Virus record (IMG/VR): IMGVR_UViG_3300045988_024436
Coordinates: 1 to 22,928 of that record
Length of the DNA stretch: 22,928 nucleotides
Source: a virus
Taxonomy: Duplodnaviria > Heunggongvirae > Uroviricota > Caudoviricetes
Strand: one strand, 5' to 3'
Part shown: one piece after another, positions 1 through 22,928 of the stretch
Position numbering within the stretch: the stretch's first letter is position 1
How the letters are laid out: each line of letters starts with the position of its first letter
The notes under the pieces: model-generated
Seen by the model: the letters and a program-made list of their open reading frames with translations, nothing else
What the model was told of the DNA's origin: nothing
Database searches by the model: none
Program-made: the position numbers and the translations under genes

Positions 1-634
1 CCCCCTGGATGTCTGTTGGTGACAGCGGAGCATTGCTGAATGCATTTGTTAATCCGCCAATATCCAACGCGTATCCAGGGTGTAGTTGCACTGCCGGGTC
101 TTCGCACTGATTACCCCAAACATCGAAGCCATGAGACGTCTGGCGGGCGAACAGTTCAATGCGAGAAACATCGCCTAATAATTGCACAAGTTTTTCACGA
201 ACGATATCTGGCTTTCTTGAATGCTCAAGCCGCGGTGCGGTAAATGACTGAACGATCCCTGCATTAATGCGCGTAGGTAGTTTTCCCTTTACCGCAAACA
301 GGCAATCTTCACTATTGGCGCGAGTCATGTGTCCCATACCCATAACCAGTTTATCTGGTTGTCGACTACCACATTTTATCCACGTGAAGCCCTTCATCGT
401 CATCAGACGGAATCCCCAGGCTTCAACAACTTTTAGTGCTTCGAGTGGTTGTGTTGGCACCCACCACATGGCCAACAGACAGTTTTCATCGGCCAAATCC
501 CACACAGGAAGGCGGCAGATATCCAGCACACTCATAACCGGATATTTAAAACCGGCACCGCGATTACCATCTGCGGCTTTGTCCCGGTATACCCAGGGTG
601 GATCTGCATAGATTAGTGTGTATTTCTTAGTCAT
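1..634 (-). CDS. MT-A70 family N6-adenine DNA methyltransferase; 3' end not reached inside window
   Basis: Minus-strand ORF from ATG (plus 632-634) translates MTKKYTLIYADPPWVYRDKAADGNRGAGFKYP...FTAPRLEHSRKPDIVREKL...FDVWGNQ... with the DPPW catalytic motif. The frame stays open to position 2, so it is absent from the supplied track (no in-window stop). Confidence 0.75.
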   Translation of the reverse strand, partial: MTKKYTLIYADPPWVYRDKAADGNRGAGFKYPVMSVLDICRLPVWDLADENCLLAMWWVPTQPLEALKVVEAWGFRLMTMKGFTWIKCGSRQPDKLVMGMGHMTRANSEDCLFAVKGKLPTRINAGIVQSFTAPRLEHSRKPDIVREKLVQLLGDVSRIELFARQTSHGFDVWGNQCEDPAVQLHPGYALDIGGLTNAFSNAPLSPTDIQG

Positions 635-926
635 AAACCACCCCGCAACATCCTATACCGCTATAGTCTCCACGGCGAAGGCCGTTACCTTTTGTGATAC
701 ATTGGTCCCTGCGAACCGCGATCCTTGCACGCTCAACATCACCAGAAGCAACATCCATACACTGAAGCCAAAGGTGAGCGGCAATGCGGAACTGCCCTTT
801 TTTCTCTCTTTCAATCGCGCGTTTTTCGATCTCTATCGCCGCAGGAGTAACGGCGACAATCTTTGACGGACTGCGCATTGAAACCTTATTCATGTGATAT
901 TTTTCAAGTCGGCTTAACTTTCTCAC
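627..926 (-). CDS. hypothetical protein; stop lies 2 nt from the methyltransferase start (coupled)
   Basis: Track ORF of 99 aa; the start may instead be the ATG at 891-893. Stop TAA at 627-629 sits beside the MTase ATG at 632-634. No recognisable domain. Confidence 0.4.
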   Translation of the reverse strand: MRKLSRLEKYHMNKVSMRSPSKIVAVTPAAIEIEKRAIEREKKGQFRIAAHLWLQCMDVASGDVERARIAVRRDQCITKGNGLRRGDYSGIGCCGVVYD

Positions 927-1035
927 TTAATCCAACTCTCTCTGAAAATTAATGCCAGCAGATAAAGCCATGCTGAAACAGAGGCCAGGAATAAGTACCA
1001 TCCTGACCATTTGATCCAGTGCCTTAGCAGCGCAC

Positions 1036-1284
1036 TCATGCAGCGTTGCTCACGGGACGATATACACGTTGCTGAACAGGAGGTTTTTTACCCTGGAACT
1101 CTGCCGGGCTTGCTGCCTGACGTTCATCAAGCCAACGCTCAACTTCGTCACGGTTCCATGCGCAGCGTTTGTCAGTGATATACCAGCGTTTAGGAAATTC
1201 CCCTGCGCGCTCCATACGGTCGATAGTGCTCCATGACAGTGGCACCACCGCCAGGAGTTCCTTCTTACCTAATGCACCTTTCAT
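1036..1284 (-). CDS. AlpA/Xis-family small DNA-binding protein (putative excisionase or regulator)
   Basis: 82 aa; KELLAVVPLSWSTIDRMERAGEFPKRWYITDKRCAWNRDEVERWL resembles AlpA/excisionase winged-helix proteins; SD AGAGAGG 7 nt before the ATG at 1282-1284. Confidence 0.65.
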   Translation of the reverse strand: MKGALGKKELLAVVPLSWSTIDRMERAGEFPKRWYITDKRCAWNRDEVERWLDERQAASPAEFQGKKPPVQQRVYRPVSNAA

Positions 1285-1333
1285 AAATACCTCTCTTGGT
1301 TGCAGTGCGGCGCGTGTGGCACCGCGGTGGTGG

Positions 1334-2361
1334 TTACTCGAATTCTGGACGCATATCGTTAAGCGTCATCATGAATTTTTGGTGATATTCATCACCGAGC
1401 TTTTCAGCCATGGTGTTAATCTCATTTTCAGCGCGCTTGAACATCGTTTTTGCATCTTCAGCAGATGGATCCAGGCTATTAAGTATCGCGATGATATATT
1501 CTCGAGCTTCTTCTCGTTCTGAATCTGAAATTGGCGACAGGTGTTGACGCTCATCGTCAACTACGGAATATTCACCAGTGATAACAGCTGCGTTATCTTG
1601 GCTAAGTCCAGCTTCAGCGCGCTCATCCATAACAACAGCCTTCTGCATTTCAATAGAAACAGGAAGATATTTGAATTGGTCGGCGAATTACTGTTTTTTT
1701 TAGCCATCTCATCGAAGTGATCAACCCATGGGCCACTGCTACCTGCTTTGCTCAGTGCACGAACTTTCTCAATGTCTGCCCGGCTCATAACTTCAAATTT
1801 GGACTCCGCCATCTTTCAGTCGTGCAATCGGCGTAAACGTGCGTTTAATTCTCCGCGGTCACCTGTTTCGCAAGGTAAATGCTCGAGCGTTTCTTCCAGG
1901 CCGTATGAGTAGCTGAATTTGTCGTTTGTATGTACGGTACGAGCCGAGATACTCAGGATCTGCCCAGAGCGGCGGGCAAGGTCAATCATTCCGCGATAGC
2001 CGATAATCAGCTGTGCTTCTGTAGATACGGTTTCCCATCTTCCATTTACTTTCTGGCGTTTGTCGAACGGTATCAGGTAAGCGTGTCCAAGAGCTCCGCC
2101 TGGTTCAAGACCCAATTGGGCACATTGCATAATTGCCCCCAGGAAGCTGGCTTGGTCGCATGATGCAAGTTTTGGAACCTTTCGGATCTCTGTGGTTGCT
2201 ATGCGCGCCAGACGGTCTGCTGTCATGTGCTTTGGAAGTGCCAAAGCCATCTGAGCTTTAATTTTTGGGTCTGCCAGAAGTCCGGCCAGAGTTGTTGGTT
2301 TCTCATTATGATGTGCAACTTGGTTACCGGTAGCCGCTGCCTTAAGTGCATTGATAGACAT
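1334..2361 (-). pseudogene. recT: RecT-family single-strand annealing recombinase, interrupted by an in-frame TGA and frame changes (or sequencing errors)
   Basis: Three consecutive minus-strand ORFs (1816-2361, 1561-1812, 1334-1648) each match successive parts of RecT: ALPKHMTADRLARIATTEIRKVP...QLIIGYRGMIDLARRSGQI, then FEVMSRADIEKVRALSKAGSSGPWVDHFDEMAKK, then MQKAVVMDER...TGEYSVVD. TGA at 1816-1818 is in frame between the first two. RecT-like peptides HVYA, ARLKDGG and KFEVM lie in three different frames around 1786-1845. The frame changes again at the T8 run 1694-1701. Confidence 0.65.
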
Positions 2362-2370
2362 TTTTTCTCC

Positions 2371-3270
2371 TTACTTCATTCTGAAGACGCGTTGTGTCGT
2401 TGTTGTTTTGAATTTTTCGAATAACTCAGGGTGTACTGACTGGAATAGCTTCTGGTCGAATCTGTTGCTGATCTGAGATTTCCATGTGCAGAGCGGCTTT
2501 CCGTCCAGGGTCAGGACTGAGTGCTCTTGCATGTACATCTTCAGCTTCTCTTCTGATATAGCTATTTCTTCTTCCAGTGATTTTCTGCGTGACTTCATGT
2601 CTCGTAGATCGTTGAATAGTGCGAGTGCCTTTCCGTCAGCCTCGATACTTGTCCCGGCATCTTTCTCAAACATCAGCGATACATCGCTTACGCTGGTAGC
2701 TTCCGGCGGGTTAAGATTTTTCACTCGGTCCCAGAAAGCGATTTCTTTTTCTAAGATCGCCTGGATAGTTTCTTCATCACGCTCAACCCGATAGATTCGG
2801 AAGTCGTCGCCACCGATAAGCACACCGAAAACGCATACCTGTTTGTTTGTAACCATCAACCCGTGCATGGCCTGGGCCGTGTAATGCACAGGAATTGCAT
2901 CTGTCTGGATTTCTCCCCATTCTTTGGCTTTGAACGGACTAACTGTTTTGATCTCAATGTTCTCGCCTGACGCTGCTTCTGCATCGATCTCAGCTGCAAT
3001 AAAATCGTAATCACGGTGGATATAGCGGTTTCCGCGATGAACGATTTCCATCCCTGTTTCCTCAGAAAGCAGGTCTATTACGTATGGCTCCATACGCTGG
3101 CCACGCGTGAAAACTTTCTGCTTGCTTGGGTCTACTGGTTTGACACGTGGCTGGACCTTATCCAGATAAACCTCAAGCGGGGTGCGCCATGGGCTAATTC
3201 CAAGAATCCCTGCAACATCGCTTCCTCCGATGTATTTTGTTCTATCCATGATTCCAGCGTTCTGCATCAT
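2371..3270 (-). CDS. YqaJ/RecE-type exonuclease (PD-(D/E)XK fold), recombination partner of RecT
   Basis: 299 aa; N-terminal IGGSDVAGILGISPWRTPLEVY is the YqaJ viral recombinase signature; sits directly upstream of recT on the same strand; SD GGAG before the downstream gene. Confidence 0.7.
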   Translation of the reverse strand: MMQNAGIMDRTKYIGGSDVAGILGISPWRTPLEVYLDKVQPRVKPVDPSKQKVFTRGQRMEPYVIDLLSEETGMEIVHRGNRYIHRDYDFIAAEIDAEAASGENIEIKTVSPFKAKEWGEIQTDAIPVHYTAQAMHGLMVTNKQVCVFGVLIGGDDFRIYRVERDEETIQAILEKEIAFWDRVKNLNPPEATSVSDVSLMFEKDAGTSIEADGKALALFNDLRDMKSRRKSLEEEIAISEEKLKMYMQEHSVLTLDGKPLCTWKSQISNRFDQKLFQSVHPELFEKFKTTTTQRVFRMK

Positions 3271-3530
3271 GCCGCTTCCCTCTGCCCATCAATCCGATCC
3301 GCCAGATCCCAGCGGGCGATAATTGCCATTGCCTCGCGCCGGTAGGAATCCATCAGTTCTTCGAACTCAGGGCTGTCTTTAGCAGCCTCCAGCACTTCCT
3401 GACGAACGCCTTTGCCTGTTACAACGTCGAAAGTTGAGGACAGTTGATGAAGTCGGATGCTCTCAATCAGTTCAACTTGTCGGTCATATAGCTGTTCTGA
3501 CAGGCGGTAGTCCTTGTCGAATGCCAGCAT
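3267..3530 (-). CDS. hypothetical early protein
   Basis: 87-aa track ORF; its stop overlaps the exonuclease start (ATGA at 3267-3270); no recognisable domain. Confidence 0.45.
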   Translation of the reverse strand: MLAFDKDYRLSEQLYDRQVELIESIRLHQLSSTFDVVTGKGVRQEVLEAAKDSPEFEELMDSYRREAMAIIARWDLADRIDGQREAA

Positions 3531-3570
3531 GATTTTTTTGAAGATTTTTTCTGCTGATTAACGTTCATTA

Positions 3571-3723
3571 TCAGCCCTCCCATATCTCGTTATCGTTGGC
3601 TACATCGCGAGCTTCTTTGCTGACGAAAGCCCACTTAATGCCTTCCTGTAAGGTGCGGAACTTCCAGCTCATGAATCCGCATGCAGTAACGCAGTACAAA
3701 CCGTTGATGATTTTCCACTGCAT
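3571..3723 (-). CDS. small hypothetical protein (50 aa), first ORF after the leftward promoter
   Basis: Not in track (below 60 aa). ATG at 3721-3723 with GAGG 9 nt upstream; translates MQWKIINGLYCVTACGFMSWKFRTLQEGIKWAFVSKEARDVANDNEIWEG. Confidence 0.3.
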   Translation of the reverse strand: MQWKIINGLYCVTACGFMSWKFRTLQEGIKWAFVSKEARDVANDNEIWEG

Positions 3724-3830
3724 AACTTGTTACCTCGGTCTGTTACCGTTTAGGTAATAATTATGCTTATTTGGTTTGGTGTCAATAGATATGAGTTAAA
3801 AAAATTACCCGTAAGGTAATCTATCTGGCA
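3724..3830 (-). promoter_or_regulatory. leftward early promoter/operator region (PL-like)
   Basis: Minus-strand TTGACA (plus 3780-3785), 17-bp spacer, AATTAT (plus 3757-3762). TTACC-N5-GGTAA palindromes at 3743-3757 (abutting the -10) and 3805-3819 (upstream of the -35). Confidence 0.45.
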
Positions 3831-3854
3831 ATAAAAAAGCCGCCATGAGGCGGC
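3831..3854 (-). terminator. rho-independent terminator after the repressor gene
   Basis: Stem GCCGCC, loop ATGA, stem GGCGGC (3839-3854), followed on the minus strand by TTTTTTAT (plus 3831-3838). Confidence 0.6.
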
Positions 3855-3876
3855 TTACTTACTGAAAAATATAGTT

Positions 3877-4461
3877 TTATTGTTTGCTTTTTTCGTTCTG
3901 GTTGATGACAAATTCAATGTAACTTTCGATCTTTGCTTTCTCGGTTTCGGGTAACAATGCGTAGCGTGAGCGGTCATAGTTGATAGTCGCAGGGTCGTGC
4001 GGGTGAATCAGTAGTTCATATCCGTGACGCCCGAATGCGGATGCAACATTCTCCAGGGTGGAAATGGAAACGCTGACCTCATTGTTTAACAGGCGGCTGA
4101 TTGTCACCTGGGCGACGCCGGATGCGCGGTGAAGTTTTCCCTGTGTTGAAAGGTCGCGGCTTTCGCTCATCCAGCGTTCCAGGTTGTGAGCCGCCAGCTG
4201 ACCTATATCGCTCGGGCCGACAGGCTGAAAACCCTCCTGAGAAAGCGAACGATCAATATCAAGCCAGTTACGGGGTTTATTGGCGGCAGCTTCAATTTTT
4301 CGTGCAACCTGGTCGCCGATAACCTTCTTGCCAAGAGCCCAGCGGTTTACCAGATTTGCCTGAGTTCCAAGTTTTTCTGCCATCCGCGTCTGAACACCAT
4401 TGAATTCACGGTCGATCAAGTCGTTGAGATTTTGCCTGCGGACGTCCTGGATACTTTTCAT
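3877..4461 (-). CDS. immunity repressor with two XRE-type HTH domains and no LexA-like S24 peptidase domain
   Basis: 194 aa; HTH 1 around QTRMAEKLGTQANLVNRWALGKK, HTH 2 around RASGVAQVTISRLLNNEVSVSISTLENVASAFG; divergent from a Cro-like gene; no Ala-Gly/Ser...Lys autocleavage module visible. Confidence 0.7.
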   Translation of the reverse strand: MKSIQDVRRQNLNDLIDREFNGVQTRMAEKLGTQANLVNRWALGKKVIGDQVARKIEAAANKPRNWLDIDRSLSQEGFQPVGPSDIGQLAAHNLERWMSESRDLSTQGKLHRASGVAQVTISRLLNNEVSVSISTLENVASAFGRHGYELLIHPHDPATINYDRSRYALLPETEKAKIESYIEFVINQNEKSKQ

Positions 4462-4615
4462 TTTCTGGAAAATCGCCTCATATATGAATCAGTAGATGAT
4501 TCAATTTAAAGCAATATTACCCAACAGGTAAATGCACCTCATAGGTAACTATCCTTGATTTTTGTTACCTTATGGGTGAATATTTATTATCTGAAATAAA
4601 TATCAGGCAATAGCT
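4462..4615. promoter_or_regulatory. divergent immunity switch region with three operator-like sites
   Basis: Sites TTACCcaacaGGTAA 4517-4531, GCACCtcataGGTAA 4534-4548, TTACCttatgGGTGA 4565-4579. Candidate rightward promoter TTGATT 4555-4560, 17-bp spacer, GAATAT 4578-4583. Confidence 0.55.
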
Positions 4616-4846
4616 ATGAGCGATAACGGACATTTCGATTTCAAAAAGCACTGGCTTGCACTTACTCCGGATGAGCGTGAAGCCTTCGCACAGGAAGCCG
4701 GAACGACTAGTCACTATATCCAGACTCACTTAACAGGCAAGCGCAAAATGCCAGGTAAGGTATTGATGAATGGGCTTTTTAAAGCCTGTAAAACAAGACA
4801 ATGGCTGCGCTCAAAAGCAGAACTGGCATACTTCTTCTACTCATGA
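4616..4846 (+). CDS. Cro-like small HTH regulator
   Basis: 76 aa, divergent from the repressor; REAFAQEAGTTSHYIQTHLTGKRKMP reads as an HTH; followed by a terminator. Confidence 0.55.
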   Translation: MSDNGHFDFKKHWLALTPDEREAFAQEAGTTSHYIQTHLTGKRKMPGKVLMNGLFKACKTRQWLRSKAELAYFFYS

Positions 4847-4868
4847 TATCCAGCTACAACCCTCTGTA

Positions 4869-4890
4869 GACCGCCACCCGGCGGTCTTTT
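4869..4890 (+). terminator. rho-independent terminator after the cro-like gene (tR1-like position)
   Basis: GACCGCC-ACCC-GGCGGTC followed by TTTT. Confidence 0.6.
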
Positions 4891-4994
4891 CATATCTATT
4901 CGTACCTCAAAGGTAATAAAAAACCAAATCTGGTTGATCAAATTTTCCAATTGTGCAAAATAGCCAATATCAATAACAAAAAGGGGCGGAAAAA

Positions 4995-5207
4995 TTGAAG
5001 ATAGTAACCAGAATGGAGGCCGCAAAAGCCGGGTTAAATCGCTATTTCACAGGAAAGCGGTGCCGTCACGGCCATCTCTCTGAAAGGTATGTTCTGAACG
5101 GAACATGTGTTGAATGTGCAATGAATAGCGCCAACCGCCATCGTAATGAATTTGCTTGTGCACTAAAGAGTGCAAGAGGGGAAACCTATGGCAAGCAGCT
5201 GGATTAA
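4995..5207 (+). CDS. small zinc-ribbon protein (CII-position gene, function unknown)
   Basis: 70 aa from TTG at 4995 (AAGGGG about 9 nt upstream), or 64 aa from ATG at 5013; CRHGH...CVEC metal-binding pattern; 3' end overlaps the replication gene start. Confidence 0.4.
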   Translation: MKIVTRMEAAKAGLNRYFTGKRCRHGHLSERYVLNGTCVECAMNSANRHRNEFACALKSARGETYGKQLD

Positions 5208-6018
5208 GGTTGAAGTTATCACTCCTGATAAACCTGAAATTTTTCAGATAGCAGAAATTCTGGGTATTGATCCAGATGCTGTTCTTGGAAAGCTGGTTCG
5301 TATATGGGCATGGGCTGACCAGCAAACAATAGACGGTAACGCTGGCAGCGTTACAAAAGGAGTACTTGATAGACTCGCTTTTATTACAGGATTTGCTGAC
5401 GCCCTCATTAGCGTCGGATGGCTTGCTTATCATGACGGCAAACTAATTCTTCCAAACTTTGAGCGACATAATGGAGAATCATCGAAAAAACGTGCACTTA
5501 CGAATAGAAGAGTGGCAGAGCATCGAAAACGAGTAACGCAAAAAGTAACGCCAACAGCGTTACAAAAGGAGTTACCAGAGGAAGAGGAAGAGGAAGATAT
5601 ATATAAAACCCCACACATAGCGCACGTGCGCGAGGGTGCTCCGACCAGTGAAGCGAACAGTACGCCGTTGCAGGTGGCAGAACCTGAATTTCTGGATGGC
5701 CTGAGTGAACCCATCGGGAAATTTCCGATGACAGATGGCTGGCTACCGTCGCCAGATTTTCGGCGGCGTGCTGCGCTGTGGGGAACGGCCCTGCCGGAAC
5801 CGGAATTTACACCTGCTGAACTTGCTGCATTCCGGGATTACTGGATGGCTGAGGGCAAAGTGTTCACGCAGGTTCAGTGGGAACAAAAATTCGCCAGGCA
5901 CGTAAATCATATCAGGGGAAAATCAAAAAATGCCGGGAAAAGCGATGAGCTTGACTGGAATAACACTGACTGGATAGAAGGGGTGTGGGATGAAATCAAC
6001 TCCAGAACTTCTCAATGA
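5188..6018 (+). CDS. replication initiation protein with DnaT-like C-terminal domain (O-like position)
   Basis: ATG at 5188 with SD AGAGGGG. C-terminus FPMTDGWLPSPDFRRRAALWGTALPEPEFTPAELAAFRDYWMAEGKVFTQVQWEQKFARHV matches recalled E. coli DnaT. Acidic linker EEEEEED. Confidence 0.7.
   Translation: MASSWIKVEVITPDKPEIFQIAEILGIDPDAVLGKLVRIWAWADQQTIDGNAGSVTKGVLDRLAFITGFADALISVGWLAYHDGKLILPNFERHNGESSKKRALTNRRVAEHRKRVTQKVTPTALQKELPEEEEEEDIYKTPHIAHVREGAPTSEANSTPLQVAEPEFLDGLSEPIGKFPMTDGWLPSPDFRRRAALWGTALPEPEFTPAELAAFRDYWMAEGKVFTQVQWEQKFARHVNHIRGKSKNAGKSDELDWNNTDWIEGVWDEINSRTSQ
5330..5612 (+). other. putative replication origin inside the initiator gene (iteron-like palindromes plus AT-rich tract)
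   Basis: GTAACGC-N5-GCGTTAC at 5336-5354 and 5545-5563, extra GTAACGC at 5533-5539, GTTAC at 5571-5575. 18-bp direct repeat CAGCGTTACAAAAGGAGT at 5346-5363 and 5555-5572. (GAGGAA)3 at 5578-5595, then ATATATATAAAA. Confidence 0.4.
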
Positions 6019-6766
6019 GTACGATCGCTTACGTGAGCATGGTGTTGCTGTGCATGAAGAGCGGCGTGACAGCAATGGCAAAAAGGAGCAGGTTGCTAGA
6101 ATTTTCAATGAACTATTTGTCCAGTTACAGGCTGCATTTCCTGCAAGCGTTTCGACCATAAGGGAGCAGAACAAACTTAATGAATTCCGTAAGCAATGGA
6201 TGCTTGCGTTTCTGGAGAATGGGATCACTACAATGGAACAGGTTAACGCTGGTATGCGCCACGCCCGCGCCAGTGAATCTCCGTTCTGGCCGTCGCCAGG
6301 GCAATTCATCAAGTGGTGCAAAGACAGCAAGATGGTTCTTGGCGTCACCATTGACGATGTGATGGCGGAGTTTCACCGGTACAGCAAGGAAAAAAGTTTA
6401 TATCCTGGTGGTCCCGAAAGATTCCCGTGGCGGCATCCGGTTATGTACTGGGTCGTATGTGATACCCGTCGTGCAATGTATCAGCGCCAGCTTAGCGAGA
6501 GTGAGGTTGAGAAACACGCGCGCAGGCTGCTCGATGATTGGGCGAAAAAGGTGGCTTCCGGACAGCAGATACCCGATCCGGTGATCAGCATACAGGCAAA
6601 GCCAGAGCCCATGAGTACACCTCCGGACACAGGGAGAGACGTTTACCATCCACCAGGGCGAAGTTTCGGGTGCATGCCTAACGCCGCCACCCTTGGGGGA
6701 ATAACACCGGCGCAGTGGCTGATGGAGGAATACAGGCGGGGAAAGGCGTCAGGATTTATCAAGTAA
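5990..6766 (+). CDS. P: lambda P-like replication protein (helicase loader)
   Basis: 258 aa; NGITTMEQVNAGMR and FWPSPGQFIKWC match the lambda P protein as recalled; start overlaps the stop of the upstream initiator gene. Confidence 0.8.
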   Translation: MKSTPELLNEYDRLREHGVAVHEERRDSNGKKEQVARIFNELFVQLQAAFPASVSTIREQNKLNEFRKQWMLAFLENGITTMEQVNAGMRHARASESPFWPSPGQFIKWCKDSKMVLGVTIDDVMAEFHRYSKEKSLYPGGPERFPWRHPVMYWVVCDTRRAMYQRQLSESEVEKHARRLLDDWAKKVASGQQIPDPVISIQAKPEPMSTPPDTGRDVYHPPGRSFGCMPNAATLGGITPAQWLMEEYRRGKASGFIK

Positions 6767-6771
6767 TACCA

Positions 6772-6791
6772 GCGCGATAGCGCATTTTTTT
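6772..6791 (+). terminator. weak terminator-like hairpin after the P-like gene
   Basis: GCGC-GATA-GCGC followed by ATTTTTTT; short stem. Confidence 0.35.
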
Positions 6792-6883
6792 ACGTATCGA
6801 TAATTACCTTAGAGGTAATAAAATATTCTAAAATCTATTGATTTCGTGTCTTATGTGGTTTTTAATTACCTAAGGGGTAAATC
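6792..6883 (+). promoter_or_regulatory. promoter with flanking operator-like palindromes upstream of the nuclease gene
   Basis: TTGATT 6838-6843, 17-bp spacer, TTTAAT 6861-6866. TTACCttagaGGTAA at 6804-6818; TTACCtaaggGGTAA at 6866-6880 overlaps the -10 and the SD of the 6884 gene. Confidence 0.5.
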
Positions 6884-7231
6884 ATGAGAAAACAGATGCA
6901 GGCTCTTGGTCGACTCAAAACAGGCCAGATGAACAAAACAGAATCTGCGTATTGCCAGCACCTTGAGCAGCGTAAACGTGCAGGGGAAATCGCTTGGTAT
7001 CGATTCGAGGGTATCAAGCTGCGGTTAGCTGACAACACGTTCTATACGCCAGATTTCGCTGTGATGCTCGCCACCGGCGAGATGGAACTGCACGAAGTGA
7101 AAGGGGGATTCTGGACCGACGACGCCAGGGTGAAAACCAAAGTCGCCGCAGATCAGTATCCGTTCCGAATCATCGGGGTAACGGTTAAACCAAAGAAAGC
7201 TGGTGGTGGCTGGAACATCGAAGAGTTCTGA
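6884..7231 (+). CDS. putative PD-(D/E)XK nuclease (VRR-NUC-like)
   Basis: 115 aa; D...ELHEVKGG arrangement (YTPDFAVMLATGEMELHEVKGG) suggests a D-x(n)-E-x-K active site. Confidence 0.45.
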   Translation: MRKQMQALGRLKTGQMNKTESAYCQHLEQRKRAGEIAWYRFEGIKLRLADNTFYTPDFAVMLATGEMELHEVKGGFWTDDARVKTKVAADQYPFRIIGVTVKPKKAGGGWNIEEF

Positions 7232-7335
7232 ATCGACGATCTTTTTAGTTATCAATGTAATCAATAAGTTATGTGGATAAGCGAGGGTAAAGATGGAAAG
7301 TAATATCAAAAGGGTTAGTTGCCGCCGGGCATGAG

Positions 7336-7755
7336 ATGGCTTCGGAACTGAAAGCTGAATGTGGTGCCGTTGATATGCGCAGTGTGGCAAAGCTGATCAG
7401 CGATTTGGCAACGCAACTGGAAGTGCAACTGGTGCGTGCTAATGCGCTGGCGGCGGAGAATGCGGCGCTGAAACACGCAATGGCCGTAACTCTTGAGCAT
7501 GTGTCGGTCACGGATGCAGGGCAGGCTGGTGTTGCTGCAATGATTATCAACGATGCCCTATACCACAGCGAAACTCCGGTCACCGACGCTCTCCTGGCTG
7601 AAGTACGTGCGCAGGCGTTTAATGACCTTTGCTCGGTGTTCGTTAAGGACGCGACGGTTGCCGGGCTGGACGATGGCGACATCGTTACGGTGAAAGAAGC
7701 GACGGACGCCCTGCTGCATTGTGCGGAGCAGCTTCGCAAAGGAGGCAACCAGTGA
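7336..7755 (+). CDS. hypothetical protein
   Basis: 139-aa track ORF on the coding strand of the operon; weak SD; the minus-strand ORF 7269-7925 is treated as antisense. Confidence 0.4.
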   Translation: MASELKAECGAVDMRSVAKLISDLATQLEVQLVRANALAAENAALKHAMAVTLEHVSVTDAGQAGVAAMIINDALYHSETPVTDALLAEVRAQAFNDLCSVFVKDATVAGLDDGDIVTVKEATDALLHCAEQLRKGGNQ

Positions 7756-8306
7756 GCAAGATTGATTATCAAAAGCTTCGTGAAATCGCTGAAAAAACAA
7801 AAATTGCTGGTGAAGCACCTGTAATGCCTTTCGATCAGCGAATTAATGCGCTTAACGATTTTATGAAGCACTTTTCGCCAGATATCGCGCTGGCATTGTT
7901 GGATGAACGGGAAAGAAACCTGCAATACATCAAAAGCCGCGATCAGGAGAACGAGGATATTGCGCTAACGGTAGGGAAGCTGCGTGTTGAGCTGGAAGGC
8001 AAAGACAGCAAAATAGCCAATCTTACCGCCGAACGCGATGCTCTTCGTGAAGGTGAGATGGGCGACGCTAGGCATAGCAACACACGGGCCGCAGCTGATA
8101 TCTACTTCCAACTGGTCGAGGAGTGCGAAATTCCTGCTGGCGGTTCTCTGGTCGAGTACGTTGACGATATGCGCGAGAAGCTGGAAGCCGCAGAGAAGCG
8201 CATTGCAGAACTGGAAGCACGGGAAATAAAACCAGCCAAAGGTGAAGTTCTTGTCGTTGTTCTGGTTTTACTGGTTGCGGAAAAAGCGCCATCGCCGGGG
8301 AAATAG
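7752..8306 (+). CDS. coiled-coil protein, Ead/Ea22-like
   Basis: GTG at 7752 with SD AAAGGAGG 6 nt upstream, overlapping the upstream stop (GTGA); SKIDYQKLREIAEK... then heptad-rich LEAAEKRIAELEAR; hydrophobic C-terminus VLVVVLVLLVA. Confidence 0.45.
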   Translation: MSKIDYQKLREIAEKTKIAGEAPVMPFDQRINALNDFMKHFSPDIALALLDERERNLQYIKSRDQENEDIALTVGKLRVELEGKDSKIANLTAERDALREGEMGDARHSNTRAAADIYFQLVEECEIPAGGSLVEYVDDMREKLEAAEKRIAELEAREIKPAKGEVLVVVLVLLVAEKAPSPGK

Positions 8307-8314
8307 AAATCGCG

Positions 8315-8503
8315 ATGAAGGCTATTGGTGTACCGGTTAAGTGGACTAATGGCGATGCAGAAAAGCGCATGACTGGCGCTGACTGGCTGACAGCGATTGA
8401 GATGTACAAACCAACTGTGCGCATCGTGGAAGTTAATGTGCCATGCGTCGCTGGCATTTGCATCAAAGGAGACGCAGGAGAGCAAAACGATGAAAAACCG
8501 TAA
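8315..8503 (+). CDS. hypothetical small protein
   Basis: 62 aa; on the operon strand; weak SD. Confidence 0.35.
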   Translation: MKAIGVPVKWTNGDAEKRMTGADWLTAIEMYKPTVRIVEVNVPCVAGICIKGDAGEQNDEKP

Positions 8504-8678
8504 AGCAAAGATTCTGTTAGTTCGTAGAAACGCTCCTGGCGTCTGGCAGTGGGTGAGACTCAGCAACCGACGGATGGGGTTGATGAAATATTACGGGATG
8601 ATGGATTGTGGTTTTTGCAAAAAGCCCAGCGCGGCGCAAAACCGCTGGAAAAACCACTTGCGTACTAAAGGAGAGTGA
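8490..8678 (+). CDS. hypothetical small basic protein
   Basis: 62 aa from ATG at 8490 with GGAG 9 nt upstream; MKNRKAKILLVRRNAPGVWQW...; C-terminal part of track ORF 8397-8678. Confidence 0.35.
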   Translation: MKNRKAKILLVRRNAPGVWQWVRLSNRRMGLMKYYGMMDCGFCKKPSAAQNRWKNHLRTKGE

Positions 8679-8679
8679 T

Positions 8680-8889
8680 ATGGCTATCGCTGCAAGTTAC
8701 ACCATGCATCTCTATTGTGACTGCCGTCAGTGCACGGAAGGTGTATATCCAGTGCCAGACTTCGGTGAGTATATAGGTACGTCATGGGCTGGCTGTGCAA
8801 AAGAGGCGCGCAAGGATGGCTGGCGAATAAGCAAAGACAAAACGCGTGCTTTTGCGCCCGGGCATAAAGTTTTGAGGATTAACAAATGA
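8680..8889 (+). CDS. small Cys-rich protein
   Basis: 69 aa from ATG at 8680 with SD AAGGAGAG; CDCRQC cluster; contains FGEYI, shared with the 10384 gene. Confidence 0.4.
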   Translation: MAIAASYTMHLYCDCRQCTEGVYPVPDFGEYIGTSWAGCAKEARKDGWRISKDKTRAFAPGHKVLRINK

Positions 8890-9833
8890 CCACTATTACC
8901 AGAGAACAAGCTCTGAAAATTATTGAGGCAGCCGATGAGGTTATTAGTGCGCTGGCCGGAACTAACGAGGATGTTCACCCTGGTAGCGATAACATGCTAC
9001 GCCTGTGGGATGACCTGAATGACCGTTACGCGCCGCCGGAAATTGTGCGTGAACTGGCACGGATTGTGCTGGCATCGCTGGAAGCCGAGCCTGTTCTGTA
9101 TCAGTCCTGCACTCGCCCCACCTGGAATAGCGGTGTTCCGTGGACGGAATGGAAAGAACGAAGTCGTGAGTGCTACGAAGACGATTTGCGCTTTACAGAC
9201 ACGCCTGACCATGCCGGTTGGATATACAAATGTCGAAAACTATATACCACTCCGCCAGCGCCGATAGCGTTAGAGGCCATTGAAAACGCAATTGAATACA
9301 TCCGCAGTATCGCTTTTCACATCGATGAAGACGATTACCACGGCAAACATATTGCGTATTTCATGCAGCAAGCATTGGCCTGGCTGGAAGGGCATTCATG
9401 CAGCGACGACAGACTGGGTAAAGCCGAGAATCAACCAGTACGCGGCAACCAGGCTGCCGAATCCAATCGCGATAATGAGTGGACTGGCAATCCTGATATT
9501 GATAACGCCATCATCATGCTCGACCGCATAGATACGCTGGAAAATTGCGATGATGACCGTATTGAGGCTGTTAAGGCTGTTTTGCGTAGACTGGCTGGCA
9601 ACTATCCGGTAATTCCGGATGGTTGGATAAGCTGTAGTGAGCGAATGCCTGAGAACATTCCCGGAAGTTGTAAAGAGTATCTGGTGTTTGATGGGCTTAA
9701 TAATAAAGTTCATCACGATTACTGGGTTGTCCCTGATGGAGACAGTGCGCCAGTTGCGTCGTTCTGGAATCATTACGGGGCACATGTAACTCACTGGATG
9801 CCTCTACCGGAACCGCCGCAGGAGGTTAATTGA
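8886..9833 (+). CDS. DUF551-like phage protein
   Basis: 315 aa; C-terminal GWISCSERMPE...VTHWMPLPEPPQ resembles the DUF551 signature as recalled; SD GAGGA before the ATG. Confidence 0.55.
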   Translation: MTTITREQALKIIEAADEVISALAGTNEDVHPGSDNMLRLWDDLNDRYAPPEIVRELARIVLASLEAEPVLYQSCTRPTWNSGVPWTEWKERSRECYEDDLRFTDTPDHAGWIYKCRKLYTTPPAPIALEAIENAIEYIRSIAFHIDEDDYHGKHIAYFMQQALAWLEGHSCSDDRLGKAENQPVRGNQAAESNRDNEWTGNPDIDNAIIMLDRIDTLENCDDDRIEAVKAVLRRLAGNYPVIPDGWISCSERMPENIPGSCKEYLVFDGLNNKVHHDYWVVPDGDSAPVASFWNHYGAHVTHWMPLPEPPQEVN

Positions 9834-10117
9834 TGGTCTCCTTCGCGAAATATACGATTATTGACTGGATAGCATTCATTCAGGTTTTGCTCATCTGGTT
9901 TTATATGGCTTACAGGAGTGGACAGTGGATTGTCAGTGTAGCCTGTAGCAATGGATGGCGTTGGTGGAACCGAAAGAATAAAAAAGCGCTGGCCTTGGCT
10001 TCGTTTTACGAAGCATTCAATCTTAACAGTCTTCAGCCTGGTTCTGTCGTTGTAGTCACCACTCAAAGCGGCATGACGATACAAATTCACAAGCCAAAGG
10101 AGGAAGGTCGTGGCTAA
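9833..10117 (+). CDS. small membrane protein
   Basis: ATG at 9833 overlapping the upstream TGA; SD AGGAGG 7 nt upstream; hydrophobic N-terminal segment IIDWIAFIQVLLIWFYMAY. Confidence 0.4.
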   Translation: MVSFAKYTIIDWIAFIQVLLIWFYMAYRSGQWIVSVACSNGWRWWNRKNKKALALASFYEAFNLNSLQPGSVVVVTTQSGMTIQIHKPKEEGRG

Positions 10118-10391
10118 CCTGCAACTTGCCGTTAAAGGTGAATACTTCGATGCCATGATTCGCGGAGAGAAAACGGAAGAGTATCGCCTGTGTAATGACT
10201 ACTGGAATAAGCGAATTATGTTCCGCGAGTATGACCGCCTGATTATCACAAAGGGATATCCGAAGCGCGACGATTCCAGCCGCAGAATTGACGTCCCGTA
10301 TGACGGATATGAAATCAAGACAATCACACATCCGCACTTCGGCGATAAACCGGTAAAGGTGTTCGCTATAAAGGTGAATATTGATGGCTAA
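10110..10391 (+). CDS. ASCH-like domain protein
   Basis: GTG start with SD AAGGAGGAAGG; EYFDAMIRGEKTEEYRL fits the ASCH G-x-K-T-x-E-x-R motif. Confidence 0.45.
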   Translation: MANLQLAVKGEYFDAMIRGEKTEEYRLCNDYWNKRIMFREYDRLIITKGYPKRDDSSRRIDVPYDGYEIKTITHPHFGDKPVKVFAIKVNIDG

Positions 10392-10722
10392 ATCAGCAGC
10401 AGAGCGCAAAGCCGCTCAGAGAGCCAGACAAGCTGCATCTGGTGTGCGTAAGCTGGAAATTGTGCTTGATGCTCAGGAAATTGAAATGCTGGAGCGTAAC
10501 TGTGCCACGCGTCGCCCCGGGCGTGCGCCTTACGAATTTGGTGAGTATATAGCGTTACTGATCCGCCAGGATGATGCACGCGTGCACGGGCGTATAAAAT
10601 CGATCAGCAGAAAACGTTGCGGTAAGTGCGGCGAGAGAGTTCCTGTGAATTCATGCCCGTGTGATGGTGACTCGCAATGCTGGGTGACTAAAGGCTGGCA
10701 TGAAACGAAATTAATAGTGTGA
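10384..10722 (+). CDS. Cys-rich protein, possible zinc-finger regulator immediately upstream of the late operon
   Basis: ATG at 10384 with SD AAGGTG; C-terminal CGKCGERVPVNSCPCDGDSQC; stop TGA overlaps the palindrome GTGACATGTCAC. Confidence 0.4.
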   Translation: MAKSAAERKAAQRARQAASGVRKLEIVLDAQEIEMLERNCATRRPGRAPYEFGEYIALLIRQDDARVHGRIKSISRKRCGKCGERVPVNSCPCDGDSQCWVTKGWHETKLIV

Positions 10723-10771
10723 CATGTCACGAGTAGATTATGCATGATGAATTTGATGGGGTTTGAATACT

Positions 10772-10797
10772 GCCGCCAACTATGGCGGCTTTATTTT
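10772..10797 (+). terminator. rho-independent terminator between accessory genes and terminase
   Basis: GCCGCC-AACTAT-GGCGGC followed by TTTATTTT. Confidence 0.55.
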
Positions 10798-10803
10798 GCA
10801 TGG

Positions 10804-10841
10804 TACTATTACCACAACGGTAACTATTACCACGGTGGTTA
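10804..10841 (+). promoter_or_regulatory. operator-like palindromes and direct repeat upstream of the terminase small subunit
   Basis: TTACCacaacGGTAA at 10809-10823 and TTACCacggtGGTTA at 10827-10841; direct repeat ACTATTACCAC at 10806-10816 and 10824-10834. Confidence 0.4.
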
Positions 10842-11296
10842 TGATGCCTGCTGAACCTAAAGCCTATAAACGCAAATCAACGCAATTTAAGCCACTAACA
10901 GCAATGCAGGAGGCTTATTGCCAGTCATACATCAAAACGCCTGAAAACCAGACTCAGGCAGCGATTAACGCAGGATTCTCCCCAAATACAGCGGCAGTTA
11001 AAGCCAGTGTCATGATGCGCGATGAACGCATTCAAAAACGGATTGCCGAGTTGATGGAGGAGCGCAACAAACGAATGCGCGTCAGTGCTGATTACGTTCT
11101 CATGCGCTTGGTGGAGATCGACCAGATGGACGTGATCGACATCCTCAACGACGATGGTAGCCTTAAGCCAATCCGAGAGTGGCCGAAAATCTGGCGCACT
11201 ACGCTTAGCGGCTTTGATCTGTCATCGACCATCATGAACATGAACGAGGATTCGATAGAGACAATCATCAAAAAATTAAATGGCCTGACAAGGTGA
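10841..11296 (+). CDS. terminase small subunit, probably C-terminally truncated by a frame change
   Basis: Track ORF starts at 10763 but its first 26 codons are the terminator and operator DNA, so ATG at 10841 or 10844 is preferred. A protein-like frame ([20 protein letters not shown]...[10 protein letters not shown]) continues from 11290 to a TGA at 11431-11433 that overlaps the GTG of the large subunit. Confidence 0.55.
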
Positions 11297-11429
11297 AGAA
11301 CCTCGAACTGATTGGTAAGCACGTCGACGTCAACGCATTCAAAGAACGCCTGGATGTTAATGTGAATGTGACAATTGCTGATCGCATAGCGGCAGCCAGG
11401 AAGAGACTGAAGAACGTCAGTGGCAATCA

Positions 11430-12908
11430 GTGACAGATACAGCGTTATCTCCTGAAGAGCAGTTAATCGAGATATTGCAGGGTTCACTCACGATCCGCTT
11501 GGCTATGCCCTCTATGGGTTCCCCGTGGGGGGGAAGGAGGGTACTGAACTGGCGACATGCCACCGGTCCACGTCAGTGGCAGGCCGATGCGTTCCGAGAG
11601 ATACGTGATCACCTGCAGAATCCAGAGACGCGATATCAGCCGCTTATGCTGGCACGTGCTTCTGGTCACGGTATTGGTAAATCCGCATTCATCTCAATGC
11701 TGATCAACTGGGGCATGTCCACTTGCGAGGATTGTAAGGTCGTGGTGACCGCCAACACCGACAACCAGCTACGAACGAAGACCTGGCCGGAAATTATCAA
11801 GTGGTCAAACCTTGCTATCACGAAAGACTGGTTTACCTGTACCGCTACCGCGATGTACAGCAATGACCCTGGGCACGACAAGCGGTGGCGAGCTGACGCA
11901 ATCCCCTGGTCTGAGCACAACACTGAGGCATTCGCCGGACTACACAACGAGCGTAAACGCATCATCGTGGTATTTGATGAAGCGTCGAACATTGCGGATC
12001 TGGTGTGGGAAGTTGCCGAGGGTGCGCTAACGGACGAAGACACTGAGATTATCTGGGTGGCTTTCGGAAACCCTACACGTAACACCGGGCGTTTCCGTGA
12101 ATGTTTCCGCAAATACAAACACCGCTGGAAAACTGCGCAGATTGACAGCAGGACGGTGGAAGGCACCAACAAACAGCAGTTGCAGAAATGGGTTGATGAC
12201 TACGGGGAAGATAGCGACTTCGTTAAAATCCGTGTGCGTGGCATATTCCCTGATGCATCTGAATTGCAGTTTATCCCTACCGGTCTTACTGACGAGGCAA
12301 TGAAACGGGTGGTAACTGCTGCGCAGGTGGCACATGCTCCGGTGATAATCGGCGTTGACCCGGCATACTCCGGCGTTGATGACGCTGTGATATACCTGCG
12401 GCAGGGGCTACACAGTAAGGTGCTGTGGACTGGCAACAAGACTACCGACGATCTGATTATGGCGAAGCGTATCGCTGACTTTGAAGACCAGTATCAGGCT
12501 GACGCGGTGTTCATCGACTTCGGTTACGGAACCGGTTTGAAGTCAATCGGTGACGGCTGGGGTCGTACATGGCAACTTGTTCCGTTCGGTGGCGCGTCTA
12601 CTGACCAGCAGATGCTCAACAAGCGTGGGGAGATGTTCAACTCATGCAAGACATGGCTGAGGCTGGGCGGCATGCTTGATGACCAGGAAACAGCGGACGA
12701 CCTGTCGGCGGCAGAGTACAAAGTTCGAGTGGACGGTAAAATCGTTATCGAACCGAAGGAAGATATCAAGGAGCGGCTTGGGCGTTCTCCTGGTAAAGGC
12801 GATGCGCTACTGCTGACGTTTGCGTTCCCGGTGTCAAAGCGCCTGCGAATTCCCGGGCAGCAGAACCAGCAAGGCAAGGCCATTACAGATTACGATCCCT
12901 ATGCTTAA
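11430..12908 (+). CDS. terminase large subunit
   Basis: 492 aa; ATPase-like N-terminal half and nuclease-like C-terminal half ([11 protein letters not shown]...DAV); GTG start overlaps the upstream stop. Confidence 0.8.
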
Positions 12909-12958
12909 TCCGTTAGCGGGGATAATGACGGAGATATCCTCTGGTGAGGATAAAACAA

Positions 12959-12978
12959 AGCCAGCTCATCGGCTGGCT
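12959..12978. terminator. hairpin terminator after terminase, stronger on the minus strand
   Basis: AGCCAGC-TCATCG-GCTGGCT; T-rich on the minus side (TTTGTTTTAT) and TGTTTGT on the plus side. Confidence 0.5.
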
Positions 12979-13184
12979 GTTTGTGACATGTCACGGTGTT
13001 AGAAGGTTATTTTATCGAATGCGGCGTTGATTGCCTTGGCGTCCTGCTCAGCACCAACCACATCAAGTAAAGATCTTTTACTAAGCACTTCAGCCAGGCA
13101 TTGTAACTTCATTGTTGTATAAGGTTTTTCGCGCATTGTAATTCATCATCACTTTTTTCTTTGGCGTATACAGCGCGAGAAATA

Positions 13185-13427
13185 TCAAACTACATTGCCT
13201 TTTTCCATTTCAGTTTTCTGCGCTGAAATCCAGTCATGGCAAGTAACTCCTATTCCATGGTCATCGCTAAGCGTTAACCCGGCAAGTCGCTCACCTGGAA
13301 TTGCTTCACAAAGCATTTCATTTCCTGCAAAAACACCATAAAAAATTGAGTCATCACCCTGAACAATGCGTACATATTTGCACGGCCATTCATTTAGATA
13401 TTTAGCTAGCATGTCGGCTGTTTTCAT
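13185..13427 (-). CDS. hypothetical 80-aa protein in minus-strand insert between terminase and head genes
   Basis: ATG at 13425-13427 with SD AAGGTGAG; opposite strand to the flanking late genes; lies between two minus-strand terminators. Confidence 0.4.
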   Translation of the reverse strand: MKTADMLAKYLNEWPCKYVRIVQGDDSIFYGVFAGNEMLCEAIPGERLAGLTLSDDHGIGVTCHDWISAQKTEMEKGNVV

Positions 13428-13436
13428 GATCTCACC

Positions 13437-13459
13437 TTAAAAAAATGCCCGGCGAACCG
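13437..13459 (-). terminator. rho-independent terminator (minus strand) immediately upstream of the 80-aa ORF
   Basis: Minus strand reads GCCCGG-TTCG-CCGGGC then A TTTTTTT, ending 2 nt before the SD. Confidence 0.6.
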
Positions 13460-13496
13460 GGCGAACTGGAAGCAATGAGTTATGCCTTCCGTGGCT

Positions 13497-13512
13497 GTAC
13501 TGGTTTACAGCA
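13497..13512. promoter_or_regulatory. LexA-box-like palindrome CTGTA-N6-TACAG
   Basis: CTGTACTGGTTTACAG fits the CTGT-N8-ACAG SOS-box core with CTGTA/TACAG arms; centre less AT-rich than canonical boxes. Confidence 0.3.
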
Positions 13513-13540
13513 TGAAGCCATCGCAATGGCGCCCTGCTGT

Positions 13541-13582
13541 AAAAAGGGCGGTGATAGTCCTTCAAGGGAAACCATCACCGCC
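13541..13582 (-). terminator. terminator-like hairpin downstream of the tRNA (minus strand)
   Basis: 9-bp stem GGCGGTGAT/ATCACCGCC (13547-13582), 18-nt loop, followed on the minus strand by CTTTTTAC. Confidence 0.45.
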
Positions 13583-13626
13583 AAGCCCCTGGAACTTCTG
13601 GCATCACGGTCCTTAGGCGTGATTCT

Positions 13627-13702
13627 GGCGTGGCATGCAGGATTCGAACCTGCGACCAACCGCTTAGAAGGCGGTTGCTCTGTCCAGCTGAGCTAATGCC
13701 AC
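13627..13702 (-). tRNA. tRNA-Arg (anticodon UCU)
   Basis: Reverse complement GTGGCATTAGCTCAGCTGGACAGAGCAACCGCCTTCTAAGCGGTTGGTCGCAGGTTCGAATCCTGCATGCCACGCCA folds as a cloverleaf: 7-bp acceptor stem, anticodon loop CTTCTAA, T-loop TTCGAAT, encoded CCA. Close to E. coli argU as recalled. Confidence 0.9.
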
Positions 13703-14129
13703 AACGCTGAGAGCACTTAGCCTGTTAAGGCGCCACACTTTGTCGCGGCTCCATAAATGCTCTCATCGTTGTACCCTCGTCTCTTCCGAGGCGTCACACC
13801 GAATCGCCGGGATGGTGAATCCCCGTGCGCGGAATAAAACCGCTCGACTTGCACATTCCGGCTACCTGGTTCGTTTGCCCGAGCAAGGGAGGGTGCCCCT
13901 TAAACGTATCCAGACCGCTATCGGCGCATGTGCCATACGCCGTACTGCTCAAAATAAAAGCTCACTCCACCTGTTCAATTTAACGACAAGCCAGTCAGGT
14001 TAGTAACCGGAATGAACTCTTTGGTTACCTGAAAGGTAATAATTTGTGCGTTAAATGTCAACTGCCTACGATAAATAAATCATATGTGGTTAAATTGGTA
14101 ATAATTTAATTGCGTACGGAGTCATTGAT

Positions 14130-14336
14130 ATGTGCATGGGTAGCTCACCATCAGTGCCTGCAACACCAGAAGTTCAGGCAGCACCACAGGAGCAGGATGC
14201 CGCCGTTGTTGATGCCCGCGACGAAGAAACTCGTCGCCGTCGCGCTGCTGCTGGTCGTAGTTCTACGCTGCTTACCGGTTCTCAGGGCGACACATCAACC
14301 GCTAATACCAGCGGTAAAACGCTGCTTGGTCAGTAA
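14130..14336 (+). CDS. hypothetical small protein at the start of the morphogenesis operon
   Basis: 68 aa; GGAG 8 nt before the ATG; preferred over the overlapping 14110 ORF because of the SD and because its stop sits just before the next gene. Confidence 0.4.
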   Translation: MCMGSSPSVPATPEVQAAPQEQDAAVVDARDEETRRRRAAAGRSSTLLTGSQGDTSTANTSGKTLLGQ

Positions 14337-14350
14337 CCGGAGTCATTGAA

Positions 14351-16028
14351 ATGGCGGAAACAACTAAAGAGCGATTGAACAAACAGTTCGCACAACTTGA
14401 AAGCGAGCGTCAGTCGTTCGAGCCGCACTGGCGCGAGTTGAGTGATTACATCAACCCGCGTGGTTCCCGCTTTCTGACTTCTGAGGTTAACCGTAACGAT
14501 CGACGCAATACACGCATTATTGATTCGACCGGGACTATGGCGGCGCGCACTCTCGCCAGCGGCATGATGTCAGGCATCACAGCCCCGCGCGTCCGTGGTT
14601 TCGCCTGGCTAGCCAGATCCTGAAATGATGGATTATGGCCCTGTTAAGTTGTGGCTTGAGGCGGTGCAGAACCGCATGAACGATATGTTCAATAAGTCGA
14701 ATCTCTATCAGTCGCTGCCGCAGTTATACGGAAGCCTCGGCACATACAGCACTGGTGCAATGGCAGTGCTGGAGGATGACGAGGACATCATTCGCACAAT
14801 GCCATTCCCGATAGGCAGTTACTACCTGGCTAACTCACCTCGTGGCAGTGTGGACACCTGTTTTCGCAAGTTCTCTATGACTGTTCGTCAGCTTGTTCAG
14901 GAGTTCGGGCTAAATAACGTCAGCGAATCCGTAAAAAGCATGTGGGAAAGCGGAACCTACGAGAAGTGGATTGAAGTGATGCATTCGGTTTACCCGAACA
15001 TTGACCGCGATACATCGAAGCTGGATAGCAAGAACAAGCCATTCAAATCGGTTTATTACGAGGTTGGTGGCGATAACGACAAGTTGTTGCGTGAGTCCGG
15101 ATTCGATGAGTTTCCAATTATGGCTCCGCGCTGGGAAGTTAACGGCGAAGATGTTTATGGATCATCATGCCCGGGTATGCTGGCGCTTGGACCTGTTAAG
15201 GCATTGCAGCTTCTCCAGAAGCGCAAGTCGCAGTTGATTGATAAAGCCACCAATCCGCCGATGGTTGCTCCGACTTCCCTCAAGAATCAGCGTGCCTCCC
15301 TTCTTCCTGGCGACATCACGTATATCGATCAGATTACTGGTCAGGATGGTTTCAGGCCTGCTTATCTGGTTAACCCCAGTACAGCAGATTTGGTGGCAGA
15401 CATTCAGGACACCCGTCAAATCATTAACAGCGCCTACTTTGTCGATCTGTTCATGATGTTGCAGAACATCAATACCCGCTCGATGCCTGTTGAAGCGGTG
15501 ATCGAAATGAAAGAAGAAAAACTTCTGATGTTGGGGCCGGTTCTGGAGCGTCTGAACGACGAATGTCTTAATCCTCTCATTGACCGCGCTTTCTCGATGA
15601 TGGTGCGTAAAAACATGCTGCCGCCACCGCCTGACGCGATGGAAGGTATGCCCCTGAAGGTCGAATACATTTCCGTCATGGCTCAGGCGCAGAAGTCTAT
15701 CGGCCTGTCCAGTCTGGCGTCTACGGTCAACTTCATTGGTCAACTTGCGCAAGCGAAACCAGAAGCTCTCGACAAACTCAACGTTGATCAGGCGATCGAT
15801 GCATTCGCTGATATGTCCGGAGTGTCTCCAACCGTCATTGTTCCGCAGGAACAGGTTGAGCAGGCTCGCCAGCAACGGGCACAGCAACAACAGCAGCAAC
15901 AAATGATGGCGATGGGGATGGCGGCGGCACAGGGTGCCAAGACGCTAAGCGAAGCTAAAACTTCGGATCCGAGTGTTTTGTCAGCTATGGCGAATGCAGT
16001 TAGTGGTCAGGGTGGGCAATCACAATGA
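14351..16028 (+). pseudogene. portal (head-to-tail connector) protein, apparently split by two nearby frame changes (or sequencing errors)
   Basis: ORFs 14351-14623 (90 aa) and 14625-16028 (467 aa) are in different frames. The third frame across the junction encodes SPARPWFRLA (14581-14610), which resembles the P-x3-W-x-RL stretch of T7 gp8; a C4 run lies at 14583-14586. Poly-Q near the C-terminus. Confidence 0.65.
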
Positions 16029-16321
16029 CAGATTACGAAGACGATCAACTGAAAGAAGAAAACGCCCGTAAGCAACGTGACATGGCACAGCGTGAAATTG
16101 ATGACATTTGCTTTGTCATGAGCAGTGAACAGGGGCGTCGCGTTGTCTGGTCGGTGCTGGAGAAAGGCCGTGTGTTTTCCGCTATCTCACCGATGGACGC
16201 TATGGCAATGGCATTTAATGAGGGGCAACGCAATCTGGCGCTGGAACTGTTTCAGCGCGTTATGGCGCATTGCCCTGAACAGTATTTGAAGATGGCCAAA
16301 GAGGCCAGTGAACAGGAGTGA
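16025..16321 (+). CDS. hypothetical head-assembly protein
   Basis: 98 aa; ATG overlaps the portal stop (ATGA). Confidence 0.45.
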   Translation: MTDYEDDQLKEENARKQRDMAQREIDDICFVMSSEQGRRVVWSVLEKGRVFSAISPMDAMAMAFNEGQRNLALELFQRVMAHCPEQYLKMAKEASEQE

Positions 16322-16323
16322 TC

Positions 16324-17019
16324 ATGAATTTATTTGAGCGTTTGCTGTATCGCCGTCTTTGCAATGAGCAACCAGTCGATGGTGGAGCAGCTCCGGCTGC
16401 GTCAGAACCGTCAGCGCCTGCAGGTGATAACCCTGCTCCAGTTGGTGATCCATCACAACAGGAAGGTGATAAGCCACAACCTGTTGCTGATGGCGATAAA
16501 CCTGCTGATGACAAAAAGCCTGAAAACGATAAGCATGATGAAAAAAAGGACGGCGATAAACCAGAGGGTGCGCCTGAAAAGTACGAGTTTCAGGCTGCCG
16601 AAGGCGTAGAGCTGGATACAGAAGCGTTGAAGGAATTCGAGCCGGTGGCGCGAGAACTAAACCTGACCAACGAGCAAGCGCAAAAGCTGGTTGATGCTTA
16701 TCCGAAGATTCTGGCAGGTGTTCAGCAGCGCCAGGCAGAAGCCTGGCAGAAAACAACCGAGCAGTGGGCTGCGGATGTAAAAGCCGACAAAGAAATCGGT
16801 GGCGACAAGTTGATTTCTAACCTTAGCGCCGCACAGCGTGCGCTTGACCAGTTCGGGACACCTGAACTCAAAGAATATCTGAACACCACCGGGCTGGGTA
16901 ATCACCCTGATCTGGTCAAAACGTTCGTGAAAATCGGAAAGGCGATGTCTGAAGATGGCATGGTCACCGGTGGTAATGAAGGCCAGCGTAGTGCGGCCGA
17001 AGTGCTCTATGGCAAATAA
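16324..17019 (+). CDS. scaffolding protein
   Basis: Acidic, low-complexity N-terminal half with GDKP-type repeats and a helical C-terminal half; lies between portal and capsid; SD ACAGGAG before the ATG at 16324. Confidence 0.55.
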   Translation: MNLFERLLYRRLCNEQPVDGGAAPAASEPSAPAGDNPAPVGDPSQQEGDKPQPVADGDKPADDKKPENDKHDEKKDGDKPEGAPEKYEFQAAEGVELDTEALKEFEPVARELNLTNEQAQKLVDAYPKILAGVQQRQAEAWQKTTEQWAADVKADKEIGGDKLISNLSAAQRALDQFGTPELKEYLNTTGLGNHPDLVKTFVKIGKAMSEDGMVTGGNEGQRSAAEVLYGK

Positions 17020-17033
17020 GAGAGGAAATGACA

Positions 17034-18020
17034 ATGGCTGTTAAAGGCTTAACTGCGCTAACGCTGGCTGACTGGGGTAAGCGCGTCGATCCAAACGGGA
17101 AAGTCGATAAGATTATCGAGCTTCTCGGTCAAACTAACCCGATCCTTCAGGATATGCCTTTTGTCGAAGGGAACCTCCCTACCGGACACCGAACCACCAT
17201 TCGTTCTGGTTTACCTTCAGCTACCTGGCGTTTGCTGAACTATGGCGTACAGCCAAGCAAATCAACCACAGTGCAGGTAACCGATTCCGTTGGCATGCTG
17301 GAAACCTATGCGGAAGTCGATAAGTCACTGGCTGATCTGAACGGCAATACCGCCGAATTCCGCCTTTCTGAAGACCGCGCATTTATTGAAGCGATGAATC
17401 AGCAGATGGCGCAGACGCTGTTTTATGGTGATTCCAGCGTTAATCCTCAGCAGTTTATGGGACTGTCCTCCCGCTATTCCAGCCTGTCTGCGGGTAATGC
17501 TCAGAACATCATTGATGCTGGTGGCACGGGTACAGATAACACCTCAATCTGGTTAGTGGTGTGGGGCGAAAACACCGTGCATGGCATCTTCCCGAAAGGG
17601 CAGAAGGCTGGCATCCAGATGGAAGATAAAGGCCAGGTGACACTGGAAGATGCTAATGGCGGCAAGTACGAAGGCTATCGCACCCATTACAAATGGGATA
17701 ACGGACTTGCTCTGCGTGACTGGCGTTATGTTGTTCGCATTGCAAACATCGATGTCAGCAATCTTTCAGAACCATCCTCTGCCGCAAATATTGCGAAGTT
17801 GATGGTTAAAGCACTACATCGCATTCCAAACCGTGGCATGGGCCGCCCGGTGTTCTACATGAACCGCACTGTAGGCCAGGCTCTTGATCTGCAGTCTCTG
17901 GAGAAAACATCTCTGGCTATCAGCGTAAAAGAGACAGAAGGCGAGTGGTGGACTTCATTCCGTGGTGTACCAATCCGTGAAACTGATGCGCTTCTGGAAA
18001 CAGAAGCCCGCGTGGTGTAA
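17034..18020 (+). CDS. major capsid protein
   Basis: About 328 aa; follows the scaffold gene; SD GAGAGGA 7 nt before the ATG at 17034; a hairpin follows the gene. Confidence 0.65.
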   Translation: MAVKGLTALTLADWGKRVDPNGKVDKIIELLGQTNPILQDMPFVEGNLPTGHRTTIRSGLPSATWRLLNYGVQPSKSTTVQVTDSVGMLETYAEVDKSLADLNGNTAEFRLSEDRAFIEAMNQQMAQTLFYGDSSVNPQQFMGLSSRYSSLSAGNAQNIIDAGGTGTDNTSIWLVVWGENTVHGIFPKGQKAGIQMEDKGQVTLEDANGGKYEGYRTHYKWDNGLALRDWRYVVRIANIDVSNLSEPSSAANIAKLMVKALHRIPNRGMGRPVFYMNRTVGQALDLQSLEKTSLAISVKETEGEWWTSFRGVPIRETDALLETEARVV

Positions 18021-18036
18021 CGCCTGTTATTAACCT

Positions 18037-18056
18037 GTGGGTCGTAACAGACCCAC
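18037..18056 (+). other. stem-loop after the capsid gene (possible processing site or attenuator)
   Basis: GTGGGTC-GTAACA-GACCCAC; no T-tract follows. Confidence 0.3.
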
Positions 18057-18071
18057 TAATGGAGAAAGAAG

Positions 18072-18509
18072 ATGATCACCGACAAACTGTTGATGTTCTC
18101 CGAAGCTCAGGCGGTTACGAATACCGCGGCTTCTACTGACGTAATCGATCTCGGCCCAATTGACGGAAAACGTCGTGATATCGGCGTGGGTTACCCACTT
18201 GAGTTTTGGGCGCTGGTTAACACAGCCGCCGCGGCAAGCGGTGATGCAACTGTAAACATCCAGTTGCAGACGAGTGAGAATAACAGCTCATGGACCACTA
18301 TTTATGATAGTGGCGCACTGGCAAAGACCGCCCTGACAGCAGGTAAACGAGTTGTTTCTGCAAAGGTGCCTGCCGGTGTTCAGCGATATCTGCGTGTTAA
18401 CTACTCCGTCGCAACTGGCCCACTAACGGCTGGCAAATTCACTGCGGGTATCAGTCTGGATGTTGATGCCAATACGCCGTACCCGATCCGCTCAAAAGTA
18501 ACTGGTTAA
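18072..18509 (+). CDS. hypothetical virion protein (possible capsid decoration or head-tail protein)
   Basis: 145 aa; SD GGAGAAAG; Thr/Ala/Gly-rich. Confidence 0.4.
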   Translation: MITDKLLMFSEAQAVTNTAASTDVIDLGPIDGKRRDIGVGYPLEFWALVNTAAAASGDATVNIQLQTSENNSSWTTIYDSGALAKTALTAGKRVVSAKVPAGVQRYLRVNYSVATGPLTAGKFTAGISLDVDANTPYPIRSKVTG

Positions 18510-18519
18510 GGTGATATCG

Positions 18520-18855
18520 ATGTCAGGTGAGAAACCAAGATACCGCGTTCTGCGCCTCTCTCATATCCATAACACTCTGTGGCCGGAGGGGGCAGAAATC
18601 GAATACGAAGGTGAGCCTGGTAGCGCACTGGAACCTGTTAACGATGCAGCCAGACAGGCAAAAGCAAAAGTTGCAGGAAAGGTGTCAATGGCAGCAACCA
18701 GCACCAAAATCATCAACGATGTGTCAGATGATGGTGAACTGGATAAGCTCCGTGAAGAGTACGAATTGCTCTTTAACGAGAAGCCACACCATAACGCTAA
18801 AGCCGAAACGCTACGCGAGAAGATCGCAGATAAGCGTAAAGAACTGGGCGTGTAA
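18520..18855 (+). CDS. hypothetical virion-associated protein
   Basis: ATG at 18520 with SD AAGGTG 6 nt upstream; followed by a strong terminator. Confidence 0.4.
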   Translation: MSGEKPRYRVLRLSHIHNTLWPEGAEIEYEGEPGSALEPVNDAARQAKAKVAGKVSMAATSTKIINDVSDDGELDKLREEYELLFNEKPHHNAKAETLREKIADKRKELGV

Positions 18856-18871
18856 GCCTCGCGAATCAGAC

Positions 18872-18893
18872 AAGGGGCTTCGGCCCCTTTATT
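18872..18893 (+). terminator. rho-independent terminator
   Basis: AAGGGGC-TTCG-GCCCCTT followed by TATT. Confidence 0.6.
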
Positions 18894-18911
18894 GCAGGAG
18901 TATAGAAACTT

Positions 18912-19517
18912 ATGGCCTCTGTAGTAGAGATCTGCAATCGTGCGCTGTCCAATATTGGCAACAGCCGCAGCATTAACAGCCTGACGGAAGCCAGCAAGGA
19001 AGCGGGGGAATGTTCGCTGCACTTTGAGGCCTGCCGTGATGCTGTGCTTTCTGATTTTGACTGGAACTTTGCTACCAAACGCGTGGCGCTTGCAGATACG
19101 AGCAATCCACCGCCTGACTGGGAATATGCGTACCAGTACCCGTCAGATTGTCTGCGCATTACTGAAATTATGCTTCCTGGTGTACGCAATCCAACAGCAG
19201 CAATGCGCGTTCAGTACGAAGTTGGTGCAGACACCAACGGAACAGGAAAGTTGATCTACACAGACCAGCCGCAGGCATGGCTCAAGTATGTCTCTCGCGT
19301 TTCAGATGTGAACATGTTTGATGCCATTTTTATGGAGGCGTTGGCCTGGCGTCTTGCGGCAGCTATTAACATGGCGCTGACTGGGAATGCAGACCTCGGT
19401 ACGTTTGCCCTCAATATGTACAATCGCGTGATTCTTAGTGCTGGCTCGCATAGCCAGAATGAATCACAGGAACCACTGCCACCGGTTGACGAGTTTACCA
19501 TTGCGAGGTTGTCCTGA
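18912..19517 (+). CDS. tail tubular protein A (T7 gp11-like)
   Basis: 201 aa; N-terminus ICNRALSNIGNSRSINSLTEASKEAG follows the pattern of the recalled T7 gp11 N-terminus; size and position before a roughly 800-aa protein fit. Confidence 0.55.
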   Translation: MASVVEICNRALSNIGNSRSINSLTEASKEAGECSLHFEACRDAVLSDFDWNFATKRVALADTSNPPPDWEYAYQYPSDCLRITEIMLPGVRNPTAAMRVQYEVGADTNGTGKLIYTDQPQAWLKYVSRVSDVNMFDAIFMEALAWRLAAAINMALTGNADLGTFALNMYNRVILSAGSHSQNESQEPLPPVDEFTIARLS

Positions 19518-21988
19518 TGGCTATCAGTTGGATCCAGCCCAGCTTTGCCGGTGGTGAGATTGGACCGTCGTTGTACGGTCGTATTGACATGGCGAAGTAC
19601 CAGGTGGCATTGCGCAAGTGCGATAACTTTATCGTGCGGCAGTATGGCGGAGTTGAGAATCGACCTGGTACGCGTTTTGTCGGTGCCGCCAAATACCCAA
19701 ATCGGAAATGCCGCCTGATCCCGTTCCAGTTCTCGACGGTTCAGACTTATGCTCTGGAGTTTGGACACCAGTACATGCGCGTTATCAAAGATGGTGCGTT
19801 GGTGCTGAACAGCAGCAATGTTATTTATGAAATTGCCACGCCATATACTGAAGCCGATCTGTTCCGAATTAAATTCACGCAAAGCGCAGACGTGCTTACG
19901 CTGGTTCATCCGGCATACCCGCCGAAAGAGTTGCGCCGCTATGCGCATGACAACTGGCAACTGGTTGATGTGGTAACGAAGAACGGGCCATTTGAAGATA
20001 TCAATATTGACGAGTCAGTGACGGTTTATGCCAGCGCCAGCACCGGGACAATTACGCTAACGGCAAGCGCCTCTATTTTTGGCGCGGAGCAGGTAGGAAA
20101 ATTGTTCTATCTGGAACAGCCTGCAGTGGATTCTGTGCCGGTATGGGAAACCAGTAAGAGTACGTCGATTGGCGATATTCGCCGTGCAGACAGTAACTAC
20201 TATCGCGCCGTTACAGCAGGCAAAACAGGTACTTTGCGCCCTTCGCATACAGAAGGCACATCATGGGATGGCTGGGGCGGATCCGGTGATGATGATACTG
20301 GCATTGAGTGGGAATATCTGCACAGTGGTTTTGGCATTGCCCGTATCACTGCTGCAAATGGAACTACTGCAACTGCCGAGGTGATTTCCTATATCCCTTC
20401 GCAGGTCGTGGGCGAGGATAATGCCAGCTATAAATGGGCTAAATATGCCTGGAACAGTGTTAATGGTTATCCTGGCACTGTTGTTTATTATCAACAACGT
20501 CTTTACTTCGCCGCATCGACTGCGTTTCCTCAGACTATCTGGGCCAGCCGTACCGGGGATTATAAGGATTTTGGCAAAAGCAATCCTACGCAGGATGACG
20601 ACAGAATTATCTACACCTATGCCGGACGTCAGGTTAATGAGATCCGCCACCTGATTGATGTTGGTTCTCTGGTGGCGCTGACTTCCGGAGGTGAGTACGT
20701 CATCACCGGCGACCAGAACAAAGTGTTAACCCCATCATCATTTGCATTCAGCTCTCAGGGATCAAATGGCTCAAGCAACGTCCCGCCAATTGCCGTGGCG
20801 AATATTGCTCTGTTCGTCCAGGAGAAAGGCAGCGTTGTCCGTGATCTGGCCTACTCATTCGATGTTGACGGCTATCAGGGGAACGACCTGACCATCCTTG
20901 CCAATCATCTTTTTCAGAAGCACAGCATTGTTGACTGGTGCTTCTCTATTGTCCCTTACTCCAGCGCCTTCTGCATTCGTGATGACGGTAAATTACTGGT
21001 GATGACCTATTTGCGTGATCAACAGGTTTTTGCATGGGCACCACAGTCCAGTACCGGAAAATATGAAAGCACATGCAGTATCAGCGAAGGCAATGAAGAT
21101 GCGGTGTATTTCGTCATTAACCGAACCGTTAACGGGCAAACAGTGAGATACATCGAGCGACTGTCCAGCCGTTTATTTACCAGCGATGAAGATGCTTTCT
21201 TTGTTGATTCTGGCCTTAGCTATGATGGAAGAAATACGTCTGACAGAACGATGACCATCACTGGTGGTTCTGGTGAATGGGATTACCGTGCGGAATATAC
21301 AATCAGTGTTTCTGGTGGTGCGTACTTCACCAGTAGTGATGTCGGCGCGCAACTACAGTTCCCTTATACCGGAACTGATCCTGATACTGGCGATGAAGTG
21401 TCAAAAGAATTACGTTGCGACATTATTTCTGTAACCAGCAATACCGCTGTAGTGGTTCGTGCTAACAGGAACGTCCCGCCATCCCTCAGGAATGTGGCCA
21501 CCACGAACTGGCAGATGGCGCGCCGGACATTTGGAGGCCTGTCTCATCTTGAAGGCCAGACCGTAAACATTCTCTCTGATGCGAACGTGGAACCACAGAA
21601 AGTGGTTTCCGGAGGTGCCGTCACGCTGGAATCTCCGGGGGCTGTAGTGCACATCGGCCTGCCAATAACTGCTGAATTCGAAACACTGGATATCAACATT
21701 AACGGACAGGAAACGCTGCTGGACAAAAAACAGGTGATCCCCTCCGTTACTCTGGTTGTGAATGCCAGTCGCGGCATCTGGGCGACTACGCCCGGCGGTA
21801 AATGGTACGAATATCCACAGCGTGAATTCGAGTTCTACGATGATCCTGTTGATGATGCTACCGGAAAAGTAGAAGTGAAACTGGACAGTAACTGGGGCAA
21901 AAACGGACGTGTAAAAATCCGTCAGCTTGATCCGTTGCCGCTGTCTGTTCTTGCCGTTATTCCTCGCCTTACTGTTGGGGGATTCTGA
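19517..21988 (+). CDS. tail tubular protein B (T7 gp12-like)
   Basis: 823 aa; start overlaps the upstream stop; size and gene order match podovirus tubular protein B; sequence match to recalled T7 gp12 is weak. Confidence 0.55.
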   Translation: MAISWIQPSFAGGEIGPSLYGRIDMAKYQVALRKCDNFIVRQYGGVENRPGTRFVGAAKYPNRKCRLIPFQFSTVQTYALEFGHQYMRVIKDGALVLNSSNVIYEIATPYTEADLFRIKFTQSADVLTLVHPAYPPKELRRYAHDNWQLVDVVTKNGPFEDINIDESVTVYASASTGTITLTASASIFGAEQVGKLFYLEQPAVDSVPVWETSKSTSIGDIRRADSNYYRAVTAGKTGTLRPSHTEGTSWDGWGGSGDDDTGIEWEYLHSGFGIARITAANGTTATAEVISYIPSQVVGEDNASYKWAKYAWNSVNGYPGTVVYYQQRLYFAASTAFPQTIWASRTGDYKDFGKSNPTQDDDRIIYTYAGRQVNEIRHLIDVGSLVALTSGGEYVITGDQNKVLTPSSFAFSSQGSNGSSNVPPIAVANIALFVQEKGSVVRDLAYSFDVDGYQGNDLTILANHLFQKHSIVDWCFSIVPYSSAFCIRDDGKLLVMTYLRDQQVFAWAPQSSTGKYESTCSISEGNEDAVYFVINRTVNGQTVRYIERLSSRLFTSDEDAFFVDSGLSYDGRNTSDRTMTITGGSGEWDYRAEYTISVSGGAYFTSSDVGAQLQFPYTGTDPDTGDEVSKELRCDIISVTSNTAVVVRANRNVPPSLRNVATTNWQMARRTFGGLSHLEGQTVNILSDANVEPQKVVSGGAVTLESPGAVVHIGLPITAEFETLDININGQETLLDKKQVIPSVTLVVNASRGIWATTPGGKWYEYPQREFEFYDDPVDDATGKVEVKLDSNWGKNGRVKIRQLDPLPLSVLAVIPRLTVGGF

Positions 21989-22452
21989 TGATCGATGTTC
22001 AAATTATTCCCGCAACCGAAGAGCATCTTCAGATGATTTTGCCGGATGTTCGTCAGGCTGATATTGACGAACTGTATGCGGTATCACTGATGACTACCGA
22101 AGATGCGCTGCGTGTTGGTCTGCGTACTGCGACTATGGCCTGGTCAGGATTTGCGAACGGAGAACTGGTAACCATGTTTGGCGTATCTCCGGCGTCAATG
22201 ATCGGTGGCAATGGTACGCCCTGGCTGGTCGGAACCAGCCGTATCGAAAAATATCAGAAGACATTTCTTCGCCACTGCCGCCCTGTATTGCAGCAGATGC
22301 TGGCAGTTTATCCGCGCCTGGAAAACTATGTCGACGAGCGAAACCATGTTGCCAAAGCATGGCTGCACTGGCTTGGATTCAGGCTTGAAGAAGCCGCGCC
22401 TTATGGTGCTCTTGGTCTTAATTTCCACAGATTTCACATGGAGAGAAAATAA
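21988..22452 (+). CDS. putative internal virion protein (gp13 position)
   Basis: 154 aa; start overlaps the upstream stop (ATGA); assigned by position only. Confidence 0.4.
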   Translation: MIDVQIIPATEEHLQMILPDVRQADIDELYAVSLMTTEDALRVGLRTATMAWSGFANGELVTMFGVSPASMIGGNGTPWLVGTSRIEKYQKTFLRHCRPVLQQMLAVYPRLENYVDERNHVAKAWLHWLGFRLEEAAPYGALGLNFHRFHMERK

Positions 22453-22928
22453 TGTGCGATCCGGTTATTGCTGGTGGCGCAATGCTCGCCATGAGTGGCA
22501 TTCAGGCATACACCCAGTACCAACAGGGAAAGTATGCCTCGAAGGTTGCAGAAGCGAACGCAGATATAGCCACAGCTCAGGCAAATGATGCAATAAACAG
22601 AGGTAACGCTGAAGCTGAGCAACGGCGCAGAGAGACCCGACAGCGGCTTGGTACACAGGCGGCGACAATGGGGGCTACCGGCGCTGATTTATCTACAGGT
22701 AACGCGCTGGATATATTTGGCGACACTGCCCAGTTTGGCGCTCTTGATTCTCTGACGACGGTGAATAACGCGCAACGCGAGGCTTACGGTTATCAGGTTC
22801 AGGCTGCCAACTATAAAGCAGAAGCCAGTTCAGCCCGTAAACAGGGGAATGTGGGAGCAGCAACAACATTGCTCACTGCGCCTCTGAAGGCATACGGTGC
22901 GTACCAGATGTTTGGTGGGACGTGGAGT
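22452..22928 (+). CDS. putative internal virion or injection protein, N-terminal fragment (runs off window)
   Basis: ATG at 22452 overlapping the upstream TAA; the frame stays open for 159 codons to the window end (MCDPVIAGGAMLAMSGIQAYTQYQQGKYASKVAEANADIATAQ...); absent from the track because there is no in-window stop. Confidence 0.4.
   Translation, partial: MCDPVIAGGAMLAMSGIQAYTQYQQGKYASKVAEANADIATAQANDAINRGNAEAEQRRRETRQRLGTQAATMGATGADLSTGNALDIFGDTAQFGALDSLTTVNNAQREAYGYQVQAANYKAEASSARKQGNVGAATTLLTAPLKAYGAYQMFGGTWS

Follow-up and report, generated by a model that had tools for sequence, protein, structure and literature searches.

The closest described relatives of the gene considered here are the recT genes of the epsilon15-like (Uetakevirus) prophages of E. 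coli, including those of A33 and APEC O1 (RecT accession WP_000026204.1), which lie in the same neighbourhood as in the sequence described below, with a YqaJ exonuclease gene upstream and a gene for an AlpA-like regulator downstream. In E. coli genomes, phages of this group are commonly found integrated next to guaA. The recT gene of Salmonella phage epsilon15 is 84% identical at the DNA level to the copy described here, and the only solved structure that matches an intact homologue by sequence is that of LiRecT, encoded by a Listeria innocua prophage (PDB 7UB2 / 7UBB; E = 9e-10, residues 24-248). LiRecT is a distant relative and was compared by sequence, solely as a means of placing the lesions described below within the conserved core of the protein.

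We analysed a 22,928-nucleotide stretch of phage DNA (the window), in which recT occupies positions 1334-2361 on the minus strand. Among the Uetakevirus relatives this copy stands alone: it is 1028 nt long on account of five +1 insertions, is interrupted by a premature TGA and lacks a continuous open reading frame (ORF), whereas the gene is intact and 1023 nt long in all relatives. We argue here that the lesion very probably consists of errors in raw reads that passed into a consensus of low depth and is not a property of the phage.

An intact homologue of the gene matches the Pfam RecT domain (PF03837) with a score of 194 bits across residues 50-246, and two of the fragments present in the window continue to do so, with scores of 107 bits for the 181-aa fragment and 28.9 bits for that of 83 aa (cut-off 24). 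On the strength of this domain match the window gene is assigned to the RecT family, its domain being spread over three frames by the five insertions and interrupted by the TGA at 1816-1818; a single continuous ORF would be recovered if the five extra bases are errors. Nine nucleotides upstream of recT, on the same strand, lies an intact gene encoding a 299-aa YqaJ-family exonuclease (2371-3270, minus strand; Pfam YqaJ PF09588, 83 bits), the pair making up an exonuclease and annealing protein module that has the same arrangement in all relatives examined. The exact YqaJ protein occurs in 3079 blocks of the collection searched and, among the matches listed, is adjacent to a 340-aa RecT in ten out of ten. 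The underlying gene is an ordinary one: it encodes a 340-aa RecT single-strand annealing protein and, together with the YqaJ exonuclease gene, belongs to the early region of a phage or prophage of the epsilon15/phiV10-like (Uetakevirus) type. The two ends of the window, at positions 1 and 22928, cut through genes encoding an MT-A70 methyltransferase (left) and a T7 gp14-like core protein (right); because both ends lie inside genes, the contig is silent as to whether it derives from an integrated prophage or from free phage.

Other members of the group possess a different module at the same position. In these (L005 at 1833-3532, L009 at 2333-4032 and L058-L063), a 293-313-aa RecT takes the place of the 340-aa one, and its partner is not YqaJ but a DUF3799/RecE-like exonuclease of 273 aa. 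In phage PAS61, the two CDSs at the recT position, 704 and 821 nt long, both bear the annotation 'RecT protein', the second of which may be a misannotated exonuclease.

The original prediction for this locus held that RecT-like peptide segments appear in three frames between positions 1786 and 1845, and translation of the minus strand bears this out: the native RecT peptide runs through THVYA in frame 1 and ARLKDGGVQ in frame 2 to FEVMSRADIEK... in frame 0, the stretch in frame 0 reading FEVMSRADIEKVRALSKAGSSGPWVDHFDEMAKK. The N-terminal ORF (2361-1816) encodes 181 aa and is closed, as had also been predicted, by an in-frame TGA at 1816-1818, whilst the C-terminal 104 or more residues (FKYLPVSIEMQ...EFE and stop) are found in frame 2 after an A8 run, ending at 1334. 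Alignment of the gene at the nucleotide level with three intact 1023-nt copies, the course suggested originally, allowed each indel to be placed: five one-base insertions are present in approximately 170 nt, each of them adding A to the sense strand, or T as read on the + strand, with a single adjoining substitution and a net change to recT of +5 nt. The path of the reading frame through the gene is thus 0, +1, +2, 0, +1, +2.

The first insertion (1844-1846) converts AA to AAA at gene column 516 and shifts the frame to +1 after native residue ~172; it is absent from 50 of 50 relatives. The second places an A between G and T at position 1828 (column 534, GCCG^TTGC becoming GCCGATTGC), outside any homopolymer, shifts the frame to +2 and is missing from all 49 relatives compared. 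The bases of the premature TGA that follows (1816-1818) form part of CGA CTG AAA (R L K) in the native frame. Insertion three, again AA to AAA (1798-1800, column 562), returns the native peptide to frame 0 for ~99 nt, after which a homopolymer of A7 becomes A8 (T8 on the + strand) at 1694-1701 (column 661). The fifth insertion (1676-1677), together with the substitution at 1678, changes CT-A to CCAA at columns 684-685 (GACT-ATTC becoming GACCAATTC) and leaves the last 114 residues to be read in frame +2. A second frame change at the T8 run, as originally noted, is therefore real, but two insertions separated by 18-25 nt, not one, are responsible for it, which is why the C-terminus lies in frame +2; the fifth insertion had been missed and the total is five.

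Outside columns 516-685 the window gene is identical to the recT of E. coli A33, and when the five inserted bases are removed one substitution separates the two (99.4% including gaps). From base composition, the chance of all five insertions in recT being the same base is about 0.5%. The lesions fall at approximately residues 172-229, inside the conserved RecT core, and the part of the gene carrying insertions four and five aligns with the conserved MAKKTV(I/L)R stretch seen in the LiRecT comparison.

We looked for the lesion in related sequences. Megablast matches to the gene came from 78 complete E. coli genomes and five phage records (Phi05_1387 B, epsilon15 and a Klebsiella phage among them); in every row listed the match covers 1023 nt, whereas the window has 1028 nt. 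An intact recT of 1023 nt is present in each of the 50 full-length relatives, and none carries any of the five insertions, a pattern that chance would hardly produce. Intermediate alleles with between one and four of the insertions were likewise absent from the 50 relatives. A mutant 42-mer spanning insertions one and two had no exact match in IMG/VR, in GTDB genomes or in JGI metagenomes, whereas a wild-type 40-mer was found in 32 IMG/VR contigs. Neither a copy of the lesion in an independent related sequence nor an intermediate allele, the signs by which a genuine pseudogene would be recognised, was therefore seen in these comparisons. An exact-sequence look-up of the 181-aa RecT fragment returned no record, a result that is unreliable since the gene table of the source contig itself includes a 181-aa RecT product.

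Comparison of the whole window with seven relatives, and then with 51, revealed more one-base indels private to it, lying close together in groups. The nearest relative, found via a protein look-up, is the E. coli draft assembly GCA_005384645.1 (BFLT01000003.1; referred to as L052), in which the genes of this region are all called full length. Positions 2-17234 of the window align with L052 in a single 17.2-kb alignment containing seven substitutions and 26 one-base indels, and 24 of these indels fall into five patches that together comprise 573 nt (3.3% of the compared sequence). The first patch, in which five T residues are added between 1676 and 1844, is the one that breaks recT. The second (3539-3545) consists of two T insertions 6 nt apart that cut the 5' end of a 99-aa gene, leaving 87 aa here, and is absent in 45 of 45 relatives. 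In the third (11269-11554, + strand), five one-base deletions are followed by four one-base insertions and a substitution, and the small terminase gene is broken. The ORF of the large terminase gene (11430-12908) stays open, encoding 492 aa compared to 491, with residues 15-42 out of frame and the frame then regained; this 28-aa stretch results from one deletion and four insertions, summing to +3. Six insertions (five T and one G) within 79 nt make up the fourth patch (13113-13191) and break a gene encoding 140 aa in L052, whilst in the fifth (14580-14611, + strand) the loss of an A at 14580 and of a C at 14611 splits the portal gene into ORFs of 90 aa and 467 aa. The two remaining indels are isolated. 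At 7308 a private A insertion (A3 to A4) is located at the start of a gene that encodes 153 aa in L052, and at 8259 a T is missing from a T3 run, by comparison with L052, inside an Ead/Ea22-like gene; L052 is the sole close relative covering that stretch. At least six genes besides recT are affected by one-base indels.

Two further observations concern the terminase and portal regions. A tRNA-Arg gene (anticodon TCT; 13626-13702, minus strand) lies between terminase and portal, as it does in relatives, and outside the patch at 13113-13191. In several metagenome and Logan assemblies of related phages (L064-L069), the region matching window positions 14540-14680 also has a portal gene split into approximately 90 aa and 467 aa; their small lesions differ from one another, deletions of 2 nt and of 4 nt being among them, and these split portals may be either real defective copies or more assembly errors. 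The shared 467-aa fragment was considered as support for a real lesion in the window and rejected, since the lesion upstream of it is different in each assembly and none has the two deletions seen in the window.

The median distance from one indel to its nearest neighbour is 13 nt, compared to 242 nt expected at random, and none of 100,000 random placements was equally tight (p < 1e-5); patches range from 7 to 286 nt in size, with an indel density of 3-8% inside them. The natural spectrum in the group was obtained from pairwise comparison of thirteen intact relatives across the segment matching window positions 2-7250, where 4892 mismatches and 102 gap openings were counted, a ratio of approximately 48:1. 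Over that same segment the window differs from L052 by one mismatch and seven gaps. An internal control is provided by window positions 17000-22928, where 60 substitutions but not a single gap separate the window from the best relative: this is the appearance of natural divergence here. The original observation that single-base indels packed into a short span do not resemble gradual decay was well founded. The comparison with L052 gives 26 indels to seven substitutions, against a natural ratio of about 1:48; indels are in excess there, the patches are no longer than a read, and the genes affected are unrelated to one another.

There is also a bias in the inserted base. Whichever way the gene is oriented, both insertions at 3539/3545 and five of the six at 13113-13191 add a T to the assembled + strand, a bias by assembled strand that is consistent with errors belonging to individual reads. 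Of the 18 insertions, 15 add one more copy of a base to a run of it that is already there.

Byte for byte, the window matches a whole metagenome contig of equal length, ena:ERZ504722:NODE_606_length_22928_cov_2.671813, and a comparison of the DNA with the NODE_606 contig found identity over window positions 1430-22908. An exact-sequence look-up of the product of the large terminase gene, including its 28 scrambled residues, yielded that one contig (ERZ504722 NODE_606). A literature search on the assembly accession ERZ504722 found nothing. The 'cov' field of this SPAdes-style name we take to be the k-mer coverage at the largest k, approximately 2.7 for this contig, and by this label the contig is of low depth. 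A k-mer coverage of 2.67 would correspond to a depth of some 3-6 reads, depending on read length and k, and a Poisson estimate would place between a few percent and ~15% of positions under at most one read, both being figures derived from the label, not measured.

At such a depth, short stretches of the contig would lie under a single read or under low-quality read ends, and indel errors in the raw reads would enter the consensus uncorrected. One such stretch of approximately 170 nt in recT would have added five spurious bases, with similar stretches damaging further genes of the same contig. The identity of the gene, its intactness in relatives, the exact lesions, the similar lesions elsewhere in the contig, their spectrum and clustering and the coverage label were all observed directly; from these we infer that the discrepant bases are read errors, and the platform on which they would have arisen is likewise a matter of inference. 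Some points weigh against read error. Had the reads come from an Illumina instrument, so high a number of indels (26 in 17 kb) would be unusual, low depth notwithstanding, and insertions that extend runs (15 of the 18) are also a product of polymerase slippage in vivo. The portal genes of other assemblies in the group are disrupted by lesions different from that in the window, and defective copies may exist in nature.

The last two of these points lend themselves to a different interpretation, that the inactivation is genuine and the window derives from a decaying defective prophage with real frameshifts in recT, terminase, portal and other genes. The prophage to which the window belongs is common at guaA in E. 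coli, defective prophages are common in general, the portal gene is broken by different small deletions in other assemblies, and the majority of the insertions lengthen runs in a slippage-like manner. Even so, we consider genuine decay unlikely. It would require 26 indels to have accumulated alongside only seven substitutions, compared to ~48 substitutions per indel in the group, and to have done so at a density of 3-8% within patches of 7-286 nt, which no ordinary mutational process gives. In a gene that is already dead nothing favours four more hits within 170 nt of the first, no allele with one to four insertions is found among the 50 relatives, and the coverage label of 2.67 sits poorly with such a reading. 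The more specific suggestion that the recombinase had been selectively lost whilst the partner exonuclease was kept finds no support: recT is one of several genes affected and nothing about its lesion is specific to recT. Of the two explanations offered originally it is sequencing error that is favoured, by the private patches in other genes, by the excess of indels and by the coverage of 2.67.

A mutational process acting locally, for instance error-prone repair synthesis or frameshift mutagenesis, and writing real tracts of single-base indels that are often of the same base, would account for the strong clustering, for the repeated insertion of one base within a patch and for the passage from five deletions to four insertions within another. 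We know of no process that gives tracts with 3-8% single-base indels and almost no substitutions, however, and nothing similar is seen in 50 or more relatives. The base bias tracks the assembled strand and not the orientation of the genes, and no tract exceeds a sequencing read in length, in a contig of very low coverage. Were it true, an unknown form of tract-wise frameshift mutagenesis would have disabled recT, terminase, portal and further genes within a single lineage of prophages, which is very unlikely. The diversity-generating type of adenine mutagenesis (DGR) was also considered, in view of the all-A insertions, and was rejected: DGR mutagenesis makes substitutions, not insertions. Least credible of all is that RecT is expressed from the window sequence by programmed frameshifting or another form of recoding. 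One of the insertions does fall in an A8 run, which is potentially slippery, but five shifts would be required, one of them at a non-slippery site (GAT), with the in-frame TGA at 1816-1818 intervening; in all relatives, moreover, recT is a single ORF with A7, such that the conserved slippery site and two-frame organisation expected of programmed frameshifting are not seen.

Two other differences between the window and its relatives were initially candidates for further lesions. At 18902-18911 the window has 10 nt in place of the gp10 ('capsid staple') gene, which is 324 nt in length in APEC E16002, A33 and others. This was rejected as a sign of decay, as the exact junction is present in 35 IMG/VR contigs and is thus a natural variant. 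The insertion of GGA at 7106-7108 looked private against the first panel of relatives, many of which encode a DUF1064 protein of 114 aa; the exact 115-aa protein occurs in 94 blocks, identifying the insertion as a real in-frame polymorphism.

Taken as raw-read errors, the changes in recT carry little biological weight: the RecT/YqaJ module is well known and is intact in dozens of E. coli prophages. Their value is as a caution. A striking compound lesion disappears once it is set against the coverage label, the nearest relative and the remainder of the contig, and gene loss should not be read from apparent pseudogenes in contigs with a coverage of ~2-3.

Two known situations invite comparison. 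The decay of cryptic prophages, of which the recET genes of the Rac prophage are an example, proceeds via deletions, IS insertions and scattered mutations, and related strains have these in common. The window resembles the Rac recET case in that a RecT-type recombinase belongs to a prophage which is either unexpressed or no longer intact. Unlike decay of the Rac type, the lesions in the window are private, clustered, confined to indels and found on one thinly covered contig. A closer likeness is to the 'false pseudogenes' of low-coverage or indel-prone assemblies, with which the window shares a low coverage label, an excess of indels over substitutions, patches that do not exceed a read in length, damage to several unrelated genes and lesions private to a single record; by this indirect route, from features of the sequence and its record, the recT of the window would be classed among them.

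Follow-up and report, generated by a model that had tools for sequence, protein, structure and literature searches.

A probable SPC32H-like lysogeny switch and its palindromic operator in an epsilon15/phiV10-type Escherichia coli prophage

Two genes, one encoding a 194-aa repressor (Rep) and the other a 76-aa Cro-like protein, diverge from each other in the stretch of viral DNA analysed here (22,928 nucleotides, referred to as the window), with copies of the palindrome TTACC-N5-GGTAA between and near them. The locus raises the questions of whether these palindromes are the operators of Rep, how far they extend beyond the switch itself, and how a repressor predicted to carry no LexA-like peptidase could be inactivated. 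Very probably, the region is the switch that governs lysogeny in an epsilon15/phiV10-type (Uetakevirus) E. coli prophage, operating like the Rep-Ant-LexA system of Salmonella phage SPC32H. The original prediction, which described a temperate-phage immunity switch, is borne out by homology, architecture, motif statistics and site synteny; these were observed directly, as was the antirepressor gene ant with its LexA box in near-identical phages. The switch is real but ordinary: its repressor, palindromic operators and switching-off route are already known from close relatives.

The element and its repressor

The prophage adjoins guaA and has the Uetakevirus gene order. At the DNA level, phiV10, TL-2011b and ZX5 match the region with 97-98% identity, and identity to approximately 545 E. 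coli genomes is as high as 99.7%. The segment at 7000-13500 is variable, and its best match among complete E. coli genomes has 81% coverage and 94.5% identity. The recT, terS and portal genes are frameshifted in this prophage copy, which may therefore be non-inducible altogether.

Rep was predicted to have two helix-turn-helix (HTH) domains and no LexA-like S24 domain, with structure prediction proposed as a check. In Pfam, residues 106-147 match HTH_3 (E 1.2e-9) and residues 21-61 give a weak, sub-threshold match of HTH type (YdaS), while no peptidase family is matched at E up to 0.1. In the AlphaFold model, residues 4-59 and 83-151 form helical bundles and residues 172-193 a helix; Foldseek ranks 5d50 and 5d4z first and XRE-type HTH proteins next, with no peptidase fold among the matches. 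Both modules are thus seen and the peptidase is absent, as predicted. The architecture is not new, since a note in the phiV10 GenBank record already gives ‘two helix-turn-helix motifs’.

Homology is full-length. A phmmer search aligns Rep residues 1-190 to residues 2-197 of 5d50_A, the ‘Repressor’ of a Rep-Ant complex, with E 3.5e-42, and the alignment spans all three modules. Identity to SPC32H Rep is 42.7% over 99% of the query (tblastn), divided by module into 54% for the DNA-binding domain, which is the best conserved, 34% for the middle and only 48% for the Ant-binding tail. Rep shares 99.5% identity with both phiV10 p40 and ZX5 ORF21; overexpression of the latter abolished free phage and lowered endolysin and holin transcripts by >99.9% (PMC9782041). 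The recognition helix NLVNRW (residues 36-41) is invariant in five aligned phage repressors. Relatives with NLVSRW, NLISRW or NVISRW at this position keep TTACC-N5-GGTAA, and comparison of helix with operator found no covariation, only further conservation. The motif YD...Y..LP..EK.KI of the Ant-binding tail is also invariant and is present in Rep of the window.

The palindrome and its positions

Five palindromes had been predicted around the switch, and all five were confirmed in the sequence (three perfect, one with one mismatch and one with two). Arms of 5 bp are invisible to the inverted-repeat finder. We counted the motif across the window and took expected counts from dinucleotide-preserving shuffles of it. 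Perfect matches number 7 (0.00 expected), those with ≤1 mismatch 10 (0.41 expected) and those with ≤2 mismatches 21 (5.86 expected). The 10 sites with ≤1 mismatch, together with the one at 4534, all fall in the non-coding part of the window, which makes up approximately 11.5% of it. The remaining ten 2-mismatch matches are all within genes and look like noise. Six sites (4902, 6804, 6866, 10809, 10827 and 14025) lie beyond the coordinates first considered; the motif is predicted to be a genome-wide operator, and the immunity region is just one of its locations. The palindromes are almost certainly the operators of the 194-aa Rep, as had been proposed. The features are collected in Table 1.

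Table 1. Predicted operators, promoters, terminators and regulatory genes in the window
Feature	Sequence	Position	Strand	Remarks
Operator OL-proximal	TTACCGTTTAGGTAA	3743-3757		Perfect; shares one base with PL -10 and covers start-site region
Promoter PL	TTGACA 3785-3780, 17 nt, AATTAT 3762-3757	3785-3757	minus	10/12 consensus matches (promoter scan)
Operator OL-distal	TTACCCGTAAGGTAA	3805-3819		Perfect; 19 nt upstream of PL -35, 62 bp from 3743
Intrinsic terminator		3837-3856	minus	Directly past rep gene; parts rep transcript from PL
Rep, 194 aa		3877-4461	minus	N-terminal HTH DNA-binding domain ~1-70; HTH_3-like dimerisation module ~89-150; tetramerisation/Ant-binding tail ~151-194
Operator O1	TTACCCAACAGGTAA	4517-4531		Perfect; closest to rep start
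Operator O2	GCACCTCATAGGTAA	4534-4548		2 mismatches; 17 bp from O1
Promoter PR	TTGATT 4555-4560, 17-nt spacer 4561-4577, GAATAT 4578-4583	4555-4583	plus	Read from sequence
Operator O3	TTACCTTATGGGTGA	4565-4579		1 mismatch; within PR spacer and first two -10 bases
Cro-like gene, 76 aa		4616-4846	plus	First gene of PR; PHROG 35 ‘transcriptional repressor’, E 5.6e-13
Terminator		4868-4887		After Cro-like gene
Operator-like site	GTACCTCAAAGGTAA	4902-4916		1 mismatch; upstream of the following promoter-like element
Weak promoter-like element	TTGATC-17-AAAATA	4934-4962		Read from sequence; precedes 70-aa ORF and replication genes
Operator		6804-6818		Perfect; upstream half of 62-bp pair past replication genes
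Promoter-like element	TTGATT 6838-6843, 17 nt, TTTAAT 6861-6866	6838-6866		PL-like geometry; our own reading, under scan threshold
Operator		6866-6880		Perfect; downstream half of 62-bp pair; shares one base with promoter-like element
Operator		10809-10823		Perfect; between terminator 10772-10789 and small-terminase start 10844
Operator-like site		10827-10841		1 mismatch; 18 bp from 10809; ends 2 nt before terS ATG
Operator		14025-14039		Perfect; upstream of portal/virion operon

PL serves the leftward genes (a 50-aa ORF, an 87-aa ORF, exonuclease and recT). Its two sites flank it as originally described, one at the -10 and the other upstream of the -35, and the pair is syntenic in ZX5, SPC32H, epsilon15 and Tyrion at 62 bp and in BUCT711 at 63 bp. 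The phiV10 record annotates a terminator at the position equivalent to the one past rep. Between the divergent genes, O1 overlaps the region where the presumed rep promoter must lie, and its counterparts are syntenic in all relatives examined. SPC32H and epsilon15 have a perfect counterpart of O2 at equal spacing. For O3, direct reading of the sequence agrees with the predicted overlap of the PR spacer and -10, and the arrangement TTGATT-17-RAWTAT with O3 in the spacer recurs in SPC32H, L011 and L012; the consensus promoter scan favours an overlapping alternative for PR, TTGTTA-17-TATTAT at 4562-4590. The 4902 site has syntenic 1-mismatch counterparts in ZX5, Tyrion and BUCT711.

The operator had in part been recorded before. 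In the epsilon15 record (NC_004775.2), seven protein_bind features are labelled ‘repressor’, all ATTACC-N5-GGTAAT. The proposed role of the palindrome is supported but was already annotated; these features may be bioinformatic annotations. They lie before terS (12-27), before the portal operon (2931-2947), at PL, past the replication gene, and in the gap that separates gp19, located where ant would be, from the tail fibre gene. In the window, their equivalents by position are 3743/3805, 6804/6866, 10809 and 14025. Our scan also finds three sites between genes 38 and 39, at 33341, 33358 and 33388, which are absent from the features listed in that record; the gp38 repressor is 43% identical to Rep of the window. 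The epsilon15 genome is said to have been described by Kropinski et al. in 2007. In the phiV10 and ZX5 records, and in the ZX5 paper (PMC9782041), the operators are undescribed. A full-text literature search with the half-site strings plus repressor and prophage returned only noise; the LF82 prophage Gally paper was rejected as a precedent, its system being of C2/Mnt type, with epsilon15 and SPC32H unmentioned and the strings falling in primers.

SPC32H resembles the window most fully. Its gene order is the same, and three TTACC-N5-GGTAA sites, spaced 17 and 30-31 bp apart, stand between its rep and cro-like genes. Pairs 62 bp apart lie at PL and past the replication genes, and terS and the portal operon are each preceded by a single site; its Rep likewise has three modules, equal length and no peptidase domain. 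It differs in its host (Salmonella rather than E. coli), in an extra third site at PL (33528) and in a perfect O2 where that of the window is degenerate (2 mismatches), while Rep of the window is only 43% identical overall and ant lies outside the window. The likeness to lambda CI, P22 C2 and LexA-type systems is in layout: divergent repressor and cro genes, three operators between them and a second set at PL, and palindromes with half-sites one helical turn apart. In contrast to CI and LexA, Rep lacks the S24 peptidase domain (Ser-Lys dyad) and RecA-stimulated autocleavage is presumably absent; in contrast to lambda-type phages, the operators spread across all operons, late ones included. Comparison with the ‘stoperators’ of mycobacteriophage L5 was rejected. 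Those are many asymmetric sites within transcribed regions, in a single orientation to transcription, whereas the window has 10-11 symmetric sites in 23 kb, all intergenic and at operon 5′ ends.

The route of inactivation

The SPC32H Rep/Ant/LexA switch was reportedly worked out by Kim & Ryu in 2013 and Kim et al. in 2016, and its structures are PDB 5D4Z and 5D50. Secondary accounts describe how it operates: SPC32H Rep has the domain order DBD (the N-terminal HTH, which binds DNA), MDD (the dimerisation domain), CAD, of which CAD tetramerises and also binds Ant (PMC9986798); Rep sits on palindromic sites as a tetramer that tetrameric Ant breaks (PMC9638917); and Ant is produced once LexA self-cleaves (PMC7380047). 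A dimeric HTH binder, as originally proposed for the window, therefore does not fit the characterised homologue. The mechanism of inactivation, which had been called open, very probably is not, because a full-length homologue of Rep is dismantled by LexA-controlled Ant, and phages 98-99% identical to the prophage carry an Ant homologue and its LexA box.

The ant gene (85 aa) of phiV10-type phages is divergent from the tailspike gene, in a position beyond the window, which ends in virion genes. The homologues carried by ZX5 and by the prophage of E. coli A33 are 88% identical to SPC32H Ant. Just upstream of ant is a perfect LexA box (CTGT-N8-ACAG), CTGTatatttatACAG in ZX5 and CTGTataaacatACAG in SPC32H. 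Among E. coli genomes, 529 carry the ant segment and 545 the rep segment, so that ant occurs in approximately 97% as many as rep. Inside the window, LexA boxes with ≤1 mismatch are at chance level (7 observed, 8.1 expected), as are the two perfect CTGT-N8-ACAG matches (13495 and 18035), which have no candidate gene beside them.

In the ZX5 annotation the Ant homologue (2089-2346) is labelled ‘hypothetical’. The ‘anti-repressor’ of the ZX5 authors is a different gene encoding a Bro-N protein, which lowered prophage titre and the repressor transcript (PMC9782041); their choice probably overlooked the SPC32H-type Ant, whose gene is upstream of the Bro-N gene on the same strand. Inactivation of a non-cleavable repressor by a LexA-controlled antirepressor is likewise described for coliphage 186 Tum and the Gifsy/Fels-2 antirepressors in a review (PMC7380047). 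Those systems differ in having unrelated proteins and another repressor architecture. The SPC32H authors are said to have found Ant structurally distinct from Tum and from the Gifsy/Fels-2 antirepressors.

Mechanism, alternatives and the genus

We propose that the N-terminal HTH of Rep, with helix NLVNRW, would read the 17-bp palindrome ATTACC-N5-GGTAAT, and that the second HTH-like module and the C-terminal tail would assemble a tetramer, which could therefore hold two palindromes simultaneously. Rep at O3, within the PR spacer, would block the cro-like/early-right transcript; the 62-bp pair at PL and the identically built pair 6804/6866 would clamp their respective promoters; and the sites at 4902, 10809/10827 and 14025 would silence the replication, terminase and virion operons. 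On induction, DNA damage would lead to LexA cleavage and transcription of ant; Ant would then bind the C-terminal domain of Rep, so that the tetramer disassembles and the DNA is released. We infer that Rep binds these particular sites in this pairing geometry, and that ant is retained in this prophage copy.

The palindromes may also be shared, with the Cro-like protein binding the sites of Rep, in the manner of lambda Cro and CI, and some of them, such as the weak O2 and the 4902 site, being mainly its own. This is possible but doubtful: the protein is encoded by the first gene of PR and matches a repressor PHROG, and three sites of graded quality between two genes form the classic layout for differential occupancy, but it has no match in Pfam, HTH families included, and such sharing would supplement the Rep model rather than replace it. 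We consider it unlikely that the 10809/10827 and 14025 sites, and perhaps 4902, are roadblocks to read-through or loop anchors instead of promoter occluders. The consensus scan found no good sigma-70 promoter beside 10809 or 14025, the former comes right after a terminator and its partner at 10827 stops just short of the terS start codon, and the homologous Rep, tetrameric according to PMC9638917, is therefore able to bridge two sites. The sites are nevertheless symmetric and at operon 5′ ends, as ordinary operators are; weak or activator-dependent late promoters would evade a consensus scan; and a conserved TATGTGG/TATAAGG element that follows the 14025-type and tailspike sites could be a -10.

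As for Rep itself, it is very unlikely that both HTH modules read DNA, the second recognising another motif. The significant HTH_3 match of that module, and the invariance of T120 and R123 in its would-be recognition helix, speak for a second reader. Against it, the module is described as the dimerisation domain in the solved homologue (PMC9986798); it is the least conserved part of Rep (34-45% identity in distant relatives) while the operator is invariant; and the sole other conserved palindrome, GTGACATGTCAC, stands at operon ends and is absent from the switch. Inactivation of Rep by some mechanism other than autocleavage or a known antirepressor is more improbable still. Rep has no S24 domain, the window has no ant, and the published ZX5 ‘anti-repressor’ is another gene; yet Rep is homologous, over its whole length, to a repressor whose crystal structure includes the antirepressor, it retains the invariant tail motif, and the near-identical phages carry the 88%-identical Ant and its LexA box, at nearly the frequency of rep in E. 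coli genomes. We retain the Rep-Ant-LexA model.

The motif is found at equivalent places in SPC32H, epsilon15, ZX5, Tyrion, Klebsiella phage BUCT711 and three contigs (from Serratia, E. coli and a sequencing run), although the repressors of these relatives are only 43-78% identical to that of the window (99.5% for ZX5 ORF21). The operator is invariant across phages of Escherichia, Salmonella, Enterobacter, Klebsiella and Serratia, while Rep has diverged to 43% identity; plausibly, this is because a dozen sites or more would have to change in concert for specificity to shift. Also strictly conserved is the geometry of the 62-bp pair: an operator, 19 nt, the -35, 17 nt and a -10 that has one base in common with the second operator.

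From these patterns we tentatively suggest, with rather less than even confidence, that Rep directly represses every transcription unit of the genome through one operator sequence, that the whole genus is a single immunity group, and that the 62-bp pairs are promoter-clamping micro-loops, each held by one trans-paired tetramer. The units would be the early left, early right, replication, nin-like, terminase, virion and tailspike operons. This suggestion is absent from the secondary literature consulted, and the primary papers may well cover it.

As a discovery the switch matters little, because a member of its repressor family has been crystallised with the antirepressor, the record of the type phage already marks the operator, and a protein 99.5% identical to Rep has been assayed as a repressor. 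Its use is in annotation and prediction. The eleven operator sites of the window can now be annotated with confidence, and the 85-aa ‘hypothetical protein’ beside the tailspike gene of phiV10-type phages, which occurs in approximately 10% of complete E. coli genomes, can receive the name Ant. An operator that does not vary across the genus predicts cross-immunity between Uetakeviruses of E. coli and Salmonella, which would be relevant to phiV10-based reporter phages and to phage typing.

Identity of the prophage and its repressor

Region 3400-5300 of the window shares 97-98% identity with Escherichia phages phiV10, TL-2011b, ZX5 and others. Among 5426 complete E. coli genomes, 545 carry prophages that match it at up to 99.7% identity. 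The counterpart in E. coli A33 sits immediately after guaA and encodes, in order: integrase, methylase, PerC, AlpA, RecT, YqaJ exonuclease, two small ORFs and an HTH protein; a divergent small ORF, DnaT-like and lambda-P-like replication genes, nin-like genes and terminase; and tRNA-Arg, portal, capsid and internal virion proteins. Genes are arranged in this way in the genus Uetakevirus, the epsilon15-like podoviruses. The window's tRNA-Arg gene (anticodon TCT; 13626-13702, minus strand) falls between the terminase and portal operons, and is annotated also in A33 and Salmonella phage SPC32H. Relative to A33 and ZX5, recT (~1675-1693), terS (~11270) and the portal gene (~14590-14613) are each split over two frames; the window copy is either a defective prophage or one with assembly indel errors. 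The repressor gene (rep), the cro-like gene, the replication genes, terL and the capsid gene are intact.

The 194-aa repressor, Rep, has a Pfam HTH_3 domain at residues 106-147 (E 1.2e-9), a weak HTH-type (YdaS) match at residues 21-61 and no Pfam match to a peptidase domain. Its AlphaFold model (mean pLDDT 77.6) shows helical bundles at 4-59 and 83-151 and a long C-terminal helix; top Foldseek matches are 5d50 and 5d4z, with XRE-type HTH proteins next. The original prediction of two HTH-type modules and no peptidase domain is thus upheld, and the GenBank note for the same protein in phiV10 already states 'two helix-turn-helix motifs'. Sequence search of the PDB matched 5D50 ('Repressor', E 3.5e-42, residues 1-190) and 5D4Z (residues 89-190), which are respectively the Rep-Ant complex and Rep(92-198) of SPC32H, Ant being the small antirepressor of that phage. 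Identity to SPC32H Rep is 54% in the N-terminal module, the best-conserved part, 34% in the middle and 48% in the tail. All five aligned phage repressors share the helix NLVNRW (36-41), and helix variants with S at position 39 occur with unchanged operator. A tail pattern, I-x-YD-x3-Y-x2-LP-x2-EK-x-KI-x3-I-x-F-x3-QN, is likewise invariant across five phages, consistent with the strong conservation of Ant. Overexpression of the ZX5 repressor, 99.5% identical to Rep, abolished free phage and lowered endolysin and holin transcripts by >99.9% (PMC9782041).

Operator palindromes in the window and in related phages

All five palindromes originally predicted are present in the window, placed over PR and around PL (the rightward and leftward early promoters) as described, judging by coordinates and promoter reading; six further sites were found. 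Perfect matches to TTACC-N5-GGTAA number 7 (0.00 expected), those with up to one mismatch 10 (0.41 expected) and those with up to two 21 (5.86 expected). The non-coding 11.5% of the window holds all 10 sites with up to one mismatch as well as the two-mismatch site O2; the remaining ten two-mismatch matches all lie within genes, the pattern expected of noise. With one flanking base per side the consensus is a 17-bp palindrome, ATTACC-N5-GGTAAT.

Promoters, terminators and operator-like sites in the window
Feature	Position	Strand	Location or basis
Operator-like site	3743-3757		flanks PL
PL	TTGACA-17-AATTAT, 3785-3757	-	promoter scan
Operator-like site	3805-3819		flanks PL
Terminator	3837-3856		between rep and PL
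O1	4517-4531		between rep and cro-like gene
O2	4534-4548		between rep and cro-like gene
O3	4565-4579		between rep and cro-like gene
PR	TTGATT 4555-4560, 17 nt, GAATAT 4578-4583	+	read from sequence
Terminator	4868-4887		3' of cro-like gene
Operator-like site	4902		past cro-like gene's terminator
Operator pair	6804 + 6866		3' of replication genes
Operator sites	10809 + 10827		between a terminator and terS start
Operator site	14025		5' of portal operon

O3 fills the PR spacer, and a promoter scan proposes an alternative, overlapping PR. At PL, the -10 and site 3743 have one base in common, and site 3805 is 19 nt upstream of the -35. The 6804/6866 pair has the 62-bp spacing of 3743/3805 and encloses a putative promoter, discerned by inspection (operator, 19 nt, TTGATT, 17 nt, TTTAAT), whose final -10 base also begins the second operator, a geometry identical to that of PL; its score in the consensus promoter scan was below threshold.

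Whole genomes of SPC32H, epsilon15, ZX5, Enterobacter phage Tyrion and Klebsiella phage BUCT711 were scanned for the motif, and the palindrome occupies the same functional positions in all five, bar exceptions at single loci. The rep/cro-like interval holds two or three sites (the motif scan found no third in BUCT711), spaced 17 and 30-31 bp wherever both neighbours pass the one-mismatch cut-off; O2 is degenerate in phiV10-type genomes. The PL pair is 62 bp apart (63 bp in BUCT711), and the 62-bp pair past the replication genes and single sites 5' of the portal operon and between ant and the tailspike gene are present. One or two sites lie 5' of terS in all four genomes where the region is assessable; the BUCT711 record, which stops within terS, showed none. 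The motif is shared by three contigs that are more distant (Serratia, E. coli and a sequencing-run assembly) and whose repressors are 54-59% identical; all three have two or three rep/cro-like sites, and their pairs are spaced 62 bp in L011 and L012, and 75 and 18 bp in L010. In the epsilon15 record, 'repressor' is the bound moiety of seven protein_bind features, every one ATTACC-N5-GGTAAT. Co-conservation of motif and N-terminal domain, the placement over PR and the epsilon15 annotation lead us to infer that the palindromes are bound by the N-terminal domain of Rep.

A one-mismatch operator-like site, ATTACCYTAAAGGTATA, lies just 5' of the integrase gene in ZX5 (8026), SPC32H (26960), epsilon15 (26882) and Tyrion (28568); expression of int or of the attP region may likewise be affected by Rep. 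A second perfect palindrome, GTGACATGTCAC, occurs at 10719-10730 and 12983-12994 (three matches with up to one mismatch in the window, 0.09 expected). Most relatives carry it at matching operon ends: in SPC32H, epsilon15 and ZX5 it is found past the early-right operon, past terL and past the last virion gene; the early-right copy overlaps the stop codon of a 113-aa PHROG 536 'transcriptional regulator'. By count alone, there are two copies in Tyrion and three in BUCT711. It could be a second regulator's site or part of a termination/antitermination signal. A short element, (C/T)(A/T)TATGTGGTT, has an operator upstream of it and either an operator or a GGTAAT half-site downstream at three places: the 6804/6866 promoter (6851-6860), the portal-operon site (14083-14092) and the ZX5 tailspike site (~2465-2480). 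Its counterpart at the SPC32H tailspike site is TATAAGGTT. The element may serve late promoters as a -10-like sequence.

Antirepressor and proposed mechanism

SPC32H ant encodes 86 aa and is divergent from the tailspike gene. At its position ZX5 (2089-2346) and the A33 prophage (7925-8182 of segment L006) have an 85-aa ORF 88% identical to SPC32H Ant, labelled only 'hypothetical protein' in ZX5 and RefSeq E. coli genomes. A perfect LexA box lies just upstream of ant (CTGTatatttatACAG in ZX5, CTGTataaacatACAG in SPC32H), with a candidate Rep operator between ant and the tailspike gene in both. The ant segment is found in 529 E. coli genomes, against 545 with the rep segment; the locus would fall ~10 kb beyond the window end, and ant is known here from relatives. 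The anti-repressor tested in the ZX5 study is a Bro-N protein (1078-1773), downstream of the Ant homologue on the same strand (PMC9782041).

According to secondary accounts of SPC32H, its Rep has N-terminal DNA-binding, middle dimerisation and C-terminal tetramerising, antirepressor-binding domains (PMC9986798); it occupies palindromic sites as a tetramer (binding by the dimer is weak), and Ant, itself a tetramer, engages two Rep dimers and breaks the Rep tetramer (PMC9638917); Ant production follows LexA self-cleavage (PMC7380047). Building on the observed homology, domain architecture, motif enrichment and synteny, and on ant and its LexA box in relatives, we propose that Rep tetramers would occupy pairs of palindromes. 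O3 would block PR, the 62-bp pairs would clamp PL and the promoter at 6838-6866, and other sites would keep the operons for replication, terminase and virion proteins silent; O1 and O2, adjoining the rep start, probably serve autoregulation. On induction, LexA cleavage would lead to Ant synthesis and tetramer disassembly.

The operators may be used also by the 76-aa Cro-like protein, which matches PHROG 35, and at the late sites bound Rep may act as a roadblock instead of occluding a promoter, the consensus promoter scan having found nothing convincing beside 10809 and 14025. That the second HTH of Rep also reads DNA is unlikely, since the corresponding SPC32H module is described as the dimerisation domain (PMC9986798) and the middle module is only 34% identical to that of SPC32H Rep. 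The original prediction held the inactivation mechanism to be open; an unknown route is very unlikely given the homology of Rep to the 5D50 repressor and the Ant homologue and LexA box in relatives, which favour release by Ant.

The system is already known. Published work covers the repressor family, its structure and its antirepressor; the operator is an annotated feature of the type phage, and tests have been done on a near-identical protein. Two features of modest interest may be unpublished: the operator does not vary across the genus although repressor identity falls to 43%, and the geometry of the 62-bp promoter clamp is conserved.

Follow-up and report, generated by a model that had tools for sequence, protein, structure and literature searches.

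The palindrome TTACC-N5-GGTAA recurs in front of operons across an E. coli Uetakevirus prophage (a phiV10/ε15-like podovirus), and its copies are probably operators of the immunity repressor Rep, a member of the ε15 gp38/SPC32H Rep family, through which the prophage would be silenced operon by operon. The motif is real, functional, and already known, being the operator of the ε15/SPC32H-type repressor. In the ε15-type group, nearly every operon has this operator at its start, and the sites are not confined to the neighborhood of the repressor gene. The computed part of this explanation comprises the enrichment of the motif, its intergenic placement, its syntenic conservation, a half-site footprint, repressor homology, and the co-occurrence of the half-site with a Rep-type domain.

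The whole stretch of DNA that was analyzed (22,928 nucleotides, referred to as the window) holds 7 exact copies of the motif compared with 0.00 expected from shuffled sequence, and 10 copies at no more than one mismatch compared with 0.41 expected; none of 100 shuffles reached either count. All 10 lie in intergenic DNA, which makes up 8.9% of the window in our gene model. Matches with two mismatches occurred at background level (10 in coding sequence and one, the middle OR site at 4534, in intergenic DNA). The same scan yielded 1 match in lambda (0.9 expected) and 1 match, within a coding sequence, in 50 kb of E. coli K-12 sequence (0.79 expected), both at chance level. The recurrence of the palindrome is genuine and far beyond chance. 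A preliminary description had quoted sites that are all present at the positions it gave, and its impression from a partial manual scan that coding sequence contains no copies holds in the full scan for all copies with at most one mismatch.

The same description had held that the motif matches no known phage operator. This was wrong because the ε15 record (GenBank AY150271.2) lists seven TTACC-N5-GGTAA copies as "repressor" binding sites, and the motif is therefore an already-known operator of the ε15 family. The annotated set consists of sites before terS and before gp3 and the head genes, three sites at OL, one before the gene 43 operon, and one in the tailspike slot, which falls outside the window. 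Further copies in ε15 are without annotation, namely those of OR (33341, 33358, and 33388) and those at 24704, 26882, and 35969, and phiV10-type E. coli records have no operator annotation. The ε15 annotation, with which Kropinski et al. 2007 (Virology 369:234) is associated, appears, as far as can be told, to be a sequence prediction itself.

The repressor gene (3877..4461, minus strand, 194 aa) was assigned by homology to Rep of Salmonella phage SPC32H (PDB 5D50; E 3.5e-42, residues 1-190). Its product shares 99.5% identity with phiV10 gp40 and ZX5 ORF21 and 43% with ε15 gp38. Following a published domain scheme (PMC9986798), Rep comprises three domains: an N-terminal one for DNA binding, whose recognition helix is QANLVNRW, a middle HTH-like one for dimerization, and a C-terminal one for tetramerization; the NLVNRW helix is unchanged among Reps with just 43% identity. 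SPC32H Rep is described as a tetramer whose binding sites are palindromic and which loses its activity to an antirepressor, not to cleavage mediated by RecA (PMC9638917), and its tetramerization domain is of the looping type (PMC9638917; PMC9986798). Overexpression of ZX5 ORF21 blocks lytic growth and shuts down the holin and endolysin transcripts (PMC9782041). According to PMC9986798, how repression works at the structural level "has not been extensively characterized".

In an extended 17-bp form, A-TTACC-W5-GGTAA-T, the palindrome is found at matching positions in phiV10, ε15, SPC32H, Tyrion, and a Klebsiella relative. The shared slots are OL, OR, the region after the cro terminator, and the regions before the DUF1064/RuvC operon, terS, and the head operon; beyond the window, the relatives carry sites in the ant/tail-fiber region, in the lysis cassette, and at int. 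Site counts (expected numbers in parentheses) were 14 (0.64) in phiV10, 18 (0.48) in SPC32H, 15 (0.75) in Tyrion, and 13 (0.42) in Klebsiella phage BUCT711. Three further prophages with altered Rep helices have the same slots filled, and the Rep helix and the half-site showed no covariation within the family, including these three. Among 54 exact sites, the consensus is A-TTACC-WWWWW-GGTAA-T, with the center base A or T in 106 of 108 symmetrized positions and with motif positions 6 and 10 lacking conservation. Across 80 IMG/VR loci with Rep at least 99% identical, half-sites never vary, and each spacer has up to 12-15 variants.

These patterns bear on two other readings. The copies could act in RNA, as small 5'-leader hairpins that hide the Shine-Dalgarno or punctuate transcripts: every 17-mer has the potential to form a hairpin with 4-7 base pairs, and the copies at 6866 and 10827 hold the Shine-Dalgarno in a loop or stem. 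However, these hairpins are weak (-1.7 to -5.2 kcal/mol), the 54 sites and 80 population loci show a fixed sequence and no compensatory stem changes, and several copies stand upstream of promoters or between divergent ones, with no single transcript direction. We regard an RNA-level role as very improbable. Equally hard to credit is binding by a host transcription factor instead of a phage protein. The E. coli antitoxin MqsA binds ACCT-N2-4-AGGT, and the sites at 4902, 6804, and 14025, which read ACCT-N3-AGGT, resemble this target. Against a host factor stand the unconserved positions 6 and 10, the chance-level counts in 50 kb of the E. coli chromosome and in lambda, the conservation of the motif in phages of Escherichia, Salmonella, Enterobacter, Klebsiella, and Serratia, and an N4-spaced form in a Pseudomonas phage that always adjoins a Rep-type gene.

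In the immunity region, the exact OL proximal operator (3743..3757; operators are given without strand) has its end base in common with the -10 of the putative leftward promoter PL (minus strand; TTGACA at 3785-3780, 17 bp, and AATTAT at 3762-3757; promoter score 10/12). The exact distal operator (3805..3819) is spaced 62 bp from its proximal partner and stands 20 bp upstream of the -35 of PL; a 62-63-bp spacing is retained in phiV10, ε15, SPC32H, Tyrion, and BUCT711. OR is a cluster of three operators (4517..4579), of which 4517-4531 is exact, 4534-4548 has two mismatches, and 4565-4579 has one; a layout of 17 + 30/31 bp is also seen in ε15 and SPC32H. The operator at 4565-4579 falls in the spacer of the predicted rightward promoter PR, in a region with a promoter-like TTGTTA-17-TATTAT at 4562-4590 and a TTGATT at 4556-4561. 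As described previously, a further copy follows cro: this weaker operator, a GTACC variant with one mismatch (4902..4916; GTACCTCAAAGGTAA), lies 15 bp past the cro terminator (4868-4887) and ahead of the replication genes. The GTACC variant fills the same slot in phiV10 and Tyrion.

The middle operon (DUF1064/RuvC) has an operator on each side of its putative promoter, a sigma-70-type TTGATT-17-TTTAAT read from the sequence (6838..6866, plus strand; TTGATT at 6838-6843 and TTTAAT at 6861-6866). The exact distal operator (6804..6818; TTACCTTAGAGGTAA) comes after a conserved short hairpin and T7 run located at the end of the replication operon. In an alignment of five genomes, its half-sites and GGTAATAAAAT are invariant and its spacer varies. 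The phiV10 record has a terminator annotated at the equivalent place, and the ε15 record labels the equivalent site (35906-35922) a repressor site. The exact proximal operator (6866..6880; TTACCTAAGGGGTAA), 62 bp from the distal one, overlaps the -10 by its first base and extends over the start-site region and the Shine-Dalgarno AAGGGG of the gene that begins at ATG 6884. The bracketing of the promoter and the overlap noted in the preliminary description both hold. The -35/-10 pair between the two sites is invariant in the alignment, with TTGA and the -10 region kept in all five genomes.

The terS control region (10801..10841, plus strand) combines an extended -10-like element with two operators immediately before the start of the terminase small subunit gene. 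It follows a terminator at 10772-10789 and begins with TGGTACTAT (10801-10809), which runs into the exact operator at 10809-10823 (TTACCACAACGGTAA). A degenerate operator with one mismatch (10827-10841; TTACCACGGTGGTTA) covers the Shine-Dalgarno and touches the terS ATG (10841/10844). TGnTACTAT and both sites are invariant in the window, phiV10, Tyrion, ε15, and SPC32H, and positions 12-27 before terS in the ε15 record are annotated as a repressor site. Overlap with a conserved extended -10-like element fits direct repression.

The exact operator at 14025..14039 (TTACCTGAAAGGTAA) separates the leftward tRNA-Arg/moron region from the rightward head operon, 91 bp ahead of the first head-operon ORF (14130), in keeping with its earlier placement. 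It is invariant in the five genomes, and the ε15 record marks 2931-2947 as a repressor site. A conserved TTGACA at 14056-14061 (minus strand), which is 16 nt away from the operator, may belong to a leftward promoter directed at tRNA-Arg (13626-13702); its GTCAA is invariant with gap-free spacing in five genomes, and the -10 (TACCTT) of such a promoter would fall inside an operator half-site. On the plus strand, the conserved ATATGTGGTT-N7-TAATAA (14082..14103) sits in a block of 28 invariant nt and may form the core of the rightward late (head) promoter, relative to which the operator is centered at about -78 (about 80 bp upstream). The same element follows the operator by 45-57 bp in the head, tail-fiber, and lysis slots of all genomes. 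Because the site centers there are about 67-80 bp upstream of the ATATGTGGTT...-10 element, the rightward late promoter is unlikely to be simply occluded at these three operons, and direct repression of the late operons is something we infer from sequence. In phiV10, the lysis-slot site is within what is probably the promoter of oac, a lysogenic-conversion gene expected to be active in lysogens; this counts against a repressor reading of that site.

The spacing at the head, tail-fiber, and lysis operons resembles that of class I activators, and these late promoters have no conserved -35. The dispersed copies might be read mainly by another conserved phage regulator, such as the Cro-like protein or a phrog_536 regulator (10381-10722), and serve as upstream activator sites at late operons, with the same palindrome serving repression in lysogeny and activation in lytic growth. 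The Cro-like protein (4616..4846, plus strand; 76 aa; phrog_35 "transcriptional repressor") is a small HTH protein with 76% identity to ε15 gp39 and an invariant AGTTSHYIQTHLT. It is more conserved than Rep, retaining 76% identity and an invariant HTH across clades whose Reps are 43% identical, and it could be a second reader of the same operators. Nevertheless, the sites at terS, the 6884 gene, PL, and PR overlap a -10, start-site region, or Shine-Dalgarno, which are repressor positions; the half-site in Pseudomonas siphovirus PseuP_224 goes with a Rep-type domain while its Cro shows no similarity to that of the window; and the ε15 annotators gave the sites to the repressor. We consider this alternative unlikely. 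The preliminary description had proposed one regulator, most simply the immunity repressor. A single DNA-binding specificity across many transcription units stands, with Rep the best candidate on the basis of homology, the ε15 labels, five-genome synteny, invariant half-sites, and PseuP_224; that a single protein reads the sites is less secure, since the Cro-like protein could do so as well.

For repression by Rep, sequence and the cited structure papers suggest a model of recognition. The N-terminal HTH domains of two Rep subunits would read the two TTACC half-sites, centered 10 bp apart, with no base-specific reading of the 5-bp A/T-rich spacer. Since the DNA-binding domains of the tetramer form two pairs, it can bind two operators at once, which fits sites paired at 17-18 bp (OR and terS) or at 62 bp flanking a promoter (PL and 6838-6866); the pairing and any looping are presumptive, as are binding at each site and the promoter assignments. 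At PL, PR, the DUF1064 promoter, and the terS leader, where the -10, spacer, or start region contains the operator or has a base in common with it, Rep would exclude RNA polymerase. In the case of terS and the 6884 gene, bound Rep would in addition cover the DNA of the Shine-Dalgarno region. The remaining copies appear to mark the starts of all other transcription units, right after the preceding terminator. Each unit having its own operator suggests silencing operon by operon, not a lambda-style cascade from two clusters. A LexA-controlled antirepressor, whose gene is outside the window, would inactivate Rep and release all units together.

This arrangement matches ε15 in the TTACC-N5-GGTAA core, genus, gene order, and site slots, but the Rep of the window is just 43% identical to gp38, and the OL and OR spacers are less A/T-rich. 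SPC32H (PDB 5D50 and 5D4Z) has a repressor homologous over its full length and the same motif in the same slots. Its Rep/Ant switch is reportedly the subject of Kim & Ryu 2013 and Kim et al. 2016; here, the ant gene lies outside the window, and in phiV10 a LexA box is found upstream of the ant homologue.

PseuP_224, taken as a representative of lambda-type immunity, likewise has divergent rep and cro genes flanked by palindromic operator clusters with identical half-sites. Its cI resembles Rep in the N-terminal DNA-binding domain only (E 1e-12), and four TTACC-N4-GGTAA sites (0.31 expected) all flank cI. The same half-sites around a Rep-type domain tie the half-site to the repressor domain, and their restriction to the surroundings of cI shows that dispersal is particular to Uetakeviruses. 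This link from Rep to the motif draws on one outgroup. Unlike the window, PseuP_224 has sites solely at OL and OR, a 4-bp spacer, an S24-peptidase-type cI C-terminus, and a Q antiterminator for its late genes. In contrast, the window has an operator copy for each operon, and no Q homologue was recognized in it.

Mycobacteriophage L5, with its "stoperators", and phage P1, with its C1 operators, each have one prophage repressor that acts at many sites scattered over short intergenic regions, late regions included; L5 stoperators are orientation-dependent elongation blocks. By analogy, these appear to be the functionally nearest systems for operon-by-operon silencing. Such scattered sites are asymmetric (PMC1934351), whereas those of the window's group are perfect palindromes, about 14-16 per genome, that mostly overlap or flank promoters.

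Exact copies of the palindrome TTACC-N5-GGTAA occur seven times in the window, compared with 0.00 expected from dinucleotide-preserving shuffles, and a pattern search allowing up to one mismatch returned 10 copies (0.41 expected under the same control). Four of these are in the immunity region, at 3743 and 3805 in the cluster left of the repressor gene (OL) and at 4517 and 4565 in the cluster to its right (OR). The other six, at 4902, 6804, 6866, 10809, 10827, and 14025, are exactly where the preliminary description had placed them and are spread over four further operon boundaries. By a gene model that combines ORFs with annotation taken from near relatives, coding sequence makes up 91% of the window, yet all 10 sites are intergenic, in line with the initial impression that coding copies are absent. 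At two mismatches, the matches are close to background: 10 are coding and the only intergenic one is the middle OR site (4534). Chance or composition as the origin of the motif is ruled out by the shuffles and by two unrelated genomes at chance level, phage lambda (one match, 0.9 expected) and 50 kb of E. coli K-12 (one match, 0.79 expected). The local context also agreed with the first reading: the cro terminator (4868-4887) precedes the 4902 site, TTGATT-17-TTTAAT lies between the 6804 and 6866 sites (at 6838-6866), a Shine-Dalgarno sequence is within the 6866 site, and the second site before the terminase small subunit gene (terS) touches its ATG.

The window is ~98% identical to E. coli phages HEMP4, vB_EcoP_ZX5, TL-2011b, and phiV10, and its structural genes are ~77% identical to those of Salmonella phage ε15 (genus Uetakevirus). 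The immunity repressor, Rep (194 aa; encoded at 3877-4461 on the minus strand), shares 99.5% identity with its phiV10 and ZX5 counterparts and 43% with the ε15 and SPC32H repressors, and it matches the SPC32H Rep structure (5D50) over residues 1-190 (E = 3.5e-42). It has the N-terminal DNA-binding, middle dimerization, and C-terminal tetramerization domains of the Rep family, and its gene is divergent from that of the Cro-like protein (76 aa; 4616-4846, plus strand), which is 76% identical to ε15 gp39. Rep is a tetramer in which the DNA-binding pairs are contributed by different dimers, and it carries a looping-type tetramerization domain (PMC9638917; PMC9986798). Overexpression of the ZX5 repressor blocked lytic growth and abolished holin and endolysin transcripts (PMC9782041).

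The motif had initially been thought to match no known phage operator. This fails because the GenBank record of ε15 (AY150271.2) contains seven protein_bind features labeled "repressor," all of which are copies of TTACC-N5-GGTAA: 12-27 (before terS), 2931-2947 (before gp3 and the head genes), 19895-19911 (before the tailspike gene), 32479, 32554, and 32616 (left of the repressor gene), and 35906-35922 (before gene 43). The window sites at 10809/10827, 14025, and 6804/6866 align with ε15 positions 12/30, 2932, and 35907/35969. Dispersal beyond the immunity region is thus already on record, dispersed Rep sites with this sequence are a basic fact known from ε15, and we regard the finding as mainly a known annotation carried over to a close relative. 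Further exact or near-exact ε15 copies, at 33341, 33358, 33388, 24704, and 35969, lack annotation in AY150271.2; these account for the entire OR cluster, the copy at the lysis slot, and, in the middle operon (the DUF1064/RuvC operon), the site proximal to the promoter. A full-text literature search, with the original ε15 and SPC32H papers outside its scope, returned no description of the operator sequence for ε15, phiV10, or SPC32H. In the 2007 ε15 paper of Kropinski et al., the consensus is reportedly 17 bp long and has the form ATTACCWDWWNGGTAAT.

The motif is strongly overrepresented in every relative examined. At up to one mismatch, there are 14 copies in phiV10 (0.64 expected), 18 in SPC32H (0.48), 15 in Tyrion (0.75), and 13 in Klebsiella phage BUCT711 (0.42), while ε15 has 11 exact copies, 15 at up to one mismatch, and 33 at up to two mismatches (11.24 expected). 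Nine slots are occupied alike in each genome: two copies 18 bp apart before terS (A), a single copy upstream of the head operon (B), the divergent ant/tail-fiber region (C), the region upstream of the lysis cassette, usually with a TCACC variant (D), a GGTAT variant ~57 bp before int (E), OL (F), OR with three copies (G), a weak variant directly after the cro terminator (H), and a pair flanking the middle-operon promoter (I). Pooling 54 exact sites gave the consensus A-TTACC-WWWWW-GGTAA-T, and A or T fills the center in 106 of 108 symmetrized positions. This 17-bp palindrome is clustered at OL and OR in the window, with the layout seen in ε15, SPC32H, Tyrion, and BUCT711. Every computationally testable defining feature of the ε15/SPC32H Rep operator system was found, and on the grounds of sequence, synteny, and repressor homology, the window sites are a member of that system. 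Overall, the feature is real and probably functional, and in all likelihood these sites are the operators for Rep in a phiV10-like prophage. The new elements are comparative: conservation slot by slot across at least six genomes, the promoter-flanking pairs spaced at 62 bp, the invariant half-sites with hypervariable spacers, an N4-spaced outgroup, and copies that lack annotation at OR, at the lysis and int slots, and at the second site of the middle operon.

A scan of IMG/VR in search of diverse relatives yielded only near-identical loci. Across 80 such loci (Rep ≥99% identical), the half-sites never vary, and the 5-bp spacers have up to 12-15 variants per site. Such invariant half-sites with variable spacers are the footprint expected of a dimeric protein that reads the half-sites. 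An RNA hairpin would tolerate compensatory changes; the stems are fixed and show none, and the RNA reading was rejected on this invariance together with a hairpin folding check. The hypervariable spacers are at locus positions of about 1538-1650 and 4643, and a 6-bp stretch immediately outside the distal OL site is as variable as they are. Mosaic recombination and relaxed constraint are candidate causes of the spacer variability.

Reps with only 43% overall identity share an invariant N-terminal helix, NLVNRW, but the Cro-like protein is also very conserved, so conservation alone cannot tell Rep from Cro as the reader of the motif. We collected 86 Rep homologs and inspected three prophages (from Serratia, E. 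coli, and a metagenome) with altered recognition helices for covariation with the half-site. None was found in these three: EPNLVSRW, QPNLVSRW, and NANLISRW all accompany TTACC-N5-GGTAA, and the motif pattern is the same despite the different helices. A more distant comparison was provided by the Pseudomonas siphovirus PseuP_224, in which homology to Rep covers the first ~70 residues of cI (39% identity, E = 1e-12) and the remainder is an S24-peptidase-type domain. Its genome contains four copies of TTACC-N4-GGTAA (0.31 expected), two on each side of cI (10906-10945 and 11768-11820) and none elsewhere, and it carries a Q antiterminator. No similarity was detected between the PseuP_224 Cro-like ORF and the Cro-like protein of the window; this ORF is unannotated, encodes 76 aa, and is divergent from cI (locus L091, 3661-3891, minus strand). 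Because PseuP_224 shares the Rep-like domain and the half-sites while its Cro is unrelated, the half-site appears to travel with the Rep-type DNA-binding domain. Copies at every operon are therefore a trait of the Uetakevirus layout and not of the domain. The earlier proposal of one regulator, most simply the immunity repressor, gains from this outgroup as far as the half-site is concerned, whereas its extension to direct control of the late operons stays conjectural.

The placement of the operators suggests how Rep may act. At three promoters of one design, a -10-like hexamer and the operator overlap by one base, a T that ends the former and begins the latter: the leftward promoter PL (minus strand, TTGACA-17-AATTAT; operator 3743-3757), the middle-operon promoter (TTGATT-17-TTTAAT, with the -35 and -10 conserved in five genomes; operator 6866-6880), and the terS leader (TGGTACTAT, extended -10-like and invariant in five genomes; operator 10809-10823). 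A second operator is located exactly 62 bp away, beyond the -35, at PL and the middle promoter, and a 62-63 bp pair spacing is retained in all five other genomes. The third OR site occupies the spacer of the rightward promoter PR. A single Rep tetramer would hold two operators that are either adjacent (17-18 bp) or flank the polymerase site (62 bp), and repression at PL, PR, the middle promoter, and terS would occur by occlusion. Terminators of the preceding units (4868-4887, about 6772-6791, and 10772-10789) are located 5' of the dispersed sites, which fits a separate Rep-controlled entry point for each unit. A cos or pac site near 10723-10841, where the phiV10 and ε15 records start, was also considered and rejected; that start is merely the base after the stop codon of the last gene and hence is no evidence for a physical genome end.

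The late operons are the weaker part of the reading. In all genomes, the operators of the head (14025), tail-fiber, and lysis slots are followed, 45-57 bp downstream, by a conserved element, ATATGTGGTT-N7-(TAATAA/TAATAG/TATAAT). This element, which lacks a conserved -35, is at 14082-14103 in the window (ATATGTGGTT-N7-TAATAA), with a variant at 6851-6860, and at 20922 and 24740 in phiV10; it may be the core of a late promoter or a regulator site. If it is the core, the operator would be centered near -67 to -80, too distant for simple occlusion. In addition, a conserved minus-strand TTGACA (14061-14056) has ungapped spacing in five genomes, and its -10 position overlaps the 14025 site. This putative promoter would transcribe leftward to a tRNA-Arg(UCU) gene (13626-13702, minus strand), which may be expressed from it, and describing the 14025 site as in front of the head operon may thus be half the story. 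The tRNA gene is preceded by a ~320-nt noncoding GC-rich leader (13703-14024) and followed by two terminator-like hairpins (13582-13547 and 13462-13447). An RNA-family scan of the window returned the tRNA only, with no Rfam match in the leader, and there is accordingly no known RNA element near the 14025 site. Sites are present before both terS and the head operon, the latter site being at about -78 from the candidate core, and direct repression of late units is something we infer. We judge direct repression of the head operon by Rep to be an even bet. The sites at the head, tail-fiber, and lysis slots could perhaps serve in activation, possibly via the Cro-like protein.

Several observations concern neighboring elements. 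Every genome has a conserved one-mismatch copy, TTACCYTAAAGGTAT, ~57 bp ahead of the integrase start (phiV10 26870-26884, ε15 26882, L004 26960, L005 28568, and L006 12620), and Rep may control int, judging from this placement. The ε15 record annotates integrase and RNase III sites there and not a repressor site. The window does not reach the region of ant, the gene for a putative LexA-controlled antirepressor that would serve as inducer; in phiV10, whose Rep is 99.5% identical, a LexA-box-like CTGTATAAATACACAG (CTGT-N8-ACAG, 20822-20837) is directly upstream of the ant homolog gp24, and a TCACC-variant operator is 40 bp further upstream, between ant and the tail-fiber gene. A second dispersed palindrome, TGTGACATGTCACG, occurs five times with both strands counted (0.19 expected) and marks operon ends. 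One copy (10718-10731) overlaps the stop codon of the last early-right gene (10381-10722), another (12982-12995) is just 3' of terL and adjoins a bidirectional terminator, and a one-mismatch copy (16076-16089) is inside a coding sequence. The operon-end positions of its core, GTGACATGTCAC, are shared by phiV10, ε15, SPC32H, Tyrion, and BUCT711, and the palindrome is unannotated in the ε15 record. Relative to TL-2011b and phiV10, terS (10844-11432) is frameshifted by a 1-nt deletion at ~11270, and the portal gene (14351-16028) is broken into two ORFs, 14351-14623 and 14625-16028, by two frameshifting 1-nt deletions (~14581 and ~14612). These frameshifts reflect either prophage decay or assembly indel errors.

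A bolder model, which we consider improbable, is a flat design in which an operator invariant across the genus is present at every unit (early, middle, terminase, head, tail fiber, lysis, int, and ant) and is read by Reps that have diverged to 43% identity. Late sites ~70-80 bp upstream of the conserved nonconsensus promoter core ATATGTGGTT-N7-TAATAA would have a dual use: tetrameric Rep would bridge or loop them for silencing in the lysogen, and in lytic growth the same sites would support activation via the Cro-like protein or another phage factor. Were this model true, immunity specificity in the genus would be set by Rep-Ant pairing and not by operator recognition. 

On the main reading, this common group of E. 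coli, Salmonella, and Klebsiella prophages is probably silenced operon by operon by one tetrameric repressor and not through a lambda-style cascade. This bears on predicting which prophage genes are expressed in lysogens (tRNA, O-antigen modification, and lysis), on engineering reporter phages derived from phiV10 and SPC32H, and on adding operators to the records of the E. coli members, from which they are missing.

Compared with known systems, the window does not have the lambda-like arrangement, in which OL and OR hold all of the operators and an antiterminator or activator is the sole route to the late genes. PseuP_224 is lambda-like, with four of four sites flanking cI, whereas the window sites are dispersed, although the DNA-binding domain is common to both. 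The repressors of mycobacteriophage L5 and phage P1 likewise act at many sites. However, the sites of L5 and P1 are not symmetric, and L5-type stoperators have an orientation that correlates with transcription; the window sites are symmetric palindromes for which no orientation can be defined, and they are not of the stoperator type.

Follow-up and report, generated by a model that had tools for sequence, protein, structure and literature searches.

Phage lambda carries its replication origin inside the gene for its own initiator, O. Its iterons are imperfect inverted repeats of 19 bp, two of which, together with the AT-rich tract, are enough to unwind the origin (PMC7466680). The origins of iteron plasmids (RepA, TrfA, pi) are likewise built from repeated initiator sites beside an unwinding element, with the initiator gene adjacent to or overlapping them. 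Autoregulation via inverted repeats is known among plasmid initiators of this type. For the phage family considered here, the searchable literature yielded no mapped origin, and neither that literature (subscription journals may hold one) nor the annotations of the epsilon15/phiV10 region yielded a description of this origin type. Searches on the epsilon15/phiV10 origin, YdaU, DUF1376 and DnaT with iterons returned nothing on the repeats described below, and no sequence-level description of oriJ was found in the literature searched.

The window, i.e. the whole stretch of 22,928 nt analysed here, derives from an epsilon15/phiV10-like (Uetakevirus-type) temperate phage, and its replication initiator gene contains a set of repeats that probably constitutes, as judged from sequence comparison, an origin of the lambda kind that lies within this gene and is read by the N-terminal domain of the encoded protein. 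A preliminary description of this DNA had likened the locus to the origin within lambda O; the likeness holds for the location, the repeats and the purine/AT tract, but not for initiator homology or the layout of the sites. In both phages, the origin elements (candidate ones in the window) lie within the initiator ORF at the inter-domain linker, with the iterons at nt 349–433 of O and the site array at nt 346–388 of the window gene. Both have 18–19-bp inverted-repeat sites (TCCCTC-N6-GAGGGA in lambda, GTAACGC-N5-GCGTTAC in the window) followed by a tract rich in purines and in A+T (with an 18-nt purine run, AAAAGAAAAAAGAAAAGA, in lambda; a 21-nt one, nt 390–410, in the window), both have a gene for a lambda-P-type helicase loader immediately downstream, and in both the N-domain and the origin together act as a specificity module that can be exchanged.

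The differences are equally clear. The window initiator is not a homologue of O, since Pfam recognises only DnaT, in its C-domain, and the protein belongs to PHROGs 2509 and 9474. Whereas tandem iterons, four in the annotated lambda record and six in the Stx phages, occupy ~85–130 bp, the window type combines one palindrome flanked by half-sites at a 12-bp pitch with between one and three distal palindromes ~200 bp apart, so that the units first described as iteron-like are instead palindromic half-site arrays without tandem iterons. Moreover, unlike in lambda, one site falls among the very codons that specify the DNA-binding domain, and the AT tract is ~15 bp long as against ~40 bp. The locus also departs from iteron plasmids, in that its sites are palindromes or 7-bp half-sites within an ORF, and both tandem 17–22-bp direct repeats and nearby DnaA boxes are missing (the closest DnaA box in the window is at 7272–7280).

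The initiator gene and its neighbourhood

The replication initiator gene (5188–6018, plus strand) encodes a protein of 276 amino acids with an N-domain (aa 1 to ~115), an acidic linker and a DnaT-like C-domain. It is preceded by an HTH repressor gene on the minus strand (3877–4461), a cro-like gene (4616–4846) and a small PHROG-1081 gene (4995–5207). Its 3' end is overlapped by the gene of a lambda-P-like helicase loader (5990–6766, plus strand; Phage_lambda_P, PF06992, E = 5e-56; PHROG 109, 'P-like helicase loader'), after which comes a DUF1064 nuclease-like gene and, farther along the window, the terminase, portal-like, protease, capsid and tail genes. The window is 99.7% identical to Escherichia phage vB_EcoP_ZX5 across 2.4 kb and 98% identical to TL-2011b, and the initiator gene was found in 322 of 5426 complete E. 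coli genomes.

The protein matches PHROG 2509 ('replication initiation protein') with E = 9e-130 over its full length and E = 2e-76 for the N-domain, and each of 11 diverse N-domains matched both PHROG 2509 and PHROG 9474. No Pfam family was found for the N-domain, even at E = 1. The C-domain (aa 165–252) is homologous to the C-terminal ssDNA-binding domain of E. coli DnaT (primosomal protein I), as indicated by the Pfam DnaT match (PF17948; aa 179–249, nt 5722–5934, 66.6 bits) and by the PDB matches 6aep (E = 1.5e-20), 4ou6 and 9zbt (E = 1e-19 to 1e-20); in DnaT, this domain binds ssDNA (PMC4129139). Nevertheless, the window initiator fails the full-length DnaT equivalog model NF002770 (92.4 bits against a cut-off of 201, covering model positions 81–161 of 179), and the PriB-binding N-domain of DnaT appears to be replaced in it by a putative sequence-specific dsDNA-binding domain. 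Two other assignments were discarded. The window initiator is not a YdaU/DUF1376 protein, as its N-domain has no Pfam match and the N-terminal sequence of K-12 YdaU differs, and gene 15 of phi80, considered as a possible relative, was absent among the C-domain homologues.

Palindromes and half-sites within the initiator gene

Two GTAACGC-N5-GCGTTAC palindromes are present in the gene, as first described, at 5336–5354 (spacer TGGCA) and 5545–5563 (spacer CAACA), together with an additional GTAACGC half-site (5533–5539) and an 18-bp direct repeat, CAGCGTTACAAAAGGAGT, at 5346–5363 and 5555–5572. A repeat finder lengthens the latter to 28 nt (5336–5363 versus 5545–5572, 25 of 28 positions identical). 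The distal palindrome GTAACGC-TGGCA-GCGTTAC (site 1, 5336–5354) encodes G-N-A-G-S-V-T. The second palindrome belongs to a core array (site 2, 5533–5575) of four 7-bp half-sites at a 12-bp pitch, of which two point rightward (GTAACGC at 5533 and 5545) and two leftward (GCGTTAC at 5557 and GAGTTAC at 5569–5575), the last being found when one mismatch was allowed. The parallel drawn with lambda would put the repeats in the inter-domain linker; this is true of the site 2 cluster, but site 1, 209 bp upstream, lies in the coding sequence of the N-domain. The window has no further copy of the palindrome upstream of the initiator gene.

These repeats are not due to chance, because both the palindrome and the 7-mer exceed expectation: the full palindrome was observed twice in the window against 0.05 expected, a number reached in none of 100 shuffles, and GTAACGC occurs 10 times against 2.1 expected, five of the 10 being within the 230 bp from 5336 to 5563. 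Nor do they form a peptide repeat, given that the two palindromes stand in different reading frames of the ORF (GNAGSVT versus VTPTALQ).

The purine run and the AT tract

Site 2 is followed by a homopurine run of 21 nt, AGAGGAAGAGGAAGAGGAAGA (5577–5597, plus strand), which includes (GAGGAA)3 at 5578–5595 and encodes the EEEEEE linker; ATATATATAAAA follows at 5597–5608, both elements agreeing with their first description. The run is one of only two purine/pyrimidine runs of at least 18 nt in the 22.9-kb window and is a candidate for the first-melted strand or an ssDNA-binding tract. Among 69 unique homologous contexts, 61 have a purine run of at least 12 nt after site 2 (median 21 nt), and an (AGAGA)n purine run occupies the equivalent place in the epsilon15 and Raharianne clades. 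The run also encodes the charged linker, and linker coding could be its only role.

The AT tract AAGATATATATAAAA (5594–5608) is a candidate DNA-unwinding element. By nearest-neighbour free energy, every other 15-mer of the gene is more stable (z = 3.15), and the tract ranks among the least stable 0.01% of the whole window; the 15 nt that succeed the purine run in homologues have a median A+T content of 80%. When segments of 40 bp are compared, the region is only marginally less stable than the rest of the gene and does not stand out within the window. The AT-rich tract that had been reported downstream of the repeats is hence present, although it is short (~13–15 bp).

Conservation of the sites among homologous loci

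The comparison covered 12 annotated phage loci, 80 IMG/VR loci with N-domain identities of 58–100% and a further 122 loci from diverged epsilon15-like and Raharianne-like branches, giving more than 200 homologous loci overall; the GTAACGC-clade set comprised 89 genes with 69 unique N-domain sequences (pairwise nucleotide identity 48–99%, median 71%). A large-database protein search returned mostly truncated matches and close relatives, and a plasmid collection contained only two carriers, neither informative on autonomy. The preliminary description had looked to homologous initiator genes for conservation of the repeats, and all full-length GTAACGC-clade homologues examined do keep their positions, one palindrome being at either nt 149 or nt 161 and another at nt 344–392, while the diverged clades have equivalents. 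Within the GTAACGC clade, the palindrome arms are essentially invariant and more than 20 distinct 5-nt spacers occur, the pattern expected for a dimeric protein-binding site. In Rac-like relatives, a third palindrome precedes the ATG by 31–43 nt, and a fourth is present in a few. The inter-site distances (195, 198, 207, 209, 216, 219, 231, 243, 279 and 288 bp) rule out helical phasing of the sites.

The flanking half-sites recur as well. In the 69 unique contexts, a forward half-site at -12 of palindrome 2 is found in 51%, and an additional reverse half-site is found at +24 in 36% and at +35 in 55%; in some relatives, there are three half-sites in each orientation. Such direct half-site repeats at a 12-bp pitch are unable to form hairpins and fit protein binding. 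They bear on the possibility that the repeats act at the RNA level, as mRNA hairpins affecting stability or translation or as intrinsic terminators on the minus strand. Each palindrome could indeed pair over 7 bp around a loop of 5 nt, and a simple scan rates both as terminator-like on the minus strand, the second being followed by TTTTT. However, besides these half-sites that cannot pair, the arms are invariant within the clade, free of G-U or compensatory drift, and neither site 1 nor the Ralstonia and Pseudomonas relatives have the minus-strand T-run. We therefore regard an RNA-level element as very improbable.

Selection on DNA rather than on the peptide

Codon usage at site 1 was compared across the 69 unique N-domain genes. 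The arm codons are almost fixed (GGT in 67 of 68, AAC in 69 of 69, AGC in 51 of 51 and GTT in 69 of 69) and are the four lowest-entropy columns among 77 degenerate conserved (synonymous) columns, with a normalised codon entropy of 0.014 as against 0.77 for the 73 others (permutation p < 1e-5). Genes with another residue in place of Ser54 retain an xGC codon in almost all cases (GGC in 16, CGC in one), the exception being one ACC. At copy 2, the encoded peptide is [GS]NAxSVT, in the same frame as in copy 1, in 41 contexts, and VTxxALQ, in a different frame but with the DNA intact, in 22 contexts including the window, which shows that in the window's clade DNA is conserved and not protein. The last half-site reads GCG-TTA-CC (A-L-P), and the rare leucine codon TTA is retained even in GC-rich Pseudomonas and Ralstonia phages.

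These observations leave hardly any room for the view that the repeats have no role at the DNA level and are a by-product of a repeated peptide (GNAxSVT), of chance or of recent duplication. That most relatives encode [GS]NAxSVT in both copies in the same frame would suit such a view, but it has to contend with the different reading frame of copy 2 in the window's clade, with the frozen synonymous positions of the arms and the amino acid replacements that retain xGC, with a third copy in non-coding DNA of relatives, and with a chance expectation of 0.05 for the full palindrome in the window. The palindromes can be taken, with near certainty, as DNA elements that act in cis and are under selection.

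The palindromes accompany the N-terminal domain

Relatives of the window phage differ in repressor type, in the upstream gene (a KilA-C antirepressor or a cytosine methylase among others) and in loader type, the loader being P-like, DnaC-like or DnaB among relatives that share the N-domain. Because the neighbouring genes all vary, the N-domain alone is constant. The hosts range over Enterobacteria, Pseudomonas, Ralstonia, Xanthomonas, Photobacterium and Planctomycetota. Among 80 viral contigs sampled for carrying the exact 19-mer pattern, 68 (85%) had an N-domain homologue within 800 nt, as did all 31 of the sampled viral contigs with at least two palindrome copies. In cellular genomes, where pairs alone are informative, 111 of 114 matches lacked the N-domain and single matches were mostly chance, while the pairs 204–228 bp apart (Photobacterium, Pirellulaceae, Phycisphaerales) were all accompanied by it. 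Computation thus shows that, in this initiator family, the palindromes and the N-domain go inseparably together.

This association argues against a different protein, from the host or from elsewhere in the phage, binding the sites for packaging, partition or recombination. The 19-mer recurs at scattered positions in some unrelated MAGs of bacteria, which would be compatible with such a factor; yet the N-domain stays constant across wide-ranging hosts and variable phage gene neighbourhoods, 85% of the sampled viral contigs with the palindrome have the N-domain nearby, and the class of site follows three residues of an N-domain helix (see below). We consider a non-initiator factor improbable.

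Different N-domain types on the same C-domain family have their own, different linker repeats: tandem CCCAAAAACGGGATGTTGAATGAT in phiV10, ACACCCAAAAACGG in PPompW, GTTCAAACA in K-12 YdaU and GATCAGG in Tyrion. Initiators of the phiV10/PPompW type come from the same phage group (Uetakevirus) and have the same DnaT-like C-domain after the linker repeats, but their N-domain is unrelated and their repeats are tandem direct iterons and not palindromes, with CCCAAAAACGGGATGTTGAATGAT present as two full 24-nt units, its core CCAAAAACGGGA at four positions and AACCAGTCATAT three times. The Rac prophage offers a similar contrast. Its YdaU occupies the same gene position in the lambdoid early operon, and the Rac variants of strain 442/2 and phage 673R7 have exactly the N-domain of the window together with three GTAACGC palindromes, whereas in K-12, which serves as the oriJ reference, YdaU has an N-domain of the unrelated DUF1376 type, no GTAACGC and a linker with GTTCAAACA three times. 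As the K-12 N-domain differs, the oriJ literature would not apply to the window; the 'oriJ' primers of De Paepe 2014 lie within K-12 ydaV and do not locate an origin.

A mosaic joint separates the N-domain-plus-origin module from the C-domain module at 5608–5612, just 3' of the AT tract. Here, identity to BUCT554, Klebsiella phi3.2 and Rac 442/2 falls, identity to Rac-SA53 climbs, and BLAST pieces start or end. The position of the joint directly after the AT tract, at ~5608, indicates that the N-domain, the sites and the unwinding tract move as one recombination module. A further palindrome, GCGCACGTGCGC at 5620–5631, might be compared with the one in lambda ori, but it lies beyond the joint and is not conserved, and the comparison was rejected.

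The strongest competitor to an embedded origin is that the palindromes are operators only, through which the initiator or another protein represses or roadblocks the replication operon as a form of copy control, replication itself starting elsewhere. The extra copy of the Rac-like relatives, 31–43 nt upstream of the initiator ATG, is in an operator-like place, 19-bp palindromes are typical of dimeric repressors, and intragenic sites can act as roadblocks. The window, however, is devoid of the upstream copy, the most conserved cluster adjoins the conserved purine/AT tract at the lambda-ori position, and other N-domain types have classic tandem iterons at the equivalent place. Autoregulation would, moreover, be compatible with origin function, and both lambda and plasmid initiators combine the two. 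On balance, a purely operator role seems unlikely.

Co-variation of the sites with a basic helix of the N-domain

In the AF2 (AlphaFold) model of the N-domain, a helix spans residues 96–119 and displays the motif HNGxSAK-x-RA-x-T-x-x-R-V, in which K100, R102 and R108 are invariant. Its basic part, aa 96–112 (GESSKKRALTNRRVAEH; codons at 5473–5523, plus strand), is the putative DNA-recognition helix. In diverged clades, the palindrome at the equivalent linker position has other arms: GTCCGC-N7-GCGGAC in the epsilon15 clade (distal copy at nt 66), GTAGACG-N6-CGTCTAC in the Raharianne clade (distal copy at nt 154) and, as further arm types, GTGGCGC-N5-GCGCCAC and GTTGCGC-N5-GCGCAAC. The position of the distal copy varies by clade (-57, 66, 129, 149 and 154), and its class is always that of the linker copy.

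We classed 132 unique N-domains by their linker site and tested ~115 alignment columns in two independent comparisons, one within a subclade with otherwise near-identical helices (6 versus 6) and the other with all remaining sequences (49 versus 46). Columns 101, 105 and 109 were the only ones that separated the AA class (GTAACGC) from the CC class (GTCCGC) in both comparisons. The three residues, which in the window are K101 (codon 5488–5490), T105 (5500–5502) and V109 (5512–5514), are spaced i, i+4, i+8 and form one face of the basic helix. In the GTAACGC class, residue 101 is not R, 105 is T and 109 is V; in the GTCCGC class, they are R, D or E, and K, respectively. The GTAGACG class has a variable residue at 101, K at 105 and Q at 109, and the GTGGCGC class has V or T, R or K, and M.

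Since the helix codons lie only 10–60 bp from the linker site, physical linkage may contribute to this co-variation between protein and DNA; the pattern, however, is periodic and confined to three residues, with no block of differences, which argues for direct readout. Binding of the N-domain to the palindromes is likely, and the co-variation lends it indirect support. That the N-domain represents a separate class of origin-binding module, with a single basic helix, 7-bp half-sites, a 101/105/109 code and a long-range complex of sites spaced ~200 bp apart, is a tentative proposal and rather doubtful at present.

A model for initiation and its implications

If the repeats are the origin and the N-domain its reader, N-domain dimers would recognise GTAACGC half-sites through the basic alpha-helix aa 96–112, with K100, R102 and R108 as constant contacts and residues 101, 105 and 109 setting the base preference at half-site positions 3–4. 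The dimers would occupy both the array at 5533–5575 and the distal palindrome at 5336–5354, 209 bp upstream, and cooperative looping or wrapping of the two sites, like in the lambda O-some, would be probable, although a looping model is unsupported by the inter-site distances, which vary and show no helical phasing. Strain imposed on the adjacent purine run and the 13–15-bp AT tract (5577–5608) would then lead to melting, the DnaT-like C-domain could hold the opened strand and/or contact the lambda-P-like loader (5990–6766), and the loader would bring in the host DnaB helicase.

These findings provide a concrete candidate origin and an assignment of initiator sites for a widespread, uncharacterised family of phage initiators that includes epsilon15-, phiV10- and TL-2011b-like phages, many Rac-like prophages and phages of Pseudomonas, Ralstonia and Xanthomonas. 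They suggest that the principle known from lambda, in which the origin sits within the initiator gene and is swapped along with the DNA-binding domain, also applies to an initiator unrelated to O whose sites are arranged differently, and they supply a candidate three-residue recognition code that is open to simple mutagenesis. Possible uses are the prediction of replication incompatibility or cross-activation between co-resident prophages, the construction of minimal phage replicons and automatic origin annotation. If the reading of the code is true, one site would be written into the codons of the very domain that binds it, forcing protein and site to co-evolve, and origin specificity would be predictable from sequence and re-programmable in phages from Enterobacteria to Planctomycetota.

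Additional sequence features within and around the initiator gene

Besides the GTAACGC-N5-GCGTTAC palindromes (5336–5354 and 5545–5563) that, together with a purine run and an AT tract, make up the candidate origin, the initiator gene (5188–6018) contains two further perfect palindromes. The first, GCGCACGTGCGC (5620–5631), lies directly 3' of the AT tract and was not kept in the relatives compared, and the second, CATCGGGAAATTTCCGATG (5712–5730), is located within the C-domain coding sequence. Synonymous variation across 69 genes was unusually low at the codons for S103-K104-K105-R106 (TCGAAAAAACGT, 5494–5505; normalised entropy 0.11–0.48), which fall within the coding sequence of the predicted DNA-reading recognition helix (aa 96–112). 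An additional DNA-level constraint may act here, between the two palindrome sites.

Outside the gene, the plus strand carries a strong hairpin resembling a terminator, AGACCGCCACCCGGCGGTCT (4868–4887), with a T-rich tail after it. This hairpin lies 3' of the cro-like ORF and ahead of the replication genes, a placement reminiscent of lambda tR1. Downstream of the candidate origin, at a distance of 1.7 kb, lies the sole perfect DnaA box of the window, TTATCCACA (7272–7280, minus strand). Furthermore, the only purine or pyrimidine run of at least 18 nt in the window besides the purine run at 5577–5597 is an 18-nt homopyrimidine run, CCCTTTTTTCTCTCTTTC (795–812).

Elsewhere in the window, a minus-strand ORF of 181 aa (1816–2361) matches the Pfam RecT profile, with the match restricted to profile positions 2–98 of 198, i.e. 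its first half; this RecT-like gene may be split or truncated. It adjoins a gene for a RecE/YqaJ-like exonuclease (2371–3270). A tRNA-Arg gene (anticodon TCT; 13626–13702, minus strand) is situated between the large terminase gene (11430–12908) and a portal-like gene (14625–16028).

Initiator and palindrome outside phage records

The E. coli 'plasmid' pE16EC1016-8 (CP088505.1), whose record is circular, 52 kb long and without a replicon type, also encodes a window-type initiator. Its initiator N-domain is 95% identical, and the repressor/cro-like neighbourhood is as in the window. CP088505.1 is thus named either because a phage genome was assembled as a plasmid, or it is a phage-plasmid.

The GTAACGC-N5-GCGTTAC 19-mer recurs on four contigs of one Synergistia MAG and, in three Vulcanimicrobiota MAGs, on 17 contigs or more. 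No N-domain was detected near the 19-mer on these contigs, where it is an unrelated dispersed repeat or a regulon site.

Linker repeats in initiators with unrelated N-domains

The phiV10 initiator (gene 949–1776 of the fetched locus) shares the C-domain family of the window initiator and has an unrelated N-domain. Its linker (gene nt 263–445) carries tandem direct repeats, comprising two full 24-nt units of CCCAAAAACGGGATGTTGAATGAT, whose core CCAAAAACGGGA occurs at four positions, and three copies of AACCAGTCATAT. These repeats, unannotated in the phiV10 record, constitute a candidate origin. Similarly, the linker of the DUF1376 protein YdaU from the E. coli K-12 Rac prophage (ydaU 3120–3977 of the fetched locus; gene nt 393–458) contains two direct copies and one inverted copy of GTTCAAACA, candidates for the binding sites at the classical oriJ.

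Follow-up and report, generated by a model that had tools for sequence, protein, structure and literature searches.

The window, the whole 22,928-nucleotide stretch of DNA analyzed here, is a Uetakevirus (ε15/phiV10-like) prophage, and positions 6884-10722 are the ordinary, highly variable accessory-gene slot of this type of E. coli prophage, the known Uetakevirus interval between replication and packaging. The sole notable feature of the slot is its terminal gene, g10, which encodes a DNA-binding regulator and carries its own stop codon inside its conserved 12-bp predicted target. Building on demonstrated gene content, variability, folds, motif statistics and synteny, we consider it reasonably probable that the region forms a hypervariable accessory segment in the distal part of the rightward early unit and that the ribbon-helix-helix (RHH) protein g10 acts through the palindrome to control the early-to-late and inter-late junctions.

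Taken piecewise, the region is a 94.5% match to phiV10 p45-p55, and the intervals ε15 gp43-gp49 and phiV10 p45-p55 have the same position, order and framing as the window slot. Shared with both phages are, in the 5′ part, the Rep operator(s), a resolvase-type nuclease, Eae-like and Ea22-like genes and small ORFs, and, in the 3′ part, DUF551, a small protein, the 112-aa 'transcriptional regulator', the terminator, a Rep operator and terS. ε15 differs in having a RuvC-type resolvase at the g1 position in place of DUF1064 and in lacking the ASCH and DUF4752 genes; the middle genes are different in every genome, and the window copy has two frameshifted genes. The whole window is carried at a coverage of at least 80% by 100 E. 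coli genomes, and a single stretch covering at least 80% of 6700-10900 was found in no complete E. coli genome.

The first-pass annotation described about ten dense, overlapping genes. The run of + strand ORFs is real, with a coding density of 97% and mostly overlapping junctions, but it comprises nine genes, two of them disrupted. Junction spacings are −4 nt for g2/g3 (GTGA), −14 for g4/g5, +1 for g5/g6, −4 for g6/g7 (ATGA), −1 for g7/g8, and −8 for both g8/g9 and g9/g10; the 104-nt interval between g1 and g2 is the sole real gap. The genes and the elements preceding them are as follows.

6772..6791, + strand: weak intrinsic terminator after replication gene P, GCGC-gata-GCGC then U7 (phiV10 annotation, RNA fold)
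6797..6824, + strand: sigma-70-like promoter, TCGATA-16-TAAAAT, with a Rep operator within the spacer (consensus scan alone)
6803..6819, no strand: Rep operator ATTACCTTAGAGGTAAT (ATTACC-N5-GGTAAT; motif count, ε15 annotation)
6865..6881, no strand: second Rep operator, one mismatch, overlapping the g1 ribosome-binding site
6884..7231, + strand: g1, DUF1064 PD-(D/E)XK nuclease, conserved 5′ anchor (PF06356, phrog_190)
7293..7755, + strand: g2, Eae-like, disrupted (phiV10 p46, phrog_492)
7752..8503, + strand: g3+g4, a single Ead/Ea22-family gene (PF13935, D6/phiV10 alignment)
8490..8678, + strand: g5, 62 aa, phrog_1380 (E 1e-40), phiV10 p51-like, in 6/63 relatives
8680..8889, + strand: g6, 69 aa, four Cys, phrog_926 (E 8e-37), phiV10 p52-like, in 7/63 relatives
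8886..9833, + strand: g7, mosaic 315-aa protein with C-terminal DUF551 (PF04448)
9833..10117, + strand: g8, DUF4752, single N-terminal hydrophobic segment, in 8/63 relatives (PF15944, E 3e-34)
10110..10391, + strand: g9, ASCH / PUA-like fold protein, semi-conserved 3′ anchor
10384..10722, + strand: g10, 112-aa ribbon-helix-helix protein with a C-terminal Cys4 knuckle

The slot starts past the terminator and a Rep operator pair that overlaps the promoter-like site. At the position equivalent to this terminator, phiV10 has an annotated putative rho-independent terminator (RNA fold −7.4 kcal/mol, z −2.25 in the window), and promoter-like consensus matches occur at chance frequency (4 versus 5.4 expected). 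ATTACC-N5-GGTAAT is present at 9 sites in the window versus 0.6 expected and coincides exactly with 'repressor' protein_bind features in the ε15 record, the syntenic site 35906-35922 included; the operators at 6803 and 6865 are spaced 62 bp apart, as is the equal pair in ε15 (35906 and 35968). With a terminator followed by Rep operators at a promoter-like site, the slot could be silenced directly in the lysogen and could be transcribed as its own delayed-early unit.

The description of the region as accessory cargo is borne out by comparison with 63 IMG/VR relatives sharing at least 96% g10 identity. These retain the anchors (g1 in 55-57/63, g9 in 36-37/63, g10 in 63/63) and, in about 61/63, terS and terL, whereas each middle gene is found in 0-8/63; g7 has partial matches in 55/63 and a full-length match in 0/63. 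The interval separating the end of P from g10 varies between 1.9 and 4.8 kb, and 67 ORF clusters occupy the slot, among them NinX, an HNH protein with a weak, sub-threshold NinG match, Dam methylase, DUF4222 and DUF7739. The conserved frame consists of the DUF1064 nuclease at the 5′ side and the ASCH-fold protein and 112-aa regulator at the 3′ side, and the mosaic 'ea/nin-type' genes between them (Eae-like, Ea22-like, two tiny proteins, DUF551 and DUF4752) would be exchanged by recombination. Related gene families fill the lambda exo-xis/nin and P22 ea regions (Ea22, Ead, Eae, NinX, NinG), a likeness to which the NinX and HNH genes of the relatives contribute. The lambda ea genes, however, lie between exo and xis, and those of the window in the rightward operon, in the replication-packaging interval. 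Ead_Ea22 proteins join a conserved N-terminus and coiled coil to swappable C-terminal domains, and DUF551 behaves as a portable domain (PMC10834534).

Several individual assignments made from the sequence hold. The putative PD-(D/E)XK nuclease is g1, which scores 26.2 bits to PF06356 (cut-off 24.7), matches phrog_190 'Holliday junction resolvase' (E 9e-44) and carries the motif PD57...E71-V-K73; DUF1064 is a predicted PD-(D/E)XK nuclease family (PMC1189080), and g1 is probably the junction resolvase of the phage. The DUF551-like protein is g7 (PF04448 E 9e-14, residues 246-312), the small membrane protein is g8 (Kyte-Doolittle mean 1.82 over the 19 residues 8-26), and the ASCH-like protein is g9. 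g2 is 44.7% identical to phiV10 p46 'eae-like' over residues 6-191 (phrog_492 E 1e-41). No solved relative was found by sequence for any protein tried. Not all of the products received a housekeeping assignment, and no canonical late regulator was found.

Both disrupted genes carry single-nucleotide indels. In g2, which starts at ATG 7293 downstream of a GAGGG Shine-Dalgarno sequence, the A-run at 7308-7311 is A4 in the window versus A3 in 53/53 relatives, and the 139-aa ORF at 7336-7755 is the 5′-truncated remainder of the Eae-like gene. A 1-nt deletion (T2 for T3 at 8260-8261) splits g3 from g4, giving GTTGTTCTGG in the window versus GTTGTTTCTGG in D6 and phiV10; the deletion is present in 0/5,426 complete E. 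coli genomes. Restoring one T yields a single 250-aa ORF colinear with the intact 215-aa D6 protein, and we rejected the 184-aa (7752-8306) and 62-aa (8315-8503) ORFs as separate genes. g3 matches Ead_Ea22 (PF13935 E 4.5e-18) and phrog_250, to the later part of which g4 aligns. The proposed Ea22-like protein with a hydrophobic C-terminus therefore keeps its family but loses its tail, VLVVVLVLLVAEKAPSPGK, which is out-of-frame read-through, and of three supposed very small proteins only g5 (62 aa) and g6 (69 aa) are genuinely tiny, the third being a frameshift artefact.

We give somewhat less than even weight to the view that these and other broken genes mark a decaying, defective remnant with partly pseudogenised cargo, as opposed to sequencing errors in a live phage. 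terS (about 11270), the portal gene (14581, 14612) and RecT (about 1680) are likewise interrupted by indels specific to the window, which are absent from relatives (terS 68-75/75, portal 75/75, RecT 9/9). Yet both slot indels and several others (3539, 3545, 11270) coincide with homopolymer runs, those in the portal gene being exceptions, and the indels are unique to the window sequence while its substitution identity to relatives is 98-99%, a pattern typical of homopolymer-prone reads. A further conjecture, rather doubtful in our judgment, is that the middle genes are early-expressed counter-defence cargo (anti-restriction, anti-abortive-infection) that disarms host immunity. Small, hypervariable, mosaic genes between conserved anchors are the usual accessory-gene signature, the same slot in relatives holds a Dam-type methylase and other nin-type genes, and the ASCH/PUA-like fold of g9 is related to modified-nucleotide readers. 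Against this, the resources searched gave no match to a characterised anti-defence protein, PHROGs lists every middle gene as of unknown function, and Ea22, the sole family with experimental data, reportedly has a pro-lysogenic and not a counter-defence role in lambda and Stx phages (PMC10834534). PADLOC, which models defence and not anti-defence, found no match, and the accessory-gene screen text consulted does not mention the slot families.

The Cys-rich protein at the late-operon boundary is g10, with homologues in ε15 (gp49), phiV10 (p55) and N15 (gp46); its identity is 98.9% to p55 and 77% to gp49 over aligned residues 20-112. No Pfam model matched at E 0.01 or better. The small RHH proteins Arc, CopG, PutA (RHH domain) and MatP lack its basic N-terminal helix and Cys4 knuckle, and the site proposed for g10 is found where the g10 gene ends and next to terminators, not at a promoter. 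Lambda Q, Ogr/Delta and Mu C resemble g10 in their early/late boundary position, small size and Cys-rich motif but have no sequence or fold similarity to it. We rejected g10 as a Q-like protein, its fold being RHH with a Cys4 knuckle that would form a zinc-knuckle tail. The elements that bear on its role are listed below.

627-926, − strand: PerC-family activator gene, alternative late-regulator candidate
10719..10730, no strand: palindrome GTGACATGTCAC, spanning the g10 TGA stop codon, proposed g10 operator
10772..10797, + strand: strong intrinsic terminator between g10 and terS (−14.5 kcal/mol, z −4.1)
10808..10842, no strand: two neighbouring Rep operators (10808, 10826) directly upstream of the terS ATG (10841)
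12983..12994, no strand: second exact copy of GTGACATGTCAC, just past the terL terminator

The palindrome GTGAC-NN-GTCAC embeds the TGA stop codon of the g10 family in 128/133 distinct loci from three subfamilies with different backbones (ε15-like, N15-like and P2-like), invariably in the register G[TGA]C, and has 206 matches in 2.24 Mb versus 2.1 expected. Besides the window, phages with the stop-codon copy are ε15, PAT1, BUCT554, N15, a Klebsiella phage and a P2-like phage of Yersinia; in ZF40 the palindrome lies 2 nt past the stop codon. Because loci within each subfamily are related, these represent only about four or five independent contexts. Three exact copies are present in each of ε15, N15 and ZF40, and the three in ε15 and BUCT554 are syntenic. 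The palindrome recurs beside intrinsic terminators at late-unit boundaries, both after terL (syntenic in ε15 at 2142, in BUCT554 at 5660 and in phiV10) and at the end of the gp18 homologue in ε15/BUCT554. N15 and ZF40 carry their extra copies within early coding regions (repA, gp08, a cII-like gene) instead of at late junctions, in the ε15 lysis unit a Rep-like operator is present and the palindrome absent, and the distant g10 homologues Vibrio K308 and locus L009 lack the palindrome. As RNA it folds no better than shuffles (z −0.18), and the literature searched does not report it in a phage context.

From this co-occurrence in sequence we infer that a g10 dimer would bind the 12-bp palindrome, and any effect of such binding is likewise predicted. 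It is distinctly improbable that the palindrome is instead a host-factor site or a composite terminator/module-boundary element that co-travels with g10 through the stop-codon overlap: it accompanies the gene in three other backbones (N15-like, P2-like and ZF40) without a terminator downstream, about three copies are maintained per genome, and its spacing is N2 versus N3 in matS.

How g10 might act at the junction is a separate question. The g10-terS terminator is conserved in ε15, PAT1, phiV10 and the Klebsiella phage, and the ε15 site 12-27, equivalent to the operators upstream of terS, is annotated as repressor-binding. As the first-pass annotation stated, no Q-like antiterminator is found among the window genes scanned, nor in the ε15/phiV10 record annotations. 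We regard it as unlikely that g10 fills this place as a lambda Q analogue that binds the palindrome and allows polymerase to read through the terminator at 10772-10797, and those further on, to reach terS and the late genes. The palindrome overlaps the −35 (GTGACA) of a weak promoter-like site (10719-10748), and the order of promoter-like site, short leader and strong terminator mirrors lambda PR′-tR′, in which a promoter is followed by a short leader and a terminator; ε15 and PAT1 have GTGACA-17 nt-TAAATT upstream of the same hairpin. Two Rep operators fill the space from the terminator to the terS ATG and leave no room for a promoter, so read-through or an upstream promoter seems needed. However, all Q-family Pfam models fall short of E 0.1 with g10, neither of the other two palindromes is accompanied by a correctly spaced −10-like element and one of them is situated downstream of its own hairpin, BUCT554 has no g10-terS terminator, and in N15 and ZF40 an annotated Q-like gene coexists with the g10 homologue.

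The proposal, made from position, that the Cys-rich protein is a late-gene regulator gains a DNA-binding fold and a cognate-looking palindrome at the early/late junction, and is weakened by this coexistence. In the Yersinia P2-like phage gpD is followed by a small regulator gene at what is, judging from position, the place of ogr in P2; together with the Q-like genes of N15 and ZF40, this argues that the g10 family is no general late-activator substitute. That the late units have their own annotated repressor operators, and that the PerC-family gene is an alternative candidate, weakens the idea further. A junction or late-gene regulatory role for g10 is nevertheless plausible, and its function would most likely be to control transcription that crosses the early-to-late and inter-late junctions.

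Among the Uetakeviruses are ε15, phiV10 (a phage employed in O157 reporter assays) and numerous prophages of E. coli and Salmonella. The window is part of such a Uetakevirus (ε15/phiV10-like) prophage of E. coli, and the region at 6884-10722 is overall an ordinary, previously annotated kind of phage accessory segment. The whole window is found at ≥80% coverage and ~98% identity in 100 complete E. coli genomes, whereas positions 6700-10900 are found at ≥80% in one place in none of 5,426 E. coli genomes (best, 71%), indicating that the backbone is common and the 6884-10722 segment mosaic. Compared with phiV10 p45-p55, the region matches piecewise (53% covered, 94.5% identity), and fragments of it are matched by many lambdoid, Stx and P1-like phages.

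The first-pass annotation described a dense plus-strand run of about ten small genes in this region. The run is genuine, with a coding density of 97%: the called ORFs overlap at their junctions by 1-14 nt, and gaps separate only g5 from g6 (1 nt) and g1 from the next ORF (104 nt). The count is nine, since two of the ORF calls rest on frameshifts. The genes, with the frames repaired, are as follows.

Genes of the region at 6884-10722
6884..7231, plus strand, g1, DUF1064 protein
7293..7755, plus strand, g2, Eae-like gene
7752..8503, plus strand, g3+g4, Ea22-like gene
8490..8678, plus strand, g5, small ORF
8680..8889, plus strand, g6, small ORF
8886..9833, plus strand, g7, protein with DUF551 domain
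9833..10117, plus strand, g8, DUF4752 protein
10110..10391, plus strand, g9, predicted ASCH/PUA-like fold
10384..10722, plus strand, g10, Cys-rich protein

Most of the family assignments proposed from the sequence hold. The putative PD-(D/E)XK nuclease, g1, is a DUF1064 protein (PF06356, 26.2 bits against a cut-off of 24.7), matches phrog_190 'Holliday junction resolvase' (E = 9e-44) and carries a canonical catalytic motif, P56-D57 ... E71-V72-K73, as read from its translation; DUF1064 has been predicted to be a PD-(D/E)XK nuclease family (PMC1189080). The DUF551-like protein is g7, which has a C-terminal DUF551 domain, and the small membrane protein is g8, a DUF4752 protein with a single N-terminal hydrophobic segment. 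The predicted fold of g9, described as ASCH-like, is indeed an ASCH/PUA-like β-barrel, and its score against the Pfam ASCH model lies below threshold (14.3 bits against a cut-off of 21.2). PDB sequence searches with g1, g7, g9, g10 and the intact Ea22 homologue of phage D6 returned nothing usable, an NCBIfam search of the region's ORFs returned noise only, and the sole Rfam match was a tRNA. Minus-strand ORFs in the region (e.g. 7269-7925) are unsupported and antisense to well-supported genes. Outside the region, a moron island at 12909-14100, between terL and the portal operon, holds tRNA-Arg(TCT) (13626-13702, minus strand) and two small minus-strand ORFs.

An Ea22-like coiled-coil protein with a hydrophobic C-terminus had also been proposed. 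The Ea22 assignment of g3 stands, with the N-terminal and coiled-coil signature of the Ead_Ea22 family (PF13935, E = 4.5e-18, full model 1-139), but the hydrophobic end is out-of-frame sequence. Alignment with phages D6 and phiV10 identifies the 184-aa Ea22-like ORF and the next, 62-aa ORF as a single gene: the T-run at 8260-8261 is T2 in the window and T3 in D6, phiV10 and 7/7 IMG/VR relatives, and restoring the T yields a single 250-aa ORF for g3+g4. The 1-nt deletion was absent from all complete E. coli genomes searched. A programmed frameshift was rejected: a slippery heptamer is lacking, and the extra T keeps all homologues examined (D6, phiV10 and the seven IMG/VR relatives) in one frame. 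Intact copies of this Ea22 variant (D6, L002 2501-3148; window 7752-8503 after repair) have a C-terminal domain of only ~80 residues that opens with VLVVVSGFTGCGKS, a Walker-A-like GxxGxGKS motif. The 139-aa ORF upstream is what is left of an Eae-like gene whose start, at 7293, has a good Shine-Dalgarno sequence; the A-run at 7308-7311 is A4 in the window and A3 in 53/53 relatives. Window-specific 1-nt indels also break terS (frame change near 11270) and RecT (near 1680), and the portal gene passes from frame 2 to 1 to 3 through 1-nt indels at 14581 and 14612. All relatives, or almost all, lack the single-nucleotide indels at 1676-1844, 3539-3545, 11270, 11471-11554, 13113-13191, 14581 and 14612. 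These indels reflect either an error-rich assembly or a decaying or defective prophage.

To describe the variability of the slot, we compared 63 IMG/VR relatives in which g10 is at least 96% identical and at least 4.5 kb of upstream sequence is available. At ≥70% identity and ≥70% coverage, the anchor genes recur in most relatives (g1, 57; g9, 37; g10, 63; terS, 62; terL, 61), and the middle genes in few (g2, 1; g3, 3; g4, 8; g5, 6; g6, 7; g7, 0; g8, 8). The distance from the end of the replication gene P to g10 varies from 1,949 to 4,788 nt, and crude clustering of the slot ORFs from 60 loci gives 67 clusters, which include NinX, an HNH nuclease, DUF4222, DUF7739 and a Dam-type methylase. Together, the gene frequencies, slot length and ORF clusters are the typical signature of an accessory slot; in Uetakeviruses it corresponds to the ea/nin regions of lambdoid phages. 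Ea22 proteins of those regions are mosaics with swappable C-terminal domains and are reported to be pro-lysogenic (PMC10834534). Catalogued families of unknown function make up the slot, and its initial description rested partly on frameshift artefacts.

A counter-defence role of this cargo is conjecture. None of the ten ORFs matched a PADLOC defence model below E = 0.01, and sequence searches of Pfam, NCBIfam, PHROGs and PDB returned no inhibitor name (Ocr, ArdA, Ral/Lar, Gam/Abc2, Tad, Gad and others). PHROGs lists every middle gene as function unknown, and the accessory-gene screen texts consulted make no mention of the region's families. As a well-delimited diversity hotspot with repressor operators on both sides, the slot could be mined for accessory functions.

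These operators, which we call Rep operators, are copies of a 17-bp palindrome, ATTACC-N5-GGTAAT, that occurs nine times in the window (0.6 expected) and coincides exactly with the annotated repressor-binding features of the ε15 record.

Rep operators located by motif scan of the window
3742, first of a pair 62 bp apart
3804, second of that pair
4516
4901
6803, first of a second pair 62 bp apart
6865, second of that pair
10808
10826
14024

Two Rep operators lie just 5' of g1 and 3' of a weak terminator behind P, one of them within the spacer of a promoter-like site; in ε15 a 62-bp operator pair likewise precedes the resolvase gene. Two others directly adjoin the terS start codon. With repressor operators and terminators on either side, the region can be viewed as a delayed-early unit that is repressed separately, an architecture that is already annotated in ε15 and hence not new. 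Rep operators are scattered over every operon junction, including the fronts of the late units. A boxB-like RNA hairpin was rejected as an explanation of the motif, as the loops are unconserved and the sites are annotated repressor operators. In the phiV10 record, terS begins at a TTG equivalent to 10763, which would place a strong terminator hairpin and a pair of Rep operators within the coding sequence (10763-10840); a start at the ATG equivalent to 10841, as in the ε15 record, looks more likely. In BUCT554 (L006 1850-1905) and Klebsiella phage ST512-KPC3phi13.3 (L007 1850-1905), an extra gene lies between g10 and terS, and upstream of it is a strong sigma-70 promoter (TTGACT...TATACT) that overlaps a LexA-box-like TACTGT-N8-ACAGTA; the BUCT554 product resembles UmuD/S24 peptidases by eye.

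The sole element with some novelty is at the 3' end of the region, where an RHH-zinc regulator is paired with a palindrome containing its own stop codon. The core of g10 has a ribbon-helix-helix (RHH) fold in the predicted monomer structure. It matched no RHH model in Pfam, and the NCBIfam LexA-regulated protein model was sub-threshold (14 bits against a cut-off of 62). Foldseek of the g10 model against BFVD returned just a fragment of its own family. The absence of a recognizable Q-like antiterminator, remarked on earlier, is borne out by Pfam for g10 and the window's other early genes: for g10, a weak DUF4457 match was the sole result at E ≤ 0.1, with no match to the Q families of lambda, 82 and 21, and a Q-like fold is absent from g10. 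Neither Pfam nor NCBIfam matched g10 to Ogr/Delta.

The 12-bp palindrome was found as a candidate g10 site by co-occurrence. An exact palindrome, GTGACATGTCAC (10719-10730), contains the g10 stop codon, and a second exact copy is located at 12983-12994, 3' of the terL terminator. The stop-codon palindrome is also present in ε15, PAT1, a Klebsiella phage and BUCT554 (centre AG), and unrelated backbones with a g10 homologue carry it as well (N15 gene 46, CGTGACTGGTCACG; a P2-like Yersinia phage, TTGTGACGCGTCACAA); in ZF40, another of these backbones, it lies 2 nt 3' of the gp22 stop. Across three subfamilies that are 36-42% identical to the window protein, 128 of 133 non-identical IMG/VR loci have GTGAC-NN-GTCAC in the register G[TGA]C, and the motif occurs 206 times in 2.24 Mb (2.1 expected). 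There are three exact copies each in ε15, N15 and ZF40. Those of ε15 are syntenic with three in BUCT554 (at the g10 stop, 3' of terL and at the stop of the gp18 homologue), and each of these sites is 1-41 nt from an intrinsic terminator. The N15 (28550, 33237, 39269) and ZF40 (5125, 7622, 14944) copies are each of the phage's own palindrome variant, and two of three in each lie away from the g10 homologue (N15, inside repA and intergenic; ZF40, inside gp08 and a cII-like gene). From this distribution we infer that the palindrome is the operator of the g10 family, and g10 probably binds it. An RNA role for GTGACATGTCAC was rejected (-2.9 kcal/mol, z = -0.18, structure not significant), as was a pac or cos role suggested by the phiV10 genome end within the palindrome: the records were simply cut open downstream of the final stop codon, as for Tyrion, and ε15 was opened elsewhere. 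We found no paper on the palindrome in a phage context in the literature searched.

By position, the Cys-rich protein had been proposed as a candidate late-gene regulator. In Uetakeviruses the three palindromes lie 5' of three late units (packaging, virion and tailspike), and opposite-strand morons are inserted between terminator and operator. A promoter-like site (10719-10748) shares bases with the palindrome, and a strong terminator lies 3' of it. As there is no promoter room between the terminator at 10772 and the terS ATG, either a promoter at the palindrome (GTGACA as −35) or read-through seems required, which favors a junction or late-gene role and lends the earlier proposal partial support. 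Several points count against control of late transcription by g10 in this phage, which we consider possible but doubtful. The promoter calls, that at 10719-10748 included, are at chance level; one palindrome lies 3' of its hairpin; BUCT554 lacks a terminator between g10 and terS; and the ε15 lysis unit lacks a palindrome. N15 and ZF40 have extra sites inside early genes together with an annotated Q-like gene, and in the P2-like Yersinia phage gpD is followed by a small regulator gene, in the place of ogr in P2 (inferred from position). The leftward early operon offers an alternative candidate, a gene for a PerC-family transcriptional activator (627-926, minus strand; PF06069, E = 6e-7), which may regulate late or conversion genes.

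No description of how late genes are switched on in Uetakeviruses was found in the literature searched, which did not extend to the ε15 genome paper, and the ZX5 paper is silent on both g10 and late regulation. More speculatively, and probably incorrectly in this full form, the g10 family (ε15 gp49, phiV10 p55, N15 gp46) would be an undescribed class of phage junction regulators, in which an RHH-zinc-knuckle protein recognizes a GTGAC-N2-GTCAC palindrome, placed in its own stop codon and again beside intrinsic terminators, and switches transcription through those terminators, as a DNA-site-dependent antiterminator or a terminator roadblock. If true, g10 would supply the missing late switch of ε15-like phages, which lack a Q, Ogr or Mor/C-type regulator. 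The conserved association of the RHH-zinc protein with a stop-codon palindrome repeated at late-unit boundaries provides a concrete, testable hypothesis.

What the first reader, a model, noticed from the sequence alone, without database searches (positions are those of the whole stretch)
10718..12995. Identical 14-bp element TGTGACATGTCACG brackets the terminase module, each copy next to a terminator hairpin
Copies at 10718-10731 and 12982-12995 contain the perfect 12-bp palindrome GTGACATGTCAC. The first overlaps the stop of the Cys-rich gene and lies 40 bp before the terminator at 10772-10797. The second lies 4 bp after the hairpin at 12959-12978. Two identical 14-mers are unlikely by chance in 23 kb. 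They could be a regulator site, packaging-related sites, or module-exchange junctions.
Basis: seen in the sequence. Interest (0 to 1): 0.45.

Follow-up and report, generated by a model that had tools for sequence, protein, structure and literature searches.

The report
Phage regulator's palindromic DNA site
The repeated palindrome is real and is most likely the DNA docking site of the small, uncharacterised ribbon-helix-helix protein encoded right next to it, a protein-plus-site pair that recurs in four unrelated kinds of temperate phage but whose job is still unknown.

Summary
TGTGACATGTCACG lies at 10718-10731 and 12982-12995; the first copy contains the TGA stop of the Cys-rich gene.

A repeated 14-mer alone is not remarkable in 23 kb: the window holds four such repeats, and shuffles give about two. 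Comparison makes it significant. The window is an epsilon15-like (Uetakevirus) E. coli prophage. The 12-bp core GTGACATGTCAC is intact at the same three places in phages only ~77% identical, while the flanks diverge. The third place lies outside the window, at the end of the structural operon.

The general motif is YGTGAC-N2-GTCACR. It occurs 1-3 times per genome (0.01-0.06 expected) in epsilon15-like, ZF40/lambdoid, N15-like, P2-like and Vibrio phages. All of these encode a homologue of the adjacent 112-aa protein (phrog_536). In 112 of 130 distinct homologues the motif sits at the gene's own stop codon.

A packaging role is not supported. Mosaic junctions do lie within 7 bp of both copies. 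The half-sites equal those of matS, with one fewer central base.

The parts
10718..10731 (.). Copy A of the palindrome (core 10719-10730). It contains the TGA stop codon of the adjacent regulator gene.
   Evidence: The core is perfect in 75 of 79 close relatives scored. It is also perfect at the homologous place in epsilon15, Tyrion, PAT1 and BUCT711.
12982..12995 (.). Copy B of the palindrome (core 12983-12994). It lies 4 nt from the stop of the minus-strand p03-like gene and 4 nt from that gene's terminator hairpin.
   Evidence: The place is conserved in epsilon15 (2142), Tyrion (2702) and PAT1 (26302, centre AG). It is absent where the cassette has been replaced.
16076..16089 (-). Imperfect third copy (core GTGACATGGCAC on the plus strand) inside the Bbp19-like gene. 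Probably not functional.
   Evidence: It is absent from epsilon15. It drifts among close relatives: 38 have one mismatch and 32 have two.
10384..10722 (+). Gene for the 112-aa candidate binder. It has an N-terminal basic helix, a ribbon-helix-helix core and a C-terminal Cys-rich (zinc) tail. Family phrog_536; equivalent to epsilon15 gp49, phiV10 p55 and N15 gp46.
10740..10766 (+). Eight-codon remnant of a 70-aa gene (phrog_1541) that sits between copy A and the terminator in some relatives.
10772..10797 (+). Intrinsic terminator at the end of the early-right operon, downstream of copy A.
   Evidence: Annotated as a terminator in the epsilon15 record at 39646-39672.
12959..12978 (-). Terminator hairpin between terL and copy B. 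It scores as a terminator for the minus-strand p03-like transcript.
12999..13427 (-). p03-like cargo gene (phrog_4846), split in the window by 1-bp indels. Its 3' untranslated region holds copy B.
10844..12908 (+). Small and large terminase genes bracketed by copies A and B. The small-subunit reading frame is broken by indels near 11270-11433.

Best explanation
The palindrome is a protein-binding DNA site with consensus YGTGAC-N2-GTCACR. It is most likely the cognate operator of the ribbon-helix-helix plus zinc-tail protein encoded immediately upstream of copy A (10384-10722).

Proposed mechanism:
- A dimer of this delayed-early protein would sit on each palindrome.
- The two-stranded beta-ribbon would read the centre of the site.
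- The conserved basic N-terminal helices and/or the zinc tails would read the invariant GTGAC half-sites.

Placement of the sites:
- In epsilon15-like phages every strong site lies at the 3' end of a transcription unit, between a stop codon and an intrinsic terminator.
- Copy A ends the early-right operon, ahead of the terminase genes.
- Copy B ends the minus-strand moron that converges on terL.
- Copy C, outside the window, ends the structural operon that converges on the antirepressor module.

I infer that the bound protein controls how much transcription crosses these boundaries. It could do so as a roadblock or insulator, or by modulating read-through of the adjacent terminator.

What is shown: the site is under selection, it travels with the gene, and the protein has a DNA-binding fold.
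What is inferred: that this protein is the binder, and what binding does to transcription.
For: 1. Selection on the site.
- The core is perfect at three homologous places in epsilon15, Tyrion, PAT1, BUCT711 and PAS61, although these genomes are only ~77-82% identical to the window.
- The flanking DNA does not align.
- Counts are 3 per genome against 0.02-0.06 in 300 dinucleotide shuffles.

2. Co-occurrence with the gene in unrelated phage types.
- ZF40 (myovirus, protein 65% identical) has 3 perfect copies, one of them 3 nt after the gene's stop.
- In the N15 clade (36% identical), 46 of 46 loci have GTGACTGGTCAC or one variant on the stop codon. Two further conserved copies lie upstream.
- In the Yersinia P2-like clade (42% identical), 50 of 53 loci have GTGACGCGTCAC or GTGACGTGTCAC at the stop. 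That is 56 sites in 876 kb against 0.8 expected.
- Vibrio K308 has 3 copies.
- Overall, 112 of 130 distinct homologues have the motif within -12 to +45 nt of their stop.
- Only the first 4 bases of the core overlap coding sequence, and the C-terminal residues differ between lineages. Coding constraint therefore cannot explain the conservation.
- Of 120 genome stretches carrying the exact 14-mer, the 5 that encode a homologue are all Enterobacterales, and 4 of those 5 have it at the stop.
- The K-12 Rac prophage was not seen to encode a homologue and has no copy even at one mismatch.

3. DNA level rather than RNA level.
- Half-sites and their Y/R flanks are invariant and symmetric, while the central dinucleotide varies between lineages (AT, GC, TG/CA, AC). 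This is the pattern of a dimer operator. A hairpin would show the opposite pattern.
- The RNA hairpin is worth only -2.7 kcal/mol and is lost in two of four context folds.

4. The protein is a DNA binder.
- The AlphaFold model has pLDDT 92.7.

5. The centre of the site tracks the putative beta-strand.
- AT goes with RKLEIVLD, GC with NEIRARLE, and TG with TRRDWVLE.
- The basic helix AERKxAQRxRQ is conserved in all lineages.

6. Boundary placement.
- The stop-palindrome-terminator order holds on the transcribed strand for copies B and C.
- It also holds in other phages (L149, L187, L104, N15 28550).
- A terminator-like hairpin lies within 60 nt of 49 of 129 distinct site contexts, against 26 for random positions.
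Against: - No binding experiment exists, and none was found in the literature.
- The co-occurrence is partly inherited rather than independent. There are roughly six to eight independent lineages, not 112.
- An operator at the 3' end of its own gene is atypical for ribbon-helix-helix repressors, which usually autoregulate at their promoter.
- A 12-14 bp site is long for one ribbon-helix-helix dimer, so the extra contacts are conjecture.
- In lambdoid/ZF40-like phages two copies lie inside coding regions (a PL-operon gene and the cII-like gene), not at unit ends.
- P2-like phages have short arrays in a long non-coding stretch. One boundary function may therefore not cover all cases.
- Copy B is dispensable: it is lost with its cassette in about 13 of 80 relatives.
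- The terminator enrichment may only reflect intergenic placement. The control positions were mostly coding.
- Exact copies also occur without a nearby homologue in Providencia and as a tandem array in Sorangium.
Confidence: 0.55

Rival explanations
1. The palindrome is a binding site for a host protein shared by Enterobacterales and Vibrionales. Candidates are MatP, acting on a matS-like site, or another nucleoid or transcription factor. The phage would use it to organise or regulate its DNA.
For: - The half-sites GTGAC/GTCAC are identical to matS, GTGAC[AG]N[CT]GTCAC (consensus as quoted in PMC3603311).
- Every phage found with the motif infects hosts of the clade that has MatP. That MatP is restricted to this clade is from my own knowledge.
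- Exact copies lie next to host genes in Providencia with no homologue within 8 kb.
Against: - The spacer is 2 bp, not 3, in every phage copy but one.
- True matS is reported absent from 500 Escherichia and Salmonella prophages and is thought to be counter-selected. A site that MatP bound would be expected to be avoided too.
- The centre differs between phage lineages that share one host: N15 has TG and epsilon15-like phages have AT, both in E. coli. It follows the phage protein lineage instead.
- The motif sits on the stop codon of the phage gene in unrelated phages, which a host-factor site does not explain.
Confidence: 0.1
2. The element works in RNA. It would be a small hairpin in the 3' untranslated region, just 5' of the terminator. 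It could be bound by the adjacent protein through its arginine-rich N-terminal helix, or act alone. It would tune termination, mRNA stability or translation of the next gene.
For: - On the transcribed strand the order is always stop codon, palindrome, terminator for copies A, B and C.
- In N15, L014, L160 and similar loci the palindrome abuts the ribosome-binding site of the next gene.
- The N-terminal helix is arginine- and lysine-rich.
- One natural variant, phiV10 copy A (GTGACATGTTAC), would keep a G-U pair.
Against: - The hairpin has only 4-5 pairs, is worth -2.7 kcal/mol, and is not kept in two of four context folds.
- The would-be stem never covaries, while the would-be loop centre varies. 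This is the reverse of a structured RNA.
- The outer flanks are Y...R, which is symmetric in DNA, but give C-A mismatches on the transcribed strand at PAS61 copy C and at Vibrio sites.
- In N15 the asymmetric centre reads CUGG in two transcripts and CCAG in the third.
- The protein fold is that of DNA binders.
Confidence: 0.12
3. The palindrome has no binding function. It would be a conserved boundary or linker sequence that persists because recombination between mosaic phages repeatedly uses it as a junction, carrying it along with neighbouring cassettes.
For: - Homology breaks lie within 1-7 bp of copies A and B.
- At least seven different cargo sequences follow copy B. Presence or absence of a 70-aa gene begins right after copy A.
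- Copy B comes and goes with its cassette.
Against: - A 12-bp homology is too short to direct homologous exchange on its own.
- The half-sites stay exact, while the centre changes, across lineages whose proteins are only 31-42% identical and whose flanks are unrelated. This points to selection on a symmetric recognition sequence.
- The copies inside coding regions of ZF40-like phages are not obviously at module junctions; I did not map junctions there.
Confidence: 0.08
4. The two copies are packaging signals (pac or terminase recognition sites) that frame the terminase genes.
For: - Copy A is 113 bp upstream of the small terminase start.
- A Vibrio K308 copy is 31 bp upstream of its small terminase gene.
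- Contigs of three induced phages break near the imperfect third copy at about 16.1 kb.
Against: - Copy B belongs to the neighbouring cassette and is dispensable.
- Copy C is about 20 kb away, at the end of the structural operon.
- N15 (a cos phage), ZF40 and the P2-like phages have the motif far from their terminase genes.
- The start of the phiV10 record inside copy A is only an annotator's convention: it is the base after the last stop codon.
Confidence: 0.03

Closest known systems
Ribbon-helix-helix repressors and their palindromic operators (P22 Arc/Mnt, CopG, PutA, AmrZ, and the antitoxins ParD and TacA)
   Same: - It is a small protein encoded by a mobile element.
- Its candidate site is a short dyad-symmetric sequence.
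   Different: - There is no sequence-level membership: nothing in Pfam or NCBIfam, and nothing significant against PDB sequences.
- The protein has an extra conserved basic N-terminal helix and a Cys-rich C-terminal tail.
- The site lies at the 3' end of the gene and at the ends of other transcription units, not in the protein's own promoter.
- No conserved toxin partner follows the gene.
MatP / matS (organiser of the Ter macrodomain in E. coli)
   Same: - The half-sites GTGAC and GTCAC are identical (matS as quoted in PMC3603311).
- A few dispersed sites are spread over kilobases, and the host range matches the MatP clade.
   Different: - The phage site has a 2-bp centre (12 bp) and matS has a 3-bp centre (13 bp).
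- The MatP domains PF06303 and PF17414 were not detected. Profile comparison with MatP is not significant (E 0.46 and 0.17).
- The phage protein lacks MatP's four-helix bundle and coiled coil and has a zinc tail instead.
- True matS is avoided by prophages.
Lambda Q with its binding site at PR', followed by terminator tR'
   Same: - The regulator gene is the last gene of the early-right operon.
- Its candidate DNA site lies directly downstream of the gene.
- A terminator follows, and then the late (terminase) genes.
- Having the site next to the gene fits a protein that acts preferentially in cis. Cis-action of lambda Q is from my own knowledge.
   Different: - There is no homology to Q proteins.
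- The promoter-like match that uses GTGACA as a -35 element is weak (9 of 12) and no better than chance. It is also not conserved in other lineages.
- Copies B and C have no downstream late genes.
- ZF40 and N15 carry this family in addition to a Q-like gene.
DksA/TraR-type C4 zinc finger proteins of plasmids and phages
   Same: A diverse family profile gives its three best PDB sequence hits to TraR and YbiI over the last helix and the CxxCG..P..C motif (E about 0.03).
   Different: - The hits are below significance.
- The spacing of the fourth cysteine differs.
- This is a lead only.

Membership tests
Ribbon-helix-helix DNA-binding proteins | Strand-helix-helix fold that pairs into a dimer with a two-stranded ribbon | tested here: met
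   [not shown]
Ribbon-helix-helix DNA-binding proteins | Sequence match to a curated family model (Pfam RHH_1, RHH_5 and similar) | tested here: not met
   No family reaches its threshold. There are only faint hits: RHH_5 in 2 of 63 members (E 0.013) and RHH_1 in 1 member. The window protein itself gives none.
Repressor/operator pair (autoregulated ribbon-helix-helix type) | Dyad-symmetric site bound by the protein | not testable with these tools
   Symmetry of the site is shown. Binding is only inferred, from co-occurrence and from the centre of the site tracking the strand sequence.
Repressor/operator pair (autoregulated ribbon-helix-helix type) | Operator overlaps the promoter of the regulator's own operon | tested here: not met
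   The site overlaps the stop codon, not the start region, in 112 of 130 homologues. No copy lies in the immunity or promoter region of the window.
MatP/matS | 13-bp site GTGAC-RNY-GTCAC | tested here: not met
   All window copies, and nearly all related copies, have a 2-bp centre. The single 3-bp example is Vibrio K308 at 19491.
MatP/matS | Protein homologous to MatP (PF06303 plus PF17414) | tested here: not met
   No Pfam hit. hhalign E 0.46 and 0.17. Only a fold-level match through the shared ribbon-helix-helix. The MatP query sequence was confirmed to be E. coli MatP.
Lambda N / nut-type RNA antitermination site | Stable boxB-like RNA hairpin with a conserved loop and a covarying stem | tested here: not met
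   The hairpin is worth -2.7 kcal/mol and is unstable in context. The stem is invariant and the loop centre varies.
Lambda Q / qut-type late antitermination module | Binding site embedded in a constitutive promoter that is followed by a terminator | tested here: inconclusive
   The gene-site-terminator-late genes order is present at copy A. The only promoter-like match is 9 of 12 and within chance expectation.
Intrinsic terminator | G+C-rich stem of at least 5 pairs followed by a T-run | tested here: not met
   The palindrome itself was not called as a terminator. The calls are the neighbouring hairpins at 10772-10789 (+) and 12959-12978 (-).
Type II toxin-antitoxin (ribbon-helix-helix antitoxin) | Conserved toxin gene immediately downstream in the same operon | tested here: not met
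   The downstream neighbour differs by lineage: nothing or a 70-aa phrog_1541 gene in epsilon15-like phages, NinB in ZF40, gene 47 in N15, and small ORFs in P2-like phages. No PADLOC hit.
pac / terminase recognition site | Virion DNA ends or terminase binding at the site | not testable with these tools
   Only indirect evidence is available, and it argues against: copy B is dispensable and linked to its cassette, and the motif is distant from the terminase genes in other phage types.

The most novel reading that the evidence does not exclude
The phrog_536 protein and its YGTGAC-N2-GTCACR sites form a previously unrecognised control system shared by temperate phages of the MatP/Dam clade of gamma-proteobacteria.

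In this reading a DNA-bound ribbon-helix-helix protein is loaded in cis at the end of its own gene and at other operon ends. It then acts on elongating or terminating RNA polymerase, possibly through a TraR/DksA-like zinc module, or it bridges sites about 2.2 kb apart as MatP does.

That would make it a DNA-site-directed termination or insulation factor rather than a promoter-bound repressor. Its recognition sequence would deliberately sit one base away from the host's matS.
Probability: 0.15. Interest if true: 0.75.

Novelty: new variant of a known kind. Interest (0 to 1): 0.5.

Why it matters
- The terminase region containing the regulator gene and both sites is common. At least 80% of the 2.8-kb region is present in 502 of 5,426 complete E. 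coli genomes.
- The protein family occurs in epsilon15-like, lambdoid, N15-like and P2-like phages. Yet the protein is annotated as hypothetical almost everywhere, and its site is not annotated even in the richly annotated epsilon15 record.
- Assigning a cognate site gives a directly testable handle on how epsilon15-like phages, which have no known late regulator, separate early from late transcription.
- It may also show how phages insulate convergent operons.
- The near-identity of the site to matS, a motif that prophages otherwise avoid, raises a concrete question about how phages stay clear of, or borrow from, host chromosome-organising signals.
- In practice, the motif is a useful marker for operon and moron boundaries when annotating these prophages.

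Tried and rejected
1. Physical genome end. The phiV10 record starts inside copy A. This is only because the depositor began the record after the last stop codon, so I rejected it.

2. Prophage repressor operator. The epsilon15 record annotates repressor sites of the form ATTACC-N5-GGTAAT. The window equivalent is at 10805-10835, which is a different element.

3. Known host motifs recalled from memory (CRP, FNR, LacI/GalR, SlmA). None fits both the half-site and the spacing. These were not tool-tested.

4. MatP homology.
- hhalign was not significant in two attempts.
- My last large protein search returned only near-identical E. coli MatP sequences, so I could not build a diverse MatP profile.

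5. First structure model. It had a shallow alignment and pLDDT 68.8. Foldseek against the PDB gave nothing, and the PDB sequence search gave nothing. Only after collecting diverse representatives did the model become confident.

6. Domain fusions as functional hints. The few longer family members have no Pfam domains.

7. Defence-system libraries gave nothing.

8. Literature. Searches for the sequence, the phage group and matS-like sites in phages found no description of this element. Kropinski's epsilon15 genome paper is not in the searchable library.

9. Promoter hypothesis, with GTGACA as the -35 element. The match is weak and is not conserved across lineages (and inspection).

10. Genome-wide scan for the exact 14-mer. 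It cannot give a frequency for the E. coli chromosome.
Full report
**1. What is in the sequence**

TGTGACATGTCACG occurs exactly at 10718-10731 and 12982-12995. A one-mismatch copy lies at 16076-16089 on the minus strand. The core GTGACATGTCAC is a perfect 12-bp palindrome. The TGA stop codon of ORF 10384-10722 is bases 10720-10722, inside copy A.

The consensus scan calls a plus-strand terminator at 10772-10789. It calls the hairpin at 12959-12978 as a terminator on the minus strand only. Copy B therefore lies in the 3' untranslated region of the minus-strand gene that ends at 12999. It is 4 nt from the stop and 4 nt from that gene's terminator.

A repeated 14-mer is not rare in itself. The window has four independent repeats of 14 bp or more, and shuffled sequences average about two. 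The statistical weight comes from two of the window's six perfect 12-bp palindromes being identical, and above all from comparison with other phages.

**2. Context**

The window is 97-98% identical to E. coli Uetakevirus phages and prophages (PAS61, ZX5, TL-2011b, phiV10). It is about 77-82% identical to Salmonella epsilon15 and Enterobacter Tyrion.

The local gene order is:
- the end of the early-right operon, whose last gene is the 112-aa Cys-rich protein (epsilon15 gp49, phiV10 p55);
- copy A;
- a terminator;
- a repressor operator of the ATTACC-N5-GGTAA type, which the epsilon15 record annotates;
- terS and terL;
- a hairpin;
- copy B;
- a minus-strand cargo gene.

**3. The site is conserved where the surrounding DNA is not**

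The perfect core is found at the same three places in PAS61, epsilon15, Tyrion, PAT1 and (for A and C) BUCT711:
- A lies on the gp49 stop.
- B lies beside the stop of the p03-like gene.
- C lies at the end of the last gene of the structural operon, 1-16 nt before its terminator. C is about 20 kb downstream and outside the window.

Alignments show the palindrome as an island of identity in otherwise diverged flanks. Each genome has 3 copies of GTGAC-N2-GTCAC, against 0.02-0.06 in 300 dinucleotide-preserving shuffles.

Conservation among 80 close relatives:
- Copy A has a perfect core in 75 of the 79 scored.
- Copy B is present in most, but is lost whenever the cassette between terL and 13439 is replaced, which happens in about 13 loci.
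- In Tyrion an extra gene lies between terL and copy B, and copy B stays next to the p03-like stop and hairpin.
- Copy B is therefore part of the cargo gene's 3' end. It is not a border of the terminase module.
- The imperfect third copy is absent from epsilon15 and drifts among close relatives. I regard it as non-functional.

**4. The site travels with the adjacent gene**

The 112-aa protein belongs to phrog_536. It has no Pfam, NCBIfam or PDB sequence match. Homologues exist in quite different temperate phages. Each of them carries the same half-sites:

- **ZF40** (Pectobacterium myovirus, 65% identical). Three perfect copies, one of them 3 nt after the gene's stop.
- **N15 and 45 relatives** (36% identical). 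GTGACTGGTCAC lies on the stop codon in 46 of 46 loci, with one centre variant. A second copy lies inside repA. A third, flipped, lies just upstream of a promoter-like sequence (read by eye) ahead of the antirepressor operon.
- **Yersinia P2-like phages** (42% identical). GTGACGCGTCAC, or rarely GTGACGTGTCAC, lies at the stop in 50 of 53 loci. That is 56 sites in 876 kb against 0.8 expected.
- **Vibrio K308** (31% identical). Three copies.

Across everything fetched, 112 of 130 distinct homologues have the motif within -12 to +45 nt of their stop. Only 'G TGA' of the core is coding and the C-terminal residues differ between lineages, so coding constraint does not explain this.

Controls:
- The K-12 Rac prophage, whose annotation shows no obvious homologue (not searched), has no copy even at one mismatch.
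- Of 120 bacterial genome stretches with the exact 14-mer, 115 are chance-level hits in unrelated phyla or lack a homologue. The 5 with a homologue are Enterobacterales, and 4 of those have the motif at the stop.
- Of 120 viral stretches with TGTGACATGTCACA, 32 encode a homologue within the short stored stretch.

**5. DNA or RNA**

The consensus is YGTGAC-N2-GTCACR. The half-sites and their purine/pyrimidine flanks are invariant and symmetric. The central dinucleotide differs between lineages (AT, GC, TG/CA, AC/GT, occasionally AG or CT). This is the signature of a dimeric DNA-binding protein. A functional hairpin would show a covarying stem and a conserved loop.

As RNA the element has 4-5 pairs and is worth -2.7 kcal/mol. 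It is displaced in two of four context folds. In N15 the asymmetric centre has no fixed orientation relative to transcription. I therefore favour a DNA site.

**6. The protein**

- A first model from a shallow alignment was poor (pLDDT 68.8). Foldseek found nothing.
- An exhaustive profile search gave about 200 clusters at 50% identity, nearly all stand-alone proteins of 105-135 aa.
- With 63 diverse members the model reached pLDDT 92.7.
- The family adds a conserved basic N-terminal helix (AERKxAQRxRQ; R8 and R13 nearly invariant) and a Cys-rich tail (C79, C82 and C99 invariant).
- The putative ribbon strand differs between lineages in step with the centre of the site: RKLEIVLD with AT, NEIRARLE with GC, TRRDWVLE with TG. 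This fits a ribbon that reads the dyad centre. With only three or four lineages it is suggestive, not proof.

**7. Where the sites lie, and what that suggests**

In epsilon15-like phages the order on the transcribed strand is always stop codon, palindrome, intrinsic terminator:
- copy A on the plus strand, with a variable 27-213 nt spacer that may hold a 70-aa gene;
- copy B on the minus strand;
- copy C on the plus strand.

B and C are at convergent junctions: terL against the cargo gene, and the structural operon against the antirepressor module. The same stop-site-terminator order recurs in other phages (L104, L149, L187). In N15 the third copy sits between the end of the repA operon and the antirepressor operon. 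Terminator-like hairpins lie within 60 nt of 49 of 129 distinct contexts, against about 26 for random positions. That control does not correct for intergenic placement.

Other arrangements exist:
- ZF40-like lambdoid phages carry one copy inside a PL-operon gene (phrog_2479) and one in the 3' part of the cII-like gene. The two are 2.1-2.5 kb apart and flank cI.
- Some P2-like phages have arrays of two or three perfect and imperfect copies about 36 bp apart in a long non-coding stretch.

The common thread I can defend is this. A delayed-early DNA-binding protein has its sites inside or at the ends of transcription units rather than at promoters. The simplest mechanism is control of transcription passing those points, by roadblock or insulation or by modulating terminator read-through. 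This step is inference.

**8. Rivals**

- **Host factor.** The half-sites equal those of matS (GTGAC[AG]N[CT]GTCAC, quoted in PMC3603311). But the spacer is one base shorter, true matS is absent from 500 Escherichia and Salmonella prophages, and the centre follows the phage lineage rather than the host.
- **Pure recombination linker.** Mosaic breakpoints do lie at 10732/10746 and 13001, and at least seven cargo sequences follow copy B. But exact half-sites persist across lineages with unrelated flanks.
- **Packaging.** Not supported (section 3, and the N15, ZF40 and P2-like data).
- **Chance.** Excluded by the comparative data.

**9. Comparison with known systems, and novelty**

The element works like a ribbon-helix-helix regulator with a palindromic operator. 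It is not a member of any curated family. It departs from the usual arrangement in where the operator lies (on its own stop codon and at operon ends) and in its accessory helix and zinc tail.

It resembles MatP/matS in half-site and fold but fails both defining tests, site length and protein homology. I found no description of the element in the searchable literature or in the detailed epsilon15 annotation.

I class it as a new variant of a known kind. The 2.8-kb region holding the gene and both sites is frequent: at least 80% of it is present in 502 of 5,426 complete E. coli genomes.

**10. Verdict**

'Regulator site bound by the Cys-rich protein' is the best reading. 'Junction' is true descriptively. 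'Packaging' is unsupported.
- Confidence that the palindrome is a selected protein-binding DNA site: about 0.8.
- Confidence that the adjacent protein is the binder: about 0.65.
- Confidence that it acts on transcription at unit boundaries: about 0.3-0.4.

Noticed in passing
window 11270-11554, 13113-13191, 14581-14612, 1334-2361: There are clusters of single-base indels relative to PAS61. They split the small terminase, the p03-like gene, the portal gene and RecT into fragments. This means either low-quality sequence or a decaying prophage.
   Followed up: partly
window 16063-16209: GenBank contigs from three independently induced phages (Phi05_1387, Phi05_2388, Phi05_1999 'B') all end or begin in this 150-bp stretch. 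It contains the imperfect third copy. Possible causes are a packaging end, a coverage drop or an assembly artefact.
   Followed up: no
window 10805-10835: ACTATTACCAC occurs twice, forming ATTACC-N5-GGTAA just upstream of the small terminase start. This matches the 'repressor' binding site annotated at 12-27 of the epsilon15 record. The late operon therefore seems to be directly under prophage repressor control.
   Followed up: partly
window 10740-10766; L014 6357-6569: An eight-codon ORF after copy A is the fused start and end of a 70-aa gene (phrog_1541). That gene is present in about a quarter of close relatives. The deletion begins right next to the palindrome.
   Followed up: yes
window 5346-5363 and 5555-5572: The 18-bp direct repeat CAGCGTTACAAAAGGAGT occurs twice, 209 bp apart, inside the DnaT-like replication gene. 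It may be an iteron or origin element.
   Followed up: no
L134 2532 and 4755; L136, L155, L158; ZF40 (L086) 5125 and 7622: In lambdoid prophages two perfect copies flank the cI gene, 2.1-2.5 kb apart. One lies inside a PL-operon gene (phrog_2479) and one in the 3' part of the cII-like gene. These positions recall nutL and nutR.
   Followed up: partly
L175 7170-7260; L116, L144, L182, L202, L114; L087 8468-8520: P2-like phages carry arrays of two or three perfect and imperfect copies about 33-37 bp apart in a long non-coding stretch near the homologue. One variant, GTGCCATGTCAC, is the same as the window's third copy.
   Followed up: no
L373 about 1845-1925 (Sorangium cellulosum So ce56); L377, L384, L395 (Providencia burhodogranariea): Sorangium has four tandem copies of the 14-mer at a 22-bp period. 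One Providencia genome has three exact copies, two of them in AT-rich intergenic DNA beside host genes. No phrog_536 homologue lies within 8 kb of any of these. Unexplained.
   Followed up: partly
L361 6553, L397 539 (Morganella and Proteus prophages): Related podovirus prophages carry the exact 14-mer between two head genes, directly after the gene that follows the major capsid protein gene (assigned by gene order). This adds a fourth kind of position within this phage type.
   Followed up: no

Follow-up and report, generated by a model that had tools for sequence, protein, structure and literature searches.

The split small terminase gene of a Uetakevirus-like metagenome contig and the one-base difference at its A run

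The small terminase subunit (TerS) gene of the phage DNA analyzed here changes frame at a short run of adenines, and the locus raises the question of whether this frame change is a property of the phage or of the sequence. The window, that is, the whole stretch of 22,928 nucleotides under study, is identical to the complete ENA contig ERZ504722 NODE_606_length_22928_cov_2.671813 from a metagenome assembly, and it represents the left and middle part of a phiV10/epsilon15-like (Uetakevirus) prophage. A sequence-only reading of this region had noted the frame change and offered three possible origins for it, namely, a one-base deletion, a sequencing error or programmed slippage. The coordinates and frames given there match the sequence (Table 1). 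The frame-0 codons across the A6 run are ATC ATC AAA AAA TTA AAT GGC CTG ACA AGG TGA, and the frame-0 product from the ATG at 10841 is 151 aa long; the -1 frame is open from approximately 11218 to the TGA at 11431-11433. Adding one A to the run, or re-reading base 11275, yields a repaired TerS of 197 aa from the same ATG. The gene calls of the source contig split TerS into a 150-aa Terminase_2 ORF (10844-11296) and a 46-aa ORF (11293-11433).

Table 1. Features of the terminase region and of the other genes with indels in the window
Feature	Position	Strand	Basis or remark
RecT gene, broken by five single-T insertions (1676, 1694, 1798, 1828, 1844)	1334-2361	-	
Two private single-T insertions (T6 to T7, T5 to T6), 6 nt apart	3539-3545		5' end of minus-strand gene
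First 145 codons of TerS (N-terminal and central part), from ATG 10841, frame 0	10841..11275	+	Pfam, alignment
A6 run, site of the missing base; relatives have A7 (CTC AAA AAA ATT)	11270..11275	+	alignment, BLAST survey
TerS, C-terminal 52 codons, displaced to the -1 frame, ending GNQ*	11276..11433	+	homology to TerS of relatives
Premature frame-0 TGA, preceded by 6 out-of-frame codons (LNGLTR)	11294..11296	+	sequence
Loss of three further bases from the TerS tail (private; net -3), KERQDGNQ to KNVSGNQ	11409..11421	+	
TerL ORF, 492 aa; start GTG shares bases with the stop of the repaired TerS	11430..12908	+	identity to relatives
TerL N-terminal patch, five private one-base indels, net +3	11471..11554	+	
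Small hypothetical gene, split into 45-aa and 80-aa ORFs	12999-13427	-	140 aa in APEC E16002
Portal gene, split into 90-aa (14351-14623) and 467-aa (14625-16028) ORFs	14351-16028		two private one-base deletions (14581, 14612)

The protein encoded in the displaced frame

The tail in the -1 frame is strongly similar to the C-termini of known small terminases. In a tblastn comparison, residues 1-172 of the TerS of Escherichia coli APEC E16002 (224 aa) mapped to 10763-11278 in frame 2 with 98% identity, and residues 170-224 mapped to 11269-11430 in frame 1, the frame of the -1 tail, with 91% identity. The repaired protein belongs to the same family as the TerS (gene 1) of phiV10 and epsilon15 and the TerS of E. 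coli prophages (e.g. WP_001090120.1). It is 97-98% identical over the full length to the annotated TerS of three E. coli prophages, and its identity to the phage proteins is 97% for phiV10, 88% for Tyrion, 86% for SPN1S and 78% for epsilon15. Against the Pfam profile Terminase_2 (PF03592; gathering cut-off, 26.1 bits), the repaired TerS scores 105.6 bits and covers profile positions 1-138 of 141, whereas the truncated frame-0 protein scores 83.2 bits and covers, with its residues 19-124, positions 1-105 only. An 18-residue stretch of the tail is invariant in epsilon15, SPN1S, Tyrion and phiV10. The G1P protein of Bacillus phage SF6/SPP1 (PF03592; PDB 3zqp, 3zqq, 4zc3) is a distant relative, alignable at the sequence level only over parts. 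SF6 G1P combines an N-terminal DNA-binding domain with a C-terminal part for oligomerization and TerL contact; its DNA-binding domain (3zqp) is matched by TerS residues 14-93 (E = 6e-7), and residues 143-180, within the -1 tail, align weakly to SF6 G1P residues 121-158, including a DKxKxLELxGK motif.

Judged by these alignments, the -1 tail is no chance ORF but the real C-terminus of TerS, as the sequence-only reading had supposed. Comparison of the lengths of homologous proteins leads to the same conclusion: the homologues do not end at the equivalent of 11296 but read through it, which confirms the tail and leaves no need for recoding. The tail is longer than first thought, however. The initial count of 46 codons has to be replaced by 52 (IKWPDK plus the 46), with the homology starting at the A run, and its placement in the -1 frame stands. 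The proposed coupling to the large subunit (TerL) also holds: once the run is repaired or the tail is read in the -1 frame, the stop at 11431-11433 (TGA) shares bases with the GTG start at 11430-11432 (GTGA), and the same 4-nt stop/start overlap between TerS and TerL is found in the annotated relatives. By gene order, TerS lies immediately upstream of, and coupled to, TerL, the placement that identifies a small terminase. Overall, the gene is an ordinary member of the well-known Uetakevirus small terminase family, and there is nothing novel about it.

The A run in relatives and the private indels of the contig

The window reads ATC AAA AAA TTA (A6) at the frame junction, whereas its relatives read CTC AAA AAA ATT AAA TGG (A7). 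The A7 run is present in the aligned sequences of three E. coli prophages, phiV10, ZX5 and APEC E16002, as well as in all 120 IMG/VR contigs that matched a search pattern accepting either A6 or A7. When all fetched loci were surveyed by BLAST, the window showed a one-base gap at the run relative to 126 of 126, and TerS is one continuous ORF in all these 126 related loci and in four more distant phages. No exact match to the A6 form was found in IMG/VR or in the JGI metagenomes. The best 60 E. coli matches to a 90-base query spanned 91 bases with 97.8% identity, and a copy with A6, for which 98.9-100% identity would be expected, was absent among these 60, which ranked above 417 weaker matches. 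The combined A6/A7 pattern had no match in the GTDB species representatives, which is uninformative given that the E. coli representative evidently lacks the prophage. Among the distant phages, all of which are single-frame, epsilon15 has CTC AAA AAA ATA and SPN1S has CTC AAA AAA ATC, and in Tyrion, a synonymous G interrupts the run (AAGAAAA; CTC AAG AAA ATA). A private C>A substitution is located at 11267, 3 nt upstream of the run. From this comparison, the run is plain Lys-Lys-Ile coding sequence and not a conserved slippery site, and the suggestion of a one-base deletion relative to the family proves correct (A7 to A6). The window differs from its relatives, in which TerS is a single ORF with A7 or AAGAAAA, also by the loss of three additional bases close to the 3' end of the gene.

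The contig name gives a coverage of about 2.7x which, following the SPAdes naming, we take to be k-mer coverage, that is, a depth of a few reads at best; thus, the sequence of the window rests on very few reads. A full-text search of the literature for the accession ERZ504722 returned no paper. Indels were sought in comparison with APEC E16002, phage ZX5, phiV10 and E. coli A33, and 18 private one-base indels were identified in the window, alongside 14 private substitutions. Differences common to some relatives, at 7106, at 7308 and in parts of 13065-13297, were left out of the private set. The first two of these, at 7106 (3 nt) and 7308, were considered as errors and rejected because 13-14 other loci have the same state as the window, with 28 of 41 and 28 of 42 loci, respectively, differing from it, so that they are natural polymorphisms. 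Almost all the private indels (17 of the 18) have another one within 200 nt, compared with a mean of 4.7 for random placement, and at least 17 clustered indels did not occur in any of 20,000 simulations. The patches are about 35-290 nt long, that is, of the size of a read; most of the private indels change the length of a homopolymer by +/-1, and one base dominates each patch. The natural ratio of indels to substitutions in E. coli mutation-accumulation data is approximately 1:10, and when this ratio is assumed, the probability of at least 18 indels alongside 14 substitutions is about 2e-14.

The lesion at the A run lies within one such private patch, with changes at 11158, 11176, 11267 and 11270, and then at 11412-11554. 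All of the 123-124 loci covering the deletions in the TerS tail differ from the window. In TerL, where one base is missing at 11471 and one is added at 11524, 11527/11533, 11536 and 11554, about 28 codons are read partly or entirely in the wrong frame until the correct one resumes, and the resulting spurious sequence differs from all relatives. Insertions of G dominate the patch at 11527-11554, and the G at 11554 is an extra base in comparison with all 121 covering loci. TerL comprises 491 aa in a relative, with 94.7% identity between the two, and the indels bring it to 492 aa in the window; an exact search with the window TerL matched contig NODE_606 of ERZ504722 alone, and a Pfam search returned no family at E <= 0.01, and accordingly, its identification rests on this similarity to annotated relatives. 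The portal protein is encoded by a single 559-aa ORF in the relatives, and residues 89-559 of the window version are otherwise 100% identical to a relative. Over 1.1 kb, the RecT region is the same as in E. coli A33 except for the five inserted T's and one adjacent substitution, and these insertions are absent in all of the best 8 of 79 E. coli matches to the region. The gene hit at 3539-3545 encodes a 99-aa hypothetical protein in the relatives, and 29 of 29 covering loci lack the T insertions. The small gene downstream of TerL is split by one-base insertions, mostly of T and G, at 13113-13297; natural divergence mixes here with probable errors, as some of the differences are common to a few loci.

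The net effect on the frame is -1 for the A run, -3 for the TerS tail, +3 for TerL, -2 for the portal gene and +5 for RecT. Selection for a restored frame was considered as an explanation of the TerS tail and TerL clusters and rejected: restoration in two of the five clusters fits chance, which is one third for each, and the frame is not restored at the A run, in the portal gene or in RecT. Outside the indel sites, protein identity to functional phages is 98-100%, with 100% for the major capsid protein.

The origin of the lost base

Programmed recoding would require that TerS is made in two forms, of 151 aa and 197 aa, at a set ratio, either by a -1 shift of the ribosome with tRNA-Lys on C AAA AAA U or by an A that RNA polymerase adds on the A6 run. 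The A-rich run is located exactly at the frame junction, and runs of lysine codons are known to be slippery in E. coli, as in dnaX (A AAA AAG). At the zero-frame heptamer C AAA AAA (11269-11275), which is non-canonical compared with X XXY YYZ, the sequence would allow the A-site tRNA to pair again without mismatch after a -1 shift, and the P-site tRNA to do so at two of three positions. The likeness to dnaX and to the G/GT frameshift of phage tail chaperones is confined to such a lysine-codon run at the frame change. Unlike these known programmed shifts, TerS has no conserved two-frame layout, stimulatory structure or conserved heptamer: the homologues make the full-length protein from one frame, in 126 of 126 loci and 4 distant phages, the two-frame layout is unique to the contig, and the Tyrion sequence shows that the run is not conserved. 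When folded, the 85 nt that follow the run (11276-11360) give -14.2 kcal/mol compared with a mean of -16.7 for shuffled sequences (z = +0.83; 165 of 200 shuffles are at least as stable), so that no stimulatory structure better than chance was detected in this segment, whose sequence is shared by relatives with no need for a shift. As to an upstream SD-like sequence, the sole GAGGA is about 20 nt from the run and is likewise present in single-frame relatives. Appreciable transcriptional slippage occurs on runs of about 8-9 or more A or T; the A6 run is shorter, and the relatives with A7 need no slippage. A literature search turned up no earlier case of programmed frameshifting in the gene of a small terminase; the sole paper with both terms in its abstract concerns, according to that abstract, tail-assembly chaperones rather than TerS, and the known phage cases concern tail chaperone or capsid genes. 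Programmed slippage, one of the three origins proposed at the outset, is contradicted by the comparison with relatives and appears highly improbable. Hardly more credible is a variant in which the A6 run is real, and low-level -1 slippage of tRNA-Lys or polymerase stutter on C AAA AAA U supplies enough TerS for packaging. If true, this would be a natural “leaky” frameshift rescue in a terminase gene.

The main alternative to an artefact is a real deletion. A private A7 to A6 deletion in the phage or prophage would leave a 151-aa TerS without the conserved C-terminal segment, in a packaging-defective, decaying element. Homopolymer runs are natural hotspots of +/-1 mutation, usually caused by replication slippage; damage is also seen in RecT, in the portal gene and in the small gene at 13002-13427, which is reminiscent of a cryptic prophage, and a decaying prophage could gather frameshifts in several genes; some of the RefSeq relatives contain frameshifted genes flagged by PGAP, for example, TerL in UID2404240036; and the two frame-restoring clusters would be expected under selection as well. 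Against such decay, the private indels outnumber the private substitutions, 18 to 14, and are arranged in read-sized patches dominated by a single base, which is not a product of neutral decay; the proteins between the patches are nearly identical to those of functional phages; the k-mer coverage is only about 2.7x; and A6 was not found in any other contig searched (IMG/VR, JGI metagenomes, the best 60 E. coli matches). We consider a real deletion unlikely. From the pattern expected of an intact phage that was read badly, that is, hits in random frame in essential genes combined with near-identical proteins elsewhere, we infer that the private indels are errors and not real mutations. The combination of short-run changes of +/-1, clustering in read-sized patches, privacy and a k-mer coverage of 2.67 resembles that of homopolymer errors at low coverage.

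The one-base difference at the run is unique to this contig, the contig name indicates low coverage, and many comparable private indels occur in clusters; on these grounds, the sequencing or assembly error that had been listed among the possibilities is the best supported origin. Judged from the contig and its relatives, the split TerS very probably arose as an artefact of base calling or assembly, in which a homopolymer was under-called at low coverage. The sampled phage would then carry the A7 run of the family and one continuous 198-codon TerS gene from the ATG at 10841, with a stop overlapping the TerL start. In a stretch of this contig of very low coverage, where support probably came from a single poor read or a few, the homopolymer would have been called one A too short, and the lost A would throw the last 52 codons of TerS into the -1 frame, with no recoding mechanism involved.

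The apparent recoding signal thus disappears once the relatives and the provenance of the contig are weighed. This case calls for caution because low-coverage metagenome contigs can mimic homopolymer frameshifts, complete with a protein-like tail and the correct stop/start coupling. The same error process has disrupted RecT and the portal gene and garbled part of TerL, and therefore, the gene calls of this contig are unfit as evidence of pseudogenes, novel short proteins or recoding.

Phage family and neighboring features

The genes of the window extend from a methyltransferase, RecT and the repressor, through replication, terminase and head genes, to internal virion proteins. Of 5426 complete E. 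coli genomes, about 517 contain a member of this prophage family, to which several isolated phages also belong. The window resembles the Uetakeviruses in the gene order, in the 4-nt TerS/TerL overlap and in an operator-like palindrome upstream of TerS. This palindrome, TTACCACAACGGTAAC at 10809-10824, is the likely counterpart, by sequence, of the annotated repressor-binding operator of epsilon15 (TTACCAAAACGGTAAT, genome positions 12-27), and a second copy of ATTACCAC is located at about 10826-10833.

The start of TerS is ambiguous within 10763-10843 of the window, with a TTG at 10763 competing with ATG codons at 10841/10844. PGAP starts the TerS of the relatives at the TTG (224 aa), which produces an odd MNTAANYGGFILHGTITTTVTITTVV leader overlapping the operator-like repeats. 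The phage records and the gene call of the contig (ATG 10844) use an ATG start, resulting in a TerS of 197-198 aa, and in Tyrion, a ribosome-binding site is annotated before the ATG of TerS. Of the two, the ATG start looks more plausible.

Several other features of the window were also noticed. The 327-nt gene for the gp10 “capsid staple”, present in phiV10, ZX5, APEC E16002 and A33, is missing at 18902-18911, where the window has 10 nt (ATAGAAACTT) instead. Because eight other fetched loci share exactly this gp10-less junction, the absence of the gene is, by this comparison, natural polymorphism within the family rather than an error. A tRNA-Arg gene (anticodon TCT; 13626-13702, minus strand) lies in the variable stretch that separates TerL from the portal gene; a tRNA-Arg is likewise annotated in APEC E16002, A33 and typing phages 9 and 10. 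Finally, the variable early “moron” region at 7300-9830, with eae-like and ead/Ea22-like genes and a DUF551 ORF of 315 aa (8886-9833), matches the closest relatives only patchily, which is normal mosaicism for this group of phages.

Follow-up and report, generated by a model that had tools for sequence, protein, structure and literature searches.

T4 and Stx phages encode tRNAs for codons that are rare in the host, namely the tRNA-Arg of T4 and the ileZ-argN-argO genes of Stx phages. Prophages also carry other RNAs: STnc100 (RF02076) and PasD are prophage-borne, with a function that is unknown or that of an sRNA (bioRxiv 10.64898/2026.05.13.724894; PMC12370729), and the putL and putR elements of HK022 are antiterminator RNAs (PMC9378689). 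Closest to the locus described here are the tRNA-Arg genes of the genus Uetakevirus, including that of vB_EcoP_ZX5, whose genome is described as containing 'one tRNA' (PMC9782041).

We analysed a stretch of 22,928 nucleotides (hereafter the window) from IMG/VR virus record IMGVR_UViG_3300045988_024436. Judged by its similarities, the element is a phiV10/epsilon15-like prophage of the genus Uetakevirus. Its tRNA-Arg region is 97-99% identical to phiV10, TL-2011b, vB_EcoP_ZX5, O157 typing phages 9 and 10 and many E. coli prophages. The tRNA is annotated at the same place in typing phages 9 and 10, phiv142-3, SPN9TCW, SPC32H, Klebsiella ST512-KPC3phi13.3 and PGAP-annotated E. coli genomes; its sequence is 100% identical to the ZX5 tRNA and one nucleotide away from that of phiV10. 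Given the identity with ZX5 and the existing annotations, the tRNA itself is therefore already known, and it does not differ from the Uetakevirus tRNA-Arg genes in identity, position (between terL and portal) or strand. Those records and papers give no function for the tRNA, and the upstream structured RNA, the operator and the exchange of cargo described below are absent from them. In the phiV10 record, a hypothetical coding sequence (p04) is annotated antisense over the site in place of the tRNA. The equivalent ORF in the window (13445-13696) belongs to PHROG 4647 (PhiV10p04), the frames opposite the tRNA vary in length among relatives and PGAP calls no ORF antisense to the tRNA; this ORF is likely an artefact.

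Taken alone, the tRNA would be routine: near-identical copies are annotated and rare-codon phage tRNAs are textbook material. The interest lies in the setting (Table 1), where a covariation-supported RNA that is outside Rfam, and that also occurs in the model phages P1 and P7, is found just upstream. The original prediction for this DNA, which described the tRNA, was incomplete in this respect, having missed both the structured RNA and an operator-bearing promoter. Our preferred reading, to which we assign a probability of about 0.55, is that the tRNA-Arg(UCU) is functional: it would be cut out of a structured precursor made early and under repressor control, and would help to decode AGA during lytic growth. 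Transcription would start at the candidate promoter TTGACA-17-TACCTT, with its -10 inside a candidate operator, and the transcript would run through a 173-nt domain and a covarying hairpin (H1) into the tRNA. RNase P and 3′ trimming would then free the tRNA, as expected from general tRNA biology, with the CCA already encoded. The majority of transcripts would end at the terminators T1 and T2, a fraction would read on into a swappable ORF, and the freed tRNA would most likely add capacity for the rare AGA codon. Like the tRNAs of T4 and Stx phages, this tRNA reads a host-rare codon, and argO-type matches were found. Unlike the rare-codon tRNAs of other coliphages, it is a single gene within a structured precursor antisense to the late region, and not part of a cluster 3′ of a late promoter.

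Table 1. Features of the antisense RNA unit and of the genes that flank it, in window coordinates.
Feature	Position	Strand	Basis or remark
Terminase small subunit (terS)		plus	PF03592
Terminase large subunit (terL)	11430-12908	plus	PHROG 2
Terminator T3, directly after terL, closing the antisense cassette	12950..12978	minus	terminator scan
Accessory ORF, 80 aa, truncated PHROG 4846 member	13185..13427	minus	profile match
Terminator T2, GCCCGG-UUCG-CCGGGC then AUUUUUUU	13438..13462	minus	terminator scan
Hairpin H3, ACAGCA...UGCUGU, between T1 and T2	13507..13540	minus	sequence
Terminator T1, 14-bp stem (hairpin 13582..13547) and CUUUUU	13537..13582	minus	terminator scan
Hairpin H2, AUCACG...CGUGAU, 3′ trailer	13603..13623	minus	sequence
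tRNA-Arg(UCU), with A20, C35, U36, discriminator G73 and encoded CCA	13626..13702	minus	ARAGORN, Rfam and fold
Hairpin H1, stem CAACGAUGAGAGCA / UGCUCUCAGCGUUG, 42-nt insert	13702..13771	minus	covariation
Conserved structured RNA domain, 173 nt, helices P1, P2, P4, P5 and P6	13773..13945	minus	covariation, model R1
Variable 5′ leader, candidate start site to domain	13946..14024	minus	poorly conserved
Palindrome TTACCTTTCAGGTAA, candidate prophage-repressor operator	14025..14039		enrichment
Candidate -10 hexamer TACCTT, inside the palindrome	14033-14038	minus	spacing of 17 nt from TTGACA
Candidate -35 hexamer TTGACA of a leftward promoter	14056..14061	minus	conservation
68-aa protein	14130-14336	plus	
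Portal	14351-16028	plus	PF12236
Protease and major capsid protein genes		plus	flanking set with portal

ARAGORN finds tRNA-Arg, with anticodon tct, as the sole tRNA in the window. The Rfam tRNA model (RF00005) gives it 71.7 bits (gathering score 29; E = 3.9e-14), and its strand folds into a cloverleaf (-34.4 kcal/mol, z = -3.7 compared to shuffles). These results confirm what had been predicted, a complete tRNA-Arg(UCU) with an encoded CCA lying antisense between terminase and portal, both of which are transcribed in the opposite direction. The predicted extent of 13627-13702 holds for the gene except at its 3′ end, which was one base short: the discriminator G is at 13629 and the CCA, at 13628-13626, completes the gene. 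The anticodon is found in a 7-nt loop, CUUCUAA, with U33 and A37, and this loop is the same as in the host argU.

E. coli ArgRS recognizes A20, C35 and U/G36 as identity elements. By sequence, A20, C35 and U36 are present in the window tRNA and in all 15 alleles that we found among 53 loci. The anticodon loop and A20 are invariant across these alleles, and the substitutions fall in the D loop, the variable loop and the discriminator; in the stems they are only wobble or compensated changes, for example U5-A68 in locus L117 and, in L106, two compensated pairs of the anticodon stem. The CCA is encoded in every allele but one (L061, a 76-nt call without the final A). This pattern is the one expected of a gene selected for tRNA function and points to purifying selection. 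In this prophage copy the portal and terS genes are broken and the tRNA is intact, so the element carried here may be decaying despite its intact tRNA.

tRNA genes are the target of many integrases, and the attP of epsilon34 resembles the 3′ end of argU. We nonetheless regard it as highly improbable that the tRNA is an attachment-site remnant, or a captured host argU, without present function. The original prediction had considered a remnant unlikely, on the grounds that the tRNA is internal to the element and not adjacent to an integrase. Both grounds stand: the window contains no integrase gene, and in a 98%-identical prophage the integrase adjoins guaA, ~14 kb from tRNA-Arg. The attP and attB of ZX5 were mapped at the 3′ end of guaA, with the core attgagtgggaatgatt in relatives (PMC9782041). 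The tRNA gene is not truncated, and it shares just 81.8% identity with K-12 argU, with 14 differences over 77 positions. Five fully compensated pairs in the acceptor and anticodon stems account for ten of these differences; the D stem and T arm are common to the two genes, as are the anticodon loop, A20 and G73. A 3′ half identical to that of a host tRNA, which would have suggested an att core, is not what we see, as the acceptor 3′ strand differs from that of argU. In addition, the tRNA occupies the same internal position in phages of E. coli, Salmonella and Klebsiella. Because of the integration at guaA and the divergence from argU, we conclude that tRNA-Arg is distinct from the host gene and is no att core, and the att-remnant reading is effectively refuted.

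The ORFs of the window contain 5.9 AGA and 3.8 AGG per 1000 codons (6.4 and 3.5 in an intact relative prophage) compared to 1.3 and 0.6 in a sample of 32 host genes. This enrichment of AGA in the phage, about 5-fold, makes the supplementation of host decoding plausible, as had been proposed. AGA is unevenly distributed: the capsid genes have 0-1, and most AGA codons are found in the replication (5188-6763) and tail genes. Three observations weaken the supplementation of AGA decoding. First, ATA is similarly enriched though the phage has no matching tRNA-Ile. Second, AGA use in the flanking genes does not depend on whether a relative has the tRNA (3.3 per 1000 with it versus 2.75 without it, p = 0.8, Mann-Whitney), a comparison of partial loci that for this reason neither supports nor kills the idea. 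Third, many relatives' loci carry other cargos instead of the tRNA, and the relative Tyrion is without any tRNA (PMC5754475).

When Salmonella SPN9TCW and a Klebsiella phage are aligned to the window, near-invariant blocks stand out over the ~330 nt upstream of the tRNA (5′ of it in the RNA sense), although the protein genes on either side share only 75-80% identity. The blocks are separated by inserts of variable length that complementary sequences close. From 34 diverse sequences we derived five helices that define the 173-nt domain, with the conserved hairpin loops CUCACCA and GAAGAGA. Over these 34 sequences 96.2% of cells pair compared to 88.3% in shuffles, and 12 of the 26 pairs show compensatory changes, a number that none of 500 shuffles attained; in slid controls the pairing is 30-47%. 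Extended to 65 distinct sequences, the domain is 96.5% paired with 13 compensated pairs. For example, P6 shifts from CCUCG/CGAGG to CCUGG/CCAGG, GCCGG/CCGGC and CCCGG/CCGGG around an unchanged GAAGAG(A/U) loop. The covariance model (R1) gives the window 140.6 bits and sequences outside the build 107-151 bits. A conserved U·G pair in P1, together with the orientation of the tRNA, assigns the RNA to the minus strand of the window.

The domain has no match in Rfam 15, at the gathering score or at E <= 5, in the window and 20 related loci; Rfam matches in this set are limited to the tRNA, one STnc100 and the unrelated C4/isrK. We also found no description of the 173-nt domain in the part of the literature covered on the P1 ban leader, on tRNA-like prophage sRNAs and on HK639/mEp021 antitermination. 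Judged by Rfam, RefSeq annotation and this incomplete literature, the operon architecture, the unannotated domain and the exchange of tRNA and sRNA cargo appear to be new.

Further upstream, TTGACA-17 nt-TACCTT (14061-14033) is the only sequence kept in the E. coli, Salmonella and Klebsiella relatives, and TTGAC is invariant among them. Across 66 extracts of the Uetakevirus type the half-sites of the operator are invariant and its centre is variable, and 64 of these extracts have TTGAC 17-20 nt 5′ of it. The window contains 10 copies of TTACC-N5-GGTAA compared to 0.41 expected (0/100 shuffles). Pairs of this palindrome, at 3743, 3805, 4517 and 4565, bracket the HTH repressor gene (3877-4461): one pair is located between the repressor and cro-like genes, and the other follows the repressor gene closely, in front of the early-left genes. 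This arrangement suggests that the palindrome is a repressor binding site. With the -10 inside this candidate operator, we predict that the unit is shut off in the lysogen and expressed early once induction or infection has occurred. Such regulation would match lambdoid phages and P1, where the domain has an early, repressor-controlled position (see below).

A consensus sigma-70 scan of 12700-14700 found no promoter, and it passed over our candidate because the -10 matches the consensus at only 3 of 6 positions; the proposed promoter therefore rests on conservation and on the operator. The operator might instead serve a divergent rightward promoter of the structural genes. The 5′ leader that follows contains a weak terminator-like hairpin (14010..13991) and has lost 45 nt in SPN9TCW.

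Downstream, the original prediction had given the tRNA its own terminator. T1 is real, and its hairpin is located 43 nt 3′ of the CCA on the same strand, but it is common to a larger unit. The hairpin H2 is conserved 3′ of the tRNA and of non-tRNA cargos alike, and homologous GGCGGU...ACCGCC-UUUUU terminators follow every cargo type. Because H2 and T1 are homologous whatever the cargo, we assign T1 to the unit rather than to the tRNA. H3 is near-invariant in the E. coli, Salmonella and Klebsiella relatives, and 10 nt separate the end of T2 from the start codon of the accessory ORF, whose expression requires read-through of both T1 and T2.

The accessory ORF matches positions 1-79 of the 140 in the PHROG 4846 profile (E = 1e-47); the relatives' protein has 140 aa, and compared to an intact relative the frame is broken by five small insertions in 13112-13191. 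This ORF is exchanged at exact junctions, with T2 and the ribosome-binding site on one side and T3, whose hairpin the phiV10 record annotates as a rho-independent terminator after terL, on the other. The same slot holds a PF13876 protein in phiV10 and a protein resembling the Thoeris anti-defence protein Tad2 (PF11195, E = 4e-26) in the Klebsiella phage. On account of these swapped contents, the cassette resembles an early accessory module, possibly for counter-defence. Like phage morons, it has its own promoter and terminators, is placed antisense between terL and portal and exchanges its ORF at precise junctions. Unlike morons, which are expressed in the lysogen, its promoter appears to be repressor-controlled and its content is mostly RNA (leader, hairpin and tRNA).

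The Tad2-like protein raises the question of whether the tRNA itself replaces host tRNA-Arg cut by defence nucleases, the whole cassette being an early anti-defence module. The unit indeed seems to be early and repressor-controlled, and the presence of the tRNA does not follow AGA usage. Defences that target tRNAs and protective phage tRNAs are on record: the P2 Old protein cuts several tRNAs including tRNA-Arg, and phage tRNA libraries rescue cells (PMC12445682). The anticodon loop, however, is the same as that of argU and so lacks the escape changes typical of nuclease-resistant phage tRNAs. In this analysis we identified no defence system specific for tRNA-Arg(UCU), and PADLOC, whose library holds models of defence and not of anti-defence, returned no match for the neighbouring ORFs of the cassette. 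We consider this explanation unlikely.

Between the domain and the tRNA, the stem of H1 covaries around inserts of about 40-110 nt, as seen in 52 distinct variants; the insert of the window is also found in mEp460 and CPS-53-like prophages. To describe what follows H1, we read this slot in 107 unique IMG/VR extracts that bear the domain. About 46 extracts have tRNA-Arg(UCU) there, about 26 have RNAs beginning GUGGUGAAU and about 20 have other RNAs that start with GUGG; in 16 the slot contains nothing recognisable. Many of the non-tRNA cargos have an acceptor-like stem, UGUGGUG...CACCACA, often followed by A-CCA, and a hairpin stacked beside the 3′ strand of this stem.

One of these cargos (locus L094) passes the Rfam gathering score for STnc100 with 47.7 bits, in an alignment that spans trailer and terminator. 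It replaces the tRNA exactly, between H1 and the shared terminator and behind the same 5′ domain, whereas the published copies of STnc100 and PasD are located near stx and lysis genes and not behind this leader. The remaining cargos, including the GUGGUGAAU type, are below Rfam thresholds. The window has no STnc100 match even at E <= 5, and its slot holds a true tRNA instead. Cargo is exchanged inside the phage group, since non-tRNA cargos are found in otherwise homologous Uetakevirus loci (L097, L099, L112, L113, L121 and L123), whose terL is 76-95% identical and whose portal, where reached, is 58-87% identical. We propose that tRNA-Arg is one of several interchangeable cargos of an RNA operon, a putative early accessory unit.

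The same slot suggests another role for the tRNA, as a handle by which RNase P and 3′ enzymes would free the leader RNA, the trailer-T1 RNA or both as stable RNA regulators, comparable to mascRNA/MALAT1 and the trailer sRNA 3′ETS-leuZ, with decoding being secondary. The last G of H1 is nucleotide 1 of the tRNA, so that the hairpin ends exactly where the tRNA begins; non-decoding RNAs of relatives keep the acceptor-like stem and often the ACCA end; the STnc100 model aligns over cargo, trailer and terminator in L094; and H2 and T1 are kept irrespective of cargo. All 15 alleles retain the anticodon loop and A20, and all but one encode the CCA, features that a simple handle could do without; in P1 and P7, moreover, the domain is present without any downstream cargo. 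This makes a handle quite unlikely as the main role, and we retain the excised, decoding tRNA as the preferred reading.

The domain extends well beyond Uetakevirus. At least 120 IMG/VR contigs match a 26-nt motif taken from the region 5′ of the tRNA, and the domain is found in 1836 of 5426 complete E. coli genomes (about a third) at 2467 places, 554 of them on plasmids. Among the matches listed, no RefSeq annotated feature is found beneath the domain in E. coli. Across GTDB species genomes, true domain matches occur in Enterobacteriaceae only. An 18-nt degenerate motif also matches in unrelated phyla, which we attribute to chance, as the rest of the domain is found only with the matches in Enterobacteriaceae.

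Three phage lineages have the domain at the start of early operons, namely lambdoid prophages, P1/P7 and Uetakevirus. The lambdoid carriers include mEp460, cdtI, Stx2c phages and CPS-53-like prophages. In these, the domain begins a few tens of nucleotides 3′ of a lambda-like PL promoter with operators, and promoter and domain are placed directly after a cI-like repressor gene with its terminator. Next come H1 and a cargo, then an intrinsic terminator, and finally the early-left genes, starting from yfdP. P1 and P7 carry the domain in their C1-controlled ban operon, upstream of ban and with tRNA-Ile on the other side; here it lacks both H1 and cargo.

The lambdoid location, just 3′ of the early PL promoter and before terminators and early-left genes, is also that of HK022 putL and lambda nutL, and the window has the comparable order of promoter, domain and T1/T2. 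The likeness to put is one of position only: put has about 70 nt and two stem-loops, compared to ~170 nt and five helices in the domain, and the HK022 immunity region has no homology to the domain by BLAST, motif search or covariance model. By sequence, covariance model and architecture the domain thus differs from an HK022-type put, which gives terminator read-through in cis that depends on the zinc-binding domain of the RNAP beta′ subunit.

The domain is found at the 5′ end of early operons, always ahead of intrinsic terminators and protein genes. Based on this position only, our leading hypothesis for its function is terminator read-through or transcript processing. More broadly, and with considerable reservation, we suggest that the 173-nt domain might be a new family of cis-acting leader RNAs that head repressor-controlled early operons of three unrelated coliphage lineages (lambdoid PL, P1/P7 ban and the antisense cassette of Uetakevirus) and give terminator read-through or otherwise set the fate of the transcript. 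In that case tRNA-Arg, STnc100 and the tRNA-like RNAs could be exchangeable 'RNA morons' freed by tRNA-processing enzymes. We hold this broader proposal to be doubtful on balance.

If the domain does control early transcription or processing, there would be an RNA-based layer in the early programme of many temperate coliphages. Phage tRNAs and prophage sRNAs such as STnc100 would then be alternative cargos of one platform, which would bear on how tRNAs and sRNAs are acquired and swapped and on the persistence of single tRNAs in small temperate phages.

The 3′ strand of H1 has an invariant core, UGCUCU(U/C), that resembles boxA; the likeness is probably meaningless because the sequence is locked in a helix. 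Finally, in the CPS-53 remnant of K-12 the domain is deleted, up to the ribosome-binding site of yfdP, and this deletion may be the reason why the domain has escaped notice.

Besides the tRNA cassette, the window contains a repeated palindrome, TTACC-N5-GGTAA, of which we found 10 copies where 0.41 would be expected. The copies are mostly paired, with a spacing of 18-62 bp, and they lie around the gene for the helix-turn-helix repressor, ahead of the gene at 6884 and of the RNA unit, and within the beginning of terS. Based on the number and placement of these candidate sites, the sequence suggests that a single repressor would silence many transcription units, as C1 likewise does in P1.

Locations of the palindrome, the conserved 5′ domain in P7 and the ORF opposite the tRNA
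Feature	Location	Strand	Context
TTACC-N5-GGTAA	window 3743, 3805, 4517, 4565, 4902, 6804, 6866, 10809, 10827, 14025		
5′ domain	P7 (L125) 2999-3176		between tRNA-Ile and ban
83-aa ORF	window 13445-13696; L001 2672-2923	+ in window	antisense to tRNA, T1, T2

Some 50 nt of AT-rich sequence (window 14064-14115; TAAATAAATCATATGTGGTTAAATTGGTAATAATTTAATTGCGTACGGAG) precede the 68-aa gene and the portal gene. This stretch contains the inverted repeat TTAAATT...AATTTAA and is invariant across the E. coli, Salmonella and Klebsiella relatives; it may be a site through which the structural operon is regulated.

The structured 5′ domain of the RNA unit is also present in both P1 and P7, where it lies between tRNA-Ile and ban. 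In these copies helix P6 is fully covaried (GCCGG/CCGGC), and the domain is without annotation. In the K-12 cryptic prophage CPS-53, comparison of the yfdO-yfdP intergenic region (L211) with L210 3840-4560 shows that the repressor, PL, the 5′ domain, the cargo and the terminator have all been lost, with homology restarting 31 nt before the yfdP start and running across it. This deletion of the locus may be the reason why the 5′-domain RNA escaped K-12 transcriptomes.

Two elements of the RNA unit may be similar to antitermination signals. The 3′ strand (window 13702-13715) of H1, the hairpin directly before the tRNA, and its homologous strands share an invariant core, (U/C)GCUCU(U/C), with a possible resemblance to boxA of the rrn and lambda nut sites. 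P6, with its 5-bp stem and GAAGAGA loop, may resemble a boxB hairpin.

The 83-aa ORF opposite the tRNA carries the annotation hypothetical protein PhiV10p04, belongs to PHROG 4647 (E = 2e-52) and is not called by PGAP. Probably this ORF is an artefact of annotation, one that masks the tRNA in some records. Downstream of the tRNA unit, the ORF slot is occupied in phiV10 by a PF13876 (N4 gp49 / Sf6 gp66) protein and in Klebsiella phage ST512-KPC3phi13.3 (L004 2483-3004) by a protein with a Tad2-like Thoeris anti-defence domain (PF11195, E = 4e-26).

Outside the coliphages, dozens of Synechococcus cyanophages (for example S-RIM2) carry tRNA-Arg genes that are 87-92% identical to the window tRNA over about 60-65 nt, closer over this length than host argU is overall. 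Separately, in the antirepressor region of mEp460 (L126 706-894), a C4 antisense RNA (83.6 bits) adjoins isrK (67 bits); this pair has no relation to the tRNA and its RNA unit.

Finally, indels affect several genes of the window. Compared with phiV10 and an E. coli prophage, the portal gene (14351-16028) lacks one nucleotide near 14581 and, separately, another near 14612; these two losses break it into ORFs of 90 and 467 aa, reflecting either a defective prophage or assembly errors. Small indels are grouped at the 3′ end of terS and the 5′ end of terL (11270-11554) and in the accessory ORF (13112-13191); terS is truncated, as is the accessory ORF. At 18901-18912 about 317 bp are missing, and with them the gp10 'capsid staple' gene, which is present in a relative (L002 26003-26326).

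Follow-up and report, generated by a model that had tools for sequence, protein, structure and literature searches.

The window, which is the whole stretch of 22,928 nucleotides that was analysed, contains an early region with methyltransferase, recombination, immunity, and replication genes, and a late region encoding terminase, head, and tail proteins. The features are listed below with positions in the window, the strand, and the assignment.

2-634, minus strand: MT-A70 adenine DNA methyltransferase (Pfam PF05063, E = 2.4e-22), 3' end cut by the window start
627-926, minus strand: PerC-family activator (Pfam PF06069)
1036-1284, minus strand: AlpA-type HTH regulator (Pfam PF05930)
1334-2361, minus strand: RecT single-strand annealing protein (Pfam RecT profile), broken into three frames
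2371-3270, minus strand: YqaJ-type (lambda Exo-like) recombination exonuclease (Pfam PF09588, E = 2.8e-23)
3877-4461, minus strand: HTH repressor (HTH_3, Cro/C1-type HTH; PHROG transcription regulation)
4616-4846, plus strand: Cro-like protein, divergent to the repressor (Cro/C1-type HTH; PHROG transcription regulation)
5170-6018, plus strand: DnaT-domain initiator (PF17948, E = 1.6e-18)
5990-6766, plus strand: lambda P-type helicase loader (PF06992, E = 5e-56)
6884-10722, plus strand: nin/ea-type accessory region (Pfam/PHROG: DUF1064, Ead/Ea22, DUF551, DUF4752, phrog_625, phrog_536 regulator)
10844-11296, plus strand: small terminase subunit, TerS (phrog_51), 150 of 197 aa left
11430-12908, plus strand: large terminase subunit, TerL (phrog_2), 90% amino-acid identity to epsilon15 gp2
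12909-14129, mixed strands: variable slot of the late operon, with small genes and a tRNA
13185-13427, minus strand: truncated gene (phrog_4846) with five private insertions
13445-13696, plus strand: doubtful ORF, overlaps the tRNA-Arg
13626-13702, minus strand: tRNA-Arg(TCT) (ARAGORN, Rfam)
14130-14336, plus strand: epsilon15 gp3 homolog, 68 aa (phrog_831), 88% identical to epsilon15 gp3 and 100% to TL-2011b gp25
14351-16028, plus strand: portal of the T7 gp8 family (PF12236), in two pieces, 14351-14623 and 14625-16028
16025-16321, plus strand: Bbp19-like small protein, epsilon15 gp5 homolog (PF25181, E = 7e-17)
16318-17019, plus strand: epsilon15 gp6 homolog (phrog_458), probable start ATG at 16324, C-terminal peptide ...GQRSAAEVLYGK
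17028-18020, plus strand: major capsid protein of the epsilon15 gp7 / BPP-1 Bbp17 family with HK97-like fold (PF20911, E = 2e-149)
18072-18509, plus strand: Bbp16-family capsid cement protein, epsilon15 gp8 homolog (PF21190, E = 3e-47)
18511-18855, plus strand: epsilon15 gp9 homolog (phrog_590), 40% identical to epsilon15 gp9 and 100% to TL-2011b gp31
18856-18911, plus strand: intergenic hairpin and deletion scar ATAGAAACTT, from comparison with TL-2011b
18912-19517, plus strand: tail adaptor/gatekeeper, 201 aa (tubular tail protein A, epsilon15 gp11 homolog; PDB 8CK1_E; phrog_394, phrog_9239)
19517-21988, plus strand: tail nozzle, 823 aa (tubular tail protein B, epsilon15 gp12 homolog; PDB 8CK1_A; AF2 fold)
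21988-22452, plus strand: IVP-A-like internal virion (ejection) protein (PHROG 'internal virion protein')
22452-22928, plus strand: IVP-B of the T7 gp14 family (PF24072 T7_gp14, E = 1.7e-6), cut by the window end

The adaptor matches the 'Connector Protein' of PDB entry 8CK1 (chain E, E = 1.5e-26), chain T of 9EFK (E = 4e-5), and two PHROG families, phrog_394 and phrog_9239 'tail tubular protein'. A direct link to T7 gp11 comes from the RefSeq note on epsilon15 gp11, which records an HHpred match, and from published work on epsilon15 (PMC4819975). The nozzle matches the 'Tail Nozzle' of 8CK1 (chain A) with an E-value of 6e-218; sequence searches reached only 8CK1, 9EFK, and the 'nozzle gp13' of 23sh. 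The AF2 model of the nozzle (pLDDT 88.9) superimposes onto the nozzle of Carin-1 with a TM-score of 0.89, and onto T7 gp12 (PDB: 7EY9, 9JYZ, 6R21, 8E4G, 7BOY) with TM-scores of 0.51-0.55 and E-values of 1e-20 to 1e-24. The specific matches of the fold search were Carin-1, LME-1, T7, Kp7, Kp9, P-SCSP1u, PhiM1, and P22 gp10, and the lower ones were generic beta-propeller proteins. The homology of the nozzle has been published (PMC4819975). The preliminary description had placed tubular proteins A and B at 18912-19517 and 19517-21988; open reading frames of 201 and 823 aa are found there, and they encode a podovirus adaptor and nozzle. It had also considered that the two proteins could turn out to be siphovirus or myovirus tail components. 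We found no support for that identity, which is extremely improbable given that both proteins match the solved podovirus structures of 8CK1 (connector and nozzle) over their full length, that the specific fold-search matches are restricted to podovirus nozzles, and that the window has no tape-measure, sheath, or tube gene.

Directly downstream of the nozzle gene, the open reading frames at 21988-22928 match phrog_308 and phrog_418, and the second scores 28.5 bits with Pfam T7_gp14 against a cutoff of 27, which bears out the internal virion proteins that had been proposed. The corresponding syntenic assignment of IVP-A and IVP-B has been published for epsilon15 (PMC4819975). Judging from structural work on T7, epsilon15, and Carin-1, the portal would be a dodecamer that carries the adaptor ring and, as a hexamer, the nozzle. 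Tailspikes, the genes of which lie outside the window, would attach to this assembly, and the internal proteins may be ejected and build a channel through the cell envelope. Phage T7 shares with the window the portal family (PF12236), the nozzle fold, the gp14-family internal protein, and the order of adaptor, nozzle, and internal proteins. In contrast, its nozzle is only about 12% identical in sequence, T7 gp12 was not reached by HMMER, its capsid protein belongs to another sequence family, and the phage of the window is temperate and has TerS and TerL of another type. The window also lacks T7-like genes for RNA and DNA polymerases.

Both pieces of the portal match the T7 gp8-type head-tail connector profile PF12236 (E = 2.9e-149 and 2.4e-24), and the best solved relative is the portal of Cobetia phage Carin-1 (PDB: 8CK0, E = 3e-144). 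The proposed T7-type portal is thus correct as to family, but it is not a single open reading frame, since private one-base deletions at 14582 and 14612 split it in two. When the two bases are restored, a 559-aa portal is obtained that is identical to the TL-2011b portal in 558 of 560 alignment columns. Carin-1 also provides the best solved relative of the adaptor and nozzle (PDB: 8CK1, 45% sequence identity for the nozzle). The major capsid protein scores 413 bits with the NCBIfam equivalog NF045672 (MCP_gp7_epsi_15), for which the cutoff is 75, and matches PDB entries 3J4U (BPP-1, E = 1e-128), 8CJZ (E = 1e-87), and 3J40 (epsilon15 gp7, E = 2e-85). A capsid gene is therefore present in the virion module, as had been stated, but it belongs to the epsilon15/BPP-1 family and not to that of T7 gp10. 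The protein is 43% identical to epsilon15 gp7 and scores higher against Bordetella phage BPP-1, which is the best solved relative of both the capsid protein and the Bbp16 cement protein (PF21190); PGAP names the homolog of the latter 'Bbp16 family capsid cement protein'. BPP-1 and Carin-1 differ from the window in their hosts and non-structural genes, and have no relatedness to it at the nucleotide level.

The gene for the gp6 homolog is placed between the portal and capsid genes. Databases label the protein a protease or peptidase (phrog_458 carries the protease label only), whereas searches of Pfam, NCBIfam, and PDB gave no family match, either protease or scaffold. The first approximately 85 residues are rich in proline, alanine, aspartate, and lysine and predicted to be disordered, the rest is predicted to be helical, and the AF2 model has a low confidence (pLDDT 46). 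The C-terminal peptide, of the form hydrophobic-Tyr-Gly/Pro, is kept even in distant relatives. Because the gene position, composition, predicted helices, and conserved C-terminal peptide fit, the gp6 homolog looks like a putative scaffolding protein rather than a protease. The scaffold proposed for 16318-17019 in the preliminary description is consistent with the position, helices, and peptide, and conflicts with the database labels; the protease/peptidase label of the gp6 family is doubtful.

In the early region, the methyltransferase gene is colinear with those of ZX5 and TL-2011b. The recT gene contains five private one-base insertions, at 1679, 1701, 1800, 1828, and 1846; its 181-aa open reading frame covers only positions 2-98 of the 198 in the Pfam RecT profile, and the intact 340-aa RecT of an avian pathogenic E. 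coli (APEC) prophage aligns over all three frames. The genes of the immunity switch match phrog_8 and phrog_35 (transcription regulation), the ZX5 homolog is annotated as a repressor, and a domain search detected no S24 peptidase domain in the repressor. The Pfam family search found no lambda O-type match for the initiator. The divergent repressor and Cro, the P homolog, and the pairing of RecT with an Exo-type nuclease are as in lambda, Stx-converting phages, and P22, and the ea/nin-type accessory genes are common to the window and lambdoid phages, with up to 99% nucleotide identity. The differences from lambdoid phages are the DnaT-like initiator in place of the lambda O family, the repressor with no detected S24 peptidase domain, an antirepressor carried by relatives of the window, and a virion module unrelated to the siphovirus tails of lambda or HK97. 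The early region acts like a lambdoid one, yet it does not have the O/P pair of lambda in the strict sense: of the lambdoid left half that had been proposed, RecT/YqaJ, repressor/Cro, and the P homolog stand, and the O-like initiator does not.

The segment 7720-10384 of the accessory region is 89-99% identical at the nucleotide level to Stx1- and Stx2-converting phages and to the P22-like Salmonella phages SE21 and Bp96115, and is absent from TL-2011b, ZX5, and HEMP4. Sequence comparison indicates genuine mosaicism with lambdoid phages, with ongoing exchange mainly limited to this block.

The phages TL-2011b, phiV10, ZX5, HEMP4, PAS61, and phiv142-3 have the same gene order as the window, with 97-99% nucleotide identity over 51-80% of it. 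According to megablast, HEMP4, vB_EcoP_ZX5, TL-2011b, PAS61, and phiv142-3 are 97-99% identical across 73-80% of the window, phiV10 is 98% identical across 51%, and epsilon15 is 77% identical across the late module. For the late proteins, the identity to the TL-2011b counterparts is 94-100%. The window and the phiV10-type isolates also have in common the repressor and Cro genes, both replication genes (DnaT-like and P), and the methyltransferase gene. The isolates differ in carrying another RecT/YqaJ allele (1337-3264) and another ea/nin block (7463-10384), and the window differs from them in 23 private indels and, like phage EC.W1-9, in having no gp10-family gene. At least 20% of the window (1337-3264, 7463-10384, and 13001-13427) has no match in the closest isolated phages; these segments are mostly matched in E. 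coli prophages. The RecT/YqaJ allele and the ea/nin block of the window have matches in E. coli prophages or lambdoid phages. A tRNA-Arg is annotated in the equivalent place in the APEC prophage.

The type member epsilon15, a temperate podovirus the virion of which was studied by cryo-EM, is colinear with the window from gp1 to gp14, and all homologs except that of gp10 are present in the same order. The amino-acid identities are 63-90%, including 90% for TerL, about 80% for the portal, 84% for the adaptor, and 88% for the nozzle, but only 36-43% for the capsid protein, gp8 cement protein, and gp9; epsilon15 also has other immunity and early genes, and a 111-aa gp10 that the window lacks. GenBank places ZX5, phiV10, and epsilon15 in the genus Uetakevirus. 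Genera are delimited by the ICTV at roughly 70% nucleotide similarity over the whole genome. The product of coverage and identity, calculated for the 22.9-kb window only, is approximately 76% for ZX5, 78% for HEMP4, and 75% for TL-2011b. The window is almost certainly a slice, covering about 57% of the genome, of a Uetakevirus-type (phiV10/TL-2011b-type, epsilon15-like) temperate podovirus of Enterobacterales. The integrase, attP, tailspike, and lysis genes, and the remaining core proteins (gp15-gp17), lie outside the window. By electron microscopy, the relatives ZX5 (60-nm head and 15-nm tail) and EC.W1-9 (60-nm head and very short tail) are podoviruses.

The preliminary description had joined early, immunity, and replication genes of a lambdoid kind to a podovirus virion module, and had named classification of the portal, capsid, and tubular proteins by HMM or BLAST as a check. 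The family, PDB, and fold matches confirm the junction, and podovirus-type assignments were obtained for all of these proteins. However, the statement that the phage could not be placed in a named group no longer holds, as nucleotide identity and colinearity place it in Uetakevirus. This kind of phage is already named and described (epsilon15, phiV10, TL-2011b), and its pairing of early genes like those of lambda with a virion module like that of T7 is genuine and is the standard architecture of the genus. From left to right, the window begins with a leftward early operon encoding the methyltransferase, PerC, AlpA, RecT, and YqaJ exonuclease, followed by the repressor/Cro switch and by a rightward operon with the DnaT-like initiator, the lambda P-type helicase loader, and a swappable ea/nin-type accessory block. 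The late operon encodes TerS, TerL, the variable slot with tRNA-Arg, the portal, the scaffold-like protein, the capsid protein, the Bbp16-type cement protein, the adaptor, the nozzle, and the first internal core proteins. That the two arms were instead joined recently, a lambdoid left arm to a T7-like right arm, in a new unnamed temperate group is very improbable. The accessory genes of the early region are exchanged with lambdoid phages and the late module is related to those of phages from distant hosts (Cobetia Carin-1, Bordetella BPP-1, Legionella LME-1), as such an origin would have it, but the same two arms occur in the same order with 97-99% identity in several published isolates and together in hundreds of E. 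coli prophages, and the genus has been named since the genomes of epsilon15 and phiV10 were described.

The 23 private indels of the record are one to three bases long and clustered, and disrupt the frames of at least six genes: among other effects, they split the portal, truncate TerS, garble the start of TerL, and break RecT. The preliminary description had noted neither these broken frames nor the loss of one gene from the virion module. Alignment and translation against TL-2011b show that TerS is cut short by a one-base deletion at 11276, with further deletions at 11412 and 11421. The TerL reading frame is retained, and residues 15-42 are garbled by four indels (11472, 11524, 11535, and 11554) that add up to +3; these four are compatible with error and decay alike. 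The record as written could not give rise to particles, because the portal, TerS, and RecT are frame-broken, and if the indels were real, this copy would be a defective prophage and not a working phage. None of 41 related loci shares any of the indels, except for one natural variant at 13445; none of the 510 E. coli genomes carrying the portal has the portal deletions, and no match to the indels was found in IMG/VR or GTDB representative genomes. The indels form six tight patches, including five in 170 nt of recT, five in 80 nt (13113-13191), and seven inside 280 nt at the TerS/TerL junction. Fifteen of the 22 gaps between them are at most 120 nt long, which was reached in none of 20,000 random placements. 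Most are run-length changes, and the patches are otherwise approximately 99% identical to intact relatives, so that indels locally outnumber substitutions.

The breaks are private, tightly clustered, and made of run-length indels, and therefore most likely reflect sequence error more than biological decay. It is possible, if doubtful, that the sequence is accurate and represents a decaying, non-inducible prophage remnant that lost the portal, TerS, and RecT by real frameshifts. Six or more genes are disrupted, run-length changes can also arise by replication slippage, and some decay is expected of a prophage type that is widespread in E. coli chromosomes. However, independent decay should produce spread-out changes rather than six tight patches, as well as larger deletions or IS elements, none of which were seen. 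Furthermore, the excess of indels over substitutions in nearly identical patches, and the lack of a counterpart of the 23 indels in any other genome searched, argue for sequence error. Users of the record should check the read-level quality before calling the prophage defective.

Where the window has the scar at 18856-18911, relatives carry a 324-bp gp10-family gene encoding 111 aa, and tblastn found no gp10 in the window. Many E. coli chromosomes have the identical deletion junction, as do phage EC.W1-9 and 35 IMG/VR contigs, and gp10 is cleanly absent from roughly 16% of related E. coli prophages. The gp10-less state is a natural variant, common to the plaque-forming EC.W1-9. The otherwise unrelated gp6- and gp10-family proteins end in the same peptide, which is ...SAFYP... 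in phages with epsilon15-type capsids and ...QRSAA(D/E)xLYG... in those with phiV10/BPP-1-type capsids, and thus switches with the type of capsid protein. No other open reading frame in the scanned genomes and loci, two essentially complete genomes included, contains the peptide. We tentatively suggest that the last approximately 10 residues of the gp6 homolog are a candidate capsid-docking peptide copied by the gp10 family. A published AlphaFold re-analysis suggested that the 'staple' density of epsilon15 is the Bbp16-like gp8. Taken together with this, gp10 could be a mimic of the scaffold that binds the capsid protein where the scaffold does, as cargo or an accessory, and be dispensable, which would explain the viability of the gp10-less lineage represented by the window and EC.W1-9. 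The shared peptide may offer a simple handle on protein recruitment to epsilon15/BPP-1-type capsids. It is doubtful that the 111-aa gp10 family is rightly labelled 'capsid staple protein'.

The architecture had been described as less common in enterobacterial temperate phages, but of 5426 complete E. coli genomes, about 510 carry the portal (approximately 9%, or one in eleven), and about 100 complete E. coli genomes have a prophage holding at least 80% of the window. The window by itself is of little weight, being one more copy of a common, long-studied phage, and should be filed as Uetakevirus and not as unusual. The integration target expected in the genus is the 3' end of guaA. In one example, the closest prophage, that of strain APEC E16002, the element adjoins guaA, and ZX5 is known to integrate at this site.

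The whole window was compared by megablast with 50,697 phage records and read alongside the ORF map. The preliminary description placed it in no named group, whereas the search grouped it at once with phages of the genus Uetakevirus, to which GenBank and RefSeq assign ZX5, phiV10, and epsilon15. Escherichia phages HEMP4, vB_EcoP_ZX5, TL-2011b, PAS61, and phiv142-3 are 97–99% identical to it over 73–80% of its length, and phiV10 is 98% identical over 51%. Enterobacter phage Tyrion has approximately 82% identity, and Salmonella phage epsilon15 approximately 77% in the late genes. Of 5426 complete E. coli genomes, about 100 contain at least 80% of the window as a chromosomal prophage, and 510 contain the portal sequence; the closest covers 91% of the window at 98.5% identity. 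The window itself was absent from all collections searched. The element in the best-matching strain adjoins guaA, the same site where ZX5 integrates (PMC9782041). Among the relatives, ZX5 was imaged as a podovirus with a 60 nm head and a 15 nm tail (PMC9782041), and EC.W1-9 was likewise imaged as a podovirus (EC.W1-9 preprint). The gene layout is the standard, already known architecture of a named genus, and the phage type is frequent in E. coli; the novelty implied by the preliminary description does not hold.

The joining of a lambdoid left half to a podovirus-type virion module (14130–22928) is nevertheless confirmed, and family, PDB, and fold matches show that its genes had been interpreted essentially correctly. 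The proposed T7-type portal, tubular proteins A and B, and internal virion proteins all have database counterparts:

14351–16028, split: portal, T7 gp8-type connector (Pfam PF12236, E 2.9e-149; PDB 8CK0, E 3e-144)
17028–18020: capsid protein (PF20911; NCBIfam MCP_gp7_epsi_15)
18072–18509: cement protein, Bbp16 family
18912–19517: adaptor, 201 aa (8CK1 'Connector Protein', E 1.5e-26)
19517–21988: nozzle, 823 aa (8CK1 'Tail Nozzle', full length, E 6e-218)
21988–22928: two ORFs after the nozzle (both PHROG 'internal virion proteins'; the last also matches Pfam T7_gp14)

The assignment of the internal virion proteins agrees with Hardies et al. (PMC4819975). Siphovirus or myovirus tail components and a different capsid or portal lineage were both considered, and neither was found. 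No promoter or terminator above shuffle expectation was detected in 12800–19000.

The nozzle protein was searched against 1.84 billion representative proteins, which yielded 18,302 clusters at E ≤ 0.001 and an alignment of 27 sequences. Its AlphaFold2 model is confident (pLDDT 88.9, pTM 0.84) and, in a Foldseek comparison with the PDB, is most similar to the tail of Cobetia phage Carin-1 (8CK1; E 1e-85, TM-score 0.89), followed by Legionella phage LME-1 (9EFK; E 1e-41, TM-score 0.65), both structures being identified from the fold-search descriptions. T7 gp12 (7EY9, 9JYZ, 6R21, 8E4G, 7BOY) matches with E 1e-20 to 1e-24 and a TM-score of about 0.52, the T7-type nozzles of Kp7, Kp9, P-SCSP1u, A4, HRP29, and PhiM1 are in a similar range, and P22 gp10 (8EAP) is more distant (E 5e-8, TM-score 0.31). 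T7 gp12 was reached by the fold comparison alone, and not by HMMER with the 27-sequence profile.

Protein by protein, the window is fully colinear with gp1–gp14 of epsilon15, apart from the absent gp10. Most proteins have 63–90% amino-acid identity, whereas the capsid protein, gp8, and gp9 have just 36–43%. These three genes form a capsid sub-module (17028–18855; capsid protein, Bbp16-like cement protein, and gp9-like protein), which is flanked by portal, adaptor, and nozzle genes at 80–88%. The best solved relative of the capsid protein is that of Bordetella phage BPP-1 (3J4U, E 1e-128), ahead of epsilon15 gp7 (3J40, E 2e-85). Within the genus, the sub-module is thus a divergent, BPP-1-like allele, and the virion module is itself mosaic.

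The left half carries the expected recombination module, with RecT and a YqaJ exonuclease, as well as an HTH repressor, in which a domain search detected no S24 peptidase domain, and a divergent 76-aa Cro-like ORF (phrog_35). The description of replication as O/P-like stands for P, of which there is a lambda homolog (E 5e-56), but not for O, as the initiator is a DnaT-domain protein rather than lambda O. The region 7720–10384, which includes Ead/Ea22, DUF551, DUF4752, and neighboring genes, has 89–99% nucleotide identity with Stx-converting lambdoid and P22-like Salmonella phages; exchange with lambdoid phages has thus really taken place, but it is concentrated in this accessory block. All relatives have the same junction between the left and right arms.

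A variable slot, flanked by the genes for the large terminase subunit and gp3, contains the only structured RNA found in the window with Rfam:

13626–13702, minus strand, opposite the late operon: tRNA-Arg(TCT)

An annotated plus-strand 'hypothetical protein' ORF (13445–13696) overlaps this tRNA and is doubtful. The whole window also matches 64 Synechococcus phage records, which are absent from the listed organisms when positions 1–10760 are the query, so that the match is located in the right part; our guess is that tRNA-Arg causes it.

Relative to every related sequence, the window contains 23 private indels of 1–3 bases, which disrupt several genes:

14582 and 14612: deletions in the portal, splitting ORF 14351–16028
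11276: deletion in the small terminase subunit, which ends at residue 150 of 197
11472–11554: four indels in the large terminase subunit (net +3), scrambling residues 15–42
1334–2361: RecT, broken into three frames by five insertions (patch 1679–1846)
13113–13191: patch of five insertions, truncating the minus-strand gene 13185–13427
3539–3549 and 7103–7308: further indel patches

Restoring two bases in the portal gives a 559-aa ORF, identical to the TL-2011b portal in 558 of 560 alignment columns. A programmed frameshift was rejected: in all relatives, epsilon15 included, the portal is a single ORF, from which the window departs through two distinct one-base deletions 30 nt apart. None of the indels is shared with 41 related loci, except for a natural variant at 13445, and none occurs in the 510 E. 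coli genomes carrying the portal; the exact 48-mer spanning both portal deletions was matched neither in IMG/VR nor among the GTDB representatives. The indels are mostly run-length changes, and they are clustered: 15 of 22 gaps are at most 120 nt, which was reached by none of 20,000 random placements. The affected patches are otherwise approximately 99% identical to intact genes, so that indels locally outnumber substitutions. We consider local sequence error the likelier cause; real decay, in which the indels would be true mutations of a prophage, is a less probable explanation.

In epsilon15, phiV10, TL-2011b, and ZX5, a 324-bp gene of the gp10 family (Pfam Gp10-like; 'capsid staple protein' in PGAP) is located directly upstream of the adaptor gene. 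The window has a clean deletion there (18856–18911), where the upstream hairpin is followed by a scar of 10 bases, and tblastn found no copy elsewhere in it. Many E. coli chromosomes, 35 IMG/VR contigs, and the isolated phage EC.W1-9 have exactly this junction; the complete genome of EC.W1-9 contains no gp10, yet the phage forms plaques and podovirus particles (EC.W1-9 preprint). The gene was counted in approximately 433 E. coli genomes and the flanking junction region in approximately 515, so roughly 16% are without it; the cement and gp9-like genes of such loci are intact. We set aside the loss of a capsid staple as the meaning of this deletion, since Hryc and Baker argued that the 'gp10 staple' density of epsilon15 is really a 130-aa protein (PMC9207676). 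This is the length of epsilon15 gp8, the Bbp16-like protein, an intact homolog of which is kept in the window, so the staple is probably not what has been lost. The preprint describes EC.W1-9 as lacking an integrase and safe for therapy; its GenBank record (PP445227.1; locus L042, 34301–35551) lists an integrase and a repressor, along with all the other temperate-lifestyle genes of the genus.

The gp6 homolog (16318–17019), proposed earlier as the scaffold, is labeled a protease or peptidase across databases, an identity for which no Pfam, NCBIfam, or PDB match was found. Its first approximately 85 residues are rich in Pro, Ala, Asp, and Lys, and the remainder is predicted to be helical (low-confidence AlphaFold2 model, pLDDT 46). 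Composition, predicted helices, gene position, and a conserved C-terminal peptide support a scaffolding protein better than a protease, without proving it. The C-terminus, ...GQRSAAEVLYGK (16981–17016), resembles that of the gp10-family protein of TL-2011b, ...KSAAETLYGNGGE, and gp6 and gp10 of epsilon15 also end alike (...LISAFYPKK and ...LKDAFYPDGEDD). The scaffold-like gp6 and the otherwise unrelated 111-aa gp10-family protein thus have a common C-terminal peptide of about 10 residues, the closest example being ...GGQRSAADILYGNKE and ...APQRSAADTLYGDAGGE. Besides the window, this observation draws on loci L001 (19702–20025), L002 (5224–5940 and 7705–8040), and L043–L142. The comparison covered 83 loci, among which about 25 sequence pairs were distinct, plus 20 loci of other genera. 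In a six-frame scan of the genomes and loci, the peptide was found within the C-terminal 18 residues of gp6 and gp10-family proteins only. Very distant gp6 homologs with no detectable gp10, from Desulfovibrio, Cloacibacillus, and Nitrospinaceae, keep a hydrophobic-Tyr-Gly/Pro C-terminus. Together with the indels and the gp10 loss, the peptide is a modest lead. Its form, ...SAFYP... or ...QRSAAxxLYG..., tracks the capsid-protein type, and because this covariation has only two states, it represents few independent events. From this pattern we infer that the tails of gp6 and gp10 may share a single docking site on the capsid protein.

Follow-up and report, generated by a model that had tools for sequence, protein, structure and literature searches.

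Is the portal gene of this phage truly broken, or does the break exist only in the sequence as deposited? The window (the whole stretch of 22 928 nucleotides that was analysed) contains a portal gene which, as written, is divided between ORFs of 90 and 467 aa (Table 1). A sequence-only reading had described these ORFs as lying in different frames and as parts of one gene with two single-base losses, the peptide SPARPWFRLA being encoded in the third frame between them. The coordinates and frames of both ORFs are as it described, and three-frame translation places the peptide at 14581–14610 (mod 3 = 1). Residues 1–77 of the 90-aa ORF are true portal sequence and its last 13 residues (APRVRGFAWLARS) are out of frame. 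Read from 5′ to 3′, the frame drops by one at either break, as expected of two single-base losses.

Domain assignments were made with the Pfam profile PF12236 (Head-tail_con, T7 gp8-type portal), for which the curated cut-off is 27 bits. Both ORFs score above this value: the 90-aa ORF covers profile positions 2–81 (86 bits) and the 467-aa ORF covers positions 89–488 (498 bits). An intact homologue covers positions 2–488 in a single stretch (624 bits). The domain does not form one continuous polypeptide in the window as written, where it is split at profile position 81/89, but it is continuous in all relatives and also in the window once both bases are restored. Since one PF12236 domain runs across both ORFs, these are pieces of one gene and not two genes; here, and in the continuity of the homologues, the earlier reading holds. 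The portal protein of PDB entry 8ck0 (chain A) matches the portal with E = 5.7e-179, and the alignment with this solved structure shows conservation of the motif TSPARPWF(K/R)LA. The intact portal peptide around the break is ...SGMMSGITSPARPWFRLATPDPEMMDYG... According to the gene tables of the relatives and of the contig itself, the portal sits in the head-morphogenesis module beside the terminase, protease/scaffold and major capsid genes.

The portals of two Uetakevirus phages, phiV10 (YP_512261.1) and vB_EcoP_ZX5 (QTH80048.1), were used for comparison. Over 2 kb the nucleotide identity of the window is 98.8% to phiV10 and 99.9% to vB_EcoP_ZX5, and both phages share its gene order (terS, terL, tRNA-Arg, a 68-aa ORF, portal, a Bbp19-like protein, protease and major capsid protein). 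The tRNA-Arg gene of the window (anticodon TCT) lies on the minus strand at 13626–13702, between terL and the portal module; a tRNA-Arg is annotated at the matching place in related prophages. In the relatives the portal/collar CDS is continuous (1680 nt, 559 aa), whereas the window has two bases fewer and encodes 90 + 467 aa. The portal gene itself is well known; two missing bases apart, its DNA is 99.9% identical to that of the deposited complete phage vB_EcoP_ZX5.

The missing bases were located by alignment. The query (window positions 14100–16100) comprises 2001 bases, and its aligned span in each of the close relatives comprises 2003 bases. The first missing base had been assigned to a run of four C's at 14583–14586; the alignment shows instead the loss of one A from an AA pair, and this A is present in all eight aligned relatives. 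Adding a C to the C run would restore the frame, but would replace the conserved TSPARPWF by TAPARPWF. The second base had been expected near 14611–14612, and a three-way alignment places a missing C precisely between A14611 and G14612, where its loss creates a TAG at 14610–14612 in the downstream frame. The two losses are 31 bp apart and both are outside mutation-prone runs, the A belonging to an AA pair and the C standing alone. With both bases restored the portal is 1680 nt (559 aa) long, as in the phiV10-like phages, and not about 557 aa as had been estimated. CCTGG and GATC motifs, a context for nanopore errors, occur beside the second deletion; this candidate was dropped as the contig is a SPAdes assembly.

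A functional split, either as a genuine two-gene portal or through programmed ribosomal frameshifting, is extremely improbable. The two adjacent ORFs agree with it, and nothing further does. The sequence-only reading had allowed for the 90-aa product proving to be a genuine separate gene among homologous portals, but every homologue is one continuous ORF. Moreover, a single Pfam domain lies over both pieces, the conserved motif falls inside the garbled stretch and two successive −1 shifts would be needed. No slippery heptamer of the form X XXY YYZ was seen when positions 14575–14615 were read directly.

Both losses were then sought in other sequences. Among phage records, 27 span 80% or more of the 2001-base query, and each of them is longer by two bases. 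Neither portal loss occurs in any of 475 complete E. coli genomes that contain the segment, the best identity to window positions 14556–14640 being 85/87. The doubly deleted sequence and each singly deleted sequence gave no exact match in IMG/VR, in which the intact 48-mer (the positive control) was found in at least 120 contigs. In the JGI metagenomes the first deletion gave no exact match, either alone or together with the second, and the doubly deleted sequence gave no match in the GTDB representatives, a weak test as these comprise one genome per species. An exact-product look-up of the 90-aa ORF returned no record; this result is uninformative, since the source contig itself lists a 90-aa gene at that place. 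The uniqueness of a lesion does not by itself tell an error from a real private mutation.

Nine relatives were aligned to the window: three metagenome contigs, two phages and three finished E. coli prophages plus a further one. An indel was called private where the window disagrees with all aligned relatives. One region, 7473–9792, is a typical mosaic 'moron' segment: it holds variable accessory genes (Ead/Ea22, DUF551 and small ORFs) and can be aligned to hardly any of the nine relatives. Within it, 7612–9784 gave no alignment among the nine and is outside the private-indel count.

Some 25 private one-base indels were found, in six patches that span 168, 6, 0, 285, 78 and 31 bp (Table 1). The same type of lesion as in the portal had been stated for recT and, as a possibility, for the small terminase; private one-base indels are indeed present in both, and the pattern reaches more genes. 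The recT call on the contig is 181 aa long (340 aa in relatives), and its patch also contains the private substitutions A>G (1678) and G>T (1744) within 169 bp. This patch is absent from all 76 complete genomes that carry this recT allele (best identity 97.0%). The paired T insertions in the small hypothetical gene are missing in six of six relatives. In TerL, residues 15–42 are scrambled and the frame is then regained, giving 492 aa compared with 491 (net +3). The patch at 11269–11554 is private among 486 genomes, with a best identity of 95.1%. The truncated minus-strand hypothetical gene encodes 80 aa compared with 140 aa, and its patch, compared with 66 genomes, is separated from the best match by exactly six gap columns (221 versus 215 nt, 97.3%). 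No private indel was found in the 8.3 kb from 14612 to 22928.

Table 1 Portal features and private one-base indels in the window
Feature	Position	Strand	Remark
Portal (head-to-tail connector) gene, phiV10/epsilon15-like phage	14351–16028	+	Interrupted as written
Portal N-terminal fragment ORF, 90 aa	14351–14623	+	Start coordinate mod 3 = 2
Portal C-terminal fragment ORF, 467 aa	14625–16028	+	Start coordinate mod 3 = 0, true portal frame
Stretch between the two portal losses, 31 nt	14581–14611	+	Conserved motif in third frame
First missing base, A of AA pair	14580–14581	+	Relatives CACAAGCCCC, window CACAGCCCC
Second missing base, C	14611–14612	+	Relatives GCTACGCC, window GCTAGCC
recT, five private single-T insertions	1676–1844	−	
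Two private T insertions, 6 bp apart	3539, 3545		N-terminus of 99-aa small hypothetical gene
One private A insertion	7308		Start of EaE-like gene
terS, A lost	11269		In A-run; terS split into 150 + 46 aa
terS C-terminal end and terS/terL junction, three bases lost	11408–11420		
terL, one G lost	11470		
terL, four C/G insertions	11524–11554		
Hypothetical gene, six private insertions (five T, one G)	13113–13191	−	
Portal, two losses	14580, 14611	+	

The clustering of these indels is extreme. A neighbour within 35 bp was found for 15 of the 18 core indels, for which 1.0 was expected, and none of 5000 simulations matched this. The inserted base is mostly uniform within a patch (T in three patches, G in one), and the patches contain five of the 31 private substitutions. 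Each patch extends over at most 285 bp, approximately one read or read pair.

The origin of the contig bears on these patterns. Over window positions 1430–22908 (21.5 kb), the region compared, the window is identical to the ENA contig ERZ504722 NODE_606_length_22928_cov_2.671813, and the two are equal in length: the window is this metagenome contig in full. No other record carries its 492-aa TerL product. We take the last field of the name to be the mean k-mer coverage, as in SPAdes naming, i.e. about 2.7×. Under a Poisson model about 20% of the covered positions are at depth 1, that is, they rest on the k-mers of a single read. The contig begins and ends within phage DNA and host flank is absent. 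A literature search for ERZ504722 found no paper.

The portal break is most likely a sequencing or assembly artefact, produced by uncorrected read error in a metagenome contig of very low coverage, and we infer poor-quality reads as the cause. The two missing bases would be base-calling or assembly errors. Where a stretch is bridged by a single poor read alone, every error in that read would enter the consensus; one such read would yield both portal omissions, and other single reads would have contributed the extra T or G runs in recT, terL and elsewhere. The contig depth is low, the lesion is private and the errors occur in read-length patches with clean sequence elsewhere. The window thus resembles the known outcome of read errors in low-coverage SPAdes assemblies, in its coverage of 2.67, in patches no longer than a read, in the substitutions that co-locate with them and in the clean remainder. 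Two points fit less well. Indel-rich errors biased towards the same base are not the usual Illumina profile, and TerL remains in frame (net +3) despite five indels, for which the chance is 1 in 3.

Clustering of this kind could also reflect a real, localized mutagenic process, for example patches of error-prone synthesis, that struck about eight genes at once. The extreme clustering, the same-base bias and the co-location of five private substitutions with the patches are all features that such a process might leave. Equal features are, however, given by single low-quality reads at depth 1, and nothing similar is present in any relative. No mutagenic process is known to us by which single T's would be inserted outside repeats across a stretch of about 170 bp, and we consider this explanation very unlikely.

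Selection was examined through the private substitutions, with every segment checked to translate without internal stops. Outside the patches, 19 private substitutions are synonymous and five non-synonymous, compared with 499 and 135 for the shared polymorphisms (Fisher p = 1.0). The five private substitutions in 14612–22928 are all synonymous. As the private ratio equals the shared ratio, the lineage has been under normal purifying selection; an excess of private non-synonymous changes, the mark of relaxed selection, was not found among these substitutions.

The appearance of real variation in the window is illustrated by a second locus. At window positions 18856–18911, approximately 10 nt stand in place of the gp10 'capsid staple' gene, which is 324 nt long in relatives (e.g. 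18493–18816 in relative L003). Of the complete E. coli genomes, 306 cover the gp10-less junction (18865–18955) and many have it at 100% identity; an identity of 99% or more was reached in at least 238 records. Judging from this distribution, it is a common natural variant of phiV10-like prophages and not an error. Being widely shared, it shows how real variation in the window looks.

If the two deletions were real, the element would be a decaying (cryptic) prophage or a defective phage in which portal, terS, recT and further genes have become pseudogenes and for which virions would require a helper. The deposited sequence is, after all, frameshifted, and an essential morphogenesis gene is interrupted here as in the frameshifted structural genes of cryptic prophages; in finished genomes, PGAP also flags a frameshifted gene now and then in related prophages. 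Long-standing loss of terS, portal and recT would be expected to bring relaxed constraint and substitutions far in excess of indels, neither of which is seen: about 25 frame-breaking indels stand against only five private non-synonymous substitutions, and the unchanged ratio is unlike neutral decay. The lesions also differ from those of cryptic prophages in being unique, clustered, far too many per substitution and located in a contig of very low coverage (k-mer coverage 2.67). The indels fall in read-length patches with a same-base bias and none is common to any of hundreds of relatives. As the contig carries no host flank, its status as a prophage is also unproven.

Broken portals in other assemblies bear on the same reading. 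At least ten further contigs have a gene call for precisely the 467-aa product, and the lesions of the window are in none of the ten that were inspected. Three of these ten begin one base before the ATG and two have scaffold N-gaps. Just upstream of the internal ATG, one portal (L006) has a nonsense codon (GAA to TAA) and another (L010) has a 4-bp deletion. Three Logan contigs (L008 at 3074, L009 at 1186 and L012 at 1037) share the same 2-bp portal loss (CTCTCGCC to CTCGCC). This CTCTC to CTC loss is thus reproducible in three samples, and the SNP background of one sample differs. In L008 and L009 the downstream protease gene is also split (94 + 124 aa). The possibility of a hot spot for mutation immediately before 14625 was considered and rejected, as the look-up selects any lesion that forces the gene caller to start at ATG 14625. 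The 2-bp, 4-bp and nonsense lesions look like real or recurrent inactivations. Independent portal-inactivating lesions within the phage family mean that a broken portal is not implausible in itself, which keeps the possibility of real deletions modestly alive; for the window we regard it as unlikely. The reading of an element unable to make virions alone, which was conditional on real breaks, is not supported, given the coverage of 2.67, the private losses, the clustered private indels across the contig and the unrelaxed selection.

The DNA of the window almost certainly encodes an ordinary, intact 559-aa portal of the T7/epsilon15 type, belonging to a phiV10-like (Uetakevirus) temperate phage. 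Were the breaks true, the gene would still be a pseudogene of the kind that is ordinary in cryptic prophages. Where a metagenome contig has low coverage, a frameshifted essential gene calls for caution, and needs read support before it is taken to indicate a defective phage, a satellite or programmed frameshifting.
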